Origin: a virus | Taxonomy: Duplodnaviria; Caudoviricetes | IMG/VR virus record: IMGVR_UViG_3300045257_000186 | Span: 1 to 53,836 of that record | Reading direction: 5' to 3' (one strand) | Length of the DNA stretch: 53,836 nucleotides | Shown here: positions 1 through 53,836 of the stretch, piece by piece | How positions within the stretch are numbered: the first letter of the stretch is position 1 | Layout of the letters: every line of letters begins with the position of its first letter | Program-made: the position numbers and the translations under genes | Notes under the pieces: generated by a model | What the model was told of the DNA's origin: nothing | Seen by the model: the letters and a program-made list of their open reading frames with translations, nothing else | Databases searched by the model: none

Positions 1-135
1 GGGCCATTTCAGGGGCCGGATCGAGAGCGTCGATTTTCCGTCCGATGAGAAAGACAAGAAGTGCCGCTGCGAAATACAAATCCAAGAGTTAGGACTAGTG
101 TGCGAGGGTGAAGGCGAAGAGGATGAGGATTAGTC

Positions 136-363
136 ATGCCCGCTCGTCTGAAAGACACCAAATACGGCGTACATAGGTGGGATCGTTCGCGGTCAGGACT
201 GCGGTTTGTCGGATGGGCGACGGATGATCCAGAATTTCCGCCTGACCAGCCGGCAGAACCCGTGGTGCTGGAAACGCTGCCTGACGGATCGGAGGTAATC
301 GAGGCCGGGGGCGAGGCACCGCCCATCATAGCCGGCCCAAAGCCAGCAAAAAAGAAGAAATGA
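136..363 (+). CDS. hypothetical protein (small, acidic with Lys-rich tail), structural module
   Basis: ORF with GAGGA RBS upstream, in the + strand virion gene run. Confidence 0.6.
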   Translation: MPARLKDTKYGVHRWDRSRSGLRFVGWATDDPEFPPDQPAEPVVLETLPDGSEVIEAGGEAPPIIAGPKPAKKKK

Positions 364-371
364 GGCCCTAA

Positions 372-914
372 ATGTTGCGCTGGTGTTGGCCCGACGGCTT
401 TATCGGCGACGATCCGACCTCTAAGCGCAACGCTCGGTGGCTCGGATTTTTCATCGCCCTATACCTATTGCTGGCCTTTGGCACCGCCGCGTGCTTCGCC
501 CAGGGCGTTATTCTACAAGCCGGGCCGGCCACCCAAGGTCACGCGCCCGCCTACGCTAACCCCTCACAGGCAGGCTCCCAGGCCGTTGTGCTGGATAGCG
601 GCCCCGCCGGAGGCGGCGGTCCTGGCGTTGGCCTAAGCGAACTCAATGTCACCGCGCGCGGTGCCGGGACCGGCCCGAACGGCGAGGTGGCCTGTATCCA
701 AGACGCGCCGACAAACAGCCCGACCGGCTACCACTACCTCTGCCTTTCGGGCGGCGTCAGCGGCAACGGCGTGATAAGCTACGGGGCAGGCGGGACCGCG
801 ACACCAGGAATTCTAATCTTCATCATCAACGGCGTGCTGGTTACGCCTGTGTCATGTACCGGTACGCCGACGTCCAGCTTCGCCGCCGTCAACGGGATCG
901 TGACCCATTGCTAA
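372..914 (+). CDS. hypothetical virion-associated protein with N-terminal hydrophobic segment
   Basis: 180 aa ORF, hydrophobic helix then Gly-rich beta sequence; its stop abuts the next start. Confidence 0.6.
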   Translation: MLRWCWPDGFIGDDPTSKRNARWLGFFIALYLLLAFGTAACFAQGVILQAGPATQGHAPAYANPSQAGSQAVVLDSGPAGGGGPGVGLSELNVTARGAGTGPNGEVACIQDAPTNSPTGYHYLCLSGGVSGNGVISYGAGGTATPGILIFIINGVLVTPVSCTGTPTSSFAAVNGIVTHC

Positions 915-1484
915 ATGGCCATCACCTCAAATGACGTGGCAAATCAGGCCATCCAGCTCATCGGCGATAACCAACCCGCCGTAACCGGGCAGGCGCCGAC
1001 CTTTGACACCTCTACCGCCGGTTTAGCTCTCGCCAAACTCTACGGTCCCTGTGTGCAGACCGTGGGCCGCCAGTTTGCTTGGGACATGGCGCGGCAGACA
1101 ATCGCGCTCACCCTTTCCGGCAATCCCGCGCCGTTCCCCTGGTCGTTTGAATATCTCTATCCGCCCAACGGGATCGAGGTCTGGCAACTTCACCCGAACG
1201 ACCTCGGCGACGTCAATAACCCGCTCCCGATCAACTGGAACGTGGCGAACAACGTGGTGGGCGGCCAGCAGCAGCGCGTGATCTGGGCGAACCTTGCCAA
1301 CGCCTTTGCCACCTACAACAACAACCCGAACGAGAACACTTGGGACAGCTTGTTCCGCGAGGCTGTGGTACGGTTGCTCGCCAGCGAACTCGCCATGGCA
1401 CTTGCTGGAAAACCGGACGCGGCCCAAGGGTTCATCGAAACGGGAAGCGCGTTTGAGACCGTGGCCGAGAGCCGGGAGGACTAG
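915..1484 (+). CDS. tail tubular protein A / head-tail adaptor paralogue 1 (T7 gp11-like)
   Basis: N-terminal 'DVANQAIQLIG', 'WDMARQTIAL', 'WSFEYLYP', 'WDSLFREAVVRLLASELAMAL' pattern typical of podovirus adaptors; lies upstream of the nozzle gene. Confidence 0.75.
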   Translation: MAITSNDVANQAIQLIGDNQPAVTGQAPTFDTSTAGLALAKLYGPCVQTVGRQFAWDMARQTIALTLSGNPAPFPWSFEYLYPPNGIEVWQLHPNDLGDVNNPLPINWNVANNVVGGQQQRVIWANLANAFATYNNNPNENTWDSLFREAVVRLLASELAMALAGKPDAAQGFIETGSAFETVAESRED

Positions 1485-2201
1485 GTGGACAACGTATTTT
1501 CCTTGCGTCGAACCGACCATTTGATGCTAACCGCCGTTTGCACCGGATGTAACAGGGAGTTGCCGGTCAATCGTTTTCGTATTGATCGCTCAACAGTCCG
1601 CCAAAGATCAACACGATGTGTAGACTGCATGGCGGAAACTTATGAACGGCGCGCTGAGCGAAATCACAAGTATCGGGCCGAAGCGATAGCGCAAGGTCAT
1701 TCCAAAAACTGCCGAATATGCGGAATCGAAAAGCCAATAGAGTTGTTTTGCGAATCCGCTCGCAATCAAGGGGGTAGTTCAAACGAATGCAAGGAATGCT
1801 ATCACATTCGTCACAAGGTTTGGCGTGACGCAAACCACGAAAGCCATAGCCGGCATGCGAGGATAAACGCTAGGCGGCGGAGAAAGAGCGCTCCCGAAAA
1901 GCAGGCGCGTTATGCAAAAAAATCGAGATTAAAGACGCTTTACGGCATTTCGGTTGAGCAATTGGAAGTAATGAGGCTTCGACAAGGCAACAGGTGTGCC
2001 ATCTGTGAGGCGGAATTTAGTGGCAAGCCATGGTCCGGAACGGCGATGAATATCGACCACGCGCACGAGAGCCGACTGATTCGAGGATTGCTGTGTACCA
2101 ACTGCAACAAGGCAATCGGCCATTTTAAGGACGACCCTTCCTTGTTGCTAAGAGCCATCGCTTACCTGAACAAGCATCAGCTCCAATGCCTAGCAGTTTA
2201 G
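1485..2201 (+). CDS. endonuclease VII-family (homing-type) endonuclease
   Basis: Repeated CxxC zinc motifs and C-terminal 'YGI..QGNRCAIC..IDHAH..IRGLLCTNCNKAIGHFKDD' EndoVII signature. Confidence 0.85.
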   Translation: MDNVFSLRRTDHLMLTAVCTGCNRELPVNRFRIDRSTVRQRSTRCVDCMAETYERRAERNHKYRAEAIAQGHSKNCRICGIEKPIELFCESARNQGGSSNECKECYHIRHKVWRDANHESHSRHARINARRRRKSAPEKQARYAKKSRLKTLYGISVEQLEVMRLRQGNRCAICEAEFSGKPWSGTAMNIDHAHESRLIRGLLCTNCNKAIGHFKDDPSLLLRAIAYLNKHQLQCLAV

Positions 2202-2788
2202 CCTCGCCCGCCGACCTGATCAACGCTGCGGTCACGCGCGTTGGCTATAAAGACCGCATCGGCTCGCTGTACGAGGGCTCGAAGCTCGCCAAGAAGGCTT
2301 TGGACGTATATTCCCAAACTCGCGACCAGTTACTCCGCGAAGGCGAGTGGCCGTTCGCGCAGCGCGACACGCCCGGCACCTTAATCAAGCAGGCACCGGC
2401 TGGCGGCTATTTTGGCGCGACAGTATGGAGCAATACCTACCCGCCGCTGCCGTGGCTGTACGAGTACGCCTACGGGAGCGACTTCATTAAGGTCCGCGCG
2501 GTCAAGCCCAGCCTCATCCTGCTCCCCAATTTCAGCCCGCAGCCGCACCTTTTTGCCGTCGCCAACGACGGCAACGAGCGGGTGATCCTCTCCAACGTGG
2601 CAAACGCTGTGGTGACGTATGTTGGGCAAATCACCGATCCGACGGACATGCCGCCTGATTTTATTGAGGCGCTTTGCGCGTCTCTCGCGCGCCGCCTCGC
2701 GCCGATCCTCGCCAACCTCGATGCGGTCAAACTCGAGGCGCAAGACGAGATGGTGGAAACGCAAGTCGCCGAACGTCAACAAGGGTAG
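2186..2788 (+). CDS. tail tubular protein A paralogue 2
   Basis: 'DLINAAVTRVG', 'RDQLLREGEWPFA', 'WLYEYAY', 'MPPDFIEALCASLARRLA' adaptor motifs. Confidence 0.75.
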   Translation: MPSSLASPADLINAAVTRVGYKDRIGSLYEGSKLAKKALDVYSQTRDQLLREGEWPFAQRDTPGTLIKQAPAGGYFGATVWSNTYPPLPWLYEYAYGSDFIKVRAVKPSLILLPNFSPQPHLFAVANDGNERVILSNVANAVVTYVGQITDPTDMPPDFIEALCASLARRLAPILANLDAVKLEAQDEMVETQVAERQQG

Positions 2789-2794
2789 GAAATG

Positions 2795-3301
2795 TCAGCG
2801 CAACCTTGCGAATTCTCCGTGATATTTCCTTACCGCATCAGCATAGGCCTGCGCGGCATCTTCCAAGTTAGGGAACGCTCCGAGGAATTTGCCCGAGCCG
2901 TTCAGCCTTATAAAGGCGTACCACGTCATAGCTTTTCGGTTCCAGCTTACGCCTTTGTGGCCAGACTTATTGTTGCTTTGAGCGGGACGATTGCACTGGT
3001 TTTGTCCTCGCGTCGCCTCGCGAAGATTATAAAATGTGTCGTTGCCTCGGTCGCCGTCTATGTGATCGATCTCCTGCCGCGGCGACTCTCCCGTCACGTA
3101 GAACCACGCAAGCCGGTGAGCAAAATAACGCTTCTTGTCTATTCTTATATTAGAATAGCCTTCACTATGCCTGCTGCCAGCAAGCGAGCCGGCAACGCCG
3201 GTGGCGGACAACGTAACCTTCCAGGTAAAAACTCCGGTTTCTGGGCAATAATCCAGCACTTCGCGGAGGCGGTCATAGGTGATAAGGGGCTTGTCAGTCA
3301 T
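2795..3301 (-). CDS. HNH homing endonuclease with C-terminal AP2 domain
   Basis: 'LDYCPETGVFTW', 'AHRLAWFY', 'IDHIDGDRGND..NLREAT..QN', AP2-like 'SGHKGVSW..FLGAF..AAQAY..HGEFA'; ATG at 3301 with GGAGG RBS. Confidence 0.9.
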   Translation of the reverse strand: MTDKPLITYDRLREVLDYCPETGVFTWKVTLSATGVAGSLAGSRHSEGYSNIRIDKKRYFAHRLAWFYVTGESPRQEIDHIDGDRGNDTFYNLREATRGQNQCNRPAQSNNKSGHKGVSWNRKAMTWYAFIRLNGSGKFLGAFPNLEDAAQAYADAVRKYHGEFARLR

Positions 3302-3326
3302 TTGTCGCCTCCCCGACAGGTGATTA

Positions 3327-3362
3327 GGGGATCGAAAGCCGCGTCCAACGGCTTCGGTCCCC
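3327..3362. promoter_or_regulatory. strong hairpin in the leader of the HNH-AP2 gene
   Basis: GGGGATCGAAAGCCG-cgtccaa-CGGCTTCGGTCCCC inverted repeat. Confidence 0.55.
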
Positions 3363-3393
3363 GTCTTTATGAGACAAATTATGGGCTGGGGCA

Positions 3394-4287
3394 ATGAATT
3401 TACCTTCGGATTTGGCCCAACAAGCCATAGACGCTTCTGGGGTGGATTACCTTCTCGGCGACATCGAGGATGGTTCGCGCGCCGCACAGGTGATCTTGCG
3501 CGCCTATCAGCAATGCCTCATGCAACTCCTTCGCGGCGCCAATTGGGACTTTGCCAGAAAGACCGCGCAACTCACGCTCCTGGCCGATGCCACGGGGAAT
3601 ACTCCTAATGTTGGTACGGTTGTTCCTGTGCCGTGGACTTTTGAATATTCTTATCCTCCCGACTGTGTGAAAGCCCGTTTCATCCCTTGGAACCAAGCCA
3701 CACAGAACCCCGGCATTCCGCCCGGCAATATCACGCCGCCCAATCCCGGCTCGCCTATCGTCACCGGTCTCGGCAATCCACAGATCGGGGCGGGCAGGAT
3801 CAGACCCGCGCGGTTTGTGATCGCGACCGACAGCAACTACCCGCCGCCTGCCGGCTCAGCGTCATGGGAAACGCAGGGCGTTAGTCCTGCCGGCCGCACG
3901 GTCGTTCTGACCAACGTGAAGTTTGCCTATCTGGTCTATACGCAACTCGTCCTCTACCCGAGCCAGTGGGATGCTACCTTCCGCGCCGCACTGGTATCCT
4001 ATCTCGCCAGTGAGATCGCGCTGCCGCTCGCCACTGATAAGAAGCTTGGGCTGACCATGCGGGCACAGAACATCGCAATCGCCAAGTCCAAGATCGAGGC
4101 CGCCCGCATCAAGGACGGTAACGAGGGCTTCTACTCGTCCGATCTGCGCGTGGACTGGATGGCCGCTCGCTTTACCGGCGGTGCCGGCGGGTGGGGCAGT
4201 AATTGGGGCGATGGCGGAGGGTTCGGGCCAGCGACGCCCTGGGGAGGTTGGGACGCCTGCGGGTTTGCTGACGGCACGGCGTACTAG
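3394..4287 (+). CDS. tail tubular protein A paralogue 3 (with Pro-rich insert and Gly/Trp-rich tail)
   Basis: 'DLAQQAIDASG', 'LLRGANWDFARKTAQL', 'WTFEYSYPPDC', 'WDATFRAALVSYLASEIALPL', 'ARIKDGNE'. Confidence 0.75.
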   Translation: MNLPSDLAQQAIDASGVDYLLGDIEDGSRAAQVILRAYQQCLMQLLRGANWDFARKTAQLTLLADATGNTPNVGTVVPVPWTFEYSYPPDCVKARFIPWNQATQNPGIPPGNITPPNPGSPIVTGLGNPQIGAGRIRPARFVIATDSNYPPPAGSASWETQGVSPAGRTVVLTNVKFAYLVYTQLVLYPSQWDATFRAALVSYLASEIALPLATDKKLGLTMRAQNIAIAKSKIEAARIKDGNEGFYSSDLRVDWMAARFTGGAGGWGSNWGDGGGFGPATPWGGWDACGFADGTAY

Positions 4288-4309
4288 ATGATCCGGCAAG
4301 GGGACGAAA

Positions 4310-4717
4310 ATGCCCACGGTGATCGTGACACTTGACGACGGGACGGAAATCTATTCGATCGGATTTTCTGACGGTGATTGGACCACGCTACTCGCGCCCA
4401 TCGTAGCGCAGCATCATAGTACGATCCTGGTGAGCGATGCCGTTCCGGGCATTCCTGCGGTTTTAGCAGCGGATGGCGTAACGGTTGTCACGCCGGCGAT
4501 TGACCCCATCCCTGCGGTTTATCGTGATATCACGCCAAACGAGGCCTTGGCGCTTCGGTTCGATAGCCTTTTTCAAACGCTCATCCGCGATGCGTTAACA
4601 ATTGCACAACAGTCGCTCGCGCCCCTCTCCGCGGCCGCACTCACGTCCCTTAATCCAATACCGACGTCGATCAATGTCGCGGTTGTTACCACTCCGCCTA
4701 TCAAGCCACTGGTCTAA
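4310..4717 (+). CDS. hypothetical protein
   Basis: 135 aa ORF with GGGGA RBS; stop abuts nozzle gene start. Confidence 0.6.
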   Translation: MPTVIVTLDDGTEIYSIGFSDGDWTTLLAPIVAQHHSTILVSDAVPGIPAVLAADGVTVVTPAIDPIPAVYRDITPNEALALRFDSLFQTLIRDALTIAQQSLAPLSAAALTSLNPIPTSINVAVVTTPPIKPLV

Positions 4718-7702
4718 ATGGCAACGCCGCTTCTCATCCCGGCTTTCACGCACGGCGAGATCGCGCCCAATTTGTTCGGGCGACAAGACCTTGCACAGAT
4801 GCACACCGCCGCGACGACCATGAGAAATCTATTTGTCTCCTATAAGGGCGGCGCGTATTCCCGTCCTGGCACGCGCTTCGTCGGCTGGTCGGCGCAGACC
4901 GGCAGGGGCTTCCCGCCGCGGCTGATCCCGTTCCAATTTTCGATCAATCAAGGGTTGATCCTCGAGTTCGGCAATTTCTATATGCGTGTGATCCTCAACG
5001 GCGCATTCGTTACCGAAGCGCCGATCCCGATCACCAATGTCACCCAAGCCAACCCCGGCGTGGTCACGGCGGCAGGCATCGCAGGAGCCACCGCAACGCC
5101 GGACAATTCGGCAATTGTTTCCAGCTATGCGCCAGGCGATACGATCACGCTTGACAGCGGGATATTCATCACCCGCGCTGTGCTGCAAGTCACCAATACG
5201 ATCCTGATTTCGTGCGCGCCCTTGAACCGCGGCGTAAGCGGCTATGTGCCGGGCGACACAATCACGCTGGCCGGCGGAACGGCAGTTACCCCGGCGGTTC
5301 TCACCCTGAATACAACGCGGGTTATTTCCGCGACCATAGCCGCTGCGGGCAGCGGCGGTACGCCGGGCACAGCGATCGTCACCGGCACTACCGGGGTGGG
5401 CACGAAATTCCAGGCACAGGTCACAATCGACGGGACCGGGAAGCTGTTTTCGGTCAATGCGATTACTTTCGCTGGCGGCTATACGACCAATCCGACGTCC
5501 CTGTCCAACGAACCCGTTACGGGCGGTGGTCTTTCGGGTGCCCAACTTTCGCTCGCCATGGGCGTCGATACCTATTTCGTTTCCAATGGCGGCAATTACA
5601 CCATCAACCCGGCGGGTGGAGTGTTCACCCAAGCCGGGTCCAGCGGCATCGGCACCGGCGCCACATTCCAATCGGCGATCTTCGGCCCGCTTATCGTCAC
5701 CTTTATCAATCCGGGGGTTTACATCGACCATCCCGGCAATCCGGTTGGGCAATTCTCGTCTAGCGGCGGCGGCAACGGCGCGCTCTTCAACGTCACTTGG
5801 GCAGCCTCGAGCGCCAACGGTTTTGTGACCGGAGATTGGGTCTTTATCGATGGCGTCGAGGGCATGACTGAACTTGACGGGCAGACGTTTATAATTCAGG
5901 TGGACTCGCCAACGACTTTCTCGCTGTTCGACGTGTTCGGCAATGCGGTCGATACCACCGTATTCCCGGCCTATACGGGGGGCGGCACCGTCGCCCGCAT
6001 CTTCACCTTGCCGACGATCTACGGCGAGGCGGATTTGGAGTGGCTGAAATTCACTCAGAGCGCCGACGTAATGACGCTGTGCTGCGTCAATCAGATCACC
6101 GGCACCGAATACCCGCCGCAGGATTTGGCGCGGTTCTCAGACACCGATTGGGTCTTTACGCCCGTGGTTCCGGTACCGAGCATTGGGCCGCCGACCATCG
6201 TTAGCGTGCGCTATACCGGAGCCCCGGACCCCAACCTTGGCCAAACCTGGTACTCGTACAAGGTCACGGCGGTCGCCAAGGATGGGACCGAGAGCGTTGC
6301 CTCTAACATTCTGACGCTGCAAAGCGGCAACGATTTCACCCTGGTCGCCGGGACGGTCACGGTGACATGGACCTCGGTTGCCGGCGCTGTCGGCTATAAC
6401 ATTTACCGGGCCGAGCTTGGCTTTGGCTCCGAGACCCAGAGCGCGGCACCTCCGGTTGGTGCGCTTTATGGCTTCATCGGAACCTCTTTCGGTACTCAAT
6501 TTGCCGACAGCAATATCATTCCCGACTTCACCCAGGTTCCGCCGCTGCACATGGACCCCTTTGCGCGCGGCCAAATTATCAGCGCCGAGATCGACAATTC
6601 CGGCTCCGGCTACTCGTCGGCCACCGTTACCGTCAATACCTCGACCGGTTCCGGCGCGGTCATCGAGGCGGTTATTCAGTTTGCCGACGGCGGTGGCGGG
6701 TTTAGCACCGGAACGCTGTTGACAGGACAAGTCGTGGCCTTGTTGGTGGTCGACCCCGGCAACGGCTATCTGCCCGGCGACACGATCACGATCAGCGGTA
6801 ACGGCTTTGGCGCGACCGGGCACCTCGAGATCGGGCCGGAAACCGGCACCTATCCGAGCACGGTCAATTACTTCCAGCAACGCCGCGTGTTCGGCGATAG
6901 CTTGAACAACCCCGACACTTATTGGATGAGCCAGCCCGGCGCTTTCACCAATTTCGACAGCCGCATCCCCACGATCGCCTCCGACGCGATCACCGGCTCA
7001 CCGTGGAGCACGCAAGTCAACGGCATCCAATTCTTCGTCCTCATGCCGGCCGGTCTGGCGACGCTCACCGGTCTGTCCGCTTGGTTGCTGGTCGGCGCCG
7101 GCTCGTTCGCGACCAATGTGCAGCCGATCTCGCCCTCGAGCCAAGTCGCAAACCCGCTCGCCTTCACCGGATGCTCGCCGCTCCTGCCGCCGATCAAGAT
7201 CAACTACGACATCATCTACGTCACCAGCAAAGGCAGCTATTATTACGATCTGCCGTACCAGCTTTACGCGCTGTCGGAGCCGATCGATCTGACGATCTTC
7301 TCGTCGCACCTGTTTGATGAATTCACTATGCGCGAGCACACATGGGCGGAAGTGCCGTTCAAGCTGTTGTGGGCGGTGCGCAACGACGGCATTCTGCTGT
7401 CCATGACCTATCTGAAACAGCAACAGGTCAACGGATGGGCGCGGCACGATACCAACGGGCATTTTTGGAGCATTGCCTCGGTTGTCGAGCCGGTGATCGC
7501 CAATCCTGAACTCGGCGATATTCCGGCGCAGAAGGCCGACGCGGTTTACTTTGCCGTGGAAAGGGGCTTGCTGATCGGGGCGACCGGAGGAACGGGGGCG
7601 ACCGGAGGGACGGGCGGGACGGGCGCGACCGCCGCTGGTGCGTTTTTACTTTTCGACTCAGAACTGTTCACCTTGCCGGGCGGCACGCCCGCTGTGGTTT
7701 GA
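4718..7702 (+). CDS. tail tubular protein B / nozzle, N-terminal portion, with inserted beta-rich domains
   Basis: Start 'AFTHGEIAPNLFGRQDL..RPGTRFVG..RLIPFQFS..LILEFG', then 'FTQSADVM', 'YPSTVNYFQQRRVF', 'GWARHDTNG'; homology ends at 'AVYFAVER'. Confidence 0.85.
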   Translation: MATPLLIPAFTHGEIAPNLFGRQDLAQMHTAATTMRNLFVSYKGGAYSRPGTRFVGWSAQTGRGFPPRLIPFQFSINQGLILEFGNFYMRVILNGAFVTEAPIPITNVTQANPGVVTAAGIAGATATPDNSAIVSSYAPGDTITLDSGIFITRAVLQVTNTILISCAPLNRGVSGYVPGDTITLAGGTAVTPAVLTLNTTRVISATIAAAGSGGTPGTAIVTGTTGVGTKFQAQVTIDGTGKLFSVNAITFAGGYTTNPTSLSNEPVTGGGLSGAQLSLAMGVDTYFVSNGGNYTINPAGGVFTQAGSSGIGTGATFQSAIFGPLIVTFINPGVYIDHPGNPVGQFSSSGGGNGALFNVTWAASSANGFVTGDWVFIDGVEGMTELDGQTFIIQVDSPTTFSLFDVFGNAVDTTVFPAYTGGGTVARIFTLPTIYGEADLEWLKFTQSADVMTLCCVNQITGTEYPPQDLARFSDTDWVFTPVVPVPSIGPPTIVSVRYTGAPDPNLGQTWYSYKVTAVAKDGTESVASNILTLQSGNDFTLVAGTVTVTWTSVAGAVGYNIYRAELGFGSETQSAAPPVGALYGFIGTSFGTQFADSNIIPDFTQVPPLHMDPFARGQIISAEIDNSGSGYSSATVTVNTSTGSGAVIEAVIQFADGGGGFSTGTLLTGQVVALLVVDPGNGYLPGDTITISGNGFGATGHLEIGPETGTYPSTVNYFQQRRVFGDSLNNPDTYWMSQPGAFTNFDSRIPTIASDAITGSPWSTQVNGIQFFVLMPAGLATLTGLSAWLLVGAGSFATNVQPISPSSQVANPLAFTGCSPLLPPIKINYDIIYVTSKGSYYYDLPYQLYALSEPIDLTIFSSHLFDEFTMREHTWAEVPFKLLWAVRNDGILLSMTYLKQQQVNGWARHDTNGHFWSIASVVEPVIANPELGDIPAQKADAVYFAVERGLLIGATGGTGATGGTGGTGATAAGAFLLFDSELFTLPGGTPAVV

Positions 7703-7715
7703 AAGGACACCCGCC

Positions 7716-8084
7716 ATGGGTACGCTGACGATCCCGACCGTTCCGTTTACCTTACAGACCACGAACCAATTGCCGCCCTACGCAATCGGGACGACTTTGA
7801 GCGCGGCCAGCTACACGTTTGGCCCAGCCGATGCGCAGGTAATTATCCCGTTCAATTCGGGAAGCGGCCAAGTCGCCACTATCCCCGCCGATACTTTCCA
7901 GGTTGGCACGCAATTGACTGGCGTTCAGATGGGTGCCGGAGCCTTGACCTTCGCATCGGGGAACGGCGTCACTTTATTGCCAGCAGGCATCCTTGTCACG
8001 GCGGGCCGGTACGGCATGGTTTCGGTCCTGCAAATGTCGACAAATGTCTGGATTGCGCTCGGCGCTTTCCTCTTTACTCCTTAA
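7716..8084 (+). CDS. small fibre-tip-like beta domain protein
   Basis: AAAGGA RBS; resembles the C-terminal domain of 52174-53430 ('YT..D..I..TI....GTQ....W I.G'). Confidence 0.6.
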   Translation: MGTLTIPTVPFTLQTTNQLPPYAIGTTLSAASYTFGPADAQVIIPFNSGSGQVATIPADTFQVGTQLTGVQMGAGALTFASGNGVTLLPAGILVTAGRYGMVSVLQMSTNVWIALGAFLFTP

Positions 8085-8095
8085 AGGAAACGACG

Positions 8096-9376
8096 ATGGT
8101 CGCGCCTACGACACCGGGCCGCCAAGCGCCAACGCTTCCGCCGATCGTCGATACGATACCGACTCCTCCCGGCGTGAATATTACGCTTACGAATGTGAGC
8201 GATAGCCCCGTGGATACCGTCGATTTCGGGATCATTGCACCGCAAACAAGCATAACGGTGAACGGATTTAATTCATTCATCGCCACGGCTATCCAAAATG
8301 GTCTGTTGAGGCCGCAAGCGACTAAGAGCCCCCAAGATATGGCACCGAGTTACGGTTACATCAGGGTCAAGGCGCAAACCGACGATCCTGACGTAACTCC
8401 GACGCTGAGCTTTCAGGGGTTTGCGAACCGAACGATCGGGCAAACAAATGTCGCTTTGACTTCTGAGCCGCCGGCGGCGGGCGACTTGCACTACGTTTTC
8501 AAGGGTTCGGCAACCTTCGCTGCCGCACCGCAGAACGCGGCGGTGGCAAGCGTTGATATTAAGCTGCATTTCGATACGACGGGTTCAGGCTCTGGCAAAA
8601 TCACCTTCAATGTCGACGTTCTTTCGTTGCTTGCCGTGTCCGAGATTCAGATCAATTTCGGTCGGTTCCAATACGCATCCCTGCGTGTTTTCCAGAACAC
8701 CTCGACGCGGTACATTTCCATCAGCCTACCCTCGCCACCACCGCCGATAACCGACAGTTACCAGGACATTGCTGTGGCTTTTGATGCGCCGATCTTGGTC
8801 TCGCTCTACGGCTCCGGCAATTCCGACCCGACATTGCCGACCGACGCCGATGTGGAGATTACCGGCAGCTATAATCTGGTTAACCGCGCCTGGTCGTTGA
8901 CCCAGATGCCGCCTGTTTTCTCCTACCCACAGCGCGCCGCCTTCTATATGTGCCCGTGCCCGGAGGATTTTCCCCCGTTCGACAATACTCTGGCGCTGGG
9001 CTTCTTTCAGGACGTCAATGGCCAGCCAACCCAGCAGGGCACGGCAGGAAGCATTTTTGACACCGACGGCAGCAGCTTGATTGCCGGCACCTATCACAGT
9101 CTACCGCCGCTGACGGTCAATGTCGGGCCACCACCGGCCGGCCAGTATTGGACCCACATTGTCAACCTATCCTCCGCGAACGGCGTTCTCTCCGGAAATG
9201 TAGCCACCAATGTCGGCACCGTCGGACCGCGGGCGACATTCGACTTTAGTAAAACCACATTCACGTCCACTAGTCCGTCTCTGTCTCTAAAGGTGGCTGG
9301 CTCCGTCGCCGTGCCAGGATCAGGAACGAACGTTGTGCCCTTGGATGGAGAGCTTGCTAAATTCGTGGATGCCTGA
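8096..9376 (+). CDS. hypothetical beta-rich virion protein (candidate receptor-binding/accessory tail protein)
   Basis: 426 aa, Thr/Ser/Pro-rich, AAGGA RBS, inside the nozzle insertion. Confidence 0.6.
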   Translation: MVAPTTPGRQAPTLPPIVDTIPTPPGVNITLTNVSDSPVDTVDFGIIAPQTSITVNGFNSFIATAIQNGLLRPQATKSPQDMAPSYGYIRVKAQTDDPDVTPTLSFQGFANRTIGQTNVALTSEPPAAGDLHYVFKGSATFAAAPQNAAVASVDIKLHFDTTGSGSGKITFNVDVLSLLAVSEIQINFGRFQYASLRVFQNTSTRYISISLPSPPPPITDSYQDIAVAFDAPILVSLYGSGNSDPTLPTDADVEITGSYNLVNRAWSLTQMPPVFSYPQRAAFYMCPCPEDFPPFDNTLALGFFQDVNGQPTQQGTAGSIFDTDGSSLIAGTYHSLPPLTVNVGPPPAGQYWTHIVNLSSANGVLSGNVATNVGTVGPRATFDFSKTTFTSTSPSLSLKVAGSVAVPGSGTNVVPLDGELAKFVDA

Positions 9377-9392
9377 AAATAGGAGTTAAGTG

Positions 9393-9554
9393 ATGAAAAT
9401 GCGCAGCCCGACCGTCGTTGAAAAGAGCCTAATCGCGATCAGTTTGGCCTTCACCGCAATACTGTCGGCCTTCTTCTTCTACCGCGTGCCGCTCGCCGAT
9501 ATGCAGAAGCGTTTTCAGCCACCTCACTTCATCGATAATTTGAATAGACCGTAA
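9393..9554 (+). CDS. small membrane peptide (53 aa)
   Basis: AGGAG RBS; MKMRSPTVVEKSLIAISLAFTAILSAFFFYRVP...; TAATG overlap with next gene. Confidence 0.5.
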   Translation: MKMRSPTVVEKSLIAISLAFTAILSAFFFYRVPLADMQKRFQPPHFIDNLNRP

Positions 9555-12469
9555 TGGCCGCTCCGATAATTACAACGCTGTTCCCGACTAGCGGGCCTGC
9601 AATCGGCGGCACGAGCGTCAATATCGGCGGCACGTTCAATCCGGTCGCCACGGCTGTTACCTTCGGCGGCATCGCGGCCACGATCACGACCGCGTTTCTC
9701 GGCGAGACTATCGTAACCACGCCGCCGCACGCTGCCGGCACCGTCGATGTGGTCGTGACAAACGCCGATGGCAGCACGACCGACCCTGGCGCTTACACCT
9801 ATACCTCCATACCGCCGACCGTTACTCATATCGACCCCCCGACCGGGACGGCCGTGGGCGGGGCGGCCGTCGGGATCACCGGCACCAATTTCGACCAGGG
9901 CGTAACCGGCGTCACCGTCGGCGGTGTCCCGGCAACCGGTATCCTCTTCGTCGACGCAGAGCACTTGATTGCGTTCACTGGCGCGCACGTGGCTGGGGTC
10001 GTCGACGTTGCGGTGACAACGGAGGCGGGAAGCGGCGTGGGGACCGGTCTCTACACCTATACGATCCCGCCGGTCCCGGCCTGGAACGTCTATCTGTTCG
10101 ATGATTGCTGCCACCTATGGGTCTCGCACGATACCGGCGGGACCTATGTGGAGAGCGCCACGCCGTTTCCCGGCGACAATCTCGCCAACGTCGGCACGCT
10201 AGAGGACCCTTGGTCCGATTTGCTGATGGCCATCAATGATGGCGACTACAGTACGATGTGGGGCGTCGACAATCAGTATAATTTCGGCGGGTTTGGCATC
10301 TTTGCCGTGTCCAAGCAGCAGGGGGCAAATGATACTTGGACCTTGATCGATCCCGAACCCGGAACGCCGGCGGCCACCGATAACCAGGATTTCTTTACCG
10401 AGCATGTTTCCGGCGCTTTCAGCGCTAACGGTGTGTTGCTTTCTCTGCCCAACAAGTTTTTTGATAACGTCAACGGTACCGGCCCGTTCTATCCGCGCAT
10501 TTCACGCGACAACGGCGCGACGTGGAACGATCTCACCGCCTTGGGGGCAAACATCGCGTGGTCGCGTGGTTGTTTCAGCGCCAATGCGGTAACAATGTAC
10601 GCCAAGCCGTCGGGCGATAGCAGCATTGCAGGCGATAGCACCCCTACCGCCACCATCCTCAACCCGGCCTATCTGTTCAAAAGCGTCAACAGCGGCGCGT
10701 CATGGACGCAATTGGGGAGCGGTCCAAGCTTTAACGGTACAACCACAGCGGCCGATTATGAAGGCCAGATGCGGCTGCGGTGCAGCAAAAACGGCCAGAT
10801 TGTCGCCATGGTCAATGTCGGCGGCGTGTTCTGGTGGTCGACCGATGGTGGTGCTTCGTGGAGTAACAAGGACTTCAACGGATTTTTCCCTGACGCCATA
10901 ACCACCGGGACCAAGGGCGCAGCCGACTTCGGCATGTCCGACGACGGACAGACATTCATTGTTGGTTTTACGACCGCTACAGACACCAAAGCTGGTGTTG
11001 CGCTTTCCCTCAACGGCGGCATTTCATGGAACTTAGTTTCACTTAAAAATCCATCTGCGAAAATTATGAATTTCCGAGCCTGCAACACCTTCACTGACGG
11101 TGTTGCGATGGTGGTTACTGGCCAATTTGAGGATTTTCTTATTCACGGTCCGGACCACGACGTCTGCCTGATGTATGCCAATGTGTCGATAGATTCCGGC
11201 GCTACTTGGACGCTGACAGCCTATTTTGCCGACCAAGACCAGAACAGTTCCACGCTCGGCTTCTTTACCTCGCTCTTTATGGTGCCGCAGACAGCGCCGC
11301 CTAACCCATTTATGGCGCCTCGGGCCGGCTACATCATCGAGCGGCTGGACAATCGACTGTGGCCGACCGTCGAGGATTGCTGGTGCGTGGACTGTGGTTT
11401 CACCAATTTCAAGCCGACGCCAGCCGCCACGCTCTTTGCCACCTCCACTACCGGAGCCGGCATTATCACCGGGGTTACGAACCTGATCGGTGGCCAGAAC
11501 TACTCGGCGGCGACAACGGTGCAGGTGGTCGACGACGATGGCTTGGGTTTCGGCTCCGGCGCGATCGCGATCCCGACCATTACCGCCGGCGTCATAACCG
11601 CGATCAATTTCCTTCCCGGCGGCTCCGGCTACGTCTACCCGCAGCTCGTCTTTAACGATCCGGAGAATACCGGCAGCGGCGCCAGCGCGACCGTAGCCCT
11701 GGACAACTCCATGACGTTCACGGCCGATGCGCCGGTCTTTGCGGTCGGCGACATCGGCAGCGTGATCCGGGCCGGCGACGGCGTTGCCGTCATCACCGCA
11801 TTCGTCAACAGCCAGCAGGTGACGGCCAACCTTATTTCCCCGATCGCCGCCGCCCGCCTTATCTTCGACGCCGGCACTTGGACGATGACCGCGCCGTTCG
11901 ACGCGCTCTACTTGCCAGCGCTGGTCGGCTTTACGATCACCGGCTTGGCCGATGGTCAGATCATTCCGCCAACTCTGGTGCCAGCAAACGGCATGGTCAC
12001 GCTGGCAACACCGGCCTCTGCCATCATTGTCGGCCTCGCGTTCCAGGCGCAATTGCAAAGCACCTATCTGGACGCCGGCGAGCCGACGGTGCAGGGCCAG
12101 CGCAAGAAGGTCGCCGAAGTCACGGTCCGCGTCGAGCAGAGCGCGGGCTTCCAGGTCGGCGCCAATCAACCGGACGGCTCGGTGCAGAGCCCGCAGGAAT
12201 TGTTCACGCTCTGGCAGAACATGGTCGCGGCGCCGACGCACGCAGTCGCGGCGTTCAATGCGCCGTTCACGCCCCTATTCACAGGCGACATTCGCGTGCC
12301 GATTCCTGGAGGCTGGAATACGCGCGGCCAGGTGGCCGTGCAGCAATTACAGCCGCTTCCATTGCAGGTACTAGACTACGTTCCTGAGACCCTTGGCGGC
12401 GATGACCCGGCGCAGAAGGCTCCGGCGCGCAGACAAAACCGGGGTGCCGCCACGGAAGGACAGCAATAA
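9554..12469 (+). CDS. IPT/TIG Ig-like repeats + Asp-box (BNR) propeller fused to the C-terminal portion of tail tubular protein B
   Basis: Two 'P.SGP..GG..V.I.G..F..V..GG' IPT repeats; Asp boxes SRDNGATW, SVNSGASW, STDGGASW, SLNGGISW, SIDSGATW; then nozzle C-terminus 'YIIERLDNRLW..DCWCVDCG', 'GLADG', 'TVQGQRKKV', 'LFTGD', 'QPLPLQV'. Confidence 0.8.
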   Translation: MAAPIITTLFPTSGPAIGGTSVNIGGTFNPVATAVTFGGIAATITTAFLGETIVTTPPHAAGTVDVVVTNADGSTTDPGAYTYTSIPPTVTHIDPPTGTAVGGAAVGITGTNFDQGVTGVTVGGVPATGILFVDAEHLIAFTGAHVAGVVDVAVTTEAGSGVGTGLYTYTIPPVPAWNVYLFDDCCHLWVSHDTGGTYVESATPFPGDNLANVGTLEDPWSDLLMAINDGDYSTMWGVDNQYNFGGFGIFAVSKQQGANDTWTLIDPEPGTPAATDNQDFFTEHVSGAFSANGVLLSLPNKFFDNVNGTGPFYPRISRDNGATWNDLTALGANIAWSRGCFSANAVTMYAKPSGDSSIAGDSTPTATILNPAYLFKSVNSGASWTQLGSGPSFNGTTTAADYEGQMRLRCSKNGQIVAMVNVGGVFWWSTDGGASWSNKDFNGFFPDAITTGTKGAADFGMSDDGQTFIVGFTTATDTKAGVALSLNGGISWNLVSLKNPSAKIMNFRACNTFTDGVAMVVTGQFEDFLIHGPDHDVCLMYANVSIDSGATWTLTAYFADQDQNSSTLGFFTSLFMVPQTAPPNPFMAPRAGYIIERLDNRLWPTVEDCWCVDCGFTNFKPTPAATLFATSTTGAGIITGVTNLIGGQNYSAATTVQVVDDDGLGFGSGAIAIPTITAGVITAINFLPGGSGYVYPQLVFNDPENTGSGASATVALDNSMTFTADAPVFAVGDIGSVIRAGDGVAVITAFVNSQQVTANLISPIAAARLIFDAGTWTMTAPFDALYLPALVGFTITGLADGQIIPPTLVPANGMVTLATPASAIIVGLAFQAQLQSTYLDAGEPTVQGQRKKVAEVTVRVEQSAGFQVGANQPDGSVQSPQELFTLWQNMVAAPTHAVAAFNAPFTPLFTGDIRVPIPGGWNTRGQVAVQQLQPLPLQVLDYVPETLGGDDPAQKAPARRQNRGAATEGQQ

Positions 12470-12567
12470 TGACAGTTGACGAAAAATTAGCATGGATCGT
12501 TCTGCTCTCCCTTGCGCTCGCGTTTATCGTGCCGTGTTTCTTTTATATGCTGCGAAAGACAAATTAG
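12469..12567 (+). CDS. small membrane peptide (32 aa)
   Basis: MTVDEKLAWIVLLSLALAFIVPCFFYMLRKTN; TAATG overlap with the upstream stop; fills the intergenic gap. Confidence 0.4.
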   Translation: MTVDEKLAWIVLLSLALAFIVPCFFYMLRKTN

Positions 12568-12570
12568 GCC

Positions 12571-13098
12571 ATGGTTGGTTACAGGATCATCGAAGCGCAG
12601 CCGTGGCATTGCGGCCAGATGGCTAGGATACTGCGCCAGGATCACCAGAAGGCGCTGGCCATGCTTGGGATTCCCTGTCACGCCCAATTGCGCTCCATGT
12701 TCGACGACAGCTCGTACCGACGCGCCTGCGAGGTGGACGGCAAGCTGATTGCGCTGTGGGGCGTATCGGGCCCGGCACTGGCCTATTACGGCGTCGTGTG
12801 GCTCGCTCTTGCCGGCGAGATAAAGAAATACCCGATCGCGCTGATTAAAGAGGTGCGACGCCAACTCGACGAGATCATGCAGATCAAACGGCTCTTAATC
12901 TGCACGTTGCTCGAGGACGATGAGGCGTCGCACCGCTTCGCTATTTTCCTCGGATTTGTGCCGACGGTCGGTGAGGCGTATGTTCTGCCAGCCGAAACGC
13001 GATTTGGTCGCCTCGAGGTCGCGAGGCAATTAAAGGAAGCGGAATTGATACCGGCAGGCACGGGGCATGTTCGGTTCATGTCCTACAAGGGGATATAG
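12571..13098 (+). CDS. GNAT-fold virion assembly protein (T7 gp13-like)
   Basis: Position after the nozzle; 'VDGKLIALWGV', 'VVWL', 'HRFAIFLGF' pattern. Confidence 0.65.
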   Translation: MVGYRIIEAQPWHCGQMARILRQDHQKALAMLGIPCHAQLRSMFDDSSYRRACEVDGKLIALWGVSGPALAYYGVVWLALAGEIKKYPIALIKEVRRQLDEIMQIKRLLICTLLEDDEASHRFAIFLGFVPTVGEAYVLPAETRFGRLEVARQLKEAELIPAGTGHVRFMSYKGI

Positions 13099-13602
13099 AT
13101 GGCGCTTGTCGGTCTGGTCGGCGGCCTCGTTTCCGCAGCAGGCATGGTCTACGAGGGCGTAGCGAAGGCCCAATCGCTGCGGTACCAATCCCAGGTAGCA
13201 GCAAATAACGCAATAACGGCACAGCGGCAGGCGGCTTACGCGATCGAGGCCGGCCAAGCCGCGCAGGCAAAAAAGTCCATGGAGAAGGCCGCACAGTTCG
13301 GCCAGATCAAAGCCGAGCAGGCGGCGAGCGGGACCGACGTCAATACCGGGTCGAACAAGGCGGTGCAGGTTTCGGCACGCGAGCTAGGAGAGTTGGACAC
13401 CTTGCAGGAAGGCCAGAAGTATCAATTGGCCGCCTACGGCTACCGCACTCAGGCAACCAATTTCCAGGCTCAGTCGCAGCTATACGGCTACGAGGCGCCG
13501 CAGGCCGAGATCGGTGCCGACATCGGTGCAGCAGGAACGGCCCTTGGTGCTGCGGGCAAGTGGTACGGACCTACGGGCGGCGCGCCAATAATAGGGGGCT
13601 AA
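13099..13602 (+). CDS. internal virion (ejection) protein, gp14-like
   Basis: Gly/Ala N-terminus, 'QSQVAANNA', 'QAASGTDVNTGS' motif; synteny. Confidence 0.7.
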   Translation: MALVGLVGGLVSAAGMVYEGVAKAQSLRYQSQVAANNAITAQRQAAYAIEAGQAAQAKKSMEKAAQFGQIKAEQAASGTDVNTGSNKAVQVSARELGELDTLQEGQKYQLAAYGYRTQATNFQAQSQLYGYEAPQAEIGADIGAAGTALGAAGKWYGPTGGAPIIGG

Positions 13603-13612
13603 AATCCCGCAG

Positions 13613-15082
13613 GTGCCTTATAAGCCGTATCCCGAAGAGGCGCCGCAGGCCGACGCGCCGGCACGCTATTTCGAGCCGAAGGACGTCAGCGCCGCCACGT
13701 TTGGCGGTCTCATCGCCAAGGGGGTCGAGGAATTCGGCGCGGCCGCTACGAGGGTCGGTGAGCAATGGGGGCAGACACAGAAGGACCAGGCGCTCAATGC
13801 GGCGATTGGGGAAGGGGAAACCGCAGCCGAGGAATTCGGCAAGCTGCAAGGTGCGGACGCAGTTAATGCAGAGCAGGACTACAAAACTAGGGTTGATGAA
13901 ATTGGCGCGCGCTACAAGAGCCAACTGCCAGCCTACCTACAAAACGAGTTCGACGTTGCTTTCCGGCCCTACGTCTACCGCTACATCAACGGCAAGATTT
14001 CCACCCACGCGCTCACGCAGGGCCAAGAATACCAAAAGAGCGTCAACACCGCGACGATGGCGCGGGCCGGTGAGCAGGCGGAAGCCAATTATGCCGACCC
14101 CCGCCAATTCGTCGAGCCCGATCCGAACAATCCGACCGGCTCGGCTCGCGAACTAGCTTGGTCCGCTGCGCTCAAACACCTCCAAGCGGCCGGCAACGAG
14201 AACGATCCGCTCCTTCACAAGCGGGCGATCCAAGCCGCCGACGACTATGTTCTCTCGCGAGCTGCGGAAGCGTGGTACGTCCAGAACAAGGCCGCCGGCC
14301 TAGACTTTCTCGACCATCACCGCAAAGAGTTTAGCCCTGCGGAATATGACAAACTCTACGGCAAATTCCGCAACGGTGCGGAGATTGCCGAGGACCGCGC
14401 CACCTCCGACCAGATTAGGCAGGATATCGAGGCCGGGAAAATCCCGACCGTATCCGGCACCGAGCCGCCTGCCGGGAACGTCGTTCCGATAAGGCCGGGG
14501 ATAACGCCGGGCGTAAGCCAAGCAGCGCCGCTACCATATTATGCCGCCACGACCATCCAACTCGAAAGCGGCGGAGCCGCTGGCGTGACCGCGGGAAGCT
14601 ATCGAGGGTTGGGGCAGTTCGGCCCGCAGGAAGAGAAGCGTTGGGGCATTACAAATCCGGACGATCCAGCCCAAGTCAGCCGCGCCTTAAATATGGAGGC
14701 GAACGAAAACCGCGCCGCCTTGGCTCGTGTCACTGGCCGCGAACCGACGCCGGCCGAATTCTATTTGGCACATCAGCAGGGACTTGCTGGCGCGGTCGCG
14801 CACCTTAGCAATCCGGAGCGCCTGGCATGGCGTAGTATGGCGCAAACCGGAGAGGGACGGCAGAAGGGCGAGGATTGGGCCAAGCGCGCTATCTGGGGCA
14901 ACATGACCGCATCAATGAAAGCGCAATTCCCCGGCGGCGTCGATACGGTAACGAGTGGCAATTTCGTCAAGCTGTGGGACGCGCGCTACGGCCAGATCGC
15001 GTCGCGAGTGGCCTATGATGAAGCCGCTAAAAATTATCGTCGGGCTTATGGTCTCTACGAGCCGACACAGGCGCAACGCTGA
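13613..15082 (+). CDS. internal virion protein with C-terminal lysozyme-like/transglycosylase domain
   Basis: Helical N-terminus; 'IQLESGG..YRGLGQF', 'YLAHQQGLAGA' lysozyme-fold motifs. Confidence 0.65.
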   Translation: MPYKPYPEEAPQADAPARYFEPKDVSAATFGGLIAKGVEEFGAAATRVGEQWGQTQKDQALNAAIGEGETAAEEFGKLQGADAVNAEQDYKTRVDEIGARYKSQLPAYLQNEFDVAFRPYVYRYINGKISTHALTQGQEYQKSVNTATMARAGEQAEANYADPRQFVEPDPNNPTGSARELAWSAALKHLQAAGNENDPLLHKRAIQAADDYVLSRAAEAWYVQNKAAGLDFLDHHRKEFSPAEYDKLYGKFRNGAEIAEDRATSDQIRQDIEAGKIPTVSGTEPPAGNVVPIRPGITPGVSQAAPLPYYAATTIQLESGGAAGVTAGSYRGLGQFGPQEEKRWGITNPDDPAQVSRALNMEANENRAALARVTGREPTPAEFYLAHQQGLAGAVAHLSNPERLAWRSMAQTGEGRQKGEDWAKRAIWGNMTASMKAQFPGGVDTVTSGNFVKLWDARYGQIASRVAYDEAAKNYRRAYGLYEPTQAQR

Positions 15083-16329
15083 TGGCCGAGCCGCAGCCCT
15101 TCCCGGATACCAAGGTCGGTGCACTCCCTGATTTCGGGGGCATGAACGACGACGATATCAGGAATTGGGCGGGCGGGACCGATCAACGGACGACGGCCCC
15201 CGAGCCTACCTCGGCCGCGCCGGAACCAGAGCCAGAGCCGTCGCCAGAGCCAAAGGACGGCGCGACCTTCCCGCCGCCGCCAGCCCCTACGCCCGGCGTC
15301 TACTCTCCGGCCAAGGAGCAGGCCGCGATGCGCGCCGCCAGCGCCATCCAAGACCCGGCGCGCCGCGCGCGCGTCATGCAGTATCTCAAGCAGGATTATG
15401 CCAATGACCGGATGATGGATGGCGTCACCGCGCAGATGCGCGAGGACAACAAGAACACCGCCACCGCATCCTATTTCGGCCTAGTCAATAAATTGATGGA
15501 CAGCCAGGACATTGGCTGGAACGACAAGCTGACTGGCATGAATACGATTGTCAGCCGCATCCGCAACGACCCGCGCTTGGCCTACGGCGAGACACAGCAG
15601 CTCGTAATCGACCACCTCTACAACATGGTCGGCCTGCCGAACCCGAGGACTTACGGCGCTGACTTTCTGCAAGTGCAAAGCGGTGTCGCTGACGGCACGA
15701 TCAGTAGCGTCGAGCAAATCCTGCAAATGGAGAAGCCGACGCCGGACGGTCGGCCGCCGCGACTGACTTATAAGGGCGGTCAAGAAGCGATCACGATGCT
15801 CAATGAGCGTAACAAGCCGGAAGGGAATTTGAACAAGGAGCGTGCCGAGTTTTTCAAGCGGTACGGCGGCGCGATCGATCCTGGCGTCCCCGGCGCCGGC
15901 ACCGCACTCGGCCAGCAAAAAATCTATATGGCGATGCAGGCGGCTAAAGCGCGCGAAGTCGAGGTCGTCGCTAAGAAGGGCAACCCGCTAGACGTTTATA
16001 CGCCTGGTACTAAGGATTATTTTGGCACCCCGGAAAACATGGCCAAGTACCATGTCTCGATGGCTGAGACGATGCGGTACGAGGCCGAGCGCATGACCGC
16101 GGAAGGCACGCCTGCGTCAGCCGAGGCTTCTCCCGTCGTGCCCGCGTTGCCAGCGCCAGCCGCAGGGGCGGCAGCGGCAGCGCCCGCGCCTGACGGCACG
16201 CCGTTGCATCCTTGGCCCACCACCGGCATGACGCGCGAGCAGATCATCGCCAAATACAAGCCGGGTGATAGCGTGATCCTTCCTGACGGCCGCAAGGGCA
16301 CGGTGCCTTCGCCTTCCGTGAGCCAGTGA
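15082..16329 (+). CDS. internal virion protein
   Basis: 415 aa helical ORF, overlapping stop/start with both neighbours. Confidence 0.6.
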   Translation: MAEPQPFPDTKVGALPDFGGMNDDDIRNWAGGTDQRTTAPEPTSAAPEPEPEPSPEPKDGATFPPPPAPTPGVYSPAKEQAAMRAASAIQDPARRARVMQYLKQDYANDRMMDGVTAQMREDNKNTATASYFGLVNKLMDSQDIGWNDKLTGMNTIVSRIRNDPRLAYGETQQLVIDHLYNMVGLPNPRTYGADFLQVQSGVADGTISSVEQILQMEKPTPDGRPPRLTYKGGQEAITMLNERNKPEGNLNKERAEFFKRYGGAIDPGVPGAGTALGQQKIYMAMQAAKAREVEVVAKKGNPLDVYTPGTKDYFGTPENMAKYHVSMAETMRYEAERMTAEGTPASAEASPVVPALPAPAAGAAAAAPAPDGTPLHPWPTTGMTREQIIAKYKPGDSVILPDGRKGTVPSPSVSQ

Positions 16330-19300
16330 TGGCAGGGGAGCCCGATCAATTTGCCGATTTCTCCCCCAAGGAACAGCCACGGGGGGCAGCCGACGAATTC
16401 GCCGATTTTAATCCACATACTCTAGCGACCGCGCCCAAAGAGGCGATCCCGCATGCACTGATGCAGAGGTTTAGCGACGGCCCATGGTCCGGCGGTGCAA
16501 GCCCGGTACGGTTCTTGAACGAGGGCGTCTTGACGCCAGCACAAAGCGCTGCCGAACAACTCCTGCGCACGCCGAACTCTATCATAGAGAAGATCGGCCG
16601 GGATGGACCGTTAGACGACGAAACCGAGAAGCCAGAGCAGCCGGACGACGCGGCCCGTACTGTAGCCACGGCGGGGGTGCTAGCCGGCGCAATCCATCCG
16701 TTCGCTCGTAGCGAGACATTTGCCTCATCGGAATATGCGAAACGCTATGCCGCCGAGCAGTTCAAGCGGGCGGCAGCAACGCCAGGCCTCTTCGGCGGCT
16801 TGCCGCGCGGGCTTTTAGGGCTTGCCGGCGCAGCAGGCGCGATGATCGCGAGCGGCCCCGAGTTGATAGAGTCGCTGTTTGAAAAAGCCCAAGAAGCCTA
16901 TCGAAAGGGCCTCACGCCAGAACAGGAAGCGGAATTTGCCACCAACGCCGCGTTACTGGAACTCGGTGGCGGCGAGATATTCAGGAAGCCTCCAGACCGC
17001 GCTATCGGTGTCGTTCCTAAGCCGCAAGACTTTGCCACCGCGGCGAAAGTGATCGCTGGCAAGGACGATCCTATCGTCGCCGACAAGGCCATCCGCCTGC
17101 ACGACGAATTCGGCATCAACCCGGCCGAGGTCGTTCACGATGCCAAGACCGATCCCGAGGTCGCCGCAAGCATGACGTCGCCGCAGATCGCGGACTTGCC
17201 CCGGAAATACACGGAAGGCGAGAAGAGCGAGGATCAAAAGTTAGATGAGGCGGCGGGTGTGATCGATTGGCGGGCACCCGTGGCTACGCCACGAATGGCG
17301 ATGCCGGGAGAATTAACGGCAGAGGTGAAGATTGACGACGCCTATTATACAGGGCCGACGCACCACGAGGCATATTTAAATGCGCTTAAAGAAATCGGCA
17401 AAGGACCGAAAGAGGTTGATGTCCAAGAGACTGATGGTTTTCTCACGGCAGAAGGAGAACATATTAGCCGCGCAGAGGCTAATGATCGATACGCCAATGT
17501 CGCTACCCGGCCGCCGCCATCCAATGAGTTCTCGGTCTACCATGAACAAGCCAGAGATAACGTCATTGCCGAAAGGGACCGCTATGCCGAAAGCCAAACG
17601 CCCGAAATCAAAACCGCCCTCGAAGCCGCAGCAGCAGACGTTGCAAGACAAGGTAGCGCAGGACCAGGCGGACTTGGCGAAATGGTCGGCGGTCGCGGCA
17701 CAGCCGAACTTACCGCCCGAGGTGGCGGAGGCGGCGCGGAACTTGGCGCACTCGAGCAGGCTGGCGGTTATGCTCGGCCAGAAGGCGCTGCTGTACCAGG
17801 AGCCGAATACCCCGGAGAACCCGGAGCCGCCGCCGGCGATGTTGGCGGACGAGAAGGCCCCGCAGTAGCGGCCGGTGCCGCGCCTACCGCCGCGCAACTG
17901 CCGCCGATCGGGGTCGGCGGTGCCGGAATGCCGCGCGCCAATCCGTACTTCACCTACGATGATCGGACGTTCGCCAAAGTATTCATCGGAGCGATAAGAA
18001 CCTACAAAAAAACCTTCCAACCAGAGCTTATCAGTGATCGGGCGCTGCAAGCCGAACCGTTGTTTGCAGCATTCAAATCGGCAACGGAGGAAGGGAAGGT
18101 GGGGGTTATCAAGCAATCCGAAGATGCCCGTCAATTCTGGCGGCCTACGACCGACACCGAACGGTTTGATTATGTGGATCGGGTCGAACGGCTGAAGCAG
18201 GGCGCGGTCATGCCCGCAGAGTGGAAGGAGAAGGCCGAGCGCCACCGCATAATGCTAGACGCGGCCGAGGCGATAGAAAAGGAATTCGGCTCCAAAGCCG
18301 CATACCGCGAAGACTATTTCCCGCATCAGTTTTTGGACCCGGATAAGGCGCGCGGTTTTGTCAATGCCAAGGTTGCCCAACTCGGGCCGACTTGGTTCCA
18401 AAAGGAGCGTGTTTTCGATTTGCTCCGTGAAGCACTTGAGTCCGGATTGCGGCTCAAGACCACCAACCCGGAGGACATGGTTGTAAACCGCCTACTATCG
18501 TCCGTCGACATGCAGGAGCGTATGAAGTTACTAAAAAGCTTGGAGGAAATGAATCTTTCCAGAAAAGTCACTGATCTCAATGGCGGCAATTATGGCAATC
18601 TGAACGACCATCTGCGCGAGGGTTGGCAACCGATCAACGCGCCGGATCGCGAGCAATGGTTGCTTCATCCTGACATTCAGCCATTATGGAAGAATGCCGT
18701 CGACGCCAAGGGCTTTTGGGCAATGGAGGGCCCGGTCGGTAGCAGTTTCCGCGCCTGGATGGCGTTCAAAGCGGTATGGGTGCCGATCAAGTTGGCGCTG
18801 ACGCTTTTCCATCCGTTGCATGTCTACGGCATCAATGTCGCGCAGGGCCTTGCGCGCGGGTGGACGCAAATCGTCAAAGGCGGTGATTTTCTTGGCGCGG
18901 CGCAAAGTGTGGCGGAAGGTGTCTATGGACCGATCCTCTCTGCCGTCCCTGGCGTGCCGCATCTAGGAAAAGACATTAAACTCGCTTGGGAAACGCCGAA
19001 AGAAGAGAGAACGCCACAGCAGCAAAGCTACGTCGACGTTTTGAACGACGGCGGCTTCGTGCCGCAAATGTCCGAGCAATTGAGGATCAATGCTAGGCGC
19101 GCGCTTGAAGAAGCAATGGATAAGGGCAGTTGGCTCAAGACTATTCCCGCCGCCATCCGGCGCGGCATCGAAATCATGCAGGCACCGATTTTCGAAAAGT
19201 GGATTCCGTCGCTCAAAGCAGCGGCGTATTTTAATGATTACCAAGCATTGATGGCGCGTCGGCCCGAGTTGCTGGACAATAAAATCCAAAGAATGGCGGC

Positions 19301-20629
19301 GGCGCGAACGATAGCAAAGTCCGTCGATAACCGTTTCGGTGAAATGTTTTACGGCGGCCTGTTTTGGAACCGCTACGTCAAGGACGCGGGGATCGCCTCG
19401 TTCCTCTCATTAAGCTGGAACCTCGGCGGCATGTTCCGCGAATTCGGCGGCGCGCTGCTAGAGCCGGAAGCCCGCCTGATCGACCGCATGATAAACGGCG
19501 CGCCGACAGAGACGCAGGCGACAATCAGGGATGCGCAGAATAAGTTGCCGATGGTGATTTCTTACGCTGCGTCTGGCGCGCTCTTTTTAGGGATGTTGAG
19601 TTGGGCATTGAGCGGAAAACCGCCAGAAGGGTTGGATTGGGTTTTCCCCCGCACCGGCAGAGACAACCCGGACGGCACGCCGCATCGGCTCACCAGCATG
19701 TTTTATCATCGCGAAATCCCGATGCTACTCAAGCATGTCCAAGAGCAGGGCGGCGGTGTAAGCGGGGCGTTCGTGGGCGGCGGCGAAATGCTCTACAACA
19801 AAATGCTGCTCCAACCTTTTAAGGAATTTCTGCAAAACAAGGACTACTACGGCTCGGACATTTGGGACGAGAACGGGCCGCTTTATACAAAGGCTTGGCA
19901 ATACCTCACCCACACATTAGGCGAGCAGGCTTCGCCAATAAGCATTAGCGGCGCCAAGCAATCCCTTCTGACAGGCGGCGATTGGAAGGAGGCCGCCTTG
20001 GCGATGATGGGCTTCGGTCCTGCACCGAGCTATGTCTCCCGCGACGCCGATCAAAACCGGATCGCCTACCTATACGATCGCCACGTCGCGCCATTTGCGC
20101 GCACAGAAGAGAGCGGCGAAAAATCACGGACCCGCATCGATATCCGCAATCAACTCTTGATCGCGCAAAAGAACAACGATCAGGCCGGATTGCAGAGGGC
20201 TGCAAACGAATGGATGAAAAACGGCGGTTCGCGGCTCGCCATGTCCAATATCTTGCTTCATGTTCCTGGCGATATCCAAATGTTCCGGAGGTTGGAAATC
20301 CCAGACCAGGAAGCGGTGATGAAGGGCGCAACGCCGGCAAACCAAGCGAGATACAAGCCCTATCTGAAAACCGATATCGCGGTGCAAGCGGCCAACCTGA
20401 CGATGCAGGCCGAGCAACAGCGGGCGCAGGGCAACGGCGTGGCGGCGACGGCGACCGAACAACAGCTCTCCAAACTCATCAGCGATGCGGCGAAGAGCGG
20501 CCAGATCACCAATCTCTCGTCGTTCCGTCGCGCCCTCGCGCAACAACTTACCGCGCGCCATGCCCCAGACATCGCTGCCATCATGGCGCAACCTAAAAAG
20601 ATGCGGTCGCAATACATGGGGCCGCCACA

Positions 20630-20633
<4 letters not shown>
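16326..20633 (+). CDS. large internal virion / DNA ejection protein (gp16-like position)
   Basis: 1435 aa helical protein at the end of the ejection module. Confidence 0.7.
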
Positions 20634-22563
<1,930 letters not shown>

Positions 22564-22576
22564 GAAGGGGCCCCCG

Positions 22577-23077
22577 ATGTCCACCGTCAAGCTGAACTAC
22601 GCCTCGCCGGTCACGCTGACGATCACCAACGCCAGCTTGGCCACCTCCGCGACGGCCGGATGGCAATCGGCCGGGCAGGATAATACCTCAAACCTGTACC
22701 TCGATGCTCTAGTTCAAGTGAAACTCGCCGCAGTCAACACCGCGCCATCAGCCAGTGCCGCGATTTTTCTATACGCTTTTGGTGTGGCGGACGGCACGAC
22801 AACTGATTACGGCACCACTGGCGCGGCGGCGGTCACGGGGAGCGAGGGCACGCTGACGTTTCCGAACGTCACGACACTGGTGCCGGTGTGCCCGCTGATC
22901 GGGATCATCCCCTATCCGACACAGAATGTCGCGATTATCTCGCCGCCGTTCTCGATCGCGGCAGCGTTCAATAACATTTTGCCGGCCAAGTATGCGATCG
23001 GCATGGTCAACAATAGCGGCATGACACTCAGCGTCACCAGCATCAAGATCGTGCCGGTTTATAATACGGTGGTCTGA
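22577..23077 (+). CDS. hypothetical beta-sandwich virion protein
   Basis: 166 aa ORF after the fibre gene. Confidence 0.6.
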   Translation: MSTVKLNYASPVTLTITNASLATSATAGWQSAGQDNTSNLYLDALVQVKLAAVNTAPSASAAIFLYAFGVADGTTTDYGTTGAAAVTGSEGTLTFPNVTTLVPVCPLIGIIPYPTQNVAIISPPFSIAAAFNNILPAKYAIGMVNNSGMTLSVTSIKIVPVYNTVV

Positions 23078-23079
23078 CC

Positions 23080-23847
23080 GTGGCCTATAAGTTCAACGGC
23101 ACAACGCAAGAAATCCAAATAACCTCGCCGCCGGTATCGGCATTGCCGTTGACGATGATGGTCGATTGCAACCCGGGCTCCCAGAGCAGCGGGGCAATAC
23201 CGTTGTCTATCACGAACGCAACCCTCGCCCTCGACGGCTGGTTTCTTATAGCTGGTGCCAGCAGCGGTGCGACAATTCTTGCCAGGGCGTCGCAGGGCGG
23301 CTCGCAGACAACCGGAAGCTCTCTCGCAAATTTCTTTGCTGGCTCACGCCATATAGCGACAGGGGTGTTTACGTCGAATACATCGCGACAAGTCTTTTGC
23401 GATAATCAAGCCGGTGCCGTGGAGGCGACATCTAAAATCCCAACCGGACCACAGAACAGACTTACCATATCGGGGGCTAACCAGAGCGCCCAATTTATCC
23501 TCCCATTTATCGGCCCGATGTCCCGAGTGTGCCTTTGGTCACAAGCGTTGACTTTCGCAGAGCATATTGAGGTCTACCGCGGCACCGATCCCCGATCCAT
23601 CAGACCAAGTGCCATTGCTCTTTATTCTGATTTTGCCATGGTTCCGCTTGTGACCACGAATCTTATTAGCAAGCCACCGCGTTCGATCTATTTGCCCATT
23701 ACTAGGAACGCGATCAGCTCACCAGCATTCCCGACGCTGGTACCGAGCACGTCCGCCGGCTTGCCGCCGCTCCAAATTCCACGGCCGCCACTGCGCCGAC
23801 TCCCGGCGGGTCCAGCCACCCGCGCCTTCGGAACCATCATCGGATGA
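23080..23847 (+). CDS. concanavalin A-like/LamG lectin domain protein
   Basis: 'HIATGVF..RQVFCD', 'FIGPMSRVCLWSQALT..I..Y' LamG-like ending. Confidence 0.6.
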   Translation: MAYKFNGTTQEIQITSPPVSALPLTMMVDCNPGSQSSGAIPLSITNATLALDGWFLIAGASSGATILARASQGGSQTTGSSLANFFAGSRHIATGVFTSNTSRQVFCDNQAGAVEATSKIPTGPQNRLTISGANQSAQFILPFIGPMSRVCLWSQALTFAEHIEVYRGTDPRSIRPSAIALYSDFAMVPLVTTNLISKPPRSIYLPITRNAISSPAFPTLVPSTSAGLPPLQIPRPPLRRLPAGPATRAFGTIIG

Positions 23848-23974
23848 GACCAGGAAAAATCCCGATCAAGCCGCCCGCTGTCCGTCGCCAGGCCGCGCAG
23901 CAGCCTAAGCCGATCCCCAAGCCGTTCCTGACCCGGCCAGCGATACGGCCGATTAGGAGGCCCAAGGTTTAGCG

Positions 23975-24268
23975 ATGGAATTGCTCTGCATCATTTTCTT
24001 TCTCTGGCTGATTAGCTGCGCCTTTCCCTCTAGCGGCAGCGGCCACCATTTCGAGCCTATGATGGTTGTTGTGTTCATCGTTTGCGCAGCGGCGCTCGTT
24101 GGCTATGTAGCCATCGGTATTTACATTATGGCCGGCGTGGATTGGCTTACCGATAGCGGGTGGGTGGCTGTGCTCGCGGGAGCCGCATACTTCGTTGGAA
24201 CGATATGGTTGAATAAGTGGAACGCTGAAAGGCTGGATCGCCGAGATGAAGCGACGCGGCATAATTAA
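23975..24268 (+). CDS. membrane protein, possible holin
   Basis: Three hydrophobic segments, charged C-terminus, directly upstream of lysozyme; AGGAGG RBS region. Confidence 0.5.
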   Translation: MELLCIIFFLWLISCAFPSSGSGHHFEPMMVVVFIVCAAALVGYVAIGIYIMAGVDWLTDSGWVAVLAGAAYFVGTIWLNKWNAERLDRRDEATRHN

Positions 24269-24812
24269 ACGGCTCCGCGCGCTTGCGCCGATGACCGTCA
24301 GTCCGATCGGCGTCGAGAAGATCGTTCAGCGCGAGGGTGTCTACCTCCATGCCTATCAGGATACGGTGGGCGTTTGGACGATAGGGACCGGCCACACCTC
24401 GGCTGCGGGTCCGCCGCCGGTCTACCGGGGAATGACGATAACCGAGCAGCAGAATGAGCAAATCCTAGCGAACGACCTCAAACCGATTGTCGCGCAGCTT
24501 AACGCCACAATCCAGGTACCCTGCCTGCAAAACCAATTCGACGCCTTCGTATCGATCGTTTTCAACGTCGGCCCTAAATTCCTGCACTCGACTGCCATGC
24601 GGTTGTTCAATGCCGGCGACAATGCCGGTTGCGCCCAGGCGATCATGATGTGGCGGATTCCTCCGGAAATCATCGGACGGCGCAATACCGAGCGCATCCA
24701 GTTTTTGACGCCCTATCCGGTGGGTGCTAGAAGCGTACTTCGGCGTGGCAAGGTCAGGCAAAGGTTAGGCTCGGTTAGGCCTGGTGCGGCAAGGCGCGGC
24801 AAGGTGAGGTAA
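24246..24812 (+). CDS. endolysin, GH24 phage lysozyme (start may be 24291); C-terminal tail encoded by array D
   Basis: Catalytic E-x8-D-x5-T 'REGVYLHAYQDTVGVWTIGTGHT', 'QNQFDAFVSIVFNVG', 'RRNTER'. Confidence 0.9.
   Translation: MKRRGIIKRLRALAPMTVSPIGVEKIVQREGVYLHAYQDTVGVWTIGTGHTSAAGPPPVYRGMTITEQQNEQILANDLKPIVAQLNATIQVPCLQNQFDAFVSIVFNVGPKFLHSTAMRLFNAGDNAGCAQAIMMWRIPPEIIGRRNTERIQFLTPYPVGARSVLRRGKVRQRLGSVRPGAARRGKVR
24705..24733 (+). promoter_or_regulatory. sigma70-type promoter inside the lysozyme gene, pointing into GGYNN array D
   Basis: TTGACG-17 bp-TAGAAG, preceded by TGC; predicted start ~24740 at the first pentamer. Confidence 0.6.
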
Positions 24813-24817
24813 GGAAC
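24742..24817 (+). repeat. GGY-NN pentamer array D (putative guide RNA)
   Basis: GGCGT GGCAA GGTCA GGCAA(A) GGTTA GGCTC GGTTA GGCCT GGTGC GGCAA GGCGC GGCAA GGTGA GGTAA GGAAC: 14 GGY units plus terminal GGAAC. Confidence 0.9.
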
Positions 24818-24821
24818 TTCC

Positions 24822-25073
24822 GTGTCAACACAGCAACGATACTCGTTTTTAGCTAACGCCCTAGTCGGTTACGCGCATCAATGGATCGCCACGCTGCCCG
24901 GCTTCGAGCAATCCTTCATCCCGATGGAGAAAATACCAGCCGCGGCGGGCGCGCTGTCGAAATTCTGCGTCGATACGATCGATCAATACGACGCCAAGAA
25001 CCCACCCGTTCCCGCCCCCACGCCGCCCGCACCGGCCTCAACGCCGCTTAAACGAGGAAGGCCACGCAAATGA
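24822..25073 (+). CDS. hypothetical protein (its 5' end resembles the array D decoded target)
   Basis: GTG start after TAAGGA supplied by the array end. Confidence 0.65.
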   Translation: MSTQQRYSFLANALVGYAHQWIATLPGFEQSFIPMEKIPAAAGALSKFCVDTIDQYDAKNPPVPAPTPPAPASTPLKRGRPRK

Positions 25074-25309
25074 CGATTGATCCGAGAGTAGGGGCGTGGG
25101 TGAATTTCATTGTGCTGGTTCTGGGCGCTATCGGTGCTGGCACTGTAGTATTGGCGGGACTTCCAGACGCAACCAATACGATAATCAAGACGTGGGCGCT
25201 TAACGGCGTTGTTATCCTGTCTGCGGCTAACGTAGTGTTTCATCTTTACGACACGCCATCGGTTACGCCTACCGGCCTAAAGCGCATGGTCGCGCCGCCG
25301 CAGCCATGA
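25070..25309 (+). CDS. two-TM membrane protein, holin-like
   Basis: Two hydrophobic helices, in the lysis region. Confidence 0.55.
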   Translation: MTIDPRVGAWVNFIVLVLGAIGAGTVVLAGLPDATNTIIKTWALNGVVILSAANVVFHLYDTPSVTPTGLKRMVAPPQP

Positions 25310-25906
25310 ATGGCCGAACAGGTTGTCATTCAGTTTAGCACCACAGCGCACAATACCTGGCGATTGCGTTGGAAAAACCGTTGGTCAGAAGCCATCCGCC
25401 GCGCCGGCCATACTCAGTTTAGTCATTCCGATCTAGTGCTGGGGGACGGCTCTTTGCTAGGAGCGTCCAACAACCCCAAGGCTCCGGTTATTCGTGGCAA
25501 TCCCAATGGTGTCGCAATAAGGCCGCCAAACTATGAGCTGTGGGGCTACCGCCGTCGCATGGTTCTGGAAACACCACGGGCCAAAGACATCGAAAACCTA
25601 TGGCTGTCGCAAGTCGGCAAGGATTTCGACACAACCTTTATCTGGGATTTTGTCTCCGACAAGTGGCCGGGTGCCCGAGATTGGCGCCTTACCGACCGTT
25701 GGGTTTGTGCCGAAGGTATAACGTGGTCGATGGAGACGGCGGGCTTTTGGGCCGATGATTTTCCTGACGGCAAGCTGCCTTGGCCAAAAAATAGAGTTTC
25801 CCCGACCGATCTGCTATTAGTGCTGTTGACCGACCGCCGATGGGTAAATCGTGATACGTTCTGGAATGCCGTGCCGGGACTGAAACTCGATCCCGGCGAA
25901 ATCTAA
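25310..25906 (+). CDS. permuted papain-like (NlpC/P60-type) amidase
   Basis: His before Cys order: 'FSHSDLVL', 'QVGKDFD', 'WVCAE', 'VSPTDL'. Confidence 0.65.
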   Translation: MAEQVVIQFSTTAHNTWRLRWKNRWSEAIRRAGHTQFSHSDLVLGDGSLLGASNNPKAPVIRGNPNGVAIRPPNYELWGYRRRMVLETPRAKDIENLWLSQVGKDFDTTFIWDFVSDKWPGARDWRLTDRWVCAEGITWSMETAGFWADDFPDGKLPWPKNRVSPTDLLLVLLTDRRWVNRDTFWNAVPGLKLDPGEI

Positions 25907-25917
25907 GGGAGAACACC

Positions 25918-26103
25918 ATGCGGCTCCTGGTGGCGCTTTTGCTTCTATCGCTGATGTTTCCCTTGGGAGGCTGCGCCCTGATCGCCGCTGGCTTTGTCGG
26001 CGCCGCGTTGGAGCGTCATCAATGGGAACAGCAGCGTCAGCAATATTACTACCATCAGTGGGGACGCTACCGCCCAGCCTACTACTCAAACAGAGGACGC
26101 TGA
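25918..26103 (+). CDS. small lipoprotein-like protein
   Basis: Signal peptide with lipobox LGGC. Confidence 0.5.
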   Translation: MRLLVALLLLSLMFPLGGCALIAAGFVGAALERHQWEQQRQQYYYHQWGRYRPAYYSNRGR

Positions 26104-26105
26104 CC

Positions 26106-26447
26106 ATGCGTAAGATGACGATTGCTGCGGTTACGGCGCTGTCTTTGCTGACAGGGTGCAGCTCTGTCCAAATCACCAGTTTTCTAGCACAGGTGCAGGC
26201 GGACGCTGCGAGCCTTTGCCTGTTTGTGCCGACAATTGACACCATCCTCAATGTTGCCGCGGCTCTAGGAATACCGGCAACGGGAATTGCCGGGGCGGCT
26301 ATTAACACGGTCGCCGCTGCGATTTGCAGCCAAGTCCCGCCGCCTGCTTCGGCACGGTTCCGCTCGCTTGCCCCGCAAGGTGGTGGCCCGGCCAAGACTG
26401 TCGGCAACGTCAACGGCGTCCAGGTTAACGGCTGGCGCACGCACTAA
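26106..26447 (+). CDS. lipoprotein
   Basis: MRKMTIAAVTALSLLTGC lipobox; GAGGA RBS. Confidence 0.65.
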   Translation: MRKMTIAAVTALSLLTGCSSVQITSFLAQVQADAASLCLFVPTIDTILNVAAALGIPATGIAGAAINTVAAAICSQVPPPASARFRSLAPQGGGPAKTVGNVNGVQVNGWRTH

Positions 26448-27265
26448 TGCCCGACGACCTCGGTAAGCTCCCGCCGGTGCCTAACGCTGGCGTTCAGGAA
26501 CCGCTTGATCTCCCCGGCATGATGCTCGGCAAGCTCGGTGCCAAGTATATCAAAGGGGTTCCGGCGCTCGGGATTTACACCGCACAGCTACCCCCGCCGC
26601 CTGCATCGATCGCTTATAGCGGGGGATTACGCCAGCTTGGCCCGATGGCAAACGACAGGACGTCCGATTGCACTTGCGCGGCCTGCGGTCACGCCATCCA
26701 AGTATGGACATCAATGACCTCGGGAGAGGTTGTTGTGCCGGATGCGGCTATCGTCGATTTTTATTCACGCGAGTCCGGATACGTTCCCGGCGACCCCAAT
26801 ACCGACAATGGCGCGGTAGCGTCCGAGGTGCTGCTCTATTGGTACAAGAATCCGCTGGCCGGTCACGCGCTGGCTGGATTCGCCTCGATCCGCCCCGGCA
26901 ACCGCACCTCGATCCGCGATGCCATCTACCTGTTCGGCATTTGCTATCTCGGCGTGCAACTCCCTATTAGCGCCCAACGCGCTACGAGCTGGTCTTTGTC
27001 GCAAGACCAATCTCTGACCGGCTCTTGGGAGCCGGGCTCTTGGGGCGGCCACGCCATCCCGGCTTGCGATTATGACGAGAACGGCGTGACAGTCATTTCC
27101 TGGGGCAAACTGATAAAGGCATCATGGACCTGGCTGGACGCCTACATGGACGAGGGTTATGCGATTTTGTCTAAGGATTGGATGAACGCGCTCGATAATT
27201 CCCCGCCGGGGTTCGATTTTGCCGCCCTGGAAACCGACATGAACTCGCTGCGGGTATCGCCGTGA
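26447..27265 (+). CDS. papain-like (C1-type) cysteine peptidase
   Basis: 'NDRTSDCTCAACGH', 'WGGHAI...YD', 'ISWG' catalytic-motif spacing. Confidence 0.7.
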   Translation: MPDDLGKLPPVPNAGVQEPLDLPGMMLGKLGAKYIKGVPALGIYTAQLPPPPASIAYSGGLRQLGPMANDRTSDCTCAACGHAIQVWTSMTSGEVVVPDAAIVDFYSRESGYVPGDPNTDNGAVASEVLLYWYKNPLAGHALAGFASIRPGNRTSIRDAIYLFGICYLGVQLPISAQRATSWSLSQDQSLTGSWEPGSWGGHAIPACDYDENGVTVISWGKLIKASWTWLDAYMDEGYAILSKDWMNALDNSPPGFDFAALETDMNSLRVSP

Positions 27266-27492
27266 AATGGCTACTCGCCTTTGCTCTGGGCTTTGCCCTA
27301 GCCGGGTCTGTTCAGGCAATCAAAAAGGCATTTGGCGCCGGCCCCGACGCCTTCGTGCAAATGCTCGAGCGCAGGGAGGGCGTGTTCCCCGGCCAAACCA
27401 AGGTGCTGCCCGACTGCAACTGTACCGTGCGCTACCTTGGCACCGTCAGGCACGGTCGCGTATACTCAGTCCAAATTGAGAAGCTGGATTGA
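27262..27492 (+). CDS. hypothetical exported protein
   Basis: Signal-like N-terminus; GTGA overlap. Confidence 0.5.
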   Translation: MKWLLAFALGFALAGSVQAIKKAFGAGPDAFVQMLERREGVFPGQTKVLPDCNCTVRYLGTVRHGRVYSVQIEKLD

Positions 27493-27509
27493 GGAAACGC
27501 GGGGCATAA

Positions 27510-28241
27510 ATGCCAAAGCCAAACCAAACACCAGACGAGTCGATGGTGGGCCGATCCGGCATCCCGGTTGATTACGCCGGGGCGCCTACGGTTGACCCCA
27601 CTAAGAACGTCCTCGATCTGGTCCGCGCTGAAAGCAAATATCAGGATGCAATGCGCGATGCCCTCAACGATTATCAGAATGGAATGCGCGAGTCGCAAAA
27701 GGAATTCCAAAACTTTGCTCGCGATACACAAGCGACCTTCCAAAATCAGATGCGTGACGCTGAAACGCGCAGGCTAGACGAACTCGCGACGACCTCTAGG
27801 ATTTTTCAAGACACGATCCGCAATATGCTCGCCGAGTCAGTGCGAACGACCTCAGACCTCGTGAGCAACCAGCTTGTCCAGATTCAAGCCACATTCAACG
27901 AGCGCGTTAGTAAGCTAGAGGCGGGAGCGTTCATGGCGGCCGGGAAAAGCAGCGTTGCCGACCCCGCGCTCGCGGATGCTATGACGCGGATAACCAACGG
28001 CATCGCGGCGCTAGGCGCGTCAACAACAGAAACCCTAATGAAAATGCAGACCAGCAACGCGGAGGCGTGGCAAAAGCTATCGGCAAACATTGCTACCGTC
28101 GGTACAAAGGAATTGCAGACTAAAAGCGAACGCATGGGCCAGGGCCAGGTGATCGCTTGGATCATCGGCGCCGCGATGCTGATGGCCGCAATCGCAACCC
28201 CGCTTATTGCTTTCTTGGCACTAAGGCCGCCGCATCCATGA
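27510..28241 (+). CDS. coiled-coil protein with C-terminal TM anchor
   Basis: Heptad-rich helices and hydrophobic C-terminus. Confidence 0.65.
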   Translation: MPKPNQTPDESMVGRSGIPVDYAGAPTVDPTKNVLDLVRAESKYQDAMRDALNDYQNGMRESQKEFQNFARDTQATFQNQMRDAETRRLDELATTSRIFQDTIRNMLAESVRTTSDLVSNQLVQIQATFNERVSKLEAGAFMAAGKSSVADPALADAMTRITNGIAALGASTTETLMKMQTSNAEAWQKLSANIATVGTKELQTKSERMGQGQVIAWIIGAAMLMAAIATPLIAFLALRPPHP

Positions 28242-28354
28242 GCGTTCTGGTGGTCCTTCTCTTGTGGTCTATCCTCGTTCTTCTTTTGCTGCTGTTCCTG
28301 CTCTACAGGCCGCACTGATCTTGGGTTTGTCACAGAAAACTATTATATACGCCT

Positions 28355-28705
28355 ATGGCGTGGTTTTGGCCGGATCGGCTCGATCAGGTACTCGCGACAC
28401 AGCAGCAAATCCTGCGGCTGTTGCAACAGATCATCACAAAGGAGAATCAAATGGCAGTTAACCTTGCTGCGATCACCGCAGAAGTTGCCAATAACACCAG
28501 CGTAAGCCAAAGCGTCGTAACCCTTGTTCAAAACCTCGCGGCTCAGATCGCCGCGATCCCGCCGTCAAACGACCCGGTAACGCAAGCGGCGCTCGACCAG
28601 CTTACCCAAACCCTGACAACGAACGATGGCGCAATCGCCTCGGCCGTTACGGCGAATACGCCGGCCGCGCCGGCGCCGGCACCGGCGTCAGCCAGGAGCA
28701 AGTAA
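28355..28705 (+). CDS. hypothetical helical protein (alternative start 28451 with AAGGAG RBS)
   Basis: ORF, Ala/Gln-rich amphipathic helices. Confidence 0.55.
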   Translation: MAWFWPDRLDQVLATQQQILRLLQQIITKENQMAVNLAAITAEVANNTSVSQSVVTLVQNLAAQIAAIPPSNDPVTQAALDQLTQTLTTNDGAIASAVTANTPAAPAPAPASARSK

Positions 28706-28795
28706 CTTGCCCATAGTTGCCTAAATTCTGCCATCCGTGCATGTAGATTACGGACAGGGCTGCATTTACGCGGCCCTTTTCGCACGGAGGGTTCA

Positions 28796-29206
28796 ATGAG
28801 AGTTGCAATTATTCTGGCCACACTGGCGCTCGGCATAACGTCAGCACAGGCAAAATCTCATCACCGCCACCATTATCGGCACTACGCCCATCATCACCAC
28901 CACTCTCGACACTACGCATCGTACCACGACGGTCGGCCGTCCGCTTGGTGCGGCTGGTGGCTCAAGAATGCGCTTCACGTCGTTAACTCGAGCCTAAACC
29001 TCAATCTGGCGCGCGAGTGGAGGCTTTGGGGCCGCCCGGCATCCGGTCCGGCGCCTGGCGTGATTGGCGTAGAACCGCACCATGTTTTCAAGGTTATCGC
29101 CGTTGTCGGCCGCGGCCGTGTGCTTGCCATCTCCGGTAACGACGGTCACGCCGTCCGTACTAGGGTACGCTCAACGCGCGGGGTAATTGCGTGGAGGGAA
29201 GGCTAA
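28796..29206 (+). CDS. secreted His-rich CHAP/NlpC-like protein
   Basis: Signal peptide, His-rich linker, 'WCGW..AREW..WG..PG....HHV..ISGN'. Confidence 0.6.
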   Translation: MRVAIILATLALGITSAQAKSHHRHHYRHYAHHHHHSRHYASYHDGRPSAWCGWWLKNALHVVNSSLNLNLAREWRLWGRPASGPAPGVIGVEPHHVFKVIAVVGRGRVLAISGNDGHAVRTRVRSTRGVIAWREG

Positions 29207-29315
29207 TCCGGCGGTCTGATCCACATCGAGGGAGGGTCAGGTGGCTCCTGATTATCCCACCAGCAAACGAGAAACGCGGCGGTCGCAATGACCGCCGCGC
29301 CTATTTCGAGCCACG

Positions 29316-30239
29316 TCAGCAAGTGACCCCGATGTTTGATGGATCGCATTTGCGCGTCCCGGTGCCGCTCACAGTCGACGGACCTGGGCCGCTGGTGCCA
29401 ATGCCGATCGGACAGTTCGCGATAATGCTCGATCCGGTAATCTCCACGGCAGACAACGCCAGCCACCGGCAATTCTGAGACAGGATCGGTGCGCCAATGA
29501 CGCCGCCGATGATCTTGGTCATGCTCCGCGCCGGGCCCACGTCGTTGATGTAAATCGAATTTAAGTACGGTCCGCTAAAATCGGTCTCATCAAAGCCATT
29601 CTCGAAGCACGTCGAGTTTGGCGTGATGGCGACATAGACGCCGTAGGCTACAGGATTGCCGTTGTCGATCTTGTCGCGGATATACCAATTGCCAGAGGTG
29701 GTTAAGAGGCCGCCGCCAGTGGTCCCGACTCCGGCGAGATTGGAATTGAATACGGTGCCGTCGCAGCCGTTGTTCTGCAACGCAAACCGGCCGCCGACGA
29801 TATTGACGCTATCGAAATGAGTAACCGCGTTGGGGCCTACGACGACGCAATCATTGGCAGCAAAGGCCGATTGGCTACATACCACTGAGATATTCGCTAT
29901 CTTCTCGTACTCGTTGCCGTTACCGGAGGGCTTAGGGTTGGCATTGAGCGCGGTAAAATCGCCGCTTGTTGTGATCTGCGCGCACGCCTCGTTCGCGGCA
30001 TCAACCGTTGTGGCTGTATATTGCTGCAAAGTCATCGACGTGCCGTAGTTGCCGCAGGGGAACCACAGCCGGCCGCCGCCGTTGTCGCGCATCCAATTAA
30101 ACTGGCATGTGATCGCGGGACTATCGTCGGTGCCGCTGCCGGCGGCGGCGGGGCAACCGTGGTCCCCGGATTTGACGTTGGTGCCCCCAGCAAGGGCGGG
30201 AGCCGCGGCAAGGCATAGCAAGATTGCGAAGCGGTTCAT
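29316..30239 (-). CDS. secreted pectin-lyase-like beta-helix protein
   Basis: Signal peptide; 'GTDDSPAI....GGGRLWFPCGNY' pectate_lyase_3-type start. Confidence 0.65.
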   Translation of the reverse strand: MNRFAILLCLAAAPALAGGTNVKSGDHGCPAAAGSGTDDSPAITCQFNWMRDNGGGRLWFPCGNYGTSMTLQQYTATTVDAANEACAQITTSGDFTALNANPKPSGNGNEYEKIANISVVCSQSAFAANDCVVVGPNAVTHFDSVNIVGGRFALQNNGCDGTVFNSNLAGVGTTGGGLLTTSGNWYIRDKIDNGNPVAYGVYVAITPNSTCFENGFDETDFSGPYLNSIYINDVGPARSMTKIIGGVIGAPILSQNCRWLALSAVEITGSSIIANCPIGIGTSGPGPSTVSGTGTRKCDPSNIGVTC

Positions 30240-31525
30240 TTCTTCAATTCTCTCACGCGCTCGTTTTTAATATCCATCGCGTCGTCCAAGTTCTCGAAGG
30301 TCACGCCGCAGCGGTCGCGAAGATTGCGATCGGCGCGCCAAGCCTCTTCGAGGGCATCGACGGTAGTGACGAAAGCGAGCCACTTTCTCAGATAGGCGTG
30401 ATACTCGGCCGCGTTCCGCGGATTGAAAGCTTCCGGCTCGGTCATGGTTGAACTTGAGCTAATGACGGTACTTCCCGCGCCGCCACCACTTGCGGCCGGT
30501 GCCGGCGCGTTCACAGAGACATTCGTTACTTTTCCATGCTCAATGGTCGCCGTCGCATTGCCCGACGCTACCGTAATCTTGTCACTTTCCGGATATAGCG
30601 CCGGCGCCTCACCGGCATGTTTCTTAGTCTTTGGCCGACCGCGAACCTTTTTCGGCTTAACCTCGCCGGTTTGCTGATCGACCGTTTCCTCGTCACCCAA
30701 CGGGTTCGCCACCTTGTCGAACGCTCCCGCCGTCATACGGCGCGGGTCGGTTAATTCCTCCACCGTCACGCTGCCGTCCCGCAGCGCGCCGTACATGCCG
30801 CGCAACACCGGCAGATGTTCCAAGGTCAGGTCAGGCTCGCCTTTCAGCCCCAGAAGCGCGTAAATCTGGTCGGGCTTGATGCCGAATTGCGCGAAGGCTT
30901 TAATTGCTTTCCCTTTCCGCTCGGCAAAGGTTTCCTCGGTACCGCGGACAATTTGCAATGCCTTCTCATAGATCGGGAACCAAATAGCCCTCGGCACGGC
31001 GTTGAGGATCGCATTGCGCCGGGCGATCGAGGCCGCGGCCATGCCCGTAACCATAATCATGTCGTCGGAGAAGATTCGGCCGTACTTATCGACGATGCGC
31101 CGCTGTACCGGCAGCACTGTCTTGCGGTTGGTTTCGAGATCATGGAAGCCGCCCTCGGCTATCACAACCTTTTCATGGCGGTCGATGTGAACGATGCGAG
31201 CGCCGTCAGAGCAATTGCCCCAACACGACGCGATGATATTGGCGAAGCCGATGCTGGCACCGATGATCGGTTTGCCGCCACGCGGCAGGCTGTAAATGCA
31301 ATTCTCGGCCGCCTGTTCGTTGTAGCAGGCCAAGGTCTCGATTTTCTTAATGACCGTATCGAGTACCCGCGGATAGCGATGGGCTGTGGCAATCGCCTCG
31401 TCTATCTCCGCACGCGCCAAATCGACGGCGAGGCTTTGCTCGCCGAGCACTGTTGCCGGCAAATTAACAGCCTCCAGCTTGTGTTCATTTTGCATTTTCA
31501 TCTGCTCATTTCCATTGCCAGTCAT
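30236..31525 (-). CDS. conserved phage protein, putative single-strand annealing/recombination partner of the exonuclease
   Basis: 'RAEID..IATAHRYPR', 'YSLPRGGKPIIG', 'WGN'; AAAGGAG RBS; function inferred only from its position in the RecE-like operon. Confidence 0.55.
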   Translation of the reverse strand: MTGNGNEQMKMQNEHKLEAVNLPATVLGEQSLAVDLARAEIDEAIATAHRYPRVLDTVIKKIETLACYNEQAAENCIYSLPRGGKPIIGASIGFANIIASCWGNCSDGARIVHIDRHEKVVIAEGGFHDLETNRKTVLPVQRRIVDKYGRIFSDDMIMVTGMAAASIARRNAILNAVPRAIWFPIYEKALQIVRGTEETFAERKGKAIKAFAQFGIKPDQIYALLGLKGEPDLTLEHLPVLRGMYGALRDGSVTVEELTDPRRMTAGAFDKVANPLGDEETVDQQTGEVKPKKVRGRPKTKKHAGEAPALYPESDKITVASGNATATIEHGKVTNVSVNAPAPAASGGGAGSTVISSSSTMTEPEAFNPRNAAEYHAYLRKWLAFVTTVDALEEAWRADRNLRDRCGVTFENLDDAMDIKNERVRELKK

Positions 31526-31550
31526 CGATTGCTCCTTTCTTCGTCATATC

Positions 31551-31750
31551 TTTCCCTACCTCACCACGCCTTACCGGACCATGCCGGACCAAGCCACGCC
31601 CGACCCTGCCTAGCCGAGGCTTTCCCTACCTTGCCACACCATGCCAAGCCCAACCTGACCTTACCGGACCAGACCCCGCACTACCTTGCCGTGCCTGACC
31701 GTGCCGCGCCCTGCCACGCCATGCCTTGCCCCGCCCTGCCGCACCGGGCC
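31551..31750 (-). repeat. GGY-NN pentamer array A (three tandem putative guide units)
   Basis: 40 in-phase pentamers, 36 matching GGY, starting right after the RAMP gene stop; units end in GGTAG or GGTAG GGAAA. Confidence 0.92.
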
Positions 31751-32326
31751 TCAATCTCTCATGCGGTCCCACCGAACAACGCGAAATGTCCCGAAGGGTC
31801 CGCGCCGTTGCGGCCGAAAATCCCCAATTCCCTGCTGTTCACCGGCCTCAGTTAATAGTTGATGCACAAATTCCTCCGGTAGTAACTTATCGTTTATCGT
31901 CAGAGTGAATTGCGCAGACCAGACGTCAAATCGCGGGCGATGCCTCATTATTCTGCCCTTTGTCGCCGGGATTGACACCGGCCTACTATCAACTTCGAAA
32001 TCTGCCGCCAAGGTTTTGCCGTCGCCGTTCCGAACCGGAATATCGATCTCTTTGACCCTAACCGCAGCCGGCACGACATATTTGGCGGACTTCCGCGAGC
32101 CGCGTAATTTGTGTGCACCGCCCGCTTCTGTGATTGAGCTGGCGATCCAAGTACCGGGGAAATAAAAACCGTTTCCGTTTCTATAAACCACCTTCTCCGC
32201 TTGCTCCCGCGGTGTTCCACGATTTTGAATGATCGTCCGCGTGGTCGTATCGACTTCTGATCCTTCCTCAAACCGATGTTGCAGCATCGGCGTAATACCA
32301 ACAATTGCGCAATCAATCGTAATCAT
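31751..32326 (-). CDS. stand-alone RAMP/Cas7-like RNA-binding protein (Vipr-like effector)
   Basis: 'IVGITPMLQH' first strand, 'FYFPGTWI..SI..AG', 'RPRFDVWSAQFTL', Gly-rich loop 'AGEQQGIGDFRPQRRGPFGTFRV'; AAGGAGG RBS; flanked by pentamer arrays. Confidence 0.8.
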   Translation of the reverse strand: MITIDCAIVGITPMLQHRFEEGSEVDTTTRTIIQNRGTPREQAEKVVYRNGNGFYFPGTWIASSITEAGGAHKLRGSRKSAKYVVPAAVRVKEIDIPVRNGDGKTLAADFEVDSRPVSIPATKGRIMRHRPRFDVWSAQFTLTINDKLLPEEFVHQLLTEAGEQQGIGDFRPQRRGPFGTFRVVRWDRMRD

Positions 32327-32343
32327 AGTGTCCTCCTTCTCTG

Positions 32344-32418
32344 TTACCTGACCTCACCTCGCCATACCCAACCTCGCCTTGCCATGCCTCACCAAGCCTC
32401 ACCTCGCCGGGCCTCGCC
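32344..32418 (-). repeat. GGY-NN pentamer array B (putative guide RNA)
   Basis: 15/15 GGY pentamers, from the exonuclease stop to the RAMP RBS, ending GGTCA GGTAA. Confidence 0.92.
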
Positions 32419-33513
32419 TCAATTACGACCCCACCATGCCGGCATTTCCGCCAAATCCAATTCTTCTGGGGGGTCCAAGATCAGCCACATCTCGTTGGGG
32501 CCGAATTTGTCCATGAATGCGCGATAATTATCCGCCGCCTGATCGAGTGCGCGGCGCGCAACCTCGAGGATCGGGTTTGCAGGACTCAGGATGCGCGACC
32601 ACGTGACCGGTGCGCCCTCGCTCTGGAAAAACACCCATTGCCAGCCGAATTCTTTAGCCGCGGCGCATTTCTTTAAGAAAGCGAAAAGATCGATCGCGTT
32701 CGGAGGATTAAACCGCCCTTCGGCCATGAATTGCGGAATCATCGCCCGCGCCTCCATGTAGTGCGCCGCCTGTATTTCCATCCGACGTTGGGCAATGGCA
32801 ATCCGGCAGGCGGCCGGGAAAGCGAGTTCTCTGGTGTTGGCGATGCTTTTGAGATCGCCGATACCGCGCGGTTTAAGATAGTCGAGCCGCGCCTTGCGCC
32901 GCAGCCCGTCACGGGTCCAAAAGATCGAGATCTCGGGAAGCCCGCCGGTGAAGGCAGGCGCGAGCTTGGGGTTCTTGCTAATCATGGCCGACGCGATTAC
33001 GACGCGATCATAAGTCTCGGAGGGCAGTACCTCTTTCCCCATCTTTTCAGCTTCGGCATTGATCCGCTTGGTCTCTGCCGCCTTCTCAGACGACGGTGCG
33101 CCTTCCATCCAATCGCGCCCCCGCATATACCGCGCACTAAATGCCGCCTCGCCCTCCAGCACCATTTTGTGCATCGCCCGCCCGCGGAGCGTGGCTGGCG
33201 TGTCCCTGTCCTTCGGCCGCTGCGGGTTCATCGGGCTTTCCCACCAGAACGTAGCTGCGTTATCGACCAGCTTCCTCATGTCGGAACTACCCAAGGCGCT
33301 GTCAGCCCGATAAATCTCTTCGTCTAAATCCAGGTAAATGCCGTCCACGAGCGGCTCGACGTTGCCACCCATAGACGTGCCCGTAACCGCCGCCACTTCT
33401 TTCATTACATCTCCTATGTCTCCAGGTGATCTACCGTAGGGCGGCGGATAAGGGCCCGGCTCACCCATTAAATCACGGAACGCTTTGTTCAACCGCTCTT
33501 GGTCAATGGTCAT
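32419..33513 (-). CDS. RecE/exonuclease VIII-like PD-(D/E)XK nuclease
   Basis: 'IY....LGSSDMRKL', 'GRAMHKMVLE', 'EISIFW..KARLDYL..IGDLKS', 'QAAHY'; ATGA overlap with upstream gene. Confidence 0.8.
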   Translation of the reverse strand: MTIDQERLNKAFRDLMGEPGPYPPPYGRSPGDIGDVMKEVAAVTGTSMGGNVEPLVDGIYLDLDEEIYRADSALGSSDMRKLVDNAATFWWESPMNPQRPKDRDTPATLRGRAMHKMVLEGEAAFSARYMRGRDWMEGAPSSEKAAETKRINAEAEKMGKEVLPSETYDRVVIASAMISKNPKLAPAFTGGLPEISIFWTRDGLRRKARLDYLKPRGIGDLKSIANTRELAFPAACRIAIAQRRMEIQAAHYMEARAMIPQFMAEGRFNPPNAIDLFAFLKKCAAAKEFGWQWVFFQSEGAPVTWSRILSPANPILEVARRALDQAADNYRAFMDKFGPNEMWLILDPPEELDLAEMPAWWGRN

Positions 33514-33719
33514 GCCGTGGCCGCCTTTACCGCCCACATGGCGGCATCTTCGTAAGCGTCCTGCGCTAAATCGATTATGTGGAGTTTCACACTTGTCGCA
33601 CCCCCTCTCATTCCCTCGCACAAATCGATCAATTCAGCCGATTTCTGCTTAATCTGGCTCACGAGTGAATTGTCAGACGGATTGAATTTAACGCGAACGC
33701 GGTCCTCGCCGATGGTCAT
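33510..33719 (-). CDS. Acb2/Tad1-like helical-hairpin protein (putative nucleotide-signal sponge, anti-defence)
   Basis: 'GEDRVRVKFNPS..V.QIK..AELID', 'LAQDAYEDAAMWAVKAAT'; AGGAG RBS. Confidence 0.6.
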   Translation of the reverse strand: MTIGEDRVRVKFNPSDNSLVSQIKQKSAELIDLCEGMRGGATSVKLHIIDLAQDAYEDAAMWAVKAATA

Positions 33720-33737
33720 GTCCTGCTCCTAGAATGA

Positions 33738-33814
33738 TTGCCTATAATTATTCTTACGCCTCGCAATATTATTTGACAAGCGCCTATCTGGAAATTATAG
33801 GCAAAGTGTTGACA
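33738..33814. promoter_or_regulatory. divergent promoter region with 12-bp perfect inverted repeat
   Basis: TTGCCTATAATT (33738-49) and AATTATAGGCAA (33793-804); TTGACA(33773)-17-TATAGG on +; second TTGACA at 33809. Confidence 0.65.
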
Positions 33815-33867
33815 CCCTCTTTCCGGACCTATTTTGTGGCGTGCCCAAAGAAAAGGAGGGGGTGCAG

Positions 33868-34452
33868 ATGCAGAATGTTTGGCTCGAAAGCCAGATTGAA
33901 ACCATGAAACAAATGTTCAAAGATGGGTTTTCTCACGCACAAATTGGCCGATCGGTCGGCCGATCCCGCAATGCGGTTATCGGCAAAGTACACCGCATGG
34001 GGCTGCACATCGAGGGCCAAGAGCAGGGATACCGGCCGAAACCCCAGGGCGGCCGCGTCAGTTCCAAGTCCGCGATCAAACGACCGCGCAGCAAAGGGCG
34101 GCCGCAAGTCGGACGTTGCGAGCCGCTTCCTGAGACCCCTACCGCCCCGGATTCCAAATTCATCTCGCTCATCGAGCTTAGCCGGGGAACGTGCCATTTC
34201 CCGTATGGCGACCCGCAGGAGCCCGATTTTAGCTATTGTGGTGCGCCGGTCTGGGGTAAATCATCGTACTGCGCTTCTCACGCGCGGCTTTGTTACACCA
34301 CGGCGGCCGAGCGCCGGGCCGAGCGGGCGCAATACCAGGAGGAACCGACATGGGACGCAAGCCGAAAACTGATCCGCAAGCGCCGGGCGCGGACGCCGAG
34401 AGGCCGGGCGCAGGGCACAACCAGCTCTCCGACGACGACCTCCGAGAGTTAG
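33868..34452 (+). CDS. gcrA: GcrA-family cell-cycle transcription regulator
   Basis: 'W..QI..MKQMFKDGFSHAQIG..SRNAVIGKVHRMGL' and 'LIEL..TCHFPYGDP..DFSYCG..SYCASH'. Confidence 0.9.
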   Translation: MQNVWLESQIETMKQMFKDGFSHAQIGRSVGRSRNAVIGKVHRMGLHIEGQEQGYRPKPQGGRVSSKSAIKRPRSKGRPQVGRCEPLPETPTAPDSKFISLIELSRGTCHFPYGDPQEPDFSYCGAPVWGKSSYCASHARLCYTTAAERRAERAQYQEEPTWDASRKLIRKRRARTPRGRAQGTTSSPTTTSES

Positions 34453-34898
34453 CTTTCCAGCACAAGCAGCGATACATCACGGCGTTAGCGCGGAAAAAGA
34501 CCGCCGATGCGGATTTTAAGAACACCTGCAAGGCTGCGATGGCTGAAATGGGCCGGAGCGGCGTCGCCATCATTAAACACATGATCGCGTTGGACGACCC
34601 GGAGGGCGAGGCAGAGGTGCGTGCGGAGTTGATGCAGTACGCCAGTGCGTTGCGGTGGGCCAGCGTGCCGTTAGGGACACAGATCGAGTTTGCCCTGACC
34701 GAGCCAGATGAGACGCCATCCGTCGATCGCGCCTTTGACGAGGGTAAGCAGACCAGCATGGCCAATAGGCCAGCTAAACCTCCGTATAACCCCGAGAGTC
34801 CGCAATATAGGGCGTTCATGGACGGATACTCGGATCATCAGGCTACACTGGCCCAGCGCCTTGGGCATGGGAACGGCGACCAGCCGCGACCGGAATAA
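34350..34898 (+). CDS. GapR (DUF2312)-like nucleoid/DNA-binding protein with C-terminal extension
   Basis: 'GHN' motif, 'ADADFK..CK.A....G', AGGAGG RBS. Confidence 0.5.
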   Translation: MGRKPKTDPQAPGADAERPGAGHNQLSDDDLRELAFQHKQRYITALARKKTADADFKNTCKAAMAEMGRSGVAIIKHMIALDDPEGEAEVRAELMQYASALRWASVPLGTQIEFALTEPDETPSVDRAFDEGKQTSMANRPAKPPYNPESPQYRAFMDGYSDHQATLAQRLGHGNGDQPRPE

Positions 34899-34968
34899 GG
34901 ACACACCATGCTTCCCGCGCCGCAAATGGTGATGCTAGAGCCGTACTGAGCGGGATAGGGAGCGGCAA

Positions 34969-35250
34969 ATGATAATCCTCGACGTGCAACCTGTCGGCCA
35001 CAGTCAATTTACCGGCTCGGTCAATGGCGAGGCTCTTGTCGGTCCTACGCCAACTCCCTTCTTTGACGCCGCAAGACGCCTAATGGCGCGGGGTGAGCCC
35101 GCCGATGAGACTTTAGTGATGCGGCATCCCACAGGCACCCTCTCAATTAAAGCTGCCCTTGGCGATGCGGCGCGGCTTGGCGTGCGGGAAGGCAACGGAC
35201 AATTACGGATTGTCGCGTGGGAACCGTACAATGTTCATCGCGGCATTTGA
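34969..35250 (+). CDS. hypothetical protein
   Basis: 93 aa ORF, GGGAG RBS. Confidence 0.55.
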   Translation: MIILDVQPVGHSQFTGSVNGEALVGPTPTPFFDAARRLMARGEPADETLVMRHPTGTLSIKAALGDAARLGVREGNGQLRIVAWEPYNVHRGI

Positions 35251-35767
35251 CCTCGCTACCGCGACCGGCGTGTGCCACGGCACTGTCGGCGGAGTGCCGC
35301 ATGTATGGACGTGGTTTTTAAGCGATAGCGAAGGCGGCCGTCCGGTCAAGCTGGCCTACCTGCGCCGCCTACTCGACAAGTATTTCGAGTCCACCATAAT
35401 TGACGCGGTTTATTACGAGGCGCCGATGCCGCTGCGGGCGATGATGGAACGCGGCGCCAGCGAAGATGTGATTGCACTGCTGCGCGGTTCCATTGGGGTG
35501 CTCGAGAGTTGCGCCGCCCATGCTGGTATCCAGACGATTGAGGCGGTGTCGGTGCAGCGCGCTCGGACCGCGCTGATCGGCCGGCAAACCCGATCCAAGA
35601 TTAAGGGTGCGGGCAAGGAAGCGGTGCAAAGGGTTGCGAAAATGATGGGCGTTGCGGTTACGGACGACCACCAAGCCGACGCTTATGCGTGCTGGTTTTA
35701 CGCCTGCGCCAAGAACAACCCGCGACTAGCCCATATTTCGACGCCATTATTCGCGCGGCAAACTTAG
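35231..35767 (+). CDS. RuvC-like Holliday junction resolvase
   Basis: 'IAAFDLATATG', 'VYYEAP', 'DDHQADA' acidic catalytic motifs. Confidence 0.8.
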   Translation: MFIAAFDLATATGVCHGTVGGVPHVWTWFLSDSEGGRPVKLAYLRRLLDKYFESTIIDAVYYEAPMPLRAMMERGASEDVIALLRGSIGVLESCAAHAGIQTIEAVSVQRARTALIGRQTRSKIKGAGKEAVQRVAKMMGVAVTDDHQADAYACWFYACAKNNPRLAHISTPLFARQT

Positions 35768-35846
35768 TTCCTTACCTTACCGTGCCACACCTCGCCACGC
35801 CCCGCCATGCCATACCCGACCGCGCCGTACCCTACCATGCCACGCC
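35767..35846 (-). repeat. GGY-NN pentamer array C (putative guide RNA)
   Basis: 15/15 GGY pentamers (35772-35846) plus terminal GGAAC; convergent on the RuvC-like stop. Confidence 0.92.
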
Positions 35847-35912
35847 TTTTGGATAAGTCAGCCGCCGAAGGAAAGTTGCGCTACAATCCGCAGCGCTATT
35901 TGCAGGGAGGAC

Positions 35913-36101
35913 ATGATGGACGAAGGTGAGGCTTTAGACGAGGCGCGGGACATGATGAACGATCTCCGCGGCATTGTCGAACTAGCCCGGCAAGTCCGCG
36001 AGGCGCAGAAAAAGTATTTCAAGACACGCGACCGGAACGATCTGGTGGCCTCAAAGCAGATCGAGCGCCGGTTGGACGATGCGCTGTCAGGGCAACGATA
36101 G
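35913..36101 (+). CDS. hypothetical protein
   Basis: GGAGG RBS; 'VREAQKKYFKTR..DL.ASK..E..LD'. Confidence 0.6.
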   Translation: MMDEGEALDEARDMMNDLRGIVELARQVREAQKKYFKTRDRNDLVASKQIERRLDDALSGQR

Positions 36102-36244
36102 TTGCGCCGCCGCATACTCACCCCGCGCGGTCTCGATCTCGCGGTCCTCTTCCGCTTCCAGCACCCAATCCCGTATTAGCCAGATACAGCGCCAGCACGC
36201 GCAGCCGACGCCGTGGGGGAAGTACCGGCGCGGTGCGGTTAGCT

Positions 36245-36685
36245 TCATAGCGAACCCCAATCCTCCGGCGACATAAGCGGCGACCCGGCCTCCGGCATTA
36301 CGGTACGCGGCTTTTTCGGCATCCGGCGCGCATAAGCCACATTCTGCCGTCTGATCCAAGCGCGCAGCTCTCCGCTCGGCGGTGATGGCGGTTCCTTACC
36401 CTCGCCATTAGGCCAGCGTTTGAATAGCTCCTTGAATTTCATCGACGCCCAACCCGGCTTGTAGCCTTTGATCTCGGCGTGTCTTTTGAGGCCGGCAAAT
36501 GTCTGGTGCCGGGCGAGTTCAGGGTCAATCCCCTCACGATCACCGCCGATGACCAAGCCGGGAAGCTTAGTGCGGCGGATCAAGCGGGGATGGCGGCACC
36601 CACATTTTCCACAGATAAATTGTTTCTTCGGGATCGGGCTCATTTCCCGCTGGTAGCCACATGAAATGCAGATCAGTAAACCCAT
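36245..36685 (-). CDS. zinc-ribbon protein resembling the C-terminal region of phage SF2 helicases
   Basis: CxxC..CxxC then 'KGYKPGWA..KFKE.F..WP'. Confidence 0.55.
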   Translation of the reverse strand: MGLLICISCGYQREMSPIPKKQFICGKCGCRHPRLIRRTKLPGLVIGGDREGIDPELARHQTFAGLKRHAEIKGYKPGWASMKFKELFKRWPNGEGKEPPSPPSGELRAWIRRQNVAYARRMPKKPRTVMPEAGSPLMSPEDWGSL

Positions 36686-37047
36686 CAGCGCTCCACGACT
36701 TGGCCGCTGATTTTCTTTTTGAGCCGGCTATTGCGTCCGAAGGGGAGGGGGCGCTTGGAGGTTAGCGCCTTAATTTGCCGGTCGCGTATGCGCTTCACCT
36801 TGGCGATGGCGCCTTGGTCGCGCGCTGTCTTGGCGCGGTTACACTCAAAACAAATTACCGCGCAATTATGTAAGTCATTGCGTCCACTAATGAAATCAGG
36901 GTCAATATGGTCGTAGATGAAGCGGCCTAGGTCTATGGGCGCGGTGCATCGGGTATAGCCGCCATCGGTCCAAATATAGCCCTCACAGCGCCCGTTAGCC
37001 CGTTCCCACGCCTGGCGCCTGACCTTCCGGCTAAACTCGTGGCGCAT
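36685..37047 (-). CDS. HNH endonuclease
   Basis: 'RANGRCE', 'YDHIDP...G.NDLHNCAVIC..CN..KT'. Confidence 0.8.
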   Translation of the reverse strand: MRHEFSRKVRRQAWERANGRCEGYIWTDGGYTRCTAPIDLGRFIYDHIDPDFISGRNDLHNCAVICFECNRAKTARDQGAIAKVKRIRDRQIKALTSKRPLPFGRNSRLKKKISGQVVER

Positions 37048-37373
37048 TTAGCGCACCCATGAAATTTGAATGAGACGCTCAATTTTGCCGCTCATCGGCC
37101 GACGCATCCAAACGATCTCCACCGGACCAATATGCCAACACCACCGATCGCGCTTAAAAGAGGTCACTTGCATTTTTTCTCCTTCCATTGGTAGGCGGCG
37201 GCCGGTTCCTGCCCTCCGGGCATATGAGAGGGAACCTCCAAGCAGCGTTTCCGGGTAGTTTGAAGTAAGAGGTGGGCGAGGAACGGTGGCTACCTTTGCT
37301 CCGTGCTTCGGCCTTGGCTCATAGTTAGCGGCTAGTCTCCATAGGGGTTTGACGCGCAAAATAATCGCGCGTC

Positions 37374-37487
37374 TTGAAACCGTTGCGGGGTTGGGGTATT
37401 TAAGGGAAAGAATTCCATGGCCGGTCAGGACGGTTGTGGTTTAGCCCTTCGGGGCTTTGAGGCTCGGTCTCGTCAACCGAGCCTCAT
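37374..37487 (+). promoter_or_regulatory. promoter followed by two hairpins (leader, terminator or sRNA)
   Basis: TTGAAA-17-TATTTA; AGCCC-TTCG-GGGCT and TGAGGCTCGGT-N7-ACCGAGCCTCA. Confidence 0.5.
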
Positions 37488-37623
37488 CATTTATGCTCCA
37501 ATCAAAACGAAATGCAAGCGACTAGTTGTTGATTGCCCGTTCTTCATCCATACTAATACTTGATTGAAGGAACGCGCTGATGTAGTAACGGCAGCTATGG
37601 GAAAGCGCGGTCCAGAAGTTTCG

Positions 37624-37869
37624 ATGAAGTGTCCCGTTTGTAGCGGGCGTCTTGATATTAAAGATAGTCGGCCGACAGTTGTTGAAGGCTTGGCCACTGT
37701 TAGGCGGCGCCGTCATTGTCGGGAGTGTAAAGGAAGGCTAACGACATACGAAATTGTCGATGGACGGGAGCTATTTTTGCAGGTGCTTTCGATGGCTGGC
37801 GAAGTGGCGCAGTTAAATTCAATGATGCAAGCGATGGTTCGGTACGTGCAGGCGGCAGGCAAGAGGTAG
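37624..37869 (+). CDS. NrdR N-terminal-like zinc-ribbon protein
   Basis: 'MKCPVC..DSRP..VRRRRHC..C..RLTTYEI'; no ATP-cone. Confidence 0.75.
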   Translation: MKCPVCSGRLDIKDSRPTVVEGLATVRRRRHCRECKGRLTTYEIVDGRELFLQVLSMAGEVAQLNSMMQAMVRYVQAAGKR

Positions 37870-37881
37870 TGAGGATGGACA

Positions 37882-38244
37882 ATGCCGGAATTCAACAGCG
37901 TCAGGTTGATCGCAAGCAAAGAGGGATTCCAGGTCATAGACTCTAGCGGCAAAAAACTAGCTGCCGCGGCGATCGACTGCTTCATTCGGCCAGGAGCTCC
38001 GCCGATGATTATGCTGGCGCTGGCCGGCGGCCAGATTGATATTGCCGAGGCCAAGGCGCTGTTCGCGATCGTCGATCCTACGACCGGCAAGCCGCGGGTG
38101 GTTCGCAAGATAGTATGGGCGGACGGCGGCGCGGATATGGAGTTCCCGGTCCCAGAAAAGGGCGACGGTTCCCAAGAGGCGCGGATTAAGCAAGATATTC
38201 TTGCGCGGTCTGCTAATCAGCCGCCGCCCGCGCCTAGTCCATAG
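37882..38244 (+). CDS. hypothetical protein
   Basis: 120 aa ORF with GAGGA RBS. Confidence 0.55.
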   Translation: MPEFNSVRLIASKEGFQVIDSSGKKLAAAAIDCFIRPGAPPMIMLALAGGQIDIAEAKALFAIVDPTTGKPRVVRKIVWADGGADMEFPVPEKGDGSQEARIKQDILARSANQPPPAPSP

Positions 38245-38355
38245 TTAGCGAGTCGGCCTAGCGGCTCTCCGGTTCTTCCCTCGTGGCCGCGATCGAGAGT
38301 TAGGCTGGAAGTGGTGGCGGCCAGGGCGGCAATCCTGGCCGCTGCCCAAAGTCAG

Positions 38356-38565
38356 CTAATCTTCGGGCCGCTTCCTGACAGAATAGTGGAAGTCTGCGAT
38401 TACCGCGTGCACGCGGATATTTTTGCGGTGGCTCTCATTGAGCCGCGCGCATTCCCGATCGGCCTCGCGCCTGGTCGGATAGAGGACAACGCGGCCCTTA
38501 GCTTTGAGCCAGTCCTGTCGGTCGCCGCTAGGGCCGGAGACTTCGCACCAAATCGCAAACCGCAT
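38356..38565 (-). CDS. hypothetical protein, paralogue of 39693-39890
   Basis: Shared 'FAIWC.VSG..G.R..WLK..G......EA...A..L'. Confidence 0.6.
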   Translation of the reverse strand: MRFAIWCEVSGPSGDRQDWLKAKGRVVLYPTRREADRECARLNESHRKNIRVHAVIADFHYSVRKRPED

Positions 38566-38903
38566 TTTAGTGCCACCCGATGGGCGGGATTAGATACCAC
38601 AACAAAGCGTAGTATGTGCCCCAATAAAAGCAGGCAAGGAGCAGAACTAGGAGCACCGCTACGGGAAAGCGCCACCACATTCCTTCGTTCATGCTATCAC
38701 GCAACGCGGCCGCCGACATGGCTCGCGGTCTGATTTGCGGTTAGGATCGGGCAAGGTCATGTCCGGCATGATAAGCCCGTCCGCTGGCGCCCAACGTTCG
38801 GCAAACGTAGGGACCGGCGCTTGCGGCGCCGGCCAGAGGGTAAGCCCGAGGGCTATTCCAGCCGCTAATGCGGCGGCTGCAATGAGGGGTTTGGCGGTCA
38901 CAA

Positions 38904-39374
38904 TCATAACCATCGTTGCTTGAGAGCGTAGCCCGCTCCGGCAAACCATTCATTGCTCGGCGTGGTCCAATCCGGCTTTTCTTTTTTGCCGCCTTGGTGC
39001 CAGTAGAATTTGTCAGCTTCGTAGATCGCCTTGCGTAAAGCGTTCGCGGCCTTGCCCTTCCCGTTCTTTGCCTCTTCGCCGAAAAGTGCATACCCAAGGC
39101 TGTGAACGACATGGAAACCCATGTCCATTCCGCAGCCCCCGACTCGCATTCCATCGCCGCGTCGTGCGCGCGGGTAGCCAAGTAGCACCGACACAGCCCA
39201 ATTAGGGTGTAGTGCCTCGCCATCGCGCAAAATAACCACGCGAATGTCGCGCGACATGCCGGACCTAGAAACATTATCGACAATCGTATGGACTGTATCG
39301 CCTGGTTTCAGCCATTTCCGCAGATTGGCAAAAGCTTGTTCGCGGTCCGCTTTGCTGTACTTGCTCATTTTCAT
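38904..39374 (-). CDS. conserved hypothetical early phage protein
   Basis: 'LKPGDTV.T...VSRSGMSR.I', 'GCGMDMGFHVV..L'; AAGGGGA RBS. Confidence 0.65.
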   Translation of the reverse strand: MKMSKYSKADREQAFANLRKWLKPGDTVHTIVDNVSRSGMSRDIRVVILRDGEALHPNWAVSVLLGYPRARRGDGMRVGGCGMDMGFHVVHSLGYALFGEEAKNGKGKAANALRKAIYEADKFYWHQGGKKEKPDWTTPSNEWFAGAGYALKQRWL

Positions 39375-39692
39375 TCCCCTTGTGTTGCGCTCGGCAGAGC
39401 GCCGGCATGATTGCCGTTCTAGCCAATGTCTGACCCGCGCGCGCGGCATTGGCTAGGGCTGCAATCCTTAGCGGCTCGAGTGTCGCAGCGGAGTTACCTT
39501 TGCACTTTCCCGCTCAATGCGCCGCTCAACGCGGGCAATGCGGGCTAGGTGTTCCAGGCGATCACGGAGCCTGGATTGGTACCGCGCCAGTCTTATCGCC
39601 CGGTCCAATCGCGCCAGCTCCGCGTCATTGTAGAAACTATGAGGCATTTTAGGCTCCCTTGTGTTGTGGGCACGGCAATGCCCGGTTGCAGA

Positions 39693-39890
39693 TTAGATTT
39701 TGTGTGCGGAATAGTAATAATCGGCCGTCCGGTATGGGGAGGCATTCCGATTTGTGGTTAGTTCCTTTGCTAACTTTTCGGCCTCTTGCAAAGACTCAAA
39801 GATTTGCCTTTTGCCGTTCCGTTTTAGCCATGCCTCGCGATGGCCAGTAACGCCCCCTGACACTTGGCACCATATTGCAAACATTGTCAT
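39693..39890 (-). CDS. hypothetical protein, paralogue of 38356-38565
   Basis: See paralogue; AAGGGGA RBS. Confidence 0.6.
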   Translation of the reverse strand: MTMFAIWCQVSGGVTGHREAWLKRNGKRQIFESLQEAEKLAKELTTNRNASPYRTADYYYSAHKI

Positions 39891-39921
39891 TCCCCTTGTG
39901 TTGCGGCCGGCAAGCCGCGTT

Positions 39922-40149
39922 TCAAACCGGATCATTCCGGTTCGATTGGTGATAATTAAACTCAGCGTCCAATAGGGCGCCACGGAACCCAAGCCCATAG
40001 AGCACGGCGCGGAACACGACCGGGCTGATTTGAGTCGCGCGATATTGCGCCACAGCTACACCTAGCCTCCAATCCCATAGCGCGGCCGCGTCGGGATCGA
40101 TCTTGCTGCGCAGATAGGCGTCATAGTCAGGCATCGTTTCGCCCTCCAT
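39922..40149 (-). CDS. hypothetical protein
   Basis: ORF in the leftward early run. Confidence 0.5.
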   Translation of the reverse strand: MEGETMPDYDAYLRSKIDPDAAALWDWRLGVAVAQYRATQISPVVFRAVLYGLGFRGALLDAEFNYHQSNRNDPV

Positions 40150-40185
40150 TAGAGAGGCGCGGTCGATTAAGACCGCGCCATGATG

Positions 40186-40488
40186 TTAACCTTGCAGTTT
40201 AGGCGCAATCCAGCAGTCGAACGTTTGCTGTGCCGCTGCGAGTTCATCGGCTGTGAAGCGGTCACGGAAGGTAAGGGCGACCATGCACCAATCGCAGTCC
40301 TCTTCGAACCATCCTTCTAACCCTTGCTGATTAAAGCTTGCTCGTTTCCAAGCGTATGGAATGTCGGCAAGGATTTTGCGGCTTACCTTAAAACCGCCGT
40401 GCGACGGCGTGCTTACGAAATGGATATAACCGTCTGAGCCGCGTGGCTCGGAACTATCGGCATATCCCCAAGGGGTAGATTGTGACAT
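40186..40488 (-). CDS. conserved hypothetical protein (DUF7007-like)
   Basis: 'TPWG..STPSHGGF..WFEEDCDW'; GAGGA RBS. Confidence 0.6.
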   Translation of the reverse strand: MSQSTPWGYADSSEPRGSDGYIHFVSTPSHGGFKVSRKILADIPYAWKRASFNQQGLEGWFEEDCDWCMVALTFRDRFTADELAAAQQTFDCWIAPKLQG

Positions 40489-40789
40489 TTAATCCTCTCG
40501 TGTTTGAGCCGCGCGGCAACGCGGCATCACGTTATGAATAAACAACAAGGAAACAAAAGGCAATAGATTATTTTAAGCCCCGCAAAAGAAACCTGTGGAT
40601 AAGTCGGGACGGAAAGAGAACGCGGCCCAATGCCCCAAACCCTCACTTTGTTCTCATAGGGTTCGCTCCATTGTCGCCCAACCTTGATTTTTACCGCGCT
40701 CTCCCCCACACAATACACTTGCAAACACCATAGAGGAGCGGTCTCGGCGCCGGCGCTGCGAGCGCCGCGCCGCGCGCGTAATAAATACA

Positions 40790-41401
40790 ATGGCGCTGGA
40801 AATCAGACGGCAAGAGATTTTCGCGTTTAACGTCGCTCACGGCAAAACACTGTCCGAAGCTTATGTAATTGCCGGATACGCAAAAAGCGCAGCAAACGCC
40901 TGCAATCTCGCTAAACGACCGGAAGTCGCCGCACGAATACAGGAAATCAGTGTCGAAATCGCAGAGGCAGCAAAAAGCCGGTCTATGGTCACAGCTGACC
41001 GTGTTTTGAGCGAATTGGCGCGCATCGGCTTTGCTGATGTGACGCAAGCCGTGCAGGTTAGGCGCGGACGCGTAAAGATCAAGGATACCGATGACTTAGC
41101 GCCAGACCTCCGCGCCGCGCTGTCTGAGATCAGGCAGGGGCGCGAGGGGACAACGGTAAAGTTCCATGATAAGGTTAGAGCGTTGGAATCATTGAGCAAA
41201 CACTTAGGACTGACGCGCGAAAACATTGACTTGAACGTGACCATTAGCCTGGTCGATCTAGTCAACGGCAGCTATGCCATCGAGCGGGGCGAGGTCCAGG
41301 CGCCGACCATTGAGCACCGGGCGGACGATGTTCCCCATGCGATCCCCAGCGATGAGCAGGCTACGTCTGACCCCAACAAGATCAACGACTTAGACCGCTA
41401 G
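40790..41401 (+). CDS. terS: terminase small subunit
   Basis: 'QEIFA..AYVIAGY..A.NL...P.VAARI', 'TADRVLSELARIGF', 'VKFHDKVRALESL.KHLG'. Confidence 0.85.
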   Translation: MALEIRRQEIFAFNVAHGKTLSEAYVIAGYAKSAANACNLAKRPEVAARIQEISVEIAEAAKSRSMVTADRVLSELARIGFADVTQAVQVRRGRVKIKDTDDLAPDLRAALSEIRQGREGTTVKFHDKVRALESLSKHLGLTRENIDLNVTISLVDLVNGSYAIERGEVQAPTIEHRADDVPHAIPSDEQATSDPNKINDLDR

Positions 41402-41556
41402 ACCATCAGTCTATCAAACTGATGCAAGGCCGCGAAACGCCCCCACGCGCCGGCCACAGACCGAGTTCGGGGGGCGGGGTGCCGGCTCGCTGCCACGACC
41501 ACCCTCTAAGCCCACATTCTGCTGAAAATTTTCTAGTTACTTTGGCCTTTTTGGTA

Positions 41557-41603
41557 TTAAGTCTTAACTTGACACTAAGACTTAACAGCATTAGGACTTA
41601 ACA
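41557..41603 (+). promoter_or_regulatory. operator-like repeats around a TTGACA -35
   Basis: TTAAGTCTTA / TAAGACTTAA inverted repeat flanking TTGACA (41569-74), plus a third half-site TAGGACTTAACA. Confidence 0.55.
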
Positions 41604-41605
41604 TC

Positions 41606-43643
41606 ATGCAGAAACCGGAGTGCAGGCTATGCCATCATCGACACTGGCCGAGCGAAGACCATGTTTGGGGCGACGCCCGGAGTTCATTGCCGGCTGGTGG
41701 GTCTGCCGTAAGTGCTCCGGCGAAGCCTTTAAAATCAATATCTGTGACGACGGGAGCGCGGTCATCATCTGCGCCAACGGCGAGTGCGGGCAGTTCTGGA
41801 CCGCACGGACCATCGCGGTTCGACCGTAAGGCTTATCAGCGGGAATACATGCGCGAGTATATGCGGAAGCGAAGGGAGAAGAGCAAATGATGAAGAAGTT
41901 ACCAGCCGAGGCGATATTGGGAGAACGAGCCACATCAGTACCGCAGCGTGGAGAAACCCTCCCGCTCCGATGTGCGCGGTGCCGAAAGGATAGCTTCTGG
42001 TTCTGCTACGACGCAGGAGATCCCTGCGCCCGCCTCGTCTGCCAAGAATGCGGAGCGATCCAAATCGTCTGGATCGACCGCACGGGCATACCAACGCGAG
42101 AATGTGTGGAAACGGATAGCGGTGTCGAAAGACGGACGCGGTTAGCGCGGGAGCGGATGCGCCGCTGGCGAGCGCGGCAATTATGGCAGGCCGCCAATCC
42201 GGACGCGGTACAGGAGAAGGGTGAATGATCGGAAGTCCGAGCAAAGTGAAGCCGAGTGCGCGGTTAAAAAGGTTGCGGTGGAGGTGGCCGAAGTTGGAGA
42301 GTGGGGTTTTTGGTCGTTCGCCTGCGGCTGACGCATTGCGGGCGATAAAGGACTTGCCTGACCCAAAAGCGTTTGTGACCGTGCGGACTAAGGTTCCGGA
42401 TGATGCTTGGCGCGATTTGTACGGGCGCTCTCCTGCAATGGAGGCATTACCGCATCTGAGGGCGTGGAATGATTTGCCGGTGGCGGAGCGGGTAAAAGCT
42501 TCGTCGGCGCTTATGCGCGAGGAGTTGCAATGTCCGGAATGCGAGCGGCGTAAGCGGTTGGCGCGGGAGCGGGCGCGGCGGTTTAGGGCGAAGCGGCAAG
42601 AGAAGCGGTGGCAGGACGAGCTTGATGCGGATGTAGCGGCTGCGCTGCGTGGTAGGACAGATAGAGTAGTCCGAGTTAAAGCGCCCCGACGGCCAAAGCG
42701 TAAGGGGGGAAAATAACCATGCTCTACGATGGCCGCTTTGAACCGCTCACTAATGAGCAGAAGGAATAGGGGATGACATGAGCTTTGAGGAAGACGCCGT
42801 TCGCGACCTTAGAAAATTAAAAGCCGAAATCTCCAGATTGCGTCTGAGCTATCGGGAAATGTGCGACTGCGCGGAAGAATGGGAAACCACAGCCGAGCGA
42901 TTGCAGGCGGCGCTTGAGGAAGTCGCCCGCATAGCAGAGAACGGTCATGGTGCGGTAGGCGCTTCTATTGCCTCTGACATTCGCAAACTTAGCGAGGGGT
43001 GACATGAACGACACATCAAAGATCACGGTCTGCCTACAGTGCCATCGTGCATGGGAAGGAACCGAATTTGCGTTCAAGTGCGGCGGTAATCTTTGCCACT
43101 TCGAGGTCCGCGCAAAAGCCCGCAAGACGCTCGCTAATGAGCAGAAGGATTAAAATGCGCTGGCTAATCGGACCGACTGCTCTTGTCGCTATATGGTCTT
43201 TCTATTTGTGGCACACGCACCAACTGTTGCTAGGAGATTAGGGGATGACATCTAATTGGAAAACACAAGTTAAGGCTGCGAACTATGACAGACTGCAAGC
43301 CGATAACGCAAAGCTGCGCACGGCGCTTGAGAAATTGCTAAAAGATCACGAGGGCTTTTTCGGCAAGGAGTCCATATCCGAATGGAAGGGCGTTATTGCA
43401 GCCCGCAAGGCGCTCGCCGAGCAGCAGAAGGAATAAGGCGTGCCCCTCACCATGACCAAGCTGACTGATTTGATGGGCCGCGACGTCTATATCGTCGATG
43501 CCTGGATCACACGCATCGGCGACATCCCGAGCAACGAATCCGCATTAACCGCTAAATGCAAGGTTTGGATGAGCGACGGCTTCCTGTATGTTCGGGAGAC
43601 CAAGGAAGAGGTCGTCCAGAAATTGCGCGCGCCAAACTTCTAG
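41606..43643 (+). other. run of small hypothetical ORFs (41606, 41887, 42225, 42778, 43245, 43440), several with Cys motifs or Arg-rich helices
   Basis: Tightly packed, coupled + strand ORFs with RBSs between terS and terL. Confidence 0.55.
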
Positions 43644-43991
43644 GGAACCTAGGCCACGACACGGGACCACGATATCAGCATGGGGCGGGATAGGGTGAAT
43701 AATGTGCGCGATGCCGTGGTGCATTTCTTTGAGAAAGCCGGAATACCGCGCTCCGATGCGTTTATGCTGATGCAGGCGATCGAGCGGTTCATCGACGCCA
43801 AGATACAGGAGCCGAAATAGTGGCTGACGCCGCTGAGTGTGACCATGATTGGCACGAAAACTCACTCCGCGTGTCTTCGCTTGCCGACGGCTACTATTCT
43901 AAAATGAAATACAGACATTGCCAAAAATGTGGCAGGGTGGAGTGGCTGGCCTTACCGGTAAATGACTGGGGTGTGTTCCGGGCCGATCAAG

Positions 43992-45485
43992 ATGCCTGAC
44001 GTCGCCGAACTAAGGGCCATGGACAACGTGCGGCGCTGGCGGCAGTCGCCCGCAACCATGGTGCGCGAGTTGTTCCACGCCAATCCCGACCCTTGGCAAG
44101 AGGAAGCTCTCGAATGCTACGCAAAAGTACCCCGATTAGCCATGAAAGCCTGCAAAGGGCCTGGAAAGACATGCGTGCTGGCTTGGATCGCCTGGAACTT
44201 CTTGCTGACGCGGCCGCAGCCAAAAGTGTTGGCAACATCAATTTCGGGGGACAACTTAGCGGACGGATTGTGGACGGAGATGGACTTGTGGCGTGGGAAG
44301 TGTCCATTAATACAAAAGCATTTCGAGTGGACGAAAACTAGGATTTATCACCGTGGCAAATTCGAGACGACGTGGTGGATGGCGGCTCGGCAATGGAGCC
44401 AGAGTGCAGATAAGAGCCAGCAGGCAAACACCCTTGCCGGACGGCACGCAGATTACATTCTATTCCTGCTCGACGAAAGCGGTGGAATACCTGACGCTGT
44501 TATGGTCACGGCGGAGGCGGCGCTTTCTTCGTGCGTCGAGGGTCATATTGTCCAAGCGGGAAACCCCACCCACCTGACCGGCCCGCTCTATCGCGCCTGC
44601 TCGCTCGAGCGCGCGCAGTGGAAGGTCATCGAGATCACCGGCGACCCGGACGATCCGAAACGTTCCAGCCGCATATCCAAAGCCTGGGCCAAGCAGATGA
44701 TCGAGCTGTGGGGGCGCGAACACCCCTACGTCATGGTCAACGTGCTCGGCAAGTTCCCGCCGTCCTCGTTCAACGCCCTGATCGGACCAGACGAATGCCG
44801 CGAGGCACAACGCCGCTTCTATCGCGATTTCGAACTCGGCAACGCGCCCAAGGTGCTCGGCGTCGACGTTGCCCTGTTCGGCGACGACCAGAGCGTGATC
44901 GCCTACCGCCAGGGCTTGCAAATGTTCCCTTTCAAAAAGTACCGCAACCTCCAACCATCAATGGGAGCGTCCATTGTCTCTCGCGAGTGGCAAGATTTTA
45001 ACGCGCAAACCGCCTTTGTGGATGCGACTGGCGGAGCCGGAGCCGGATGGGTCGACGGACTACTGTTATTGGGACGGGCGCCTGTTGGCGTTCAATTCTC
45101 GGGGCAGGCTCACGAAAATCAACGATATGCCAATAAAAGAGCTGAAATGTATTTCGAGGCGGTCGAGTGGATCAAGCGTGGTGGTGCGCTTCCCCCGGAC
45201 GACAGGCTGATCGAGCAATTGACCGCTACCACCTACACCTACGAAAAACGCGGCGACCGCTTCCTGATCGAGCCAAAGGATATGGTGAAGAGCAAGCTGA
45301 ACGGGAATAGCCCCGACGAGGCCGACGCCTTCGTGCTCACCTTTGCCGAACCGGTTATGGCGATCGACCAAAAAGGACGGCCCAGACATTCCTATGAGTA
45401 CAATCCTTTCAGCGAAATGAATAAAGGGGAAGGTGTCGTCAGTCGCTTTCAATTCGAGTATGACCCGTATCGCGATACGCCCTGA
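43992..45485 (+). CDS. terL: terminase large subunit
   Basis: 'PDPWQ', Walker A-like 'KACKGPGKT', Walker B 'LFLLDES', 'AGNP', nuclease 'LGVDVA..GDD', 'SPDEADA'. Confidence 0.92.
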   Translation: MPDVAELRAMDNVRRWRQSPATMVRELFHANPDPWQEEALECYAKVPRLAMKACKGPGKTCVLAWIAWNFLLTRPQPKVLATSISGDNLADGLWTEMDLWRGKCPLIQKHFEWTKTRIYHRGKFETTWWMAARQWSQSADKSQQANTLAGRHADYILFLLDESGGIPDAVMVTAEAALSSCVEGHIVQAGNPTHLTGPLYRACSLERAQWKVIEITGDPDDPKRSSRISKAWAKQMIELWGREHPYVMVNVLGKFPPSSFNALIGPDECREAQRRFYRDFELGNAPKVLGVDVALFGDDQSVIAYRQGLQMFPFKKYRNLQPSMGASIVSREWQDFNAQTAFVDATGGAGAGWVDGLLLLGRAPVGVQFSGQAHENQRYANKRAEMYFEAVEWIKRGGALPPDDRLIEQLTATTYTYEKRGDRFLIEPKDMVKSKLNGNSPDEADAFVLTFAEPVMAIDQKGRPRHSYEYNPFSEMNKGEGVVSRFQFEYDPYRDTP

Positions 45486-45518
45486 CCTGTTATAAGCCGA
45501 ACACTAAAGGGTGTTCGC

Positions 45519-46073
45519 ATGACACGGCCCGTCATATTTCGCTTTCTCTACGGAATGTGGGGCCCGCTCACTGACCCCGGTGCCCGCGAGTTCACCGACA
45601 AGGTAAAAGCCCTCGACGTAGGAGTACCGATCGACGTCGGCGAATCTCCCTATCGCGACTTCGACATTGCCAAGATCGCCAAGGATTTTACCGACGCACC
45701 ACCCGACGCCATCCGGCTCGGCGGCGGCTCATCGCTCGGCGCCAACAATATCGCCGCGATCGGCCAGTACGCGCCCTCCGTCACGATCCACGGTATTTGG
45801 GGCTTCCAAGCATCCGACGATGGTCTGAAAGCAGTGCTCGGCTCGACTTACGAGGGCGTCGCCAAGACAGTCCTGTTCGCTCACGAGGTCTATAATCCGG
45901 TCTGGCTGCAAACAATCGGGTTCGGTCACTACGAGTGGGTGCGCGCGCCGGGCAACATGCGGACCGGGCTCCGCGCTGACAAGCGGTACGACTTTCATCC
46001 GGGCGAGACCGAAGAGATACAGGCGATGTATCTGGCGGAAATCCAGCGCGTCATAGCCAAACCAGGAGATTGA
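45519..46073 (+). CDS. alpha/beta-hydrolase-like protein
   Basis: G-x-S-x-G-like 'GGSSLGA' and C-terminal His. Confidence 0.45.
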   Translation: MTRPVIFRFLYGMWGPLTDPGAREFTDKVKALDVGVPIDVGESPYRDFDIAKIAKDFTDAPPDAIRLGGGSSLGANNIAAIGQYAPSVTIHGIWGFQASDDGLKAVLGSTYEGVAKTVLFAHEVYNPVWLQTIGFGHYEWVRAPGNMRTGLRADKRYDFHPGETEEIQAMYLAEIQRVIAKPGD

Positions 46074-46074
46074 T

Positions 46075-46284
46075 GTGGCCGCACCCGTCATTCCGAACAC
46101 TGGCCCGCAGACCGTCACCGTCCTCACCGGCAACGAATTGATCTATTTCGAGTACGGCTCGCAGGACTTGCAGCGGATTAAGGCGTCGGACCTAGCTACC
46201 TATATCGCGACATTCCTTGCCGGGGCGACCGGCGCAACGGGGGCCACCGGTGCTACGGGTCCAGCCGGACCGACAGGCGCGTAA
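46075..46284 (+). CDS. minimal collagen-like fibre (shared N-terminal module + short GXT tract)
   Basis: Near-duplicate of the start of the next gene. Confidence 0.65.
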   Translation: MAAPVIPNTGPQTVTVLTGNELIYFEYGSQDLQRIKASDLATYIATFLAGATGATGATGATGPAGPTGA

Positions 46285-47292
46285 ATGGTTGCGCCGATCA
46301 TTCCGAATATCGGGCCGCGAACGCTCACTACGCTCACCGGTAATGAACTCGTCTATCTCGAATATGGCTCTCAGGAGCTTCGGCGCATGAAGATATCGGA
46401 TTTGGCGGCTTATATTTTTAGTTGTCGAGCCGGGCCGACGGGGGCAACAGGCGCGACGGGGGCAACAGGCGCAACTGGTCCCGCCGCATATACCGTCAAG
46501 GCGACCCGCTTCGATGCAACCGGCACGGGGCCGAACGGCACCGGCGGCGACAACGGGACCATGATAGATTTGGCCTCCGACGCAGCGGTTGCAACGAGCG
46601 CGGCAACGGCAAGTTGGGCAGGCTGGATGAAGCTAGGAACTGCGCCCAAAAACGGTACCCAACTCTTCACCAGCGGCGCTATTTTTACCAATTCGGCTGG
46701 CACGTTTTATCTCTCGAGCACCACCTTCAACGTCGTCGCCAACCCGACAGACCTTTACGACAGCTTTAACCAGAATAGCCCGGCCGCGTACTACCCCGCC
46801 GCGTCGCAAGCTGGTGTGCTATCGGAAAATACTTGGTGCTGGCTGGCCGGCAATGCCGACGTCGGCCATGCCGCAGGAGCGCGGACCAATCTGCAATATC
46901 TGGGCGATACCGCCGTTGTGATGACCAGTGCGTTTTCCGGCAATACGGAGACCGGCTCTGCGTTCGTTATTCCGTTCGCCGGCGGCAAAACCGAAATCTC
47001 GGCCTCCTTGGGAGCGGTCATTGATTTTGCCGAGTTGTTCCTGTGGCCCGGTCAGTTGATCGATTGGAGCCAAGTTAGCAACCGGCGCCTGCTCTTCGGC
47101 GCCAACGGCAAGCCGGTCAACCCAGCTGGAGCGATCTCAGCATTTGGTGCGCCTGCGGTTTTCCTCAGCGGCGGTGCAGCGAGTTTCGTCACAAACCAAG
47201 GCAACGGTGGCACGTTCTCACTTTATAAGAACCTTAATACTCCTGCCCTTGGCGGCGTATTATCCGACGCGCCAACCAGCCCGAGCGATTAA
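46285..47292 (+). CDS. fibre protein with short collagen linker and LamG-like head
   Basis: 'PIIPNIGP' module, GAT repeats, 'ASWAGWMK..WCWL..DFAEL'. Confidence 0.7.
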   Translation: MVAPIIPNIGPRTLTTLTGNELVYLEYGSQELRRMKISDLAAYIFSCRAGPTGATGATGATGATGPAAYTVKATRFDATGTGPNGTGGDNGTMIDLASDAAVATSAATASWAGWMKLGTAPKNGTQLFTSGAIFTNSAGTFYLSSTTFNVVANPTDLYDSFNQNSPAAYYPAASQAGVLSENTWCWLAGNADVGHAAGARTNLQYLGDTAVVMTSAFSGNTETGSAFVIPFAGGKTEISASLGAVIDFAELFLWPGQLIDWSQVSNRRLLFGANGKPVNPAGAISAFGAPAVFLSGGAASFVTNQGNGGTFSLYKNLNTPALGGVLSDAPTSPSD

Positions 47293-47294
47293 CG

Positions 47295-47651
47295 ATGACG
47301 GCGAGCCGCGGCAACCAGATCGTCGACAAGCTACGCGGCGACGAACTGTTCTCGTGCGACAATGACGCCAAGAAGATCACGGCGCGCGATCTGCGCGCCT
47401 ATCTCGGCGGCGACCGCGCCGCACCGGCGATCCGGCCGGAAGGCGGCGCTCATCCGGTCCGGGCCAGCGAGTTCCCCAACGCCGAACACGCCATGCAGGA
47501 CGCCGACAGGATTTTAGGCTTGCAGGACGGGCTGAACGTCAATTTCTCCAAGGAACAAATCACCCGTCTTATTTTCCCGCCCACATTTGATCCGCACGTT
47601 CCCGGCGCGCTGTGGAACGACAACGGCACCCCGAAAATCTCCGAGGGATAA
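47295..47651 (+). CDS. hypothetical virion protein, paralogue of 20630-20974
   Basis: See paralogue; C-terminal '[14 protein letters not shown]' motif. Confidence 0.7.
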
Positions 47652-47652
47652 C

Positions 47653-48405
47653 GTGGCGCAAGGTCCCGTCGACCGGATCGACACGCTCTACGGCGATGAG
47701 TTCTTCGTCGTCAGCGGCGATGGCTACGACCGCAAGCAAATAACCGCCGCCAACGTCAAACGCTTCCTCCGCGGCGGCGCAACCGGTGCCACCGGGCCGA
47801 TGGGGCCGACCGGAGCTACCGCAGGCAATACCGGCGCAACAGGCACGAAAGGCGATCCCGGCAAGCCAGGCAATACCGGCGCTGCGGGGGCGACCGGTGC
47901 AGGTGAGCCAGGGCCGGCTGGCGCGACCGGTCACACAGGACCCAAGGGGGCCACAGGTCCGACAGGTCCGCACGGATCGGGCGAAACCGGGGCGATTGGC
48001 CCGCAAGGCAACACCGGCAACACCGGACCGCCTGGGCCGCCCGGTCGTGGCGATCCCGGCCCTAAGGGTGCGATCGGGATCGCAGGAGTGCCGGGATACG
48101 ATGGTGCAACCGGCGCAACCGGACCCGCCGGCACTACCGGGAATACCGGCGCACCCGGACCAGCAGGGTCCGCCGCGACAGGATCAGCCGGCAACACAGG
48201 AGCCACGGGACCAAAAGGGGACATCGGTTCGGGCGCGACAGGATCGACTGGCGCAACTGGCGTTGCGGGCAACACGGGCAACACCGGCCCGCCCGGCCCG
48301 CAGGGCGCGGCATGGGAAGGCCCGATCATCCCGCCCACATTTGATCCGCACATTCCCGGCGCGCTATGGAATAATGGCGGCGTCCCGATGATTTCAGCAG
48401 GCTAA
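47653..48405 (+). CDS. collagen-like protein
   Basis: GXY repeats including GPP/GDP; C-terminal '[14 protein letters not shown]'. Confidence 0.75.
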
Positions 48406-48407
48406 CG

Positions 48408-49949
48408 ATGCCCCCGCCCGTCATCCCGAACCCAGGTGTAGAGATCGTTACCGACCTGTTCGGCGATGAACTGTTCATCTTCGAGTCTGGGTCGCAGCAG
48501 ATCAAAGAGGTCACCGCCGCCAATCTCAAACGCTTCTGTGGCGGCGGCGGTACCGGCGACGGCAATACCGGAGCGACAGGGGCCACAGGCGCAACGGGAG
48601 CTACAGGCAACGACGGCAATACCGGGGCGACCGGGTTAACTGGCGTAAACGGCGTCACGGGAGCAACAGGCGCGGCTGGGACTACCGGCAGCACGGGTTC
48701 GACTGGGCCAACGGGCGCTGCCGGCACGACAGGAAGCACGGGGCCGACCGGGGCCGCCGGCCAAACCGGATCGACCGGCCCAACAGGCGCACAAGGTAAT
48801 ACTGGTAATACCGGGACCGCTGGCGCGAATGGCAATACCGGTGCCACCGGACCAACCGGTGCGGCAGGGCAGACCGGATCGACGGGTCCGACTGGCGCGC
48901 AAGGCAATACGGGGAACACTGGCGCTGCTGGCACCACCGGTTCGACTGGTTCGACAGGCCCCACGGGAGCCCAAGGAAATACGGGTAACACGGGTGGAAC
49001 AGGAGGCACCGGAGTCACCGGCAATACCGGTGGGACGGGTGGGACTGGCGCCACGGGAAATACCGGTGCCGCACAACCTTTCACTTGGAACTACTCGACG
49101 ACGACCACTATGGCGTCGCCCGGTACCGGGTTCTTCCGTGCCGACAACGCGACCTGGGCCAGCGTCGCTAATCTCGCGGTCATGGACACCACTGCGGACA
49201 CCGGCAATCCAGACGTTCACGCTTATCTGGAAGCCATCCCGGTCGGGTCAACGCTCTTCATCAAGGACATCACGACTCTTGGCGCGATCGCCATCTTTAC
49301 CGTCACCACCGTAACCCCGCAGGGCTCGCATACTTGGACCCAATACGCCGTCACCTTCGTCAGCCAAACCGGCACATTCACCAATAACGACAATTGCCAG
49401 ATTTCGTTTGCCGGGCCGAAGGGAAATACCGGAAACACGGGCGGGACCGGAGGAACCGGAGCGACTGGGAATACCGGGGCCGCCGGTACGACCGGCCCGA
49501 CGGGGGCTCAGGGTAATACGGGTGGCACAGGCGGAACTGGACAAACCGGGGCAGCGGGGACCACGGGACCGACCGGTGCGCAAGGAAACACGGGAAATAC
49601 GGGAGGAACCGGGGGCACCGGTGGGACTGGTGGCACTGGTGCTACCGGCGCCGGCTACGCCGTCGGCGCAACGGTCGATTTCAAGTTTTCCACCAAGATC
49701 AACGGCGTGCCGACAAGCCTGACTGGTTCTGCCGCGATCAGCGTGTACCAGGGCGGCAATTCTACGCCGTTCACGACAGGCGTTAGCTTGACGACGGACT
49801 ACAATAGCACCGTGGGATTGAATGACGTTTCGATCGGAGCGACCGGTGCTAATTATACCGCAGGCCATGACTACGACGTGGTGATTACCACGGGGACGGT
49901 CGGTGGTATAAGTCAGGTTGGGACAGTGGTGGGGCACTTTACGCTATGA
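48408..49949 (+). CDS. collagen-like fibre protein with two GXT tracts and two globular domains
   Basis: 'PVIPNPG' module, GXT repeats; C-terminal domain paralogous to 51797-52138. Confidence 0.8.
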
Positions 49950-50875
49950 GCAATGTCAGCTTTCCGCTAACCGACGTCCAAGTCTTTACCAGCGGCTCAG
50001 GCAATTGGACTAAGCCGCAATGGGCGACGCTGGTGCAGGCGATCTGTGTTGGTGCGGGCGGTTCCGGCGGAGGGGGAACCTTTACCGCTACTGGAGCTAG
50101 TGGCACCGGCGGCGGCGGCGGCGGCGGCGCCGCGGCGCCGCTCATCGCGTTTTTCCAACCGTCGGACCTTGGGTCCACCGAAGCTTATGCTGTCGGTGCC
50201 GGCGCAATTGGCGGCACTGGAAGCACGGCCGGCACAGGCGCCTCGGGGACCAACGGCGGAAATTCGACTTTTGGCGGCACCACGGTAGCAATCCAGACAG
50301 CCTATGGCGGCGGCGGCGGCGGCGGCGGCACTATCGTCAGCGGCAGTGTTGGCGGCGGCGGCGCTGGCCTCGCTGGTGCCGGCTCGCAAGGTCAAATTTC
50401 CGCCGGAGGCGCCTCCGGTGCCAACGGCGGCGTTGGCGGTTCTGGAAACGGTAGTAGCGCTGGCACCAACATCGGCGGCGGCGGCGGTGGTAGCGTCAGC
50501 AGCGTGTCGCTTCTCGTAGTCACTCCATCGCCGGTTTTCACGGGGGCCGGCGGCGGTGGTGCCGGTGGTCCGAAAACGACAGTGCCGGCTTATGGTGCCG
50601 GCGGCACCGGAGCATCGATCAATAGTGTGTTGCCGGGTGGAGCGGGGGCGGCAGCTTCGACCGGAACGGTTGGCGGCCCCGGCCTCCCTGGACCGTTCGG
50701 AACTCCTGGCTCCGGGGGCGGCGGCGGAGGCGCGAGCGCAACTGTAGCCGGCAATGGCGGCGCGGGCGGTTATCCCGGCGGCGGCGGCGGCGGCGGCGGC
50801 TCGTCGATCACGACAGGAACTTCGGGGAATGGCGGTGCCGGAGCCAATGGCATTGTCGTTGTTATTTCGACATGA
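49946..50875 (+). CDS. glycine-rich fibre-associated protein
   Basis: '[22 protein letters not shown]', 'GNSTFG..AYGGGGG', 'GANGIVVV'. Confidence 0.75.
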
Positions 50876-51796
50876 CCAACGCCGTTATTTTCCCCCGCAG
50901 CCACCTCGATAAATTCACGACCGGAACTGCTCAATCCTGGTCAAAAGTGAATTGGGCCAAAACCGTCAGGATCATTATGATCGGCGGCGGAGGTGCGGGC
51001 GGCGGCGGTCTTAGGAGCGGTGCAACAGGGAGTGGCGGCGGCGGCGGCGGCGGCGGTCTATTCCTCGACCGCACGTTTGCCGCGAGCCAATTGGGGACTA
51101 CCGAGACTTACACGGTTGGGGCCGCGGTTGTCGGCGGGGCGGGCGCTACCGGCGACACGCTGCCAGGAAACCAAGGTGCAACCGGCAGCTCAACGACTTT
51201 CACTATCGCCGGCCTCGGCATCACCATGACCGCCTACGGCGGCGGAGCCGGCGCGGGGGGCCAAGTAGGAGCAATCTCTGGCGGAGGTGGAGGCGCTGGG
51301 CGTGCCGGCGCAGGTGGCAGTGCCGTGACGTCGACGCAAGGCACAGCCGGTGCAGACGGTGGCGCTACAGGCGCGGTCGGCGGGGGTCCCAATCTCGACT
51401 TTAACGGCGGAGCCGGTGGGTGCAGCGGTCTCAATAGTGCCGCCGCGCCTACACAAGTTGGGCCTGTGGTTCGCGGCGGCGGCGGCGGCGGGGCTGGGTG
51501 TGGCAAAGGAACCGCCACGAATGGCACCGGCGCCACCGGCAACATTAGCCGCGACCAAGCAGGAGGCCTGCCCGGCGCCGCGGGTGTCAATGGCGGCACG
51601 GGAAAGCCGGGGTTTGGCTATCCCGGCAGCGGCGGCGGCGGTGGGGGTTCTGCCTCTGCGGCCGGCGGAACCGCCGGTGCTGGCGGCGACGGCGGCATCC
51701 CTGGCGGCGGCGGCGGCGGAGCCGGCGCAGGCGGCACAGGACATACCGGCGGGGCCGGTGGCACCGGAGCGAGGGGCGAGATTTGGGTTATCCAGT

Positions 51797-51804
<8 letters not shown>
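50872..51804 (+). CDS. glycine-rich fibre-associated protein, paralogue of previous gene
   Basis: Same architecture, 'MIGGGGAGG', 'GARGEIWV'. Confidence 0.75.
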
Positions 51805-53430
<1,626 letters not shown>

Positions 53431-53593
53431 TAAAACATGCTTATCCAATAAGGAGGCTAAAATGCACGTTGAATTTACTTGGTCAAAATGGACGCTCATG
53501 TTCACGCAGCAACAGACGCCTAGCGGGATAGATAAATGGCTGACGGTTGGTCCGCTTCACGTCAGATGGACTAGGAAAGATTAGGAGCCTCCC

Positions 53594-53830
53594 ATGTCAT
53601 TCCTCGGATTAGGCAGCGCGCCCGCACCGCCTCCGCCACCGCCGGCCCCTCCGCATCCGCCGACCATGGCGAGTTCGGCCGTGCAACTGGCCGGCCAGCA
53701 AGCGGCGGTTGAAGCGGCCGCAGCCGGAGGTGCCGGATTCTCGGATACCGTCAAGACCGGATCGCTCGGCGCACCGAAGCCGAGCACCACGGCCGGCGCA
53801 TCAACACTCGGCGGCACACCGTCAACCTAA
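53594..53830 (+). CDS. small Pro-rich virion protein of the type that precedes the portal gene
   Basis: AGGAG RBS; poly-Pro then 'GFSDTVKT..LG..TLGG'; a new ATG starts at the window end. Confidence 0.6.
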   Translation: MSFLGLGSAPAPPPPPPAPPHPPTMASSAVQLAGQQAAVEAAAAGGAGFSDTVKTGSLGAPKPSTTAGASTLGGTPST

Positions 53831-53836
53831 ATGGCC

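What the first reader, a model, noticed from the sequence alone, without database searches (positions are those of the whole stretch)
24705..24860. Orphan array D has its own promoter and decodes to an allele of the gene immediately downstream
Seen: 14 GGY-NN units lie about 7 kb from the RAMP gene. TTGACG-17-TAGAAG precedes them, placing a transcription start at the first pentamer. NN units 3-11 (CA AA TA TC TA CT GC AA GC) decode to QKYSYLANA. The next gene reads QRYSFLANA at 24834-24860 (caa cga tac tcg ttt tta gct aac gcc). Six of nine dinucleotides are identical, and the differences are K/R, Y/F and a synonymous Leu CTN/TTN. This independently reproduces the array C pattern. Inference: a separately transcribed, trans-acting guide against a relative's lysis-region gene.
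Basis: partly seen in the sequence, partly recalled or inferred. Interest (0 to 1): 0.9.

Follow-up and report, generated by a model that had tools for sequence, protein, structure and literature searches.

The report
Distal VIPR guide array beside its look-alike gene
This stretch of a soil phage genome is a guide-RNA array of the recently described VIPR system, lying next to a lysis-region gene that its guide code nearly but not fully matches, which suggests it is aimed at rival versions of that gene.

Summary
The sequence facts hold. At 24742-24817 (+) there are 14 GGY-NN pentamers plus a terminal GGAAC, with one extra A at 24762. Units 3-11 read by the first two codon bases give QKYSYLANA; the next gene has QRYSFLANA at 24834-24860 (14 of 18 bases).

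This is not a new kind of element. Three 2026 bioRxiv preprints describe VIPR systems: a small RAMP protein (Vipr), GGY/NN vrRNAs and a one-nucleotide-skip code. The window holds a Vipr gene (31751-32326, Csm3/Cas7-like fold) and five further arrays. Array D shares their 3' end.

The match to the neighbouring gene is probably not chance, but the support is moderate: p 0.001 at amino-acid level against that one protein, and p 0.025 to 0.29 at DNA level depending on the test. Two sister arrays show the same pattern more clearly. The array at 35767-35846 decodes to TARMMGVDV, found in natural homologues of the adjacent RuvC-like gene. The array at 32344-32418 matches a relative's exonuclease allele at 16 of 18 bases.

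For D, none of 123 homologue clusters and none of the scanned collections holds the decoded allele. The promoter-like motif also occurs in an array-less relative. Verdict: new member of a known kind.

The parts
24705..24733 (+).
   Evidence: Sequence. No E. coli-type site is called in 24200-25400. It is the only match in the window to TTGACGS-N10-14-GCTANAW, with 0.08 expected. The consensus was seen in passages of PMC8144410. The same motif is present in array-less L122. It lies inside the endolysin codons QFLTPYPVGA.
24742..24817 (+). Array D: 14 GGY-NN units, an extra A at 24762 and a terminal GGAAC; a vrRNA gene
   Evidence: Its 3' end GGTGA GGTAA GGAAC resembles the ends of the other five arrays.
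24246..24812 (+). GH24 endolysin ORF; its last ~26 codons (RSVLRRGKVRQRLGSVRPGAARRGKVR) are array D read in frame, and its TAA stop lies in the array's GGTAA
   Evidence: Pfam PF00959 over aa 28-137 and phrog_7 over aa 15-162. The relative L122 ends ...PYPIGATA* with no array.
24822..25073 (+). 83-aa lysis-region gene of unknown function; near-cognate site 24828-24863, core 24834-24860
   Evidence: Homologues.
31751..32326 (-). vipr gene: a 191-aa minimal RAMP
   Evidence: phrog_4652. tblastn finds homologues in 50 loci. AlphaFold2 pLDDT 91.9. Foldseek top hits are Csm3/Cas7 subunits, E 1.6e-6.
32344..32418 (-). Array upstream of vipr (15 units); near-cognate site at 32428-32472 in the last codons of the exonuclease gene 32419-33621
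   Evidence: The relative's allele matches 16 of 18 bases over units 1-9.
31551..31750 (-). Three tandem arrays downstream of vipr (14, 11 and 13 units)
35767..35846 (-). Second distal array (15 GGY units plus GGAAC); near-cognate site at 35624-35662 (+) in the RuvC-like gene 35159-35767

Best explanation
Array D is a distal vrRNA gene of this phage's VIPR system.

Inferred from the published mechanism, not tested here: the RNA is bound by Vipr (31751-32326), one protomer per GGY-NN unit. The NN pairs then read double-stranded DNA, skipping every third base, which silences the bound gene.

Shown here: the guide (units 1-12, with a matching core at units 3-11) is a near-cognate copy of codons 3-14 of the gene 17 bases downstream.

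Inferred: the guide is aimed at variant alleles of that lysis-region gene in competing relatives. The phage's own allele is spared because it matches only 15 of 24 guide bases (62%), below the 80% level the preprints use for natural targets. Placing the guide beside the resistant allele keeps the two together when related phages recombine.

The RNA may come from the promoter-like motif at 24705-24733 or be cut out of the lysis-operon transcript. Neither route was tested.
For: 1. It belongs to VIPR.
- GGY/NN arrays of 9-16 units, a small RAMP and the one-nucleotide-skip rule are described in 10.64898/2026.04.26.720920 (Results, Discussion and three Methods sections read).
- The window has one array upstream and three downstream of a 191-aa gene.
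- That protein folds like Csm3/Cas7.
- It has homologues in 50 loci. All 40 rows I printed were among the 120 contigs chosen only for a (GGYNN)x12 pattern.
- D ends in the same GGTRA-GGTAR-GGAAM motif as the other arrays.

2. D is an insertion. Relative L122 (endolysin 81% identical) goes from the endolysin stop straight to the homologous small gene.

3. The near-cognate site is in frame, with the wobble base skipped. Against the downstream protein 7 of 12 units are compatible, p 0.001. The flank shuffle test gives p 0.025.

4. Sister arrays show the same pattern.
- The 35767-35846 guide has its single best window match in the adjacent RuvC-like gene.
- Homologues P0027, P0020 and P0018 carry TARMMGVDV, matching units 4-12, where the phage's own gene has VAKMMGVAV. 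This is 10 of 13 units and a run of 9; 0 of 400 shuffles reach it.
- The 32344-32418 guide's best hit in relative G001 is the homologous exonuclease end: 16 of 18 bases over units 1-9, against 13 of 18 in the phage itself. Genome-wide shuffle p 0.038.

5. Among 242 arrays in other viral contigs, 5 have flank matches at p<=0.005, against 1.2 expected. Several of these are in frame in the neighbouring ORF.
Against: - No sequence with 80% or more NN match to D was found in any of these: the window itself (best 15 of 24); relative G001 (best 16 of 24, shuffle p 0.86); the 168 loci then held; IMG/VR exact scans of units 3-11 (0 hits), units 5-12 (13 hits) and units 1-8 (35 hits).
- The top-scoring of those 48 contigs listed had 25-44% G+C, and none carried a credible full match.
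- The genome-collection scan gave 6 hits in unrelated taxa.
- 0 of 123 homologue clusters beat the phage's own gene at the core. The best is 7 of 9, shared by the own gene, P0002 and P0062. D against the family without the own gene gives p 0.06.
- Homologues with DNA in hand match 14 of 24 (L121) and 10 of 24 (L122), counted by hand.
- DNA-level statistics are marginal and depend on the test: p 0.29 and 0.14. Fisher's combination of the six flank p-values comes to about 0.08 (my arithmetic).
- The extra A at 24762 breaks the register between units 4 and 5.
- Unit 12, next to the 3' handle, mismatches. The structure preprint describes unwinding as sequential and directional with a leading 5' edge (passages). 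If the 3' units act as a seed, this matters.
- No expression data exist.
Confidence: 0.55

Rival explanations
1. D is a working vrRNA, but its real target lies in an unsampled rival element. The likeness to the downstream gene is chance.
For: Segment score 10 occurs at 5 window positions. The total-score flank tests give p 0.14-0.29. No homologue carries the decoded allele. Units 1, 2 and 12 match at chance level.
Against: The amino-acid-level test against the downstream protein gives p 0.001. The site is in frame and 17 bases from the array. Two sister arrays show the same neighbour relation, with support from relatives.
Confidence: 0.25
2. D acts on the phage's own downstream gene. Partial complementarity gives weak, tunable repression of the lysis cassette, a form of lysis-timing control.
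For: The phage's own gene is among the three best matches in its family. The array lies in the same transcription unit, between a promoter-like motif and the gene.
Against: The own match is 62% over 12 units. The first preprint reports that disturbing NN pairing abolished silencing, and that no self hit reached 80% in its data sets. The relative L122 manages without any array.
Confidence: 0.1
3. The likeness is a trace of how the guide arose or spread. Either guides are made from, or inserted next to, the sequence they match (homing-like), or the match is a decaying relic with no present role.
For: All three near-cognate sites lie 10-140 bases from the insertion point of their array. D and the vipr cassette are insertions relative to G001/L122. 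Similar flank matches occur in other contigs, such as L066, L033, L084 and L014.
Against: No mechanism for making vrRNAs is known. I found none in the parts of the three preprints that I read. The array-less site in L122 does not match D (10 of 24, hand count).
Confidence: 0.08
4. The repeats exist for the protein: a cationic C-terminal tail of the endolysin.
For: The endolysin ORF reads through the array and gains 26 residues rich in R and K.
Against: A period of 5 bases is not a coding period. The other five arrays with the same build lie between genes. The 81%-identical endolysin in L122 lacks the tail.
Confidence: 0.02

Closest known systems
VIPR systems (Vipr RAMP plus vrRNA), e.g. Escherichia phage SUSP1; bioRxiv 10.64898/2026.04.26.720920 and 10.64898/2026.04.26.720927
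   Same: GGY/NN pentamer arrays of 10-16 units. A ~21 kDa RAMP. One array upstream and three downstream of vipr. Phage-borne. In-frame matches that skip the wobble base.
   Different: No vap accessory gene was recognised. The flanking exonuclease and phrog_3657 genes are also neighbours in the VIPR-less relative. No long conserved 3' tail or pseudoknot, only a short GGTAR-GGAAM end. The host is probably an alphaproteobacterium (GcrA gene), from soil. Two extra arrays lie 3.4 and 6.9 kb from vipr.
Solo/orphan vrRNAs; bioRxiv 10.64898/2026.10.15.759431 (abstract, sections 8, 17, 25, 26 and passages read)
   Same: vrRNA arrays away from a vipr gene that target relatives. For the vrRNA-targeting class, self-match scores are lower than non-self scores.
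   Different: That paper calls an array solo when no Vipr lies on the contig or within 20 kb. D is 6.9 kb from vipr in a VIPR-positive phage. For the vipr and satellite target classes, the paper reports that no candidate target region was covered by the phage's own homology. Here the phage keeps its own homologue right beside the guide.
Virus-borne mini-CRISPR arrays in interviral conflicts (PMC6858448; only the search listing was seen, content recalled)
   Same: A virus carries guides against close relatives to exclude them.
   Different: Those are CRISPR spacers with contiguous pairing that use the host's Cas proteins. They are not pentamer-coded guides with the phage's own RAMP.
TnpB/IscB omega-RNA guides of IS200/IS605 elements (recalled, no call)
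   Same: A mobile element's guide is directed at the sequence next to its own insertion site.
   Different: There the guide is the flank itself and the effector is a nuclease. Here the guide is re-coded at period 5, and no nuclease has been linked to it.

Membership tests
VIPR system | Small RAMP protein (RRM core, G-loop, thumb), about 20 kDa | tested here: met
   The 191-aa product of 31751-32326 gives an AlphaFold2 model with pLDDT 91.9. Foldseek finds 72 PDB matches at E<=0.001; those I read were backbone subunits of Csm, Cmr and type VII complexes, top TM 0.59. A conserved glycine-rich stretch GxGDFRPxKxGxFGRF is present.
VIPR system | vrRNA arrays of 9-16 GGY/NN (YNNGG) repeats flanking vipr | tested here: met
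   15 units upstream; 14, 11 and 13 units downstream.
VIPR system | Invariable structured 3' tail after the repeats | tested here: inconclusive
   The six arrays share only a short end, GGTAR then GGAAM in 4 of 6. The sequences after it differ. No fold was tested.
VIPR system | vap accessory gene next to vipr | tested here: not met
   The neighbours are an exonuclease VIII-like gene and a phrog_3657 gene. Both are also present and adjacent in relative G001, which has no Vipr and no array. The preprint says 'typically', so this feature is not strictly required.
VIPR system | Natural target with at least 80% NN match under the one-nucleotide-skip rule | tested here: not met
   For D the best is 15 of 24 in the window and 16 of 24 in G001, with no credible hit in the collection scans. 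The collection scans needed exact sub-patterns, so they were far less sensitive than the nhmmer search used in the preprint.
VIPR system | Expressed ~100-nt RNA that co-purifies with Vipr | not testable with these tools
   No RNA data set holds this sequence.
Solo vrRNA (sense of 10.64898/2026.10.15.759431) | [quoted passage not shown] | tested here: not met
   vipr lies 6.9 kb from D on the same 53.8-kb record.

The most novel reading that the evidence does not exclude
Distal VIPR guides are placed right beside the phage's own escape allele of the gene they attack. Guide and resistant allele then form a linked poison-antidote module that recombination between related phages cannot split. Such a module could spread like a drive. 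The closeness might also point to how new vrRNAs arise, a question the preprint parts I read leave open. Three of the six arrays in this phage fit the pattern, as do a few of 242 arrays in other viral contigs.
Probability: 0.3. Interest if true: 0.8.

Novelty: new member of a known kind. Interest (0 to 1): 0.5.

Why it matters
VIPR was described only in 2026, and mostly in enterobacterial and Pseudomonas phages. This window adds a compact system in a soil phage, probably of an alphaproteobacterium, with two arrays placed far from vipr.

The point that goes beyond the parts of the preprints I read is positional. Each of three guides nearly matches the gene right next to it, and for two of them relatives carry closer alleles. 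If this holds generally, it gives a simple evolutionary logic for where guides sit: linkage to the self-resistant allele. It also gives a testable lead on guide origin. For array D itself the case is moderate, not proven.

Tried and rejected
- Rfam: no family matched in the window at gathering score, nor in five array-bearing loci at E<=0.1.
- Ideas dropped once the VIPR preprint turned up: a binding site for a TRAP-like ring protein, two-tier G-quadruplexes, a translation enhancer.
- Close relatives: blastn against the phage collection gave nothing for 24000-26000 and one weak hit for the vipr region.
- Single-protein locus searches for the 83-aa and RuvC-like proteins in viral contigs found no relative.
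- An alignment-based search found one metagenome locus, L121. It found none in genome contigs and none in viral contigs.
- Whole-locus best-match test over 205 arrays: 11 at p<=0.05, which is about the chance rate, and 5 at the lowest attainable p.
- Genome-wide shuffle tests of score size alone are not significant for any guide in the window (p 0.30-1.0). The argument rests on position, reading frame and relatives, not on score size.
- A tolerant scan found no further arrays in the window.
- Sequencing runs: no RNA holder listed.
- Supplements of the three preprints are closed. Their tables of self-match scores and target lists could bear on whether neighbour matches have already been noted.

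Full report
WHAT IS THERE

The window is a whole 53,836-base virus record with 59% G+C. It carries a GcrA-like gene, which points to an alphaproteobacterial host. The only listed sequencing run holding it is labelled a soil metagenome.

On the + strand at 24742-24817 the sequence reads four GGY-NN pentamers, one extra A (24762), ten more GGY-NN pentamers and GGAAC. Five further arrays of the same build lie on the - strand:
- 32344-32418 (15 units);
- 31681-31750, 31621-31675 and 31551-31615 (14, 11 and 13 units);
- 35767-35846 (15 GGY units plus GGAAC).

A tolerant scan found no others. All six end alike: a GGTAR unit, followed by GGAAM in four of them.

WHAT KIND OF THING IT IS

A literature search led to the bioRxiv preprint 10.64898/2026.04.26.720920. 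I read its outline, Results, Discussion and three Methods sections. It describes VIPR systems:
- a phage-borne minimal RAMP protein, Vipr;
- usually one accessory gene, vap;
- vrRNAs made of 9-16 GGY/NN repeats followed by a tail.

The NN pairs read double-stranded DNA with one base skipped per unit, mostly the codon wobble base. Natural targets lie in competing phages and satellites.

A structure preprint (10.64898/2026.04.26.720927, passages) shows one Vipr protomer per repeat and sequential, directional unwinding. A third preprint (10.64898/2026.10.15.759431; abstract, four sections and passages) describes solo vrRNAs.

The window fits this description.
- The 191-aa gene at 31751-32326 has one array upstream and three downstream.
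- Its AlphaFold2 model (pLDDT 91.9) matches Csm3/Cas7 backbone subunits (top E 1.6e-6, TM 0.59; 72 matches at E<=0.001).
- tblastn with the 191-aa protein then found homologues in 50 of the 162 loci held at that point. All 40 rows I printed were among those 120 pattern-selected loci.

The system is already in print.

ARRAY D IN ITS SETTING

ORF 24246-24812 is a GH24 endolysin whose domain ends near residue 162. Its last ~26 codons are the array read in frame, and its stop is the TAA inside the array's GGTAA.

A relative, L122 (endolysin 81% identical, in a 45.4-kb record, G001), ends the endolysin at ...PYPIGATA*. It starts the homologue of the 83-aa gene three bases later, with no array between. 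G001 has no eight-unit array and no Vipr homologue, though the record is only 75% complete.

D is therefore an insertion between the endolysin and the next gene. Likewise, G001 has the exonuclease and phrog_3657 genes with two small ORFs between them, where the window has the array-vipr-arrays cassette.

THE PROMOTER CLAIM

The stated hexamers are present, but TAGAAG lacks the final T, and the E. coli-type scan calls nothing in 24200-25400.

Read instead against the Caulobacter RpoD consensus TTGaCgS / GCtANAWC (passages of PMC8144410), the site TTGACGC-N14-GCTAGAA is the only match in the window. 0.08 matches are expected, and 6 of 100 shuffles give at least one.

However, the same motif stands at the homologous place in array-less L122, and it lies in conserved endolysin codons. 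If it is a promoter, it predates the array and serves the downstream genes; the array landed in their leader.

The three tandem arrays at 31551-31750 are separated by only five bases. They must be cut from a common precursor, so D does not need a promoter of its own.

THE DECODING CLAIM FOR D

The guide NN are GT AA CA AA TA TC TA CT GC AA GC AA, followed by three handle-like units.

Against 24828-24863 the guide scores 15 of 24 bases, with 14 of 18 over units 3-11, in frame with the gene. The tests give different answers:
- Segment score 10 is shared by 5 of about 107,600 window positions.
- Shuffled-guide test in +/-400 nt: p 0.025 for the 10-unit part.
- Total score in +/-1500 nt: p 0.29 for 12 units and p 0.14 for 15 units, the latter at another site.
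- Amino-acid level against the downstream protein alone: 7 of 12 units, p 0.001.

Homologues were then examined.
- A first set of 13 showed that each decoded residue occurs somewhere in the family. 10 of 12 units are compatible, shuffle p 0.009.
- A wider set of 123 clusters has no member better than the phage's own gene. The core maximum is 7 of 9, shared by the own gene, P0002 and P0062.
- The guide against the family without the own gene gives p 0.06.
- The two homologues with DNA in hand score 14 of 24 (L121) and 10 of 24 (L122), my hand counts.

Exact-pattern scans gave no credible target:
- units 3-11: 0 hits in viral contigs and 6 hits in unrelated taxa in genome contigs;
- units 5-12: 13 hits; units 1-8: 35 hits; the top-scoring contigs listed had 25-44% G+C, and none carried a credible full match.

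So the likeness to the neighbour is probably real, but the predicted rival allele has not been seen.

THE SISTER ARRAYS

The guide of 35767-35846 has its single best match in the whole window (21 of 32; 19 of 26 without the handle) at 35624-35671. This is in frame in the RuvC-like gene, 104 bases from the array; 0-1 of 300 shuffles reach it.

It decodes to V[IM][RS]TAR[IM][IM]GV[DE]VT.
- The phage's own gene reads VQRVAKMMGVAVT.
- Homologues P0027 and P0020 read IMDTARMMGVDVA, and P0018 reads IMATARMMGVDVA.
- These fit units 4-12 without a break: 10 of 13 units. 0 of 400 shuffles reach this total or this run among 41 homologues.

The guide of 32344-32418 matches the last codons of the exonuclease gene ten bases upstream, at 13 of 18 bases over units 1-9. 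Its best hit in G001 is the homologous site, at 16 of 18 over units 1-9 and 17 of 24 over 12 units; shuffle p 0.038 genome-wide.

The three arrays right after vipr show no such match.

Against this, Fisher's combination of the six flank p-values is only about 0.08 by my arithmetic. The pattern therefore rests mainly on the relatives.

BEYOND THIS WINDOW

Of 242 arrays in the fetched viral contigs, 5 reach p<=0.005 for a near-cognate site within 400 bases, against 1.2 expected. At p<=0.05 the count is 16 against 12.1 expected. Cases such as L033, L084, L066 and L014 lie in frame in the neighbouring ORF. The excess is small.

HOW IT MOST LIKELY WORKS

- Shown: the array, its shared 3' end, the Vipr fold, the insertion, and the in-frame near-cognate site.
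- Taken from the preprints: filament assembly on GGY, NN reading with one base skipped, and silencing.
- Inferred: D is aimed at variant alleles of the downstream lysis-region gene in related phages. The phage's own allele escapes through K/R, Y/F and CTN/TTA changes and further mismatches (62% identity, below the 80% used in the preprints). The guide sits beside that allele so that recombination cannot separate them.

The rival readings are given with their odds in the Rival explanations section: chance likeness with a target elsewhere, weak self-regulation, a trace of guide origin or homing, and a coding tail.

NOVELTY AND VERDICT

The system, the code and orphan vrRNAs are in print, so this is a new member of a known kind.

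I did not find neighbour-allele placement in what I read of the three preprints. The first preprint reports no self hit at 80% or more. The third reports that, for the vipr and satellite classes, no candidate target region was covered by the phage's own homology.

Interest 0.5.

Noticed in passing
window 24732-24812: The endolysin ORF runs through array D and gains a 26-residue tail rich in R and K. The array's GGTAA supplies the stop codon, and its AAGGAA end lies 5 bases before the GTG start of the next gene, like a ribosome-binding site.
   Followed up: partly
window 31526-32418 versus L161 5655-6040: The array-vipr-arrays cassette lies between the exonuclease VIII-like and phrog_3657 genes. 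The VIPR-less relative has two small ORFs at that place.
   Followed up: partly
Many contigs hold several arrays, some in tandem modules with a conserved hairpin-like 3' flank (e.g. L018, L036, L002).
   Followed up: partly
L033 1085-1129; L084 6382-6417; L066 about 7852-7893; L014 9940-9981: Arrays in unrelated viral contigs also have 70-79% one-nucleotide-skip matches within 5-160 bases, several in frame in the neighbouring ORF.
   Followed up: partly
window 35878-35896 (-) and 35952-35980 (-): A terminator-like hairpin and a weak promoter-like site lie just upstream of the 35767-35846 array.
   Followed up: no
window 20971-22563 and about 46200-53100: There are long collagen-like G-x-x repeat genes, probably tail fibres, with many period-9 tandem repeats.
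   Followed up: no
window 25918-26447: Two overlapping small ORFs have lipobox-like N-termini (LGGC, LTGC) downstream of the endolysin. They could be spanin-like lysis genes.
   Followed up: no
window 32775-32813 (-): The guide of array 31551-31615 has its single best window match (segment score 12) here, out of frame in the exonuclease gene. Probably chance.
   Followed up: no

What the first reader, a model, noticed from the sequence alone, without database searches (positions are those of the whole stretch)
24742..35846. Each decodable guide sits within ~150 bp of the locus it resembles: homing or marker-exclusion logic
Seen: arrays B, C and D lie about 15-150 bp from their best gapped match. 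The match is always on the coding strand, in frame, with the wobble base skipped, and always imperfect to self. The RAMP gene is inserted between a RecE-like exonuclease and its putative annealing partner. Established: free-standing homing endonucleases in T-even phages target neighbouring-gene alleles of co-infecting relatives and spread with the resistant allele. Inference: the arrays may be programmable selfish elements that stay linked to an immune allele. They could block the competitor's allele or bias recombination in mixed infection. No dedicated nuclease partner is evident.
Basis: inference. Interest (0 to 1): 0.85.

Follow-up and report, generated by a model that had tools for sequence, protein, structure and literature searches.

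The report
VIPR guide arrays beside look-alike genes
A soil phage carries the recently described VIPR RNA-guided DNA-silencing system, and two or three of its six guide RNAs lie right next to the phage's own mismatched copy of the gene they seem built to silence in rival phages.

Summary
The arrays are real. Four loci of GGYNN pentamers (at least six guides) lie around and away from a 191-aa gene whose model folds like Csm3/Cas7. This is a VIPR system (Vipr protein plus vrRNAs).

I decoded the guides again by that rule. The proximity claim holds for some guides only:
- Guide D: its single best match in the contig (21/30) lies 105 bp away, in frame in the RuvC-like gene.
- Guide C: five perfect units lie 11 bp away, at the end of the RecE-like gene.
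- The three B guides show nothing beyond chance.

Copies of the same genes in related phages match better than self (D 25/30; C 16/18 over nine units). So these guides most likely silence relatives' copies, while the carrier's own copy is mismatched.

Adjacency is not a family rule. 147 guides from 80 related loci plus this window, and separately a 112-kb phage, show no enrichment. No nuclease partner was found, and homing is unsupported.

Verdict: a known system and a new member of it. The guide-beside-immune-allele layout is a modest new lead.

The parts
24246..24812 (+). Endolysin gene. Its reading frame runs on through array A, giving a basic C-terminal extension of about 25-30 residues.
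   Evidence: Pfam Phage_lysozyme E 3.7e-30 and phrog_7. The homologue in relative G006 stops about where the array begins, and the next gene starts 3 bp later.
24742..24817 (+). Orphan vrRNA array A: 14 GGYNN units, one of them with an extra base, plus a short end unit.
   Evidence: It is absent at the same gene junction in the syntenic relative G006.
24828..24868 (+). Near-cognate self site of guide A: 16/28, in frame, at codons 3-16 of the 83-aa ORF 24822-25073.
   Evidence: top protein-level hit in the contig (z 5.9). It is marginal by shuffles (p 0.07-0.09).
30236..31525 (-). 429-aa gene downstream of the VIPR cassette (phrog_3657, function unknown). Its role as an annealing protein is not shown.
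   Evidence: There is no Pfam or PDB sequence match. The protein atlas gives only a weak Rad52_Rad22 lead (score 0.76).
31556..31750 (-). vrRNA arrays B1 (31681-31750, 14 units), B2 (31626-31675, 10 units) and B3 (31556-31615, 12 units). They start directly after the vipr stop codon.
   Evidence: No self match or relative match beyond chance was found.
31751..32326 (-). vipr: a 191-aa minimal RAMP protein.
   Evidence: phrog_4652. More than 1430 homologues, all unnamed. AlphaFold2 pLDDT 81. Foldseek gives 47 PDB hits at E <= 0.001, and the listed ones are Csm/type VII backbone subunits. tblastn finds 28% identity to a SUSP2 protein flanked by GG runs.
32344..32418 (-). vrRNA array C: 15 units, lying between the RecE-like gene and vipr.
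32429..32472 (-). Near-cognate self site of guide C: the last codons of the RecE-like gene. Five consecutive perfect units; 14/30 overall.
   Evidence: The homologous site in G006 matches the guide's first nine units 16/18. It is the only position of 90,690 that reaches 14 or more, and 2 of 1000 shuffles reach 16.
32419..33621 (-). RecE-like exonuclease gene. The true start may lie downstream, because the G006 homologue has 325 aa.
   Evidence: phrog_412 exonuclease VIII, E 1.5e-34. Alignment with G006: 66% identity.
35231..35767 (+). RuvC-like resolvase gene (178 aa).
   Evidence: phrog_159, E 7e-13. 42 homologues were found.
35624..35667 (+). Near-cognate self site of guide D: 21/30, in frame, on the coding strand.
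   Evidence: The homologous sites in relatives score 25/30 (G007/L091), 22 (L092) and 21 (G006).
35767..35846 (-). Orphan vrRNA array D: 15 units plus an end unit. It is antisense to the flanking genes and convergent with the RuvC-like gene.

Best explanation
**What it is.** The locus is a VIPR system. Vipr is a small RAMP protein. It should coat RNAs made of GGYNN units and present the two variable bases of each unit. DNA is then read two bases in every three, with the skipped base falling on the codon wobble position. This step is taken from the preprints and is not shown here.

**Layout.** The phage has one cassette (array C, vipr, arrays B) sitting between a RecE-like gene and a 429-aa gene. 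It also has two orphan arrays, A and D, elsewhere in the contig.

**Likely targets.** Guides D and C, and probably A, are aimed at coding sequence of the same gene families that abut them:
- D: the RuvC-like resolvase
- C: the end of the RecE-like exonuclease
- A: the start of an 83-aa ORF in the lysis region

The phage's own copies differ at amino-acid-determining positions and stay at or below 70% match. Copies in related phages match better.

**Likely function (inferred).** The guides silence those genes in co-infecting or resident relatives. Self-immunity comes from mismatch.

**Why guide and mismatched copy lie side by side.** This is not settled. I favour selection for linkage: a recombinant carrying the guide but the sensitive allele would target itself. 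This layout affects a minority of guides and is not a rule of the family.
For: **System identity**
- The protein model folds like Csm3/Cas7.
- 80 of 80 viral loci with a homologue carry period-5 GG arrays. In 75 of 80 a strict array lies on the same strand within 250 bp.
- 0 arrays were found in 15 RuvC loci and in G006/G007, which lack vipr.
- The published system has the same parts and the same rule.

**Skip rule**
- For D, only the one-base skip gives an outlier. Skips of 0 and 2 score 18-19, and a skip of 3 only re-finds the array itself.

**Targets**
- D's top hit in three separate genomes is the homologous RuvC site: self 21/30, G006 21/30, G007 25/30. The runners-up score 18-19, and 0 of 1000 shuffles reach 25.
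- In the alignment of 42 RuvC homologues, several alleles carry the residues the guide encodes where self differs. The best alleles agree at 10/15 codons, self at 9/15.
- C's first nine units score 16/18 at the end of RecE in G006, against 13/18 for self.
- Sites A, C and D are all in frame on the coding strand.

**Proximity**
- 2 of 6 guides (A, D) have their genome-wide best protein-level hit within 105 bp of the array. About 0.7% of the contig lies that close to a given array (my arithmetic).
- As a control, 6 of 144 guides from other phages have their top hit within 200 bp of a window array, against 3.8% expected.

**Relatives coexist**
- In the one run that holds the stretch, 34 of 62 laid contigs are under 99% alike. 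That run may be the source of this DNA.
Against: - **No perfect target was found.** Only one hit reaches the 80% used in the preprints. It is D in G007, an 11.7-kb fragment whose RuvC is only 45% identical.
- **G006 is not a target by the 80% criterion.** It is the syntenic relative that lacks VIPR, yet it scores no better than self for D (21/30) and only 17/30 for C.
- **C's last six units match nothing at the RecE site.** The cryo-EM preprint describes unwinding that proceeds from the 3' end of the guide.
- **A is marginal** (p 0.07-0.09), and its only two homologues do not fit better than self.
- **B1-B3 have no candidate target** anywhere in the sequence held.
- **There is no family-wide enrichment of nearby matches.**
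  - Best NN hit within 300 bp: 18/142 observed against 11% in shuffles.
  - Protein level: 12/142 against 11%.
  - Flank test: p < 0.01 in 3/147 guides against 1.5 expected.
  - No adjacent match among 29 arrays of the 112-kb phage G002.
- **Expression and binding are untested.**
Confidence: 0.55

Rival explanations
1. Self-regulation. The partial matches are functional. Vipr-guide complexes bind the phage's own RuvC-like, RecE-like and 83-aa genes weakly, to tune or time their expression or to block read-through at gene ends.
For: - All three sites lie at gene ends that flank the array.
- D has a core of seven units with 13/14 matches, and C has five perfect units.
- In the L058-L071 clade a guide keeps 14-15/20 to the end of the upstream gene in 9 of 11 loci. 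One substitution is mirrored in guide and gene in L066.
Against: - Non-self alleles match better than self for D and for C's first nine units.
- The first preprint reports that disturbing NN pairing abolished silencing, and that no self hit reached 80%.
- A later preprint reports self scores lower than non-self scores as a way to avoid autoimmunity.
Confidence: 0.12
2. Homing or marker exclusion. Binding at the rival's allele provokes breakage or recombination. The guide and its linked resistant allele are then copied into the rival genome.
For: - The guide abuts a mismatched allele of its target gene family.
- Array A is a clean insertion of about 85 bp at a gene junction that is 3 bp wide in G006. 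The cassette C-vipr-B replaces two small ORFs in G006.
- The arrays lie in or near a recombination module: RecE-like, RuvC-like and HNH genes.
Against: - The element contains no nuclease. Pfam finds nothing in Vipr, and arrays A and D carry no ORF.
- RecE-like and p429 homologues are missing next to vipr in 80 and 79 of 80 loci.
- No conserved neighbour gene exists across those loci.
- The published activity of the studied types is silencing.
- Adjacency is not general.
Confidence: 0.12
3. Historical accident of acquisition. Guide and neighbouring gene segment arrived together by recombination with a relative, or the guide arose near the gene by an unknown local process. The adjacency is a footprint and is not maintained by selection.
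For: - The VIPR cassette and the orphan arrays are insertions relative to G006.
- vipr cassettes sit in unrelated neighbourhoods in 80 loci.
- Only a minority of guides show adjacency.
Against: - Three separate sites in one genome show the same layout, all in frame.
- Similar isolated cases occur in unrelated loci: L049 at 132 bp, L029 at 135 bp with 16/20, and the L059 clade.
- A guide copied from the local sequence should match self best, and it does not.
Confidence: 0.1
4. Chance. The nearby resemblances are the best of many noisy matches and mean nothing.
For: - A and C are marginal on overall score.
- B1's 17/28 match at 147 bp is at chance level.
- There is no global enrichment among 147 guides.
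- C also has equal or better-scoring sites far away at the protein level, at 42031-42075 and 36341-36385.
Against: - D is a unique outlier in three genomes at one homologous site.
- C's first nine units are a unique outlier in G006, at the site homologous to the adjacent self site.
- All three sites are in frame on the coding strand, which has odds of 1 in 6 each (my arithmetic).
Confidence: 0.08

Closest known systems
VIPR systems (Vipr protein + vrRNA), bioRxiv 10.64898/2026.04.26.720920 and 10.64898/2026.04.26.720927
   Same: - A minimal RAMP protein of about 20 kDa.
- Tandem GGYNN/YNNGG units on the vipr strand, upstream and downstream of the gene.
- Variable NN positions.
- Matches to coding DNA with one skipped base falling on the wobble position.
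- No self hit at 80% or above.
- Encoded by a phage.
   Different: - Sequence similarity to the SUSP-type protein is weak: 28% over 71% of the length, E about 3e-4.
- No conserved accessory (vap) gene in 80 loci of this clade.
- Spacers between arrays are very short, and no tail structure was tested.
- I could not assign one of the seven published types, because that rests on figures and supplements I could not see.
Solo / orphan vrRNAs of SUSP1-like phages and satellites, bioRxiv 10.64898/2026.10.15.759431
   Same: - Arrays stand away from any vipr gene.
- Guides are aimed at close relatives.
- The self score is lower than the non-self score, which avoids autoimmunity. In that work, solo guides sit where vipr was deleted and target relatives' vipr.
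   Different: - Here the carrier still has vipr.
- The apparent targets are recombination and lysis-region genes, not vipr, vrRNAs or satellites.
- The guide lies 11-105 bp from the carrier's own mismatched copy. I did not find this layout mentioned in the main text of the two VIPR preprints I word-searched.
Free-standing homing endonucleases and marker exclusion in T-even phages (recalled, not looked up here)
   Same: A small selfish insert lies next to a resistant allele of the gene it attacks in relatives.
   Different: - There is no nuclease.
- Recognition is by RNA.
- The known output of VIPR is silencing.
- No evidence of gene conversion was found.
Class 1 CRISPR backbone (Cas7/Csm3 on crRNA)
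   Same: - The RAMP fold.
- One protein subunit per short RNA period, with bases flipped out at fixed intervals (the preprints' description).
   Different: - No repeat-spacer array: the only tandem repeats in the region have periods of 5-25 bases.
- The period is 5 bases, not 6.
- Recognition is gapped.

Membership tests
VIPR | Vipr protein with a minimal RAMP fold (RRM core, glycine-rich loop, thumb) | tested here: met
   - AlphaFold2 model: pLDDT 81, pTM 0.75.
- Foldseek against the PDB gives 47 hits at E <= 0.001. The listed ones are Csm3 / type VII Cas7 chains, TM 0.41-0.61.
- Conserved glycines G162, G166 and G168 and D169 lie near the C-terminus, and H17 is nearly invariant.
- I did not inspect the thumb separately.
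VIPR | Sequence relation to published Vipr proteins | tested here: met
   - tblastn hits 127 phage records, including Escherichia phage SUSP2, at 28% identity over 71% of the query, E 3e-4.
- That SUSP2 gene has same-strand GG period-5 runs on both sides.
- SUSP1 itself was not among the 25 rows listed.
- The match is weak.
VIPR | Tandem YNNGG units, about 9-16 per vrRNA, beside vipr on its strand | tested here: met
   - Arrays of 10-15 units sit directly before and after the gene.
- The same holds in 75 of 80 related loci under a strict scan, and in 80 of 80 when one miss is allowed; in one locus the array is on the opposite strand.
VIPR | GGY conserved, NN hypervariable | tested here: met
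   Over 3231 units, position 3 is C or T in 3162, and positions 4 and 5 use all four bases. Caveat: the parser demanded GG, and Y in at least 80% of an array's units.
VIPR | Conserved structured 3' tail after the repeats | tested here: inconclusive
   The arrays share short end units (A with D; B2 with B3). Spacers between arrays are only about 10 bases long. I ran no folding or covariation test.
VIPR | Targets follow the one-base-skip rule, with the skip on the codon wobble | tested here: met
   - D gives an outlier only at a skip of 1.
- Sites A, C and D are in frame.
- D scores 25/30 in G007.
VIPR | Accessory vap gene next to vipr ('typical' in the preprint, not universal) | tested here: not met
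   Apart from vipr itself (and its antisense frame), no gene family is shared by more than 26 of 81 loci within 3.5-4.5 kb, and the window shares none of them.
VIPR | vrRNAs are made, bind Vipr and direct DNA binding | not testable with these tools
   No RNA data were available. This needs small-RNA sequencing, pull-down and reporter assays.
Free-standing homing endonuclease / marker exclusion | A site-specific nuclease encoded in the insert | tested here: not met
   Arrays A and D hold no gene. Vipr has no Pfam family. The RecE-like neighbour is absent from 80 of 80 other vipr loci.
Free-standing homing endonuclease / marker exclusion | The target is the relatives' allele of an adjacent gene, and the carrier's own allele is resistant | tested here: inconclusive
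   This fits D and, in part, C and A. It does not fit B1-B3. Resistance of the self allele is inferred from mismatch only.
CRISPR-Cas | Repeat-spacer array with repeats and spacers of about 20-40 bases | tested here: not met
   Tandem Repeats Finder reports only units of 5-25 bases at the array sites. I did not search the whole window for cas1/cas2.

The most novel reading that the evidence does not exclude
Orphan vrRNAs are programmable poison-antidote modules. Each guide travels as a unit with the mismatched ('antidote') allele of the gene it silences in relatives. In mixed infections the guide-plus-allele block then replaces the rival's allele by ordinary phage recombination. This would be an RNA-guided, nuclease-free counterpart of homing-endonuclease marker exclusion, and a way for single guides to spread through a phage population without vipr moving with them.
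Probability: 0.18. Interest if true: 0.75.

Novelty: new member of a known kind. Interest (0 to 1): 0.4.

Why it matters
VIPR was described only in 2026, and its natural targets are known for a few enterobacterial and Pseudomonas clades.

This locus adds a divergent clade without an accessory gene, probably from a phage of Alphaproteobacteria (GcrA gene). In it, guides seem aimed at core recombination genes of sister phages rather than at satellites.

If guide-beside-resistant-allele is a selected layout, it gives a simple, testable rule for how guides avoid self-targeting after recombination. It would also explain how single guides disperse in phage genomes.

If it is not selected, the locus is an ordinary further example of VIPR.

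Tried and rejected
**First idea, dropped.** I first thought the pentamers were binding arrays for a ring or filament RNA-binding regulator (TRAP- or CsrA-like) or for a ribbon-helix-helix DNA binder. I dropped this after the RAMP fold and the preprints.

**Translation of the arrays as peptide repeats.** Only array A lies in an open frame, so I rejected this as a general reading.

**Searches that gave nothing**
- Rfam: 0 families.
- Megablast of 18 kb against phage genomes: no match.

**Cross-search of 241 guides against 80 loci plus the window, at 80% or more.** It gave 70 hits, all from guides of 8-11 units scoring 80-86% (13/16 to 19/22). I took these as chance level.

**Searches for more alleles**

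| Query | Collection | Result |
|---|---|---|
| RuvC, single protein | viral contigs | none |
| 83-aa ORF | viral contigs | none |
| RuvC, tblastn | isolated phages | none |
| RuvC alignment | 401 genomes of one class | 2 distant hits, D 17/30 |
| RecE alignment | viral contigs | 2 loci |
| RecE alignment | species genomes | 1 locus |

**p429 as an annealing protein.** No Pfam or PDB sequence match was found, only a weak atlas lead.

**Sequencing runs.** No RNA holder was listed. The single DNA holder may be the source sample, and its contigs gave no array-level variant.

**Steps not run**
- A scan of the public collections with the decoded guide patterns. This is the method of the preprints. 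It would have meant typing a joined or changed sequence, so the natural targets of B1-B3 remain unknown.
Type assignment and target tables there may bear on novelty.

Full report
**What is in the sequence**

The window is a single 53.8-kb viral contig. Four places carry runs of five-base units that begin GG on one strand:
- 24742-24817 on the + strand (array A);
- 31551-31750 on the - strand (B, three sub-arrays of 14, 10 and 12 units);
- 32344-32418 on the - strand (C, 15 units);
- 35767-35846 on the - strand (D, 15 units).

The third base of a unit is nearly always C or T. The last two bases vary.

B and C flank a 191-aa gene (31751-32326, - strand) with these properties:
- It has no Pfam family, but it belongs to phrog_4652 and to a family of more than 1430 unnamed proteins.
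- Its AlphaFold2 model (pLDDT 81) is matched in the PDB by Csm3 / type VII Cas7 backbone subunits: 47 hits at E <= 0.001.
- In 80 of 80 viral loci that encode a homologue I found such arrays. In 75 of 80 a strict array lies on the gene's strand within 250 bp.
- Loci and genomes without the gene had none: 15 RuvC loci, G006 and G007.

So the 'RAMP gene plus arrays' part of the finding is solid.

**It is a known system**

A full-text search led to bioRxiv 10.64898/2026.04.26.720920. I read its outline, the whole Results, the Discussion, Methods sections 18, 20 and 27, and word-search passages.

It describes VIPR:
- a phage-borne minimal RAMP protein (Vipr);
- vrRNAs of 9-16 YNNGG units;
- recognition of double-stranded DNA by the NN pairs with one target base skipped per unit;
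- the skipped base mostly on the codon wobble;
- natural targets in competing phages and satellites;
- transcriptional silencing as the shown activity;
- no self hit at 80% or above.

Two companion preprints add detail:
- 10.64898/2026.04.26.720927 gives the filament and triplex mechanism. I saw its abstract, outline and word-search passages.
- 10.64898/2026.10.15.759431 describes solo vrRNAs, including guides whose self score is lower than their score on rivals. I saw its abstract, outline, sections 8, 9 and 17, and word-search passages.

The window's protein is weakly similar to a protein of Escherichia phage SUSP2 that is itself flanked by GG runs (28% identity over 71%, E 3e-4).

**Testing the proximity claim**

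I decoded six guides by coordinates. I scanned both strands of the contig with skips of 0-3 bases, using shuffled guides as the null.

- **Guide D**
  - It has one outlier, at a skip of 1 only: 21/30 at 35624-35667 (+). This is the only one of 107,586 positions to reach 21; the next best is 18.
  - The site is 105 bp from the array, in frame, on the coding strand of the RuvC-like gene.
  - Restricted to 200 bp of flank, 0.07-0.13% of 3000 shuffles do as well.
  - At the level of encoded residues it is the top of all six-frame positions (z 6.8, next 4.8; p 0.001).
- **Guide C**
  - It is unremarkable overall (14/30).
  - It has five consecutive perfect units 11 bp from the array, in frame, in the last codons of the RecE-like gene (local p 0.010).
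  - At the residue level two distant sites score higher.
- **Guide A**
  - It scores 16/28 at a site 16 bp downstream, in frame at codons 3-16 of the next ORF.
  - This is the best residue-level hit in the contig, but the score alone is marginal (p 0.07-0.09).
- **Guides B1-B3**
  - They have nothing. The 17/28 match 147 bp from B1 is out of frame and is equalled at 10 positions.

So the claim holds well for one guide and in part for two more. It fails for three.

**Do relatives carry better targets?**

*RuvC (guide D).*
- An alignment of 42 RuvC-like homologues shows that, at several codons where guide D disagrees with self, the guide encodes the residue common in the family. The best alleles agree at 10/15 codons and self at 9/15.
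- In DNA fetched through that alignment, D's best hit in each close homologue is the homologous site: 25/30 in G007 (L091), 22/30 in L092 and 21/30 in G006.
- In G007 the runner-up is 18, and 0 of 1000 shuffles reach 25.

*RecE (guide C).*
- The first nine units of C match the end of the RecE-like gene of G006 16/18, against 13/18 for self.
- That is the only one of 90,690 positions to reach 14 or more, and 2 of 1000 shuffles reach 16.
- The last six units of C match nothing there.

*83-aa ORF (guide A).*
- Only two homologues of the ORF exist in the protein collection, and neither fits better than self.

No perfect target was found for any guide. Nothing at all was found for B1-B3 in the sequence I held.

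**Insertions relative to a sister phage**

G006 is a 45-kb contig collinear with the window. It has no vipr and no arrays.
- Its endolysin gene stops 3 bp before the homologue of the 83-aa ORF. In the window, array A (about 85 bp) sits at that junction, and the endolysin frame runs on through it.
- Between its RecE-like and p429 homologues, G006 has two small ORFs where the window has C-vipr-B.
- RecE-like or p429 homologues lie next to vipr in 0 and 1 of 80 other loci, and no neighbour gene is conserved.

The cassette is therefore mobile. Its place 'between exonuclease and partner' is particular to this phage. p429 is not shown to be an annealing protein.

**Is adjacency a rule of the family?**

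No.
- For 142 distinct guides from the 80 loci and the window, the best self match lies within 300 bp of an array in 18 cases. That is 12.7%, against 11.2% for shuffled guides.
- At the residue level the figures are 12 of 142, against 10.7%.
- A flank-restricted test gives p < 0.01 for 3 of 147 guides, where 1.5 are expected.
- A complete 112-kb phage (G002) with 29 arrays in eight clusters has no adjacent match. It has only 13 self hits at 16/20, which is about chance.
- Guides of other phages laid on the window fall near its arrays at the expected rate: 6 of 144, against 3.8%.

Isolated parallels do exist:
- L049: 132 bp away, z 4.3.
- L029: 16/20 at 135 bp.
- A clade of 11 loci (L058-L071) in which 9 keep a guide at 14-15/20 to the end of the upstream gene. 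One change is mirrored in guide and gene.

**Reading**

Taken from the preprints and not shown here: Vipr polymerises on each vrRNA and reads DNA two bases in three.

Inferred from my data:
- Guides D and C, and perhaps A, are aimed at RuvC-like, RecE-like and lysis-region genes of related phages.
- The carrier's own alleles escape through non-synonymous differences.

The side-by-side layout could be selected. Recombination that separates a guide from its resistant allele would create a self-targeting genome, so tight linkage pays. It could also be a relic of how the pieces were acquired, or reflect weak self-regulation.

Better matches to non-self than to self argue against self-regulation and against local copying.

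Nothing supports DNA cutting or gene conversion, so the homing part remains a hypothesis.

**Novelty and limits**

The system, the decoding rule, self-avoidance and orphan guides are in print.

I did not find the placement of a guide next to the carrier's own copy of its target gene in the main text of the two preprints I word-searched. The terms were 'adjacent', 'neighbo(r)', 'homing', 'allele' and 'linked'/'linkage'. A search for other VIPR papers turned up nothing further. The supplements were closed.

The evidence for that layout rests on one strong and two weaker cases in one contig, plus a few scattered parallels. It stands against a null result in the family-wide tests.

I could not scan the large collections with the decoded patterns without typing a changed sequence, so the true targets are still open.

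Noticed in passing
window 24730-24817: The endolysin reading frame continues through array A and ends at a stop codon inside the array. This gives an arginine/lysine-rich tail that the G006 homologue lacks. I do not know whether the tail is made or matters for lysis.
   Followed up: partly
window 31676-31680: Between B1 and B2 a single unit has lost its GG. B1 and B2 may therefore be one 25-unit array with a decayed unit, or two guides.
   Followed up: partly
G002 (loci L105-L110), 62-110 kb: A complete 112-kb phage with direct terminal repeats carries at least 29 GGYNN runs in eight clusters, all on one strand. They lie up to 42 kb from its vipr gene.
   Followed up: partly
loci L058-L071, about 200 bp upstream of the arrays: In 9 of 11 related loci, one of the arrays just upstream of vipr matches the end of the upstream gene 14-15 of 20 (15/22 in L066). 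In L066 a valine-to-alanine change in the gene is mirrored by the matching change in the guide.
   Followed up: partly
window 30829-30884 and 32782-32971: The one sequencing run that holds the stretch also has contigs that differ from the window, mostly at every third base, in the p429 and RecE-like genes. So close relatives coexist in that sample. The run may be the source of the window.
   Followed up: no
window 35878-35896, - strand: A terminator-like hairpin lies just upstream of array D on D's strand. It could end the leftward operon, or it could mark the start of the D transcript.
   Followed up: no
window 33841-34452: The contig has a GcrA-family regulator gene (Pfam E 5.8e-33). The only genome-collection hit for the RecE-like gene was an Alphaproteobacteria MAG. 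Together these hint at an alphaproteobacterial host.
   Followed up: no
window 20971-22563 and 46000-53800: Long Gly-X-Y (collagen-like) nine-base repeats occur in large ORFs, probably tail fibre genes.
   Followed up: no
window 42031-42075 and 36341-36385, - strand: Guide C's two best residue-level self matches lie far from the array. The first is antisense to a + strand ORF, and its skipped base falls on codon position 1. I took both as chance.
   Followed up: partly

What the first reader, a model, noticed from the sequence alone, without database searches (positions are those of the whole stretch)
31551..32418. Stand-alone RAMP/Cas7-like gene sandwiched between GGY-NN pentamer arrays: candidate non-CRISPR RNA-guided system
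Seen: a 191 aa gene (31751-32326, -) has a strictly 5-nt periodic array on each side, on the same strand. Upstream has 15/15 GGY-NN units and downstream has 36/40. Each array starts exactly at a TGA stop. The GGY part is constant and NN varies freely. No cas1/cas2, CRISPR repeat-spacer array or other cas gene is in the window. Established: the C-terminal Gly-rich loop (AGEQQGIGDFRP..GPFGTF) and strand pattern are those of RAMP proteins (Cas7/Csm3/Cmr), which polymerise along guide RNA at a fixed nucleotide step. Inference: one subunit binds each pentamer, holding GGY and presenting NN for pairing. This matches my recollection of phage VIPR (Viral Interference Programmable Repeat) systems; I cannot verify that here, so novelty should be checked against that literature.
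Basis: partly seen in the sequence, partly recalled or inferred. Interest (0 to 1): 0.97.

Follow-up and report, generated by a model that had tools for sequence, protein, structure and literature searches.

The report
Phage VIPR guide-RNA system, canonical GGY
A soil phage carries a clean example of the VIPR system, a CRISPR-related RNA-guided DNA silencer first described in 2026 preprints; it is a further member of a published kind, and its targets are still unknown.

Summary
A 191-aa gene (31751-32326, minus) has 15/15 GGYNN units upstream and 36/40 downstream. Both arrays lie on the gene's strand, keep one register, and start right after a TGA stop. In 200 Markov resamples the longest run was 5 units, against 15 here.

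This is a VIPR system (bioRxiv 10.64898/2026.04.26.720920).
- The protein models as a single-domain RAMP. Top matches are Csm3/Cmr/Cas7, Z 10.7.
- Its family profile matches SUSP1 Vipr: PDB chain 36pp_D at E 1.1e-10, and hhalign 98%.
- It keeps the published GGY-contact residues.
- Same-strand GGYNN arrays lie next to homologues in 79 of 80 viral loci and 9 of 10 genome loci.

Features particular to this locus:
- No conserved accessory (vap) gene.
- The arrays sit between genes on one strand, beside a RecE-like exonuclease gene.
- The guide tails are very short (GGTAR-GGAAM).
- Two further solo guide arrays lie elsewhere in the phage (35772-35846 minus; 24742-24812 plus).

No convincing target was found, and no RNA data exist. 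The scan has met VIPR on other DNA before. Verdict: a new member of a known kind.

The parts
31751..32326 (-). vipr: 191-aa minimal RAMP (RRM core, thumb hairpin about residues 111-133, G-loop 166-179)
   Evidence: ORF. AF2 model pLDDT 82, pTM 0.75. RAMP fold matches. Profile match to the SUSP1 Vipr chain 36pp_D, E 1.1e-10. hhalign to the SUSP1 Vipr gene product 98%, E 2.4e-13. phrog_4652, E 3.6e-19.
32344..32418 (-). vrRNA gene 1 (upstream): 15 perfect GGYNN units ending GGTAA. The vipr ribosome-binding site (AAGGAGG) follows within about 6 nt.
31681..31750 (-). vrRNA gene 2: 14 perfect units ending GGTAG. It starts right after the vipr TGA.
31621..31680 (-). vrRNA gene 3: a degenerate first unit TGCGG, then 10 perfect units (31626-31675) ending GGTAG, then the cap GGAAA (31621-31625)
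   Evidence: The cap motif is shared with relatives.
31551..31620 (-). vrRNA gene 4: a degenerate unit GCCTC, then 12 perfect units (31556-31615) ending GGTAG, then the cap GGAAA (31551-31555). The RBS and ATG of the 429-aa gene follow.
35767..35846 (-). solo vrRNA gene 5: 15 perfect units ending GGTAA GGTAA, then the cap GGAAC. It lies 3.4 kb from vipr, between the convergent 87-aa ORF (35858-36121, minus) and the RuvC-like gene (35159-35767, plus).
24742..24817 (+). solo vrRNA gene 6: 4 units, a 1-nt slip, then 10 perfect units ending GGTAA, then the cap GGAAC. It overlaps the last ~23 codons and the stop of the endolysin ORF (24246-24812), on the strand opposite to vipr.
   Evidence: (the endolysin match ends at residue 162 of 188)
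32419..33621 (-). context only: RecE/exonuclease VIII-like gene directly upstream. It is not conserved next to other Vipr genes.
   Evidence: phrog_412 E 1.5e-34. NF007259 E 3.4e-9, far below its cut-off. No homologue near 80 viral or 10 genome relatives.
30236..31525 (-). context only: 429-aa gene of unknown function (phrog_3657) directly downstream. It is not conserved next to other Vipr genes.

Best explanation
This is a VIPR (Viral Interference Programmable Repeat) system of a soil phage with podovirus-type virion gene hits.

The 191-aa protein is a Vipr, the minimal one-domain RAMP. The GGYNN tracts are vrRNA genes: four at the locus (15, 14, about 11 and about 12-13 units) and two solo copies elsewhere in the genome (15 and 10 units).

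By homology to the characterised SUSP1 system, one Vipr protomer binds each pentamer. The G-loop, thumb and first strand clamp G1, G2 and Y3. The NN bases are presented, and the filament reads double-stranded DNA as NN-x-NN-x with one skipped base. This forms a gapped R-loop that blocks transcription.

Shown here: the fold, the homology, conservation of the GGY-contact residues, the array grammar, and the array-protein association across relatives.

Inferred, not shown:
- that the RNAs are made and bound. They probably come from the minus-strand transcript that also carries the exonuclease-like and 429-aa genes, because the simple scan found no promoter or terminator between them;
- that the 1-nt-skip rule holds in this clade;
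- that the targets are competing phages or other mobile elements.

The clade works without a conserved vap partner. Its guides end in a short GGTAR-GGAAM cap in place of the ~40-nt pseudoknot tail of SUSP1.
For: Sequence grammar.

Fold:
- AF2 model pLDDT 82.
- Foldseek top hits are Csm3 and type VII Cas7 chains, E 5e-6.
- VIA-align against 48,161 chains: the top 32 rows are all CRISPR RAMPs, best Z 10.7, 157 residues aligned, rmsd 3.6.

Homology to the archetype:
- tblastn hits phiSUSP1 at 28501-28884, 28% identity, E 3e-4.
- That SUSP1 gene has one array upstream and three downstream, as the preprint describes.
- hhalign of the family alignment against it gives 98%, E 2.4e-13, over 171 columns.
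- The profile hits PDB chain 36pp_D, 'SUSP1 Vipr protein', E 1.1e-10, over positions 1-183.

GGY-contact residues named in the cryo-EM preprint map as follows:
- H17 to H17 (30 of 34 family members).
- R138 to R130 (34 of 34).
- D177 to D169 (33 of 34).
- W178 to F170 (F or Y in 34 of 34).
- R179 to R171 (34 of 34).

Association with arrays:
- 79 of 80 viral loci have same-strand GGYNN runs next to the homologue. 76 of 80 have 10 or more units in total. Only 1 of 80 has an array on the opposite strand.
- 9 of 10 genome loci have them, including an archaeal homologue at 29% identity. The tenth locus is cut at a contig end.

Other points:
- All six blocks fall in the published 9-16 unit range.
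- The record is a virus contig with tail, internal virion, terminase and endolysin genes.
- No self-target reaches 80% NN match, as the preprint reports for its loci.
Against: - There is no expression or RNA-binding evidence for this locus (no RNA run is listed).
- No natural target was found, so neither the skip rule nor the biological role is confirmed for this clade.
- No structured 3' tail is evident, and no vap gene. These are two features of the best-studied type II systems.
- The Y3-pocket residues differ: SUSP1 E71/M72 align with T59/W60 here (A/A in about half of the family).
- The helical-bundle region that holds K33 in SUSP1 is shorter here and is modelled at low confidence (pLDDT below 50 at residues 21-29).
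Confidence: 0.93

Rival explanations
1. The module is a real VIPR, but it controls the phage's own genes. Vipr assembling on arrays embedded in the transcript would gate translation of vipr and of the 429-aa gene, or the guides would repress the phage's own promoters.
For: The arrays lie between genes on one strand. The vipr RBS starts about 6 nt after array 1, and the RBS of the 429-aa gene starts about 15 nt after array 4. The simple scan found no promoter or terminator between 31300 and 32600.
Against: No guide matches the phage's own DNA above shuffled-guide level under any skip rule. The best is 21 of 30, against a null maximum of 20. The flanking genes are not conserved next to Vipr in relatives, so any cis-regulation is not a family trait. 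The simple promoter scan is weak evidence.
Confidence: 0.1
2. Here the RecE-like exonuclease acts as the accessory gene. The system would then destroy or recombine its targets, as proposed for the nuclease-bearing VIPR types III-V, and would not merely silence them.
For: An exonuclease VIII-like gene ends exactly where array 1 begins. One relative (L003) also has an exonuclease-family gene upstream (phrog_69). The preprint says types III-V have nuclease or helicase vap genes.
Against: No homologue of the 400-aa or the 429-aa gene lies within 4-5 kb of Vipr in any of 80 viral loci or 10 genome loci. Neighbours elsewhere are integrases, a helicase or a methyltransferase. A RecE-like gene is an ordinary phage recombination gene.
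Confidence: 0.05
3. The locus is a decaying or orphan remnant: a CRISPR Cas7 fragment, or a dead VIPR whose arrays persist only as repeats or as G-rich DNA/RNA structure.
For: No cas genes, no vap gene and no target were found (and the target searches). GG at every fifth base could form other structures.
Against: - The ORF is intact and full length against its family of 1430 homologues, with all RNA-contact residues kept.
- One array is 15 of 15 perfect and another 36 of 40, and six blocks share a terminal motif.
- The association with Vipr, on the same strand, holds in 79 of 80 relatives.
Confidence: 0.02

Closest known systems
VIPR type II system of Escherichia phage SUSP1 (Vipr ALH47069.1, vap1 ALH47068.1; bioRxiv 10.64898/2026.04.26.720920, 10.64898/2026.04.26.720927 and 10.64898/2026.10.15.759431; PDB chain 36pp_D)
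   Same: - A homologous Vipr of about 190 aa with the GGY-contact residues kept.
- Canonical GGY/NN pentamers.
- The same layout of one array upstream and three downstream on the gene's strand.
- Phage-borne, with no self-targets at 80% or above.
   Different: - Only about 28-29% identity.
- No vap1-like gene between vipr and the downstream arrays.
- The ~40-nt pseudoknot tail is replaced by a 5-10-nt GGTAR-GGAAM cap, with the blocks abutting in one continuous register.
- The arrays start directly at stop codons, beside an exonuclease-like gene.
- Two extra solo guides lie elsewhere in the same vipr-positive genome.
VIPR loci with stand-alone vipr, or with 'staggered' or contiguous vrRNA arrays (same preprint, results and legend of fig. 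S18; figures and supplements not seen)
   Same: A stand-alone vipr without a partner gene. Guide blocks follow each other without long spacers.
   Different: I could not assign one of the seven types, because the figures and supplementary tables were not available. Whether the block ends here overlap by 1 nt, as in the published staggered arrays, is unknown without RNA ends.
Solo vrRNAs of satellites and VIPR-null SUSP1-like phages (bioRxiv 10.64898/2026.10.15.759431)
   Same: Isolated GGYNN guide genes away from any vipr gene, carrying the clade's own tail motif.
   Different: Here the solos sit in a phage that has its own vipr. One is on the opposite strand and overlaps the 3' end of the endolysin ORF. 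Their targets are unknown.
CRISPR class 1 backbone RAMPs (Csm3/Cmr4/Cas7, types III, VII and I)
   Same: RRM core, thumb and G-loop fold. Polymerisation along a guide at a fixed step is inferred from the family.
   Different: No cas genes and no repeat-spacer array. The step is 5 nt, against 6 nt in class 1. The guide is noncontiguous. The protein has a single minimal domain.

Membership tests
VIPR | Vipr protein: a small single-RRM RAMP with thumb and glycine-rich loop | tested here: met
   AF2 model pLDDT 82. Foldseek top hits are Csm3/Cas7 chains, E 5e-6. VIA-align best Z 10.7, with the top 32 rows all CRISPR RAMPs. The G-loop G166-x-G168-D-F-R-P...G176-P-F-G179 is invariant or nearly so in the family.
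VIPR | Sequence homology to an experimentally characterised Vipr | tested here: met
   Profile against PDB chain 36pp_D 'SUSP1 Vipr protein', E 1.1e-10. hhalign 98%, E 2.4e-13. tblastn to phiSUSP1, E 3e-4.
VIPR | Residues that clamp G1, G2 and Y3 (SUSP1 H17, R138, D177, W178, R179) | tested here: met
   They align to H17, R130, D169, F170 and R171. In the 34-member alignment these are kept in 30, 34, 33, 34 (F or Y) and 34 members. The Y3-pocket residues E71/M72 are not kept (T59/W60).
VIPR | vrRNA genes: 9-16 tandem GGY/NN pentamers next to vipr on its strand | tested here: met
   Blocks of 15, 14, 10(+1) and 12(+1) units.
VIPR | The array-protein association is conserved across homologues | tested here: met
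   79 of 80 viral loci and 9 of 10 genome loci.
VIPR | A conserved 3' tail capping each vrRNA (a pseudoknot in the SUSP1 clade) | tested here: inconclusive
   Only a short shared end motif is seen: GGTAG-GGAAA (twice), GGTAA-GGAAC (twice), GGTAG, and GGTAA. Relatives L019 and L021 end GGTAA-GGAAT plus a ~20-nt AT-rich stretch. 29 of 177 unique runs in relatives are followed by GGAA. No structure was tested.
VIPR | An accessory vap gene (typical, not universal; stand-alone vipr genes are described) | tested here: not met
   No neighbour cluster is shared by more than 18 of 81 loci, and none includes a window gene. The same holds for the genome loci.
VIPR | No CRISPR array or cas genes; mostly on viruses or proviruses | tested here: met
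   PADLOC: 0 of 77 ORFs hit a Cas family. TRF shows no repeat-spacer array. The record is a virus contig with virion genes.
VIPR | vrRNAs are expressed and co-purify with Vipr | not testable with these tools
   No RNA run is listed for this DNA.
VIPR | Targets obey the 1-nt-skip (NNx) rule | tested here: inconclusive
   There is no signal above shuffled guides, either in the window or, for 150 of the 168 clade guides called, in 1.1 Mb of related loci. Nine exact-pattern scans gave only chance-level hits, and a reversed-order control also hit once.
CRISPR-Cas class 1 (type III/VII/I) | A repeat-spacer array plus further cas genes (Cas10/Cas8, Cas5, Cas6, adaptation genes) | tested here: not met

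The most novel reading that the evidence does not exclude
In this vap-less clade the guide arrays are built into a protein-coding operon. Vipr filament assembly on the nascent polycistronic RNA would then both carve out the guides and gate translation of vipr itself and of the neighbouring genes. The dispersed solo guides, one inside the 3' end of the endolysin ORF, would tie guide supply to different stages of the infection programme.
Probability: 0.12. Interest if true: 0.5.

Novelty: new member of a known kind. Interest (0 to 1): 0.27.

Why it matters
It adds a clean canonical GGY/NN example from a soil phage to a class known mainly from enterobacterial and Pseudomonas phages.

It shows that a large unannotated family (1430 homologues at E <= 1e-3) keeps the array association without any conserved partner gene. 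In that family Vipr plus guides looks like a self-sufficient, freely inserting module.

The very short guide cap, and solo guides inside a vipr-positive genome, are useful for defining minimal vrRNA requirements. None of this changes the published picture of how VIPR works.

Tried and rejected
Target search
- Self-targets: none. The best 1-nt-skip match is 21 of 30, against a shuffled maximum of 20.
- 150 of the 168 unique clade guides called were scanned against 1.1 Mb of related loci plus the window, at skips 0-3. Real and shuffled guides gave the same score distributions.
- Exact NNx pattern scans gave no hit for vr2 (13 units), vr5 (11 units), vr4 (11 units) and vr1 (11 units) in viral contigs, nor for vr2 (11 units) in metagenome contigs.
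- vr5 (10 units) hit one metagenome contig, but only 3 of the 10 bases outside the pattern match (23 of 30 overall).
- vr3 (9 units) hit one AT-rich viral contig, with 0 of 4 bases matching in the extension.
- vr6 (9 units) hit one viral contig, inside a terminase large-subunit gene (phrog_9). All 10 units match, 20 of 20. I do not count this as a target, for three reasons. A reversed-order control pattern of the same composition also hit once. The tenth unit belongs to the conserved cap. The skipped base falls on codon position 2, not on the wobble position.

Host
- The genome search draws no relatives for a virus record.
- The GcrA-like protein found only 28-44% matches in 130 of 401 genomes of the class that holds the Hyphomicrobium MAG of L006.
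- The terminase is about 51% identical to those of Xanthomonas CP2-like phages.
- The host is therefore unresolved.

Expression
- No RNA holder is listed.

Other
- Rfam gave no family, including no hammerhead.
- Pfam, NCBIfam and PADLOC gave nothing for the 191-aa protein.
- The first genome-contig scan, with the single protein, found nothing. The scan with the alignment did.
- The 429-aa neighbour has no PDB sequence match.
- Type assignment (I-VII) was not possible.

Full report
**1. Observation**

On the minus strand the 191-aa ORF 31751-32326 is preceded by 15 of 15 GGYNN units (32344-32418) and followed by 40 units in one register (31551-31750), 36 of them GGY.
- Both tracts begin at the base after a TGA stop: that of the 400-aa upstream ORF, and that of the 191-aa ORF itself.
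- No unit is GGY in the other four registers.
- In 200 first-order Markov resamples of the window the longest run was 5 units, against 15 observed. Runs of 4 or more units averaged 0.3, against 8 observed.
- Across 80 units all 16 NN dinucleotides occur.

**2. The protein**

Pfam, NCBIfam and PADLOC give nothing. PHROGs gives phrog_4652, of unknown function, at E 3.6e-19. The family is large and unnamed: 1430 proteins at E <= 1e-3.

An AlphaFold2 model from a 34-sequence alignment has pLDDT 82 and pTM 0.75.
- Foldseek against the PDB is led by Csm3 and type VII Cas7 chains, at E 5e-6.
- An aligner independent of Foldseek, run over 48,161 chains, puts CRISPR RAMPs in all of its top 32 rows. The best is Z 10.7, with 157 residues aligned at rmsd 3.6.

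**3. Link to the published system**

The library holds four 2026 preprints on VIPR.
- I read the results, discussion and three methods sections of 10.64898/2026.04.26.720920.
- I read two results sections of the cryo-EM paper 10.64898/2026.04.26.720927.
- I read two sections of 10.64898/2026.10.15.759431.
- I read passages of 10.64898/2026.10.21.760802.

These describe exactly this architecture. A Vipr of about 20 kDa, a minimal RAMP, has one protomer per GGY/NN pentamer. Guides have 9-16 units plus a 3' tail. DNA is read with one skipped base per unit. The systems are mostly on phages.

The window's protein is homologous to the archetype.
- tblastn hits phiSUSP1 at 28501-28884 (28% identity, E 3e-4).
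- That gene (ALH47069.1) is flanked by one array upstream and three downstream.
- hhalign of the family alignment against it gives 98%, E 2.4e-13.
- The family profile hits PDB chain 36pp_D, named 'SUSP1 Vipr protein', at E 1.1e-10 over nearly its full length.
- The residues reported to hold G1 and G2 and to stack on Y3 (H17, R138, D177, W178, R179) align with H17, R130, D169, F170 and R171. These are kept in 30 to 34 of the 34 family members.
- The Y3-pocket pair E71/M72 is not kept.
- The helical-bundle region is shorter here and poorly modelled.

**4. Relatives**
- Of 10 loci from species genomes, 9 have same-strand GGYNN runs next to the homologue. This includes a Woesearchaeota MAG at 29% identity. 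The tenth locus is cut at the contig end.
- Of the 80 viral loci kept from 127 found, 79 have such runs within 700 nt upstream or 1500 nt downstream. 76 have 10 or more units in total. One (L055) has only an opposite-strand array.
- No neighbouring gene is conserved. The commonest neighbour cluster occurs in 18 of 81 loci, and none of the window's neighbours has a homologue near any other Vipr.

This clade is therefore vap-less, and the module inserts into varied contexts.

**5. Anatomy here**

The window is a whole IMG/VR record, estimated 83% complete, from soil. It carries tail, internal-virion, terminase, endolysin and collagen-like fibre genes.

On the minus strand the gene order is:
- a RecE-like exonuclease gene (phrog_412);
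- array 1;
- vipr;
- arrays 2-4;
- a 429-aa gene (phrog_3657);
- a 307-aa gene.

The simple scan finds no promoter or terminator inside the module.

Each block ends in GGTAR. Four of the six are followed by GGAAA or GGAAC.
- Relatives L019 and L021 show the same end, GGTAA-GGAAT, followed by about 20 AT-rich bases.
- 29 of 177 unique runs in relatives are followed by GGAA.

I read GGTAR-GGAAM as this clade's minimal 3' cap. Structure was not tested.

The two solo arrays carry the same cap.
- One lies between convergent genes at 35.8 kb.
- The other, on the opposite strand, forms the last ~23 codons and the stop of the endolysin ORF.

Dispersed arrays more than 0.7-1.5 kb from vipr were also seen in 2 of the 80 viral loci, L015 and L069.

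**6. Targets**

None is convincing.
- No self-target was found.
- No signal appeared for any skip rule among the related loci.
- Five exact scans were empty.
- Three seed hits behave like chance. The reversed-order control also hit once.
- The only complete match (vr6, 20 of 20) lies in another phage's terminase gene. It is at the level expected by chance, and the skipped base falls on codon position 2. I record it only as a lead.

The exact-match limit of the collection scans, and the unknown host, mean that this blank says little.

**7. Verdict**

The system is a member of a class already in print, with canonical GGY/NN units. This scan has reported other VIPR loci before.

The features particular to this locus are:
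- no vap gene;
- arrays placed between genes on one strand and abutting stop codons;
- a very short cap;
- solo guides in a vipr-positive phage.

These are modest variations. Supplementary tables of the preprints, which may already list this clade and its type, could not be seen.

Noticed in passing
window 35767-35846 (-): A solo 15-unit GGYNN array with a GGAAC cap lies 3.4 kb from vipr, between a convergent 87-aa ORF and a RuvC-like resolvase gene. A terminator-like hairpin (35896-35878) lies just 5' of it.
   Followed up: partly
window 24742-24817 (+): A solo array on the strand opposite to vipr forms the last ~23 codons and the TAA stop of the endolysin ORF (24246-24812). The endolysin family match ends at residue 162 of 188. 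A 1-nt slip separates its first 4 units from the other 10.
   Followed up: partly
L095 1498-1526 (IMG/VR contig, terminase large-subunit ORF 626-2110, minus): All 10 NN pairs of solo guide vr6 match under the 1-nt-skip rule (20 of 20). This is at the chance level for the collection, since a reversed control pattern also hit once, and the skip falls on codon position 2. It is an unproven lead.
   Followed up: partly
window 33841-34452 (+): A phage-borne GcrA-like cell-cycle sigma-70 cofactor (NF050816, E 5e-21, below its cut-off). This hints at an alphaproteobacterial host, but the matches found in 130 of 401 genomes of the sampled class are only 28-44% identical.
   Followed up: partly
window 1485-2201 (+): An endonuclease VII / HNH-like gene sits among three paralogous tail genes (phrog_394, at 915-1484, 2186-2788 and 3394-4287). 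It looks like a homing-endonuclease insertion.
   Followed up: no
window 20971-22563, 47587-49949, 52174-53430 (+): Several collagen-like (Gly-X-Y) tail-fibre genes account for most of the tandem repeats that TRF reports.
   Followed up: no
L015 (IMG/VR contig of 112 kb), 5837-16150: A relative carries at least 19 further GGYNN runs of 6-25 units, spread over about 10 kb around its vipr gene. This is far more than the other loci.
   Followed up: no
L005 / L006 / L010 / L003 arrays: In a subclade at about 51-60% identity, guide blocks are separated by a conserved ~20-nt spacer (GGTTTCAA..TTTTC-like). This is a different tail from the GGAAM cap seen in the window.
   Followed up: no

What the first reader, a model, noticed from the sequence alone, without database searches (positions are those of the whole stretch)
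35624..35846. Array C decodes (NN-skip-NN) to a diverged allele of the adjacent RuvC-like gene
Seen: NN of array C read 5'-3' is GT AT AG AC GC CG AT AT GG GT GA GT AC AA AA. Codon positions 1-2 of the RuvC-like gene at 35624-35668 are GT CA AG GT GC AA AT AT GG GT GC GT AC GA GA. That is 9/15 dinucleotides and 21/30 bases identical when every third (wobble) base is skipped. The decoded peptide V[IM]RTARMMGV[ED]VT[NK][NK] aligns with the gene's own VQRVAKMMGVAVTDD, with some conservative changes such as K/R. My rough binomial estimate at equal base frequencies is ~5e-8 per register. Inference: the guide recognises the homologous gene of a related phage through a wobble-insensitive gapped code, and the resident allele escapes by mismatch.
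Basis: partly seen in the sequence, partly recalled or inferred. Interest (0 to 1): 0.95.

Follow-up and report, generated by a model that had tools for sequence, protein, structure and literature searches.

The report
Phage VIPR guide matching resolvase gene
A soil phage carries a recently described RNA-guided silencing system (VIPR), and one of its guide RNAs spells, in the system's skip-every-third-base code, a stretch of the resolvase gene family whose own copy sits right next to it, probably to silence that gene in rival phages.

Summary
Read on the minus strand, array C (35767-35846) is 16 GGYNN units. Its first 15 NN pairs match codon positions 1-2 at 35624-35668 in 21 of 30 bases. This is the single best of 107,580 registers in the window; the next best scores 18.

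Alone the match is marginal: shuffles reach it in 2-4% (15 units), 5% (13 units) or 25% (16 units) of trials.

Independent support:
- The same in-frame site of the RuvC-like gene is the unique top hit in 4 of 7 homologue loci, up to 24/32.
- Where homologues differ from the resident allele at resident-mismatch positions, they carry the guide's base in 4/4, 4/4, 4/6 and 4/6 cases.

The code is not new. It is the published VIPR "1-nt skip" rule (three bioRxiv preprints, 2026). The window encodes a Vipr protein at 31751..32326(-), whose family profile hits PDB "SUSP1 Vipr protein" at E=1e-10. That gene is flanked by four further arrays.

Not found:
- any target at the published >=80% NN match
- expression data
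- targets for the other five arrays

Verdict: a new member of a known kind, interpretation partly supported. The guide sitting beside the mismatched resident allele is the one unusual feature.

The parts
35767..35846 (-). Array C: 16 GGYNN units, a dispersed vrRNA gene. It is on the same strand as vipr but antisense to both flanking genes. Its last unit, GGAAC, overlaps the RuvC-like stop codon by 1 nt.
35624..35671 (+). Sixteen codons of the resident RuvC-like gene (VQRVAKMMGVAVTDDH) whose positions 1-2 match the guide NN. Scores: 19/26 (13 units), 21/30 (15 units), 21/32 (16 units). This is the sub-threshold 'self' site.
35231..35767 (+). RuvC-like Holliday-junction resolvase gene, 178 aa
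   Evidence: PHROG 159 E=7.1e-12; 17 homologues aligned, invariant E63 and D150, near-invariant D7
31751..32326 (-). vipr: 191-aa RAMP-fold protein
   Evidence: Profile A3 vs PDB 36pp_D 'SUSP1 Vipr protein' E=1e-10, residues 1-183. AF2 model pLDDT 86. Foldseek top hits are chains of type III Csm/Cmr and type VII effector complexes, prob 1.0.
32344..32418 (-). Array B: 15 units. It fills the gap between the exonuclease gene and vipr.
31681..31750 (-). Array A1: 14 units, starting directly after the vipr stop codon
31621..31675 (-). Array A2: 11 units, ending in GGAAA
31551..31615 (-). Array A3: 13 units, ending in GGAAA, about 25 nt upstream of the start of gene 30236..31525
24763..24817 (+). 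Array D: 11 units ending GGTAA GGAAC like array C. It lies in the lysis region, on the strand opposite to vipr.

Best explanation
Array C is a dispersed guide-RNA gene (vrRNA) of this phage's VIPR system.

Shown:
- The window encodes a Vipr homologue flanked by GGYNN arrays.
- Array C has the same unit structure and the same terminal units as the others.
- Read with one skipped base per unit, its NN dinucleotides spell codon positions 1-2 of a conserved stretch (consensus roughly V-M/I-R-T-A-K/R-M-M/L-G-V-x-V) of the RuvC-like resolvase family, in frame.

Inferred from the published SUSP1 and P. fulva work:
- One Vipr protomer binds each GGY and presents the NN pairs.
- The filament then binds double-stranded DNA of a rival phage whose RuvC-like allele matches at >=80% of NN positions and blocks its transcription.
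- The resident allele (66-73%) is not bound.

Also inferred: because the guide abuts the resident allele, guide and protected allele are inherited together.
For: 1. vipr. The family profile hits 'SUSP1 Vipr protein' (36pp_D) at E=1e-10 over residues 1-183, including the H17 strand and the G-rich GxGDxRP loop. The model's fold matches CRISPR backbone RAMPs.

2. Arrays. All 80 units have GG at positions 1-2. Position 3 is C in 41, T in 35 and A in 4. In relatives, 78 of 80 Vipr loci have arrays within 1.5 kb, and 343 of 344 arrays share vipr's strand.

3. In-window match. 35624 is the top of 107,580 registers. With other spacings, array C's best scores (13 units) are 16 at period 2 and 17 at period 4, both at unrelated sites, against 19 at period 3.

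4. Homologues. The homologous in-frame site is the unique best hit in L013 (21/32), L014 (24/32), L015 (22/32) and L019 (20/32), that is 4 of 7 homologue loci.
   - In 1.06 Mb of fetched loci, 24/32 was reached by 0 of 100 shuffles.
   - In 234 kb of four whole homologue-bearing phage records, it was reached by 0 of 200 shuffles.

5. Direction of the differences. At resident-mismatch positions where a homologue differs from the resident allele, it has the guide's base in 4/4, 4/4, 4/6 and 4/6 cases over 13 units (1/3 expected). Among the 10 closest proteins, unit 2 (AT) is compatible in 8, unit 4 (AC) in 7, unit 11 (GA) in 3 and unit 6 (CG) in 1.

6. Literature. The published rule is 1-nt skip, skip at the wobble position, either strand, >=80% for targets and no self hit >=80%. 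Solo vrRNAs whose self-match is lower than their non-self match are already reported.
Against: - No allele with >=80% NN match was found. The best real DNA is 24/32 = 75% (20/26 = 77% over 13 units). The best case inferred from protein alone is 21/26 = 81% (P0004 cluster and P0010).
- Exact sub-pattern scans of IMG/VR hit 8 loci, none in a RuvC homologue, and GTDB genomes gave none.
- The in-window match alone has p = 0.02-0.25, depending on how many units count.
- The homologue sites are not independent of the resident site, because they share ancestry.
- The three most distant homologue loci (L016-L018) show nothing (15-16/32).
- The other five arrays have no match anywhere I looked.
- In relatives, arrays do not tend to resemble nearby genes: 3 of 128 at p<=0.05 against 6.4 expected.
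- Array C is antisense to its neighbours, with only one weak promoter-like site upstream.
- There is no conserved 3' tail like that of SUSP1.
Confidence: 0.68

Rival explanations
1. Array C is a genuine vrRNA, but its likeness to the RuvC-like gene is coincidence. Its real target lies elsewhere and is unsampled.
For: - Window-wide shuffle p is only 0.02-0.05 (13-15 units) and 0.25 (16 units).
- No >=80% RuvC allele was found, and 0 of 8 pattern hits lie in RuvC homologues.
- An unrelated gene family in AT-rich phages reaches 23/26 once 18 of those bases are forced to match.
Against: - The top hit lies 99-222 nt from the array and in frame.
- Homologues match better than the resident allele, and they do so at the resident's mismatch positions.
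- 24/32 was never reached by shuffles in 1.06 Mb or in 234 kb.
- The AT-rich hits (L100-L106) were selected by the pattern itself, and their free positions match 5 of 8.
Confidence: 0.14
2. Array C regulates the phage's own RuvC-like gene. It would act either by weak Vipr binding at the 66-73% site or simply as an antisense transcript running into the gene's 3' end.
For: - The array abuts the gene, overlapping the stop codon by 1 nt, and is antisense to it.
- Units 7-13 match the resident allele in 13 of 14 bases.
- The cryo-EM preprint reports assembly proceeding 3' to 5' along the vrRNA (passages read).
Against: - The published systems show no self hits >=80%, and silencing was lost when NN pairing was perturbed.
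- The three 3'-most units match the resident allele in only 2 of 6 bases.
- The guide is nearer to other alleles than to the resident one.
Confidence: 0.08
3. Array C is a decayed or silent relic of a guide. It is no longer expressed or no longer has a living target.
For: - It lies 3.4 kb from vipr in a convergent region with only a weak promoter-like site.
- No target >=80% was found.
- In 80 relatives only 2 loci have arrays more than 1.5 kb from vipr.
Against: - All 16 units keep GG, and 15 of 16 keep Y at position 3.
- The terminal units GGTAA GGAAC are identical to those of array D. A relic would be expected to degrade.
Confidence: 0.08

Closest known systems
VIPR systems (Vipr protein + vrRNA), SUSP1 and P. 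fulva type II; bioRxiv 10.64898/2026.04.26.720920 and 10.64898/2026.04.26.720927
   Same: - A roughly 20-kDa RAMP-fold protein, with sequence-profile homology to SUSP1 Vipr.
- Arrays of 11-16 GGY/NN units, one upstream of vipr and three downstream.
- NN read with one skipped base that falls on the codon wobble position.
- Phage-borne.
- No self match >=80%.
   Different: - The Vipr clade is distant (E=1e-10 only at profile level).
- There is no conserved 3' tail or pseudoknot. A1, A2 and A3 are separated by only 5 nt, and a short conserved end (GGYRA GGTAR GGAAM) takes its place.
- No recognisable vap partner: none of 11 neighbouring genes is conserved beside vipr, with hits in 0-1 of 80 relatives.
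- Two arrays lie 3.4 and 7 kb from vipr.
- The host is probably an alphaproteobacterium; this is inferred from the GcrA gene and rests on recall.
Solo/orphan vrRNAs of SUSP1-family phages and F5 satellites; bioRxiv 10.64898/2026.10.15.759431 (outline and sections 8, 17 and 26 read)
   Same: - A vrRNA standing apart from vipr.
- A predicted target in relatives.
- A self-match score lower than the non-self score, read as avoidance of autoimmunity.
   Different: - Those solo vrRNAs sit in vipr-null phages or satellites and target vipr, vrRNAs, satellites or host REP decoys.
- Here the phage keeps vipr.
- The predicted target is a resolvase gene, and the guide abuts the resident homologue of that gene.
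Class 1 CRISPR backbone RAMPs (Cas7/Csm3) with crRNA
   Same: RAMP fold. Protomers are spaced periodically along the guide, with bases periodically excluded from pairing.
   Different: There are no CRISPR repeats, no cas genes and no spacer acquisition genes in the window. The period is 5 nt with only 2 informative bases. The published mode of action is silencing rather than cleavage.
Virus-borne mini-CRISPR arrays aimed at related viruses (recalled from memory, no call)
   Same: A virus-encoded guide directed at a conserved gene of close relatives, with the carrier protected by mismatches.
   Different: A different guide chemistry and a different effector. This is recalled only and was not checked here.

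Membership tests
VIPR system | Vipr protein: small RAMP homologue related to the described Viprs | tested here: met
   Profile of 40 family members vs PDB: 36pp_D 'SUSP1 Vipr protein', E=1e-10, query 1-183 vs chain 1-187. Foldseek: 81 PDB chains at E<=0.001. All chains listed are from type III Csm/Cmr and type VII complexes, including S. epidermidis Csm3 5yjd_B.
VIPR system | RAMP hallmarks: glycine-rich loop and thumb | tested here: inconclusive
   The G-rich loop aligns with SUSP1 (consensus aGeqqGiGDfRP vs AGNLCGVGDWRP), and H17 is near-invariant. The thumb was not examined separately in the model.
VIPR system | vrRNA arrays of 9-16 tandem GGY/NN pentanucleotides next to vipr, GGY conserved and NN variable | tested here: met
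   Six arrays of 11-16 units. GG in 80/80 units; position 3 is C in 41, T in 35, A in 4. All 16 NN dinucleotides occur. B lies upstream of vipr and A1-A3 downstream.
VIPR system | Conserved structured 3' tail after the repeat tract (pseudoknot in the SUSP1 clade) | tested here: not met
   The sequences 3' of the six arrays share nothing by eye, and A1/A2/A3 are 5 nt apart. Only the last units are conserved. The paper states that array architectures vary between its seven types, so this speaks against type II, not against VIPR.
VIPR system | Accessory vap gene beside vipr | tested here: inconclusive
   The flanking exonuclease VIII-like gene and the 429-aa gene are found in 0 and 1 of 80 relatives' loci. 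No neighbour family is universal. Type assignment needs the paper's supplements, which are closed.
VIPR system | Target read with the 1-nt skip rule, skip on the codon wobble position | tested here: met
   Array C scores best at period 3 (19/26 at 35624). Periods 2 and 4 give 16 and 17, at unrelated sites. The hit is in frame 0 in the window and in 4 homologue loci. The match is below the target threshold, however.
VIPR system | Natural target with >=80% NN match | tested here: not met
   Best real DNA is 24/32 (L014). Protein-derived best case is 21/26. Exact scans. My searches could not tolerate mismatches across whole collections.
VIPR system | No self-target >=80% | tested here: met
   The highest self match of any array is array C at 21/30 = 70%.
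VIPR system | vrRNA expressed and bound by Vipr; binding to dsDNA | not testable with these tools
   No test could be run with the tools at hand (see Tried and rejected).

The most novel reading that the evidence does not exclude
Guide and resident allele form a linked pair. The vrRNA that silences the RuvC-like resolvase of rival phages is welded to the 3' end of a resident allele that carries two double-base changes exactly at guide-contact codons: Q for M/I at unit 2 and V for T at unit 4.

Any recombinant that gains the guide therefore also gains the protected allele. This would be an RNA-guided analogue of a homing-endonuclease or toxin-antidote cassette that can spread through a phage population.

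A bolder form is that such adjacency is a footprint of how new vrRNA guides are born, from the locus they later police.
Probability: 0.18. Interest if true: 0.7.

Novelty: new member of a known kind. Interest (0 to 1): 0.4.

Why it matters
VIPR was described only in 2026, and only in enterobacterial and Pseudomonas systems.

This window shows a distant Vipr clade in a soil phage, with tail-less arrays. At least one of its guides can be tied, by the same skip-one code, to a named gene family, a Holliday-junction resolvase. That suggests the code holds far from the model systems.

It also gives a concrete, testable prey gene, with natural near-target alleles (self, L014-type, P0004-type) that could be used to measure mismatch tolerance.

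The guide sitting beside the resident allele is not mentioned in the parts of the three preprints that I read. If it is adaptive, it would add a linkage logic to inter-phage conflict.

Tried and rejected
Ideas held before the literature search and then dropped once Vipr was identified: TRAP-like ring-protein RNA sites, Rho rut tracts on the C-rich strand, two-tier G-quadruplexes, ribosome standby sites, and DNA iterons for an RHH-type repressor.

Rfam at gathering thresholds gave 0 matches. There are no tRNA genes.

Relatives of the RuvC-like protein:
- Single-protein scan of IMG/VR: none.
- Alignment A1 in IMG/VR: 6 loci.
- Alignment A2 in JGI metagenomes: 1 locus.
- Alignment A2 in GTDB genomes: none.
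- INPHARED phages by tblastn: none.

Exact gapped-pattern scans:
- Array C, units 4-13 with unit 6 free: 7 IMG/VR loci. Four are one structural-like gene of AT-rich phages (23/26), plus three others. None is a RuvC homologue.
- Array C, units 1-5 plus 7-10: 1 locus, in a 33% GC contig and not a RuvC homologue.
- Array C, 20-base pattern in GTDB genomes: 0.
- Array B: 1 hit whose flanking units do not match, judged chance.
- Arrays A1 and A3: 0 each.

Other arrays:
- Against the window: p = 0.24-1.0.
- Against 1.06 Mb of loci: nothing. The exception was D at 18/22 in an intergenic spot of L020 (p=0.04), judged chance.
- Against four whole phage records: nothing.

Broader tests:
- General tendency of relatives' arrays to resemble nearby genes: 3 of 128 at p<=0.05 against 6.4 expected.
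- Cross-targeting among the fetched loci at >=85%: 1 real hit against 3 shuffled hits.
- The five homologue-bearing phage records have no vipr and no strict six-unit array. Three of the five are incomplete.
- Cluster members of the ten closest RuvC-like proteins add no better allele.

No RNA holder was listed for 31400-36200. The only run is a soil DNA run that may be the source.

Supplements of the VIPR preprints are closed. Their tables of 664 loci, types and predicted targets may already hold this clade or these targets.

Full report
**What is there**

The window is a whole 53.8-kb IMG/VR virus record. It holds six runs of 5-nt units with the form GGYNN:
- D, 24763-24817 (+), 11 units
- A3, 31551-31615 (-), 13 units
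- A2, 31621-31675 (-), 11 units
- A1, 31681-31750 (-), 14 units
- B, 32344-32418 (-), 15 units
- C, 35767-35846 (-), 16 units

All 80 units have GG at positions 1-2. Position 3 is C in 41, T in 35 and A in 4, and the four GGA units are the last units of A2, A3, C and D. The NN positions use all 16 dinucleotides.

B, A1, A2 and A3 fill the gaps around one 191-aa gene (31751..32326, minus strand) inside a leftward early operon. The upstream gene is exonuclease VIII-like (PHROG 412), and a 429-aa gene lies downstream.

Array C sits 3.4 kb away, between two plus-strand genes. Its last unit overlaps the stop codon of a RuvC-like resolvase gene (35231..35767; PHROG 159, E=7e-12) by one base.

**Check of the observation**

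I scored every register of both strands. 35624 is the single best of 107,580, with the next best at 18.

Shuffling the order of the units and rescanning the real window gives a maximum at least as high in:
- 3.9% of 1500 trials (15 units); 2.3% when units are drawn from the pool of all arrays
- 4.9% of 1000 trials for the first 13 units, 19/26
- 25% of 300 trials for all 16 units, 21/32

The last three units of the arrays are semi-conserved (GGYRA GGTAR GGAAM), so they may be a handle rather than guide. That favours the 13- or 15-unit reading, but it is my inference.

Other spacings give lower scores at unrelated sites: 16 at period 2 and 17 at period 4. Reversed unit order gives 18. On the window alone the match is suggestive, not proven.

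**Independent evidence from relatives**

The RuvC-like protein has 17 homologues in the 5.8-billion-protein collection. I could fetch DNA for seven homologue loci.

In four of them the homologous, in-frame site is again the unique best hit of array C in the whole locus:
- L013, 21/32
- L014, 24/32
- L015, 22/32
- L019, 20/32

The three most distant loci (L016-L018) show nothing, at 15-16/32.

Among 1.06 Mb of fetched loci, 24/32 was reached by 0 of 100 shuffles. Among four whole homologue-bearing phage records (234 kb), it was reached by 0 of 200.

These sites share ancestry with the resident one, so the sharper test is conditional. I took positions where the resident allele mismatches the guide and a homologue differs from the resident allele. 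There the homologue carries the guide's base in 4 of 4 (L013), 4 of 4 (L014), 4 of 6 (L015) and 4 of 6 (L019) cases over 13 units, against 1/3 expected.

At protein level, among the ten closest homologues:
- unit 2 (AT: I/M) is compatible in 8
- unit 4 (AC: T) in 7
- unit 11 (GA: D/E) in 3
- unit 6 (CG: R) in 1

The resident Q at unit 2 occurs in none of the other aligned sequences; the resident V at unit 4 recurs only in L014. So the guide looks like another allele of this family, nearer to its consensus than the resident gene is. I take the homology as real.

**What it is**

A literature search on pentanucleotide repeats found the answer. VIPR systems were described in 2026: a small RAMP protein (Vipr) and vrRNAs of 9-16 GGY/NN units. 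The NN pairs recognise double-stranded DNA with one skipped base per unit, usually the codon wobble base, on either strand and without a PAM. Natural targets are called at >=80% NN match, and no self hits reach that level. (10.64898/2026.04.26.720920: outline, Results, Discussion and four Methods sections read.)

The cryo-EM companion reports one protomer per unit and assembly from the 3' end (10.64898/2026.04.26.720927: outline and passages read).

A third preprint reports solo vrRNAs whose self-match is lower than their match to rivals (10.64898/2026.10.15.759431: outline and sections 8, 17 and 26 read).

The 191-aa protein here belongs to a large family: 1430 proteins at E<=0.001, of which the best 120 were listed.
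- A profile of 40 of the listed members hits PDB chain 36pp_D, 'SUSP1 Vipr protein', at E=1e-10 over its whole length.
- An AlphaFold model (mean pLDDT 86) matches chains of type III Csm/Cmr and type VII CRISPR effector complexes at probability 1.0 and TM about 0.55.
- Of 80 IMG/VR loci encoding relatives, 78 have GGYNN arrays within 1.5 kb, and 343 of 344 arrays share the gene's strand.

The window therefore holds a VIPR system, and array C is one of its guide genes.

**How this member differs**

- There is no conserved tail after the arrays. A1, A2 and A3 are only 5 nt apart, so the SUSP1-type pseudoknot tail is absent.
- None of 11 neighbouring window genes is conserved next to vipr in the 80 relatives, with hits in 0-1 loci each. 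No neighbour family is universal, so I cannot name a vap gene or a type. The type tables are in supplements I could not open.
- Arrays far from vipr are rare: 2 of 80 relatives have any more than 1.5 kb away within the fetched flanks.

**What is not shown**

- No allele reaches the published 80%. The best real DNA is 75% (24/32), or 77% over 13 units. The best case inferable from protein sequence alone is 81% (21/26), for the P0004 cluster (seen on 27 and 44 contigs) and P0010.
Eight exact sub-pattern hits in IMG/VR lie in unrelated genes, mostly of AT-rich phages, and GTDB genomes gave none. These scans need exact matches over 18-20 bases, so they can miss 80-90% targets.
- The five other arrays found no target in the window, in 1.06 Mb of relatives, in four whole phage records, or (for B, A1 and A3) in exact scans.
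- The 'guide resembles a neighbouring gene' pattern is not general in relatives: 3 of 128 arrays at p<=0.05.
- Array C's transcription is unknown. Only one weak promoter-like site lies upstream on its strand.
- The phages with the closest RuvC alleles that I could inspect carry no vipr (0 of 5 records, three of them incomplete). That fits a prey role but proves nothing.

**Verdict**

But the code and the idea of self-avoidance by mismatch are already in print.

This is a new member of a known kind, from a distant clade. Its target gene family is plausible and named, but no confirmed target has been found.

The guide abutting the resident, mismatched allele is the one feature I did not find described. 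I rate its being adaptive at about 0.18.

Noticed in passing
window 33510-33719 (-): A 69-aa ORF with an Acb2/Tad1 hairpin domain (Pfam PF24729, E=3.7e-8). It is a candidate anti-CBASS/Thoeris sponge gene at the head of the operon that holds vipr.
   Followed up: no
window 33841-34452 (+): A GcrA-family regulator (PF07750, E=5.8e-33). It suggests an alphaproteobacterial host; the host link rests on recall.
   Followed up: no
window 24763-24817 (+), ORF 24246..24812: Array D lies on the strand opposite to vipr; in relatives only 1 of 344 arrays does so. It is read through by the ORF 24246..24812, which was not searched against any family library. It ends 4 nt before the GTG of the next gene. 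About three further units with a 1-nt slip lie just upstream.
   Followed up: partly
L018 5967-6001: A seven-unit GGNNN run abuts the start of a distant RuvC-like homologue, in a record with no vipr hit (the record is 51% complete). This is a second array next to a gene of this family.
   Followed up: partly
window arrays A2, A3, C, D; loci L020-L099: The only GGA units in the window are the last units of four arrays. In relatives GGA units are enriched in the last three units: 53 of 741 against 37 of 2030. This may be an end-of-guide mark in this clade.
   Followed up: partly
L021 (IMG/VR record of 111.9 kb): A Vipr relative with 29 arrays of >=6 units (up to 47 units) spread over about 10 kb among genes; 15 of them lie more than 1.5 kb from vipr. 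This is a far larger guide load than in the window.
   Followed up: no
window 21690-22145 and 46200-53100: Long period-9/18/27 repeats of the Gly-X-Y coding type, probably collagen-like tail-fibre genes.
   Followed up: no
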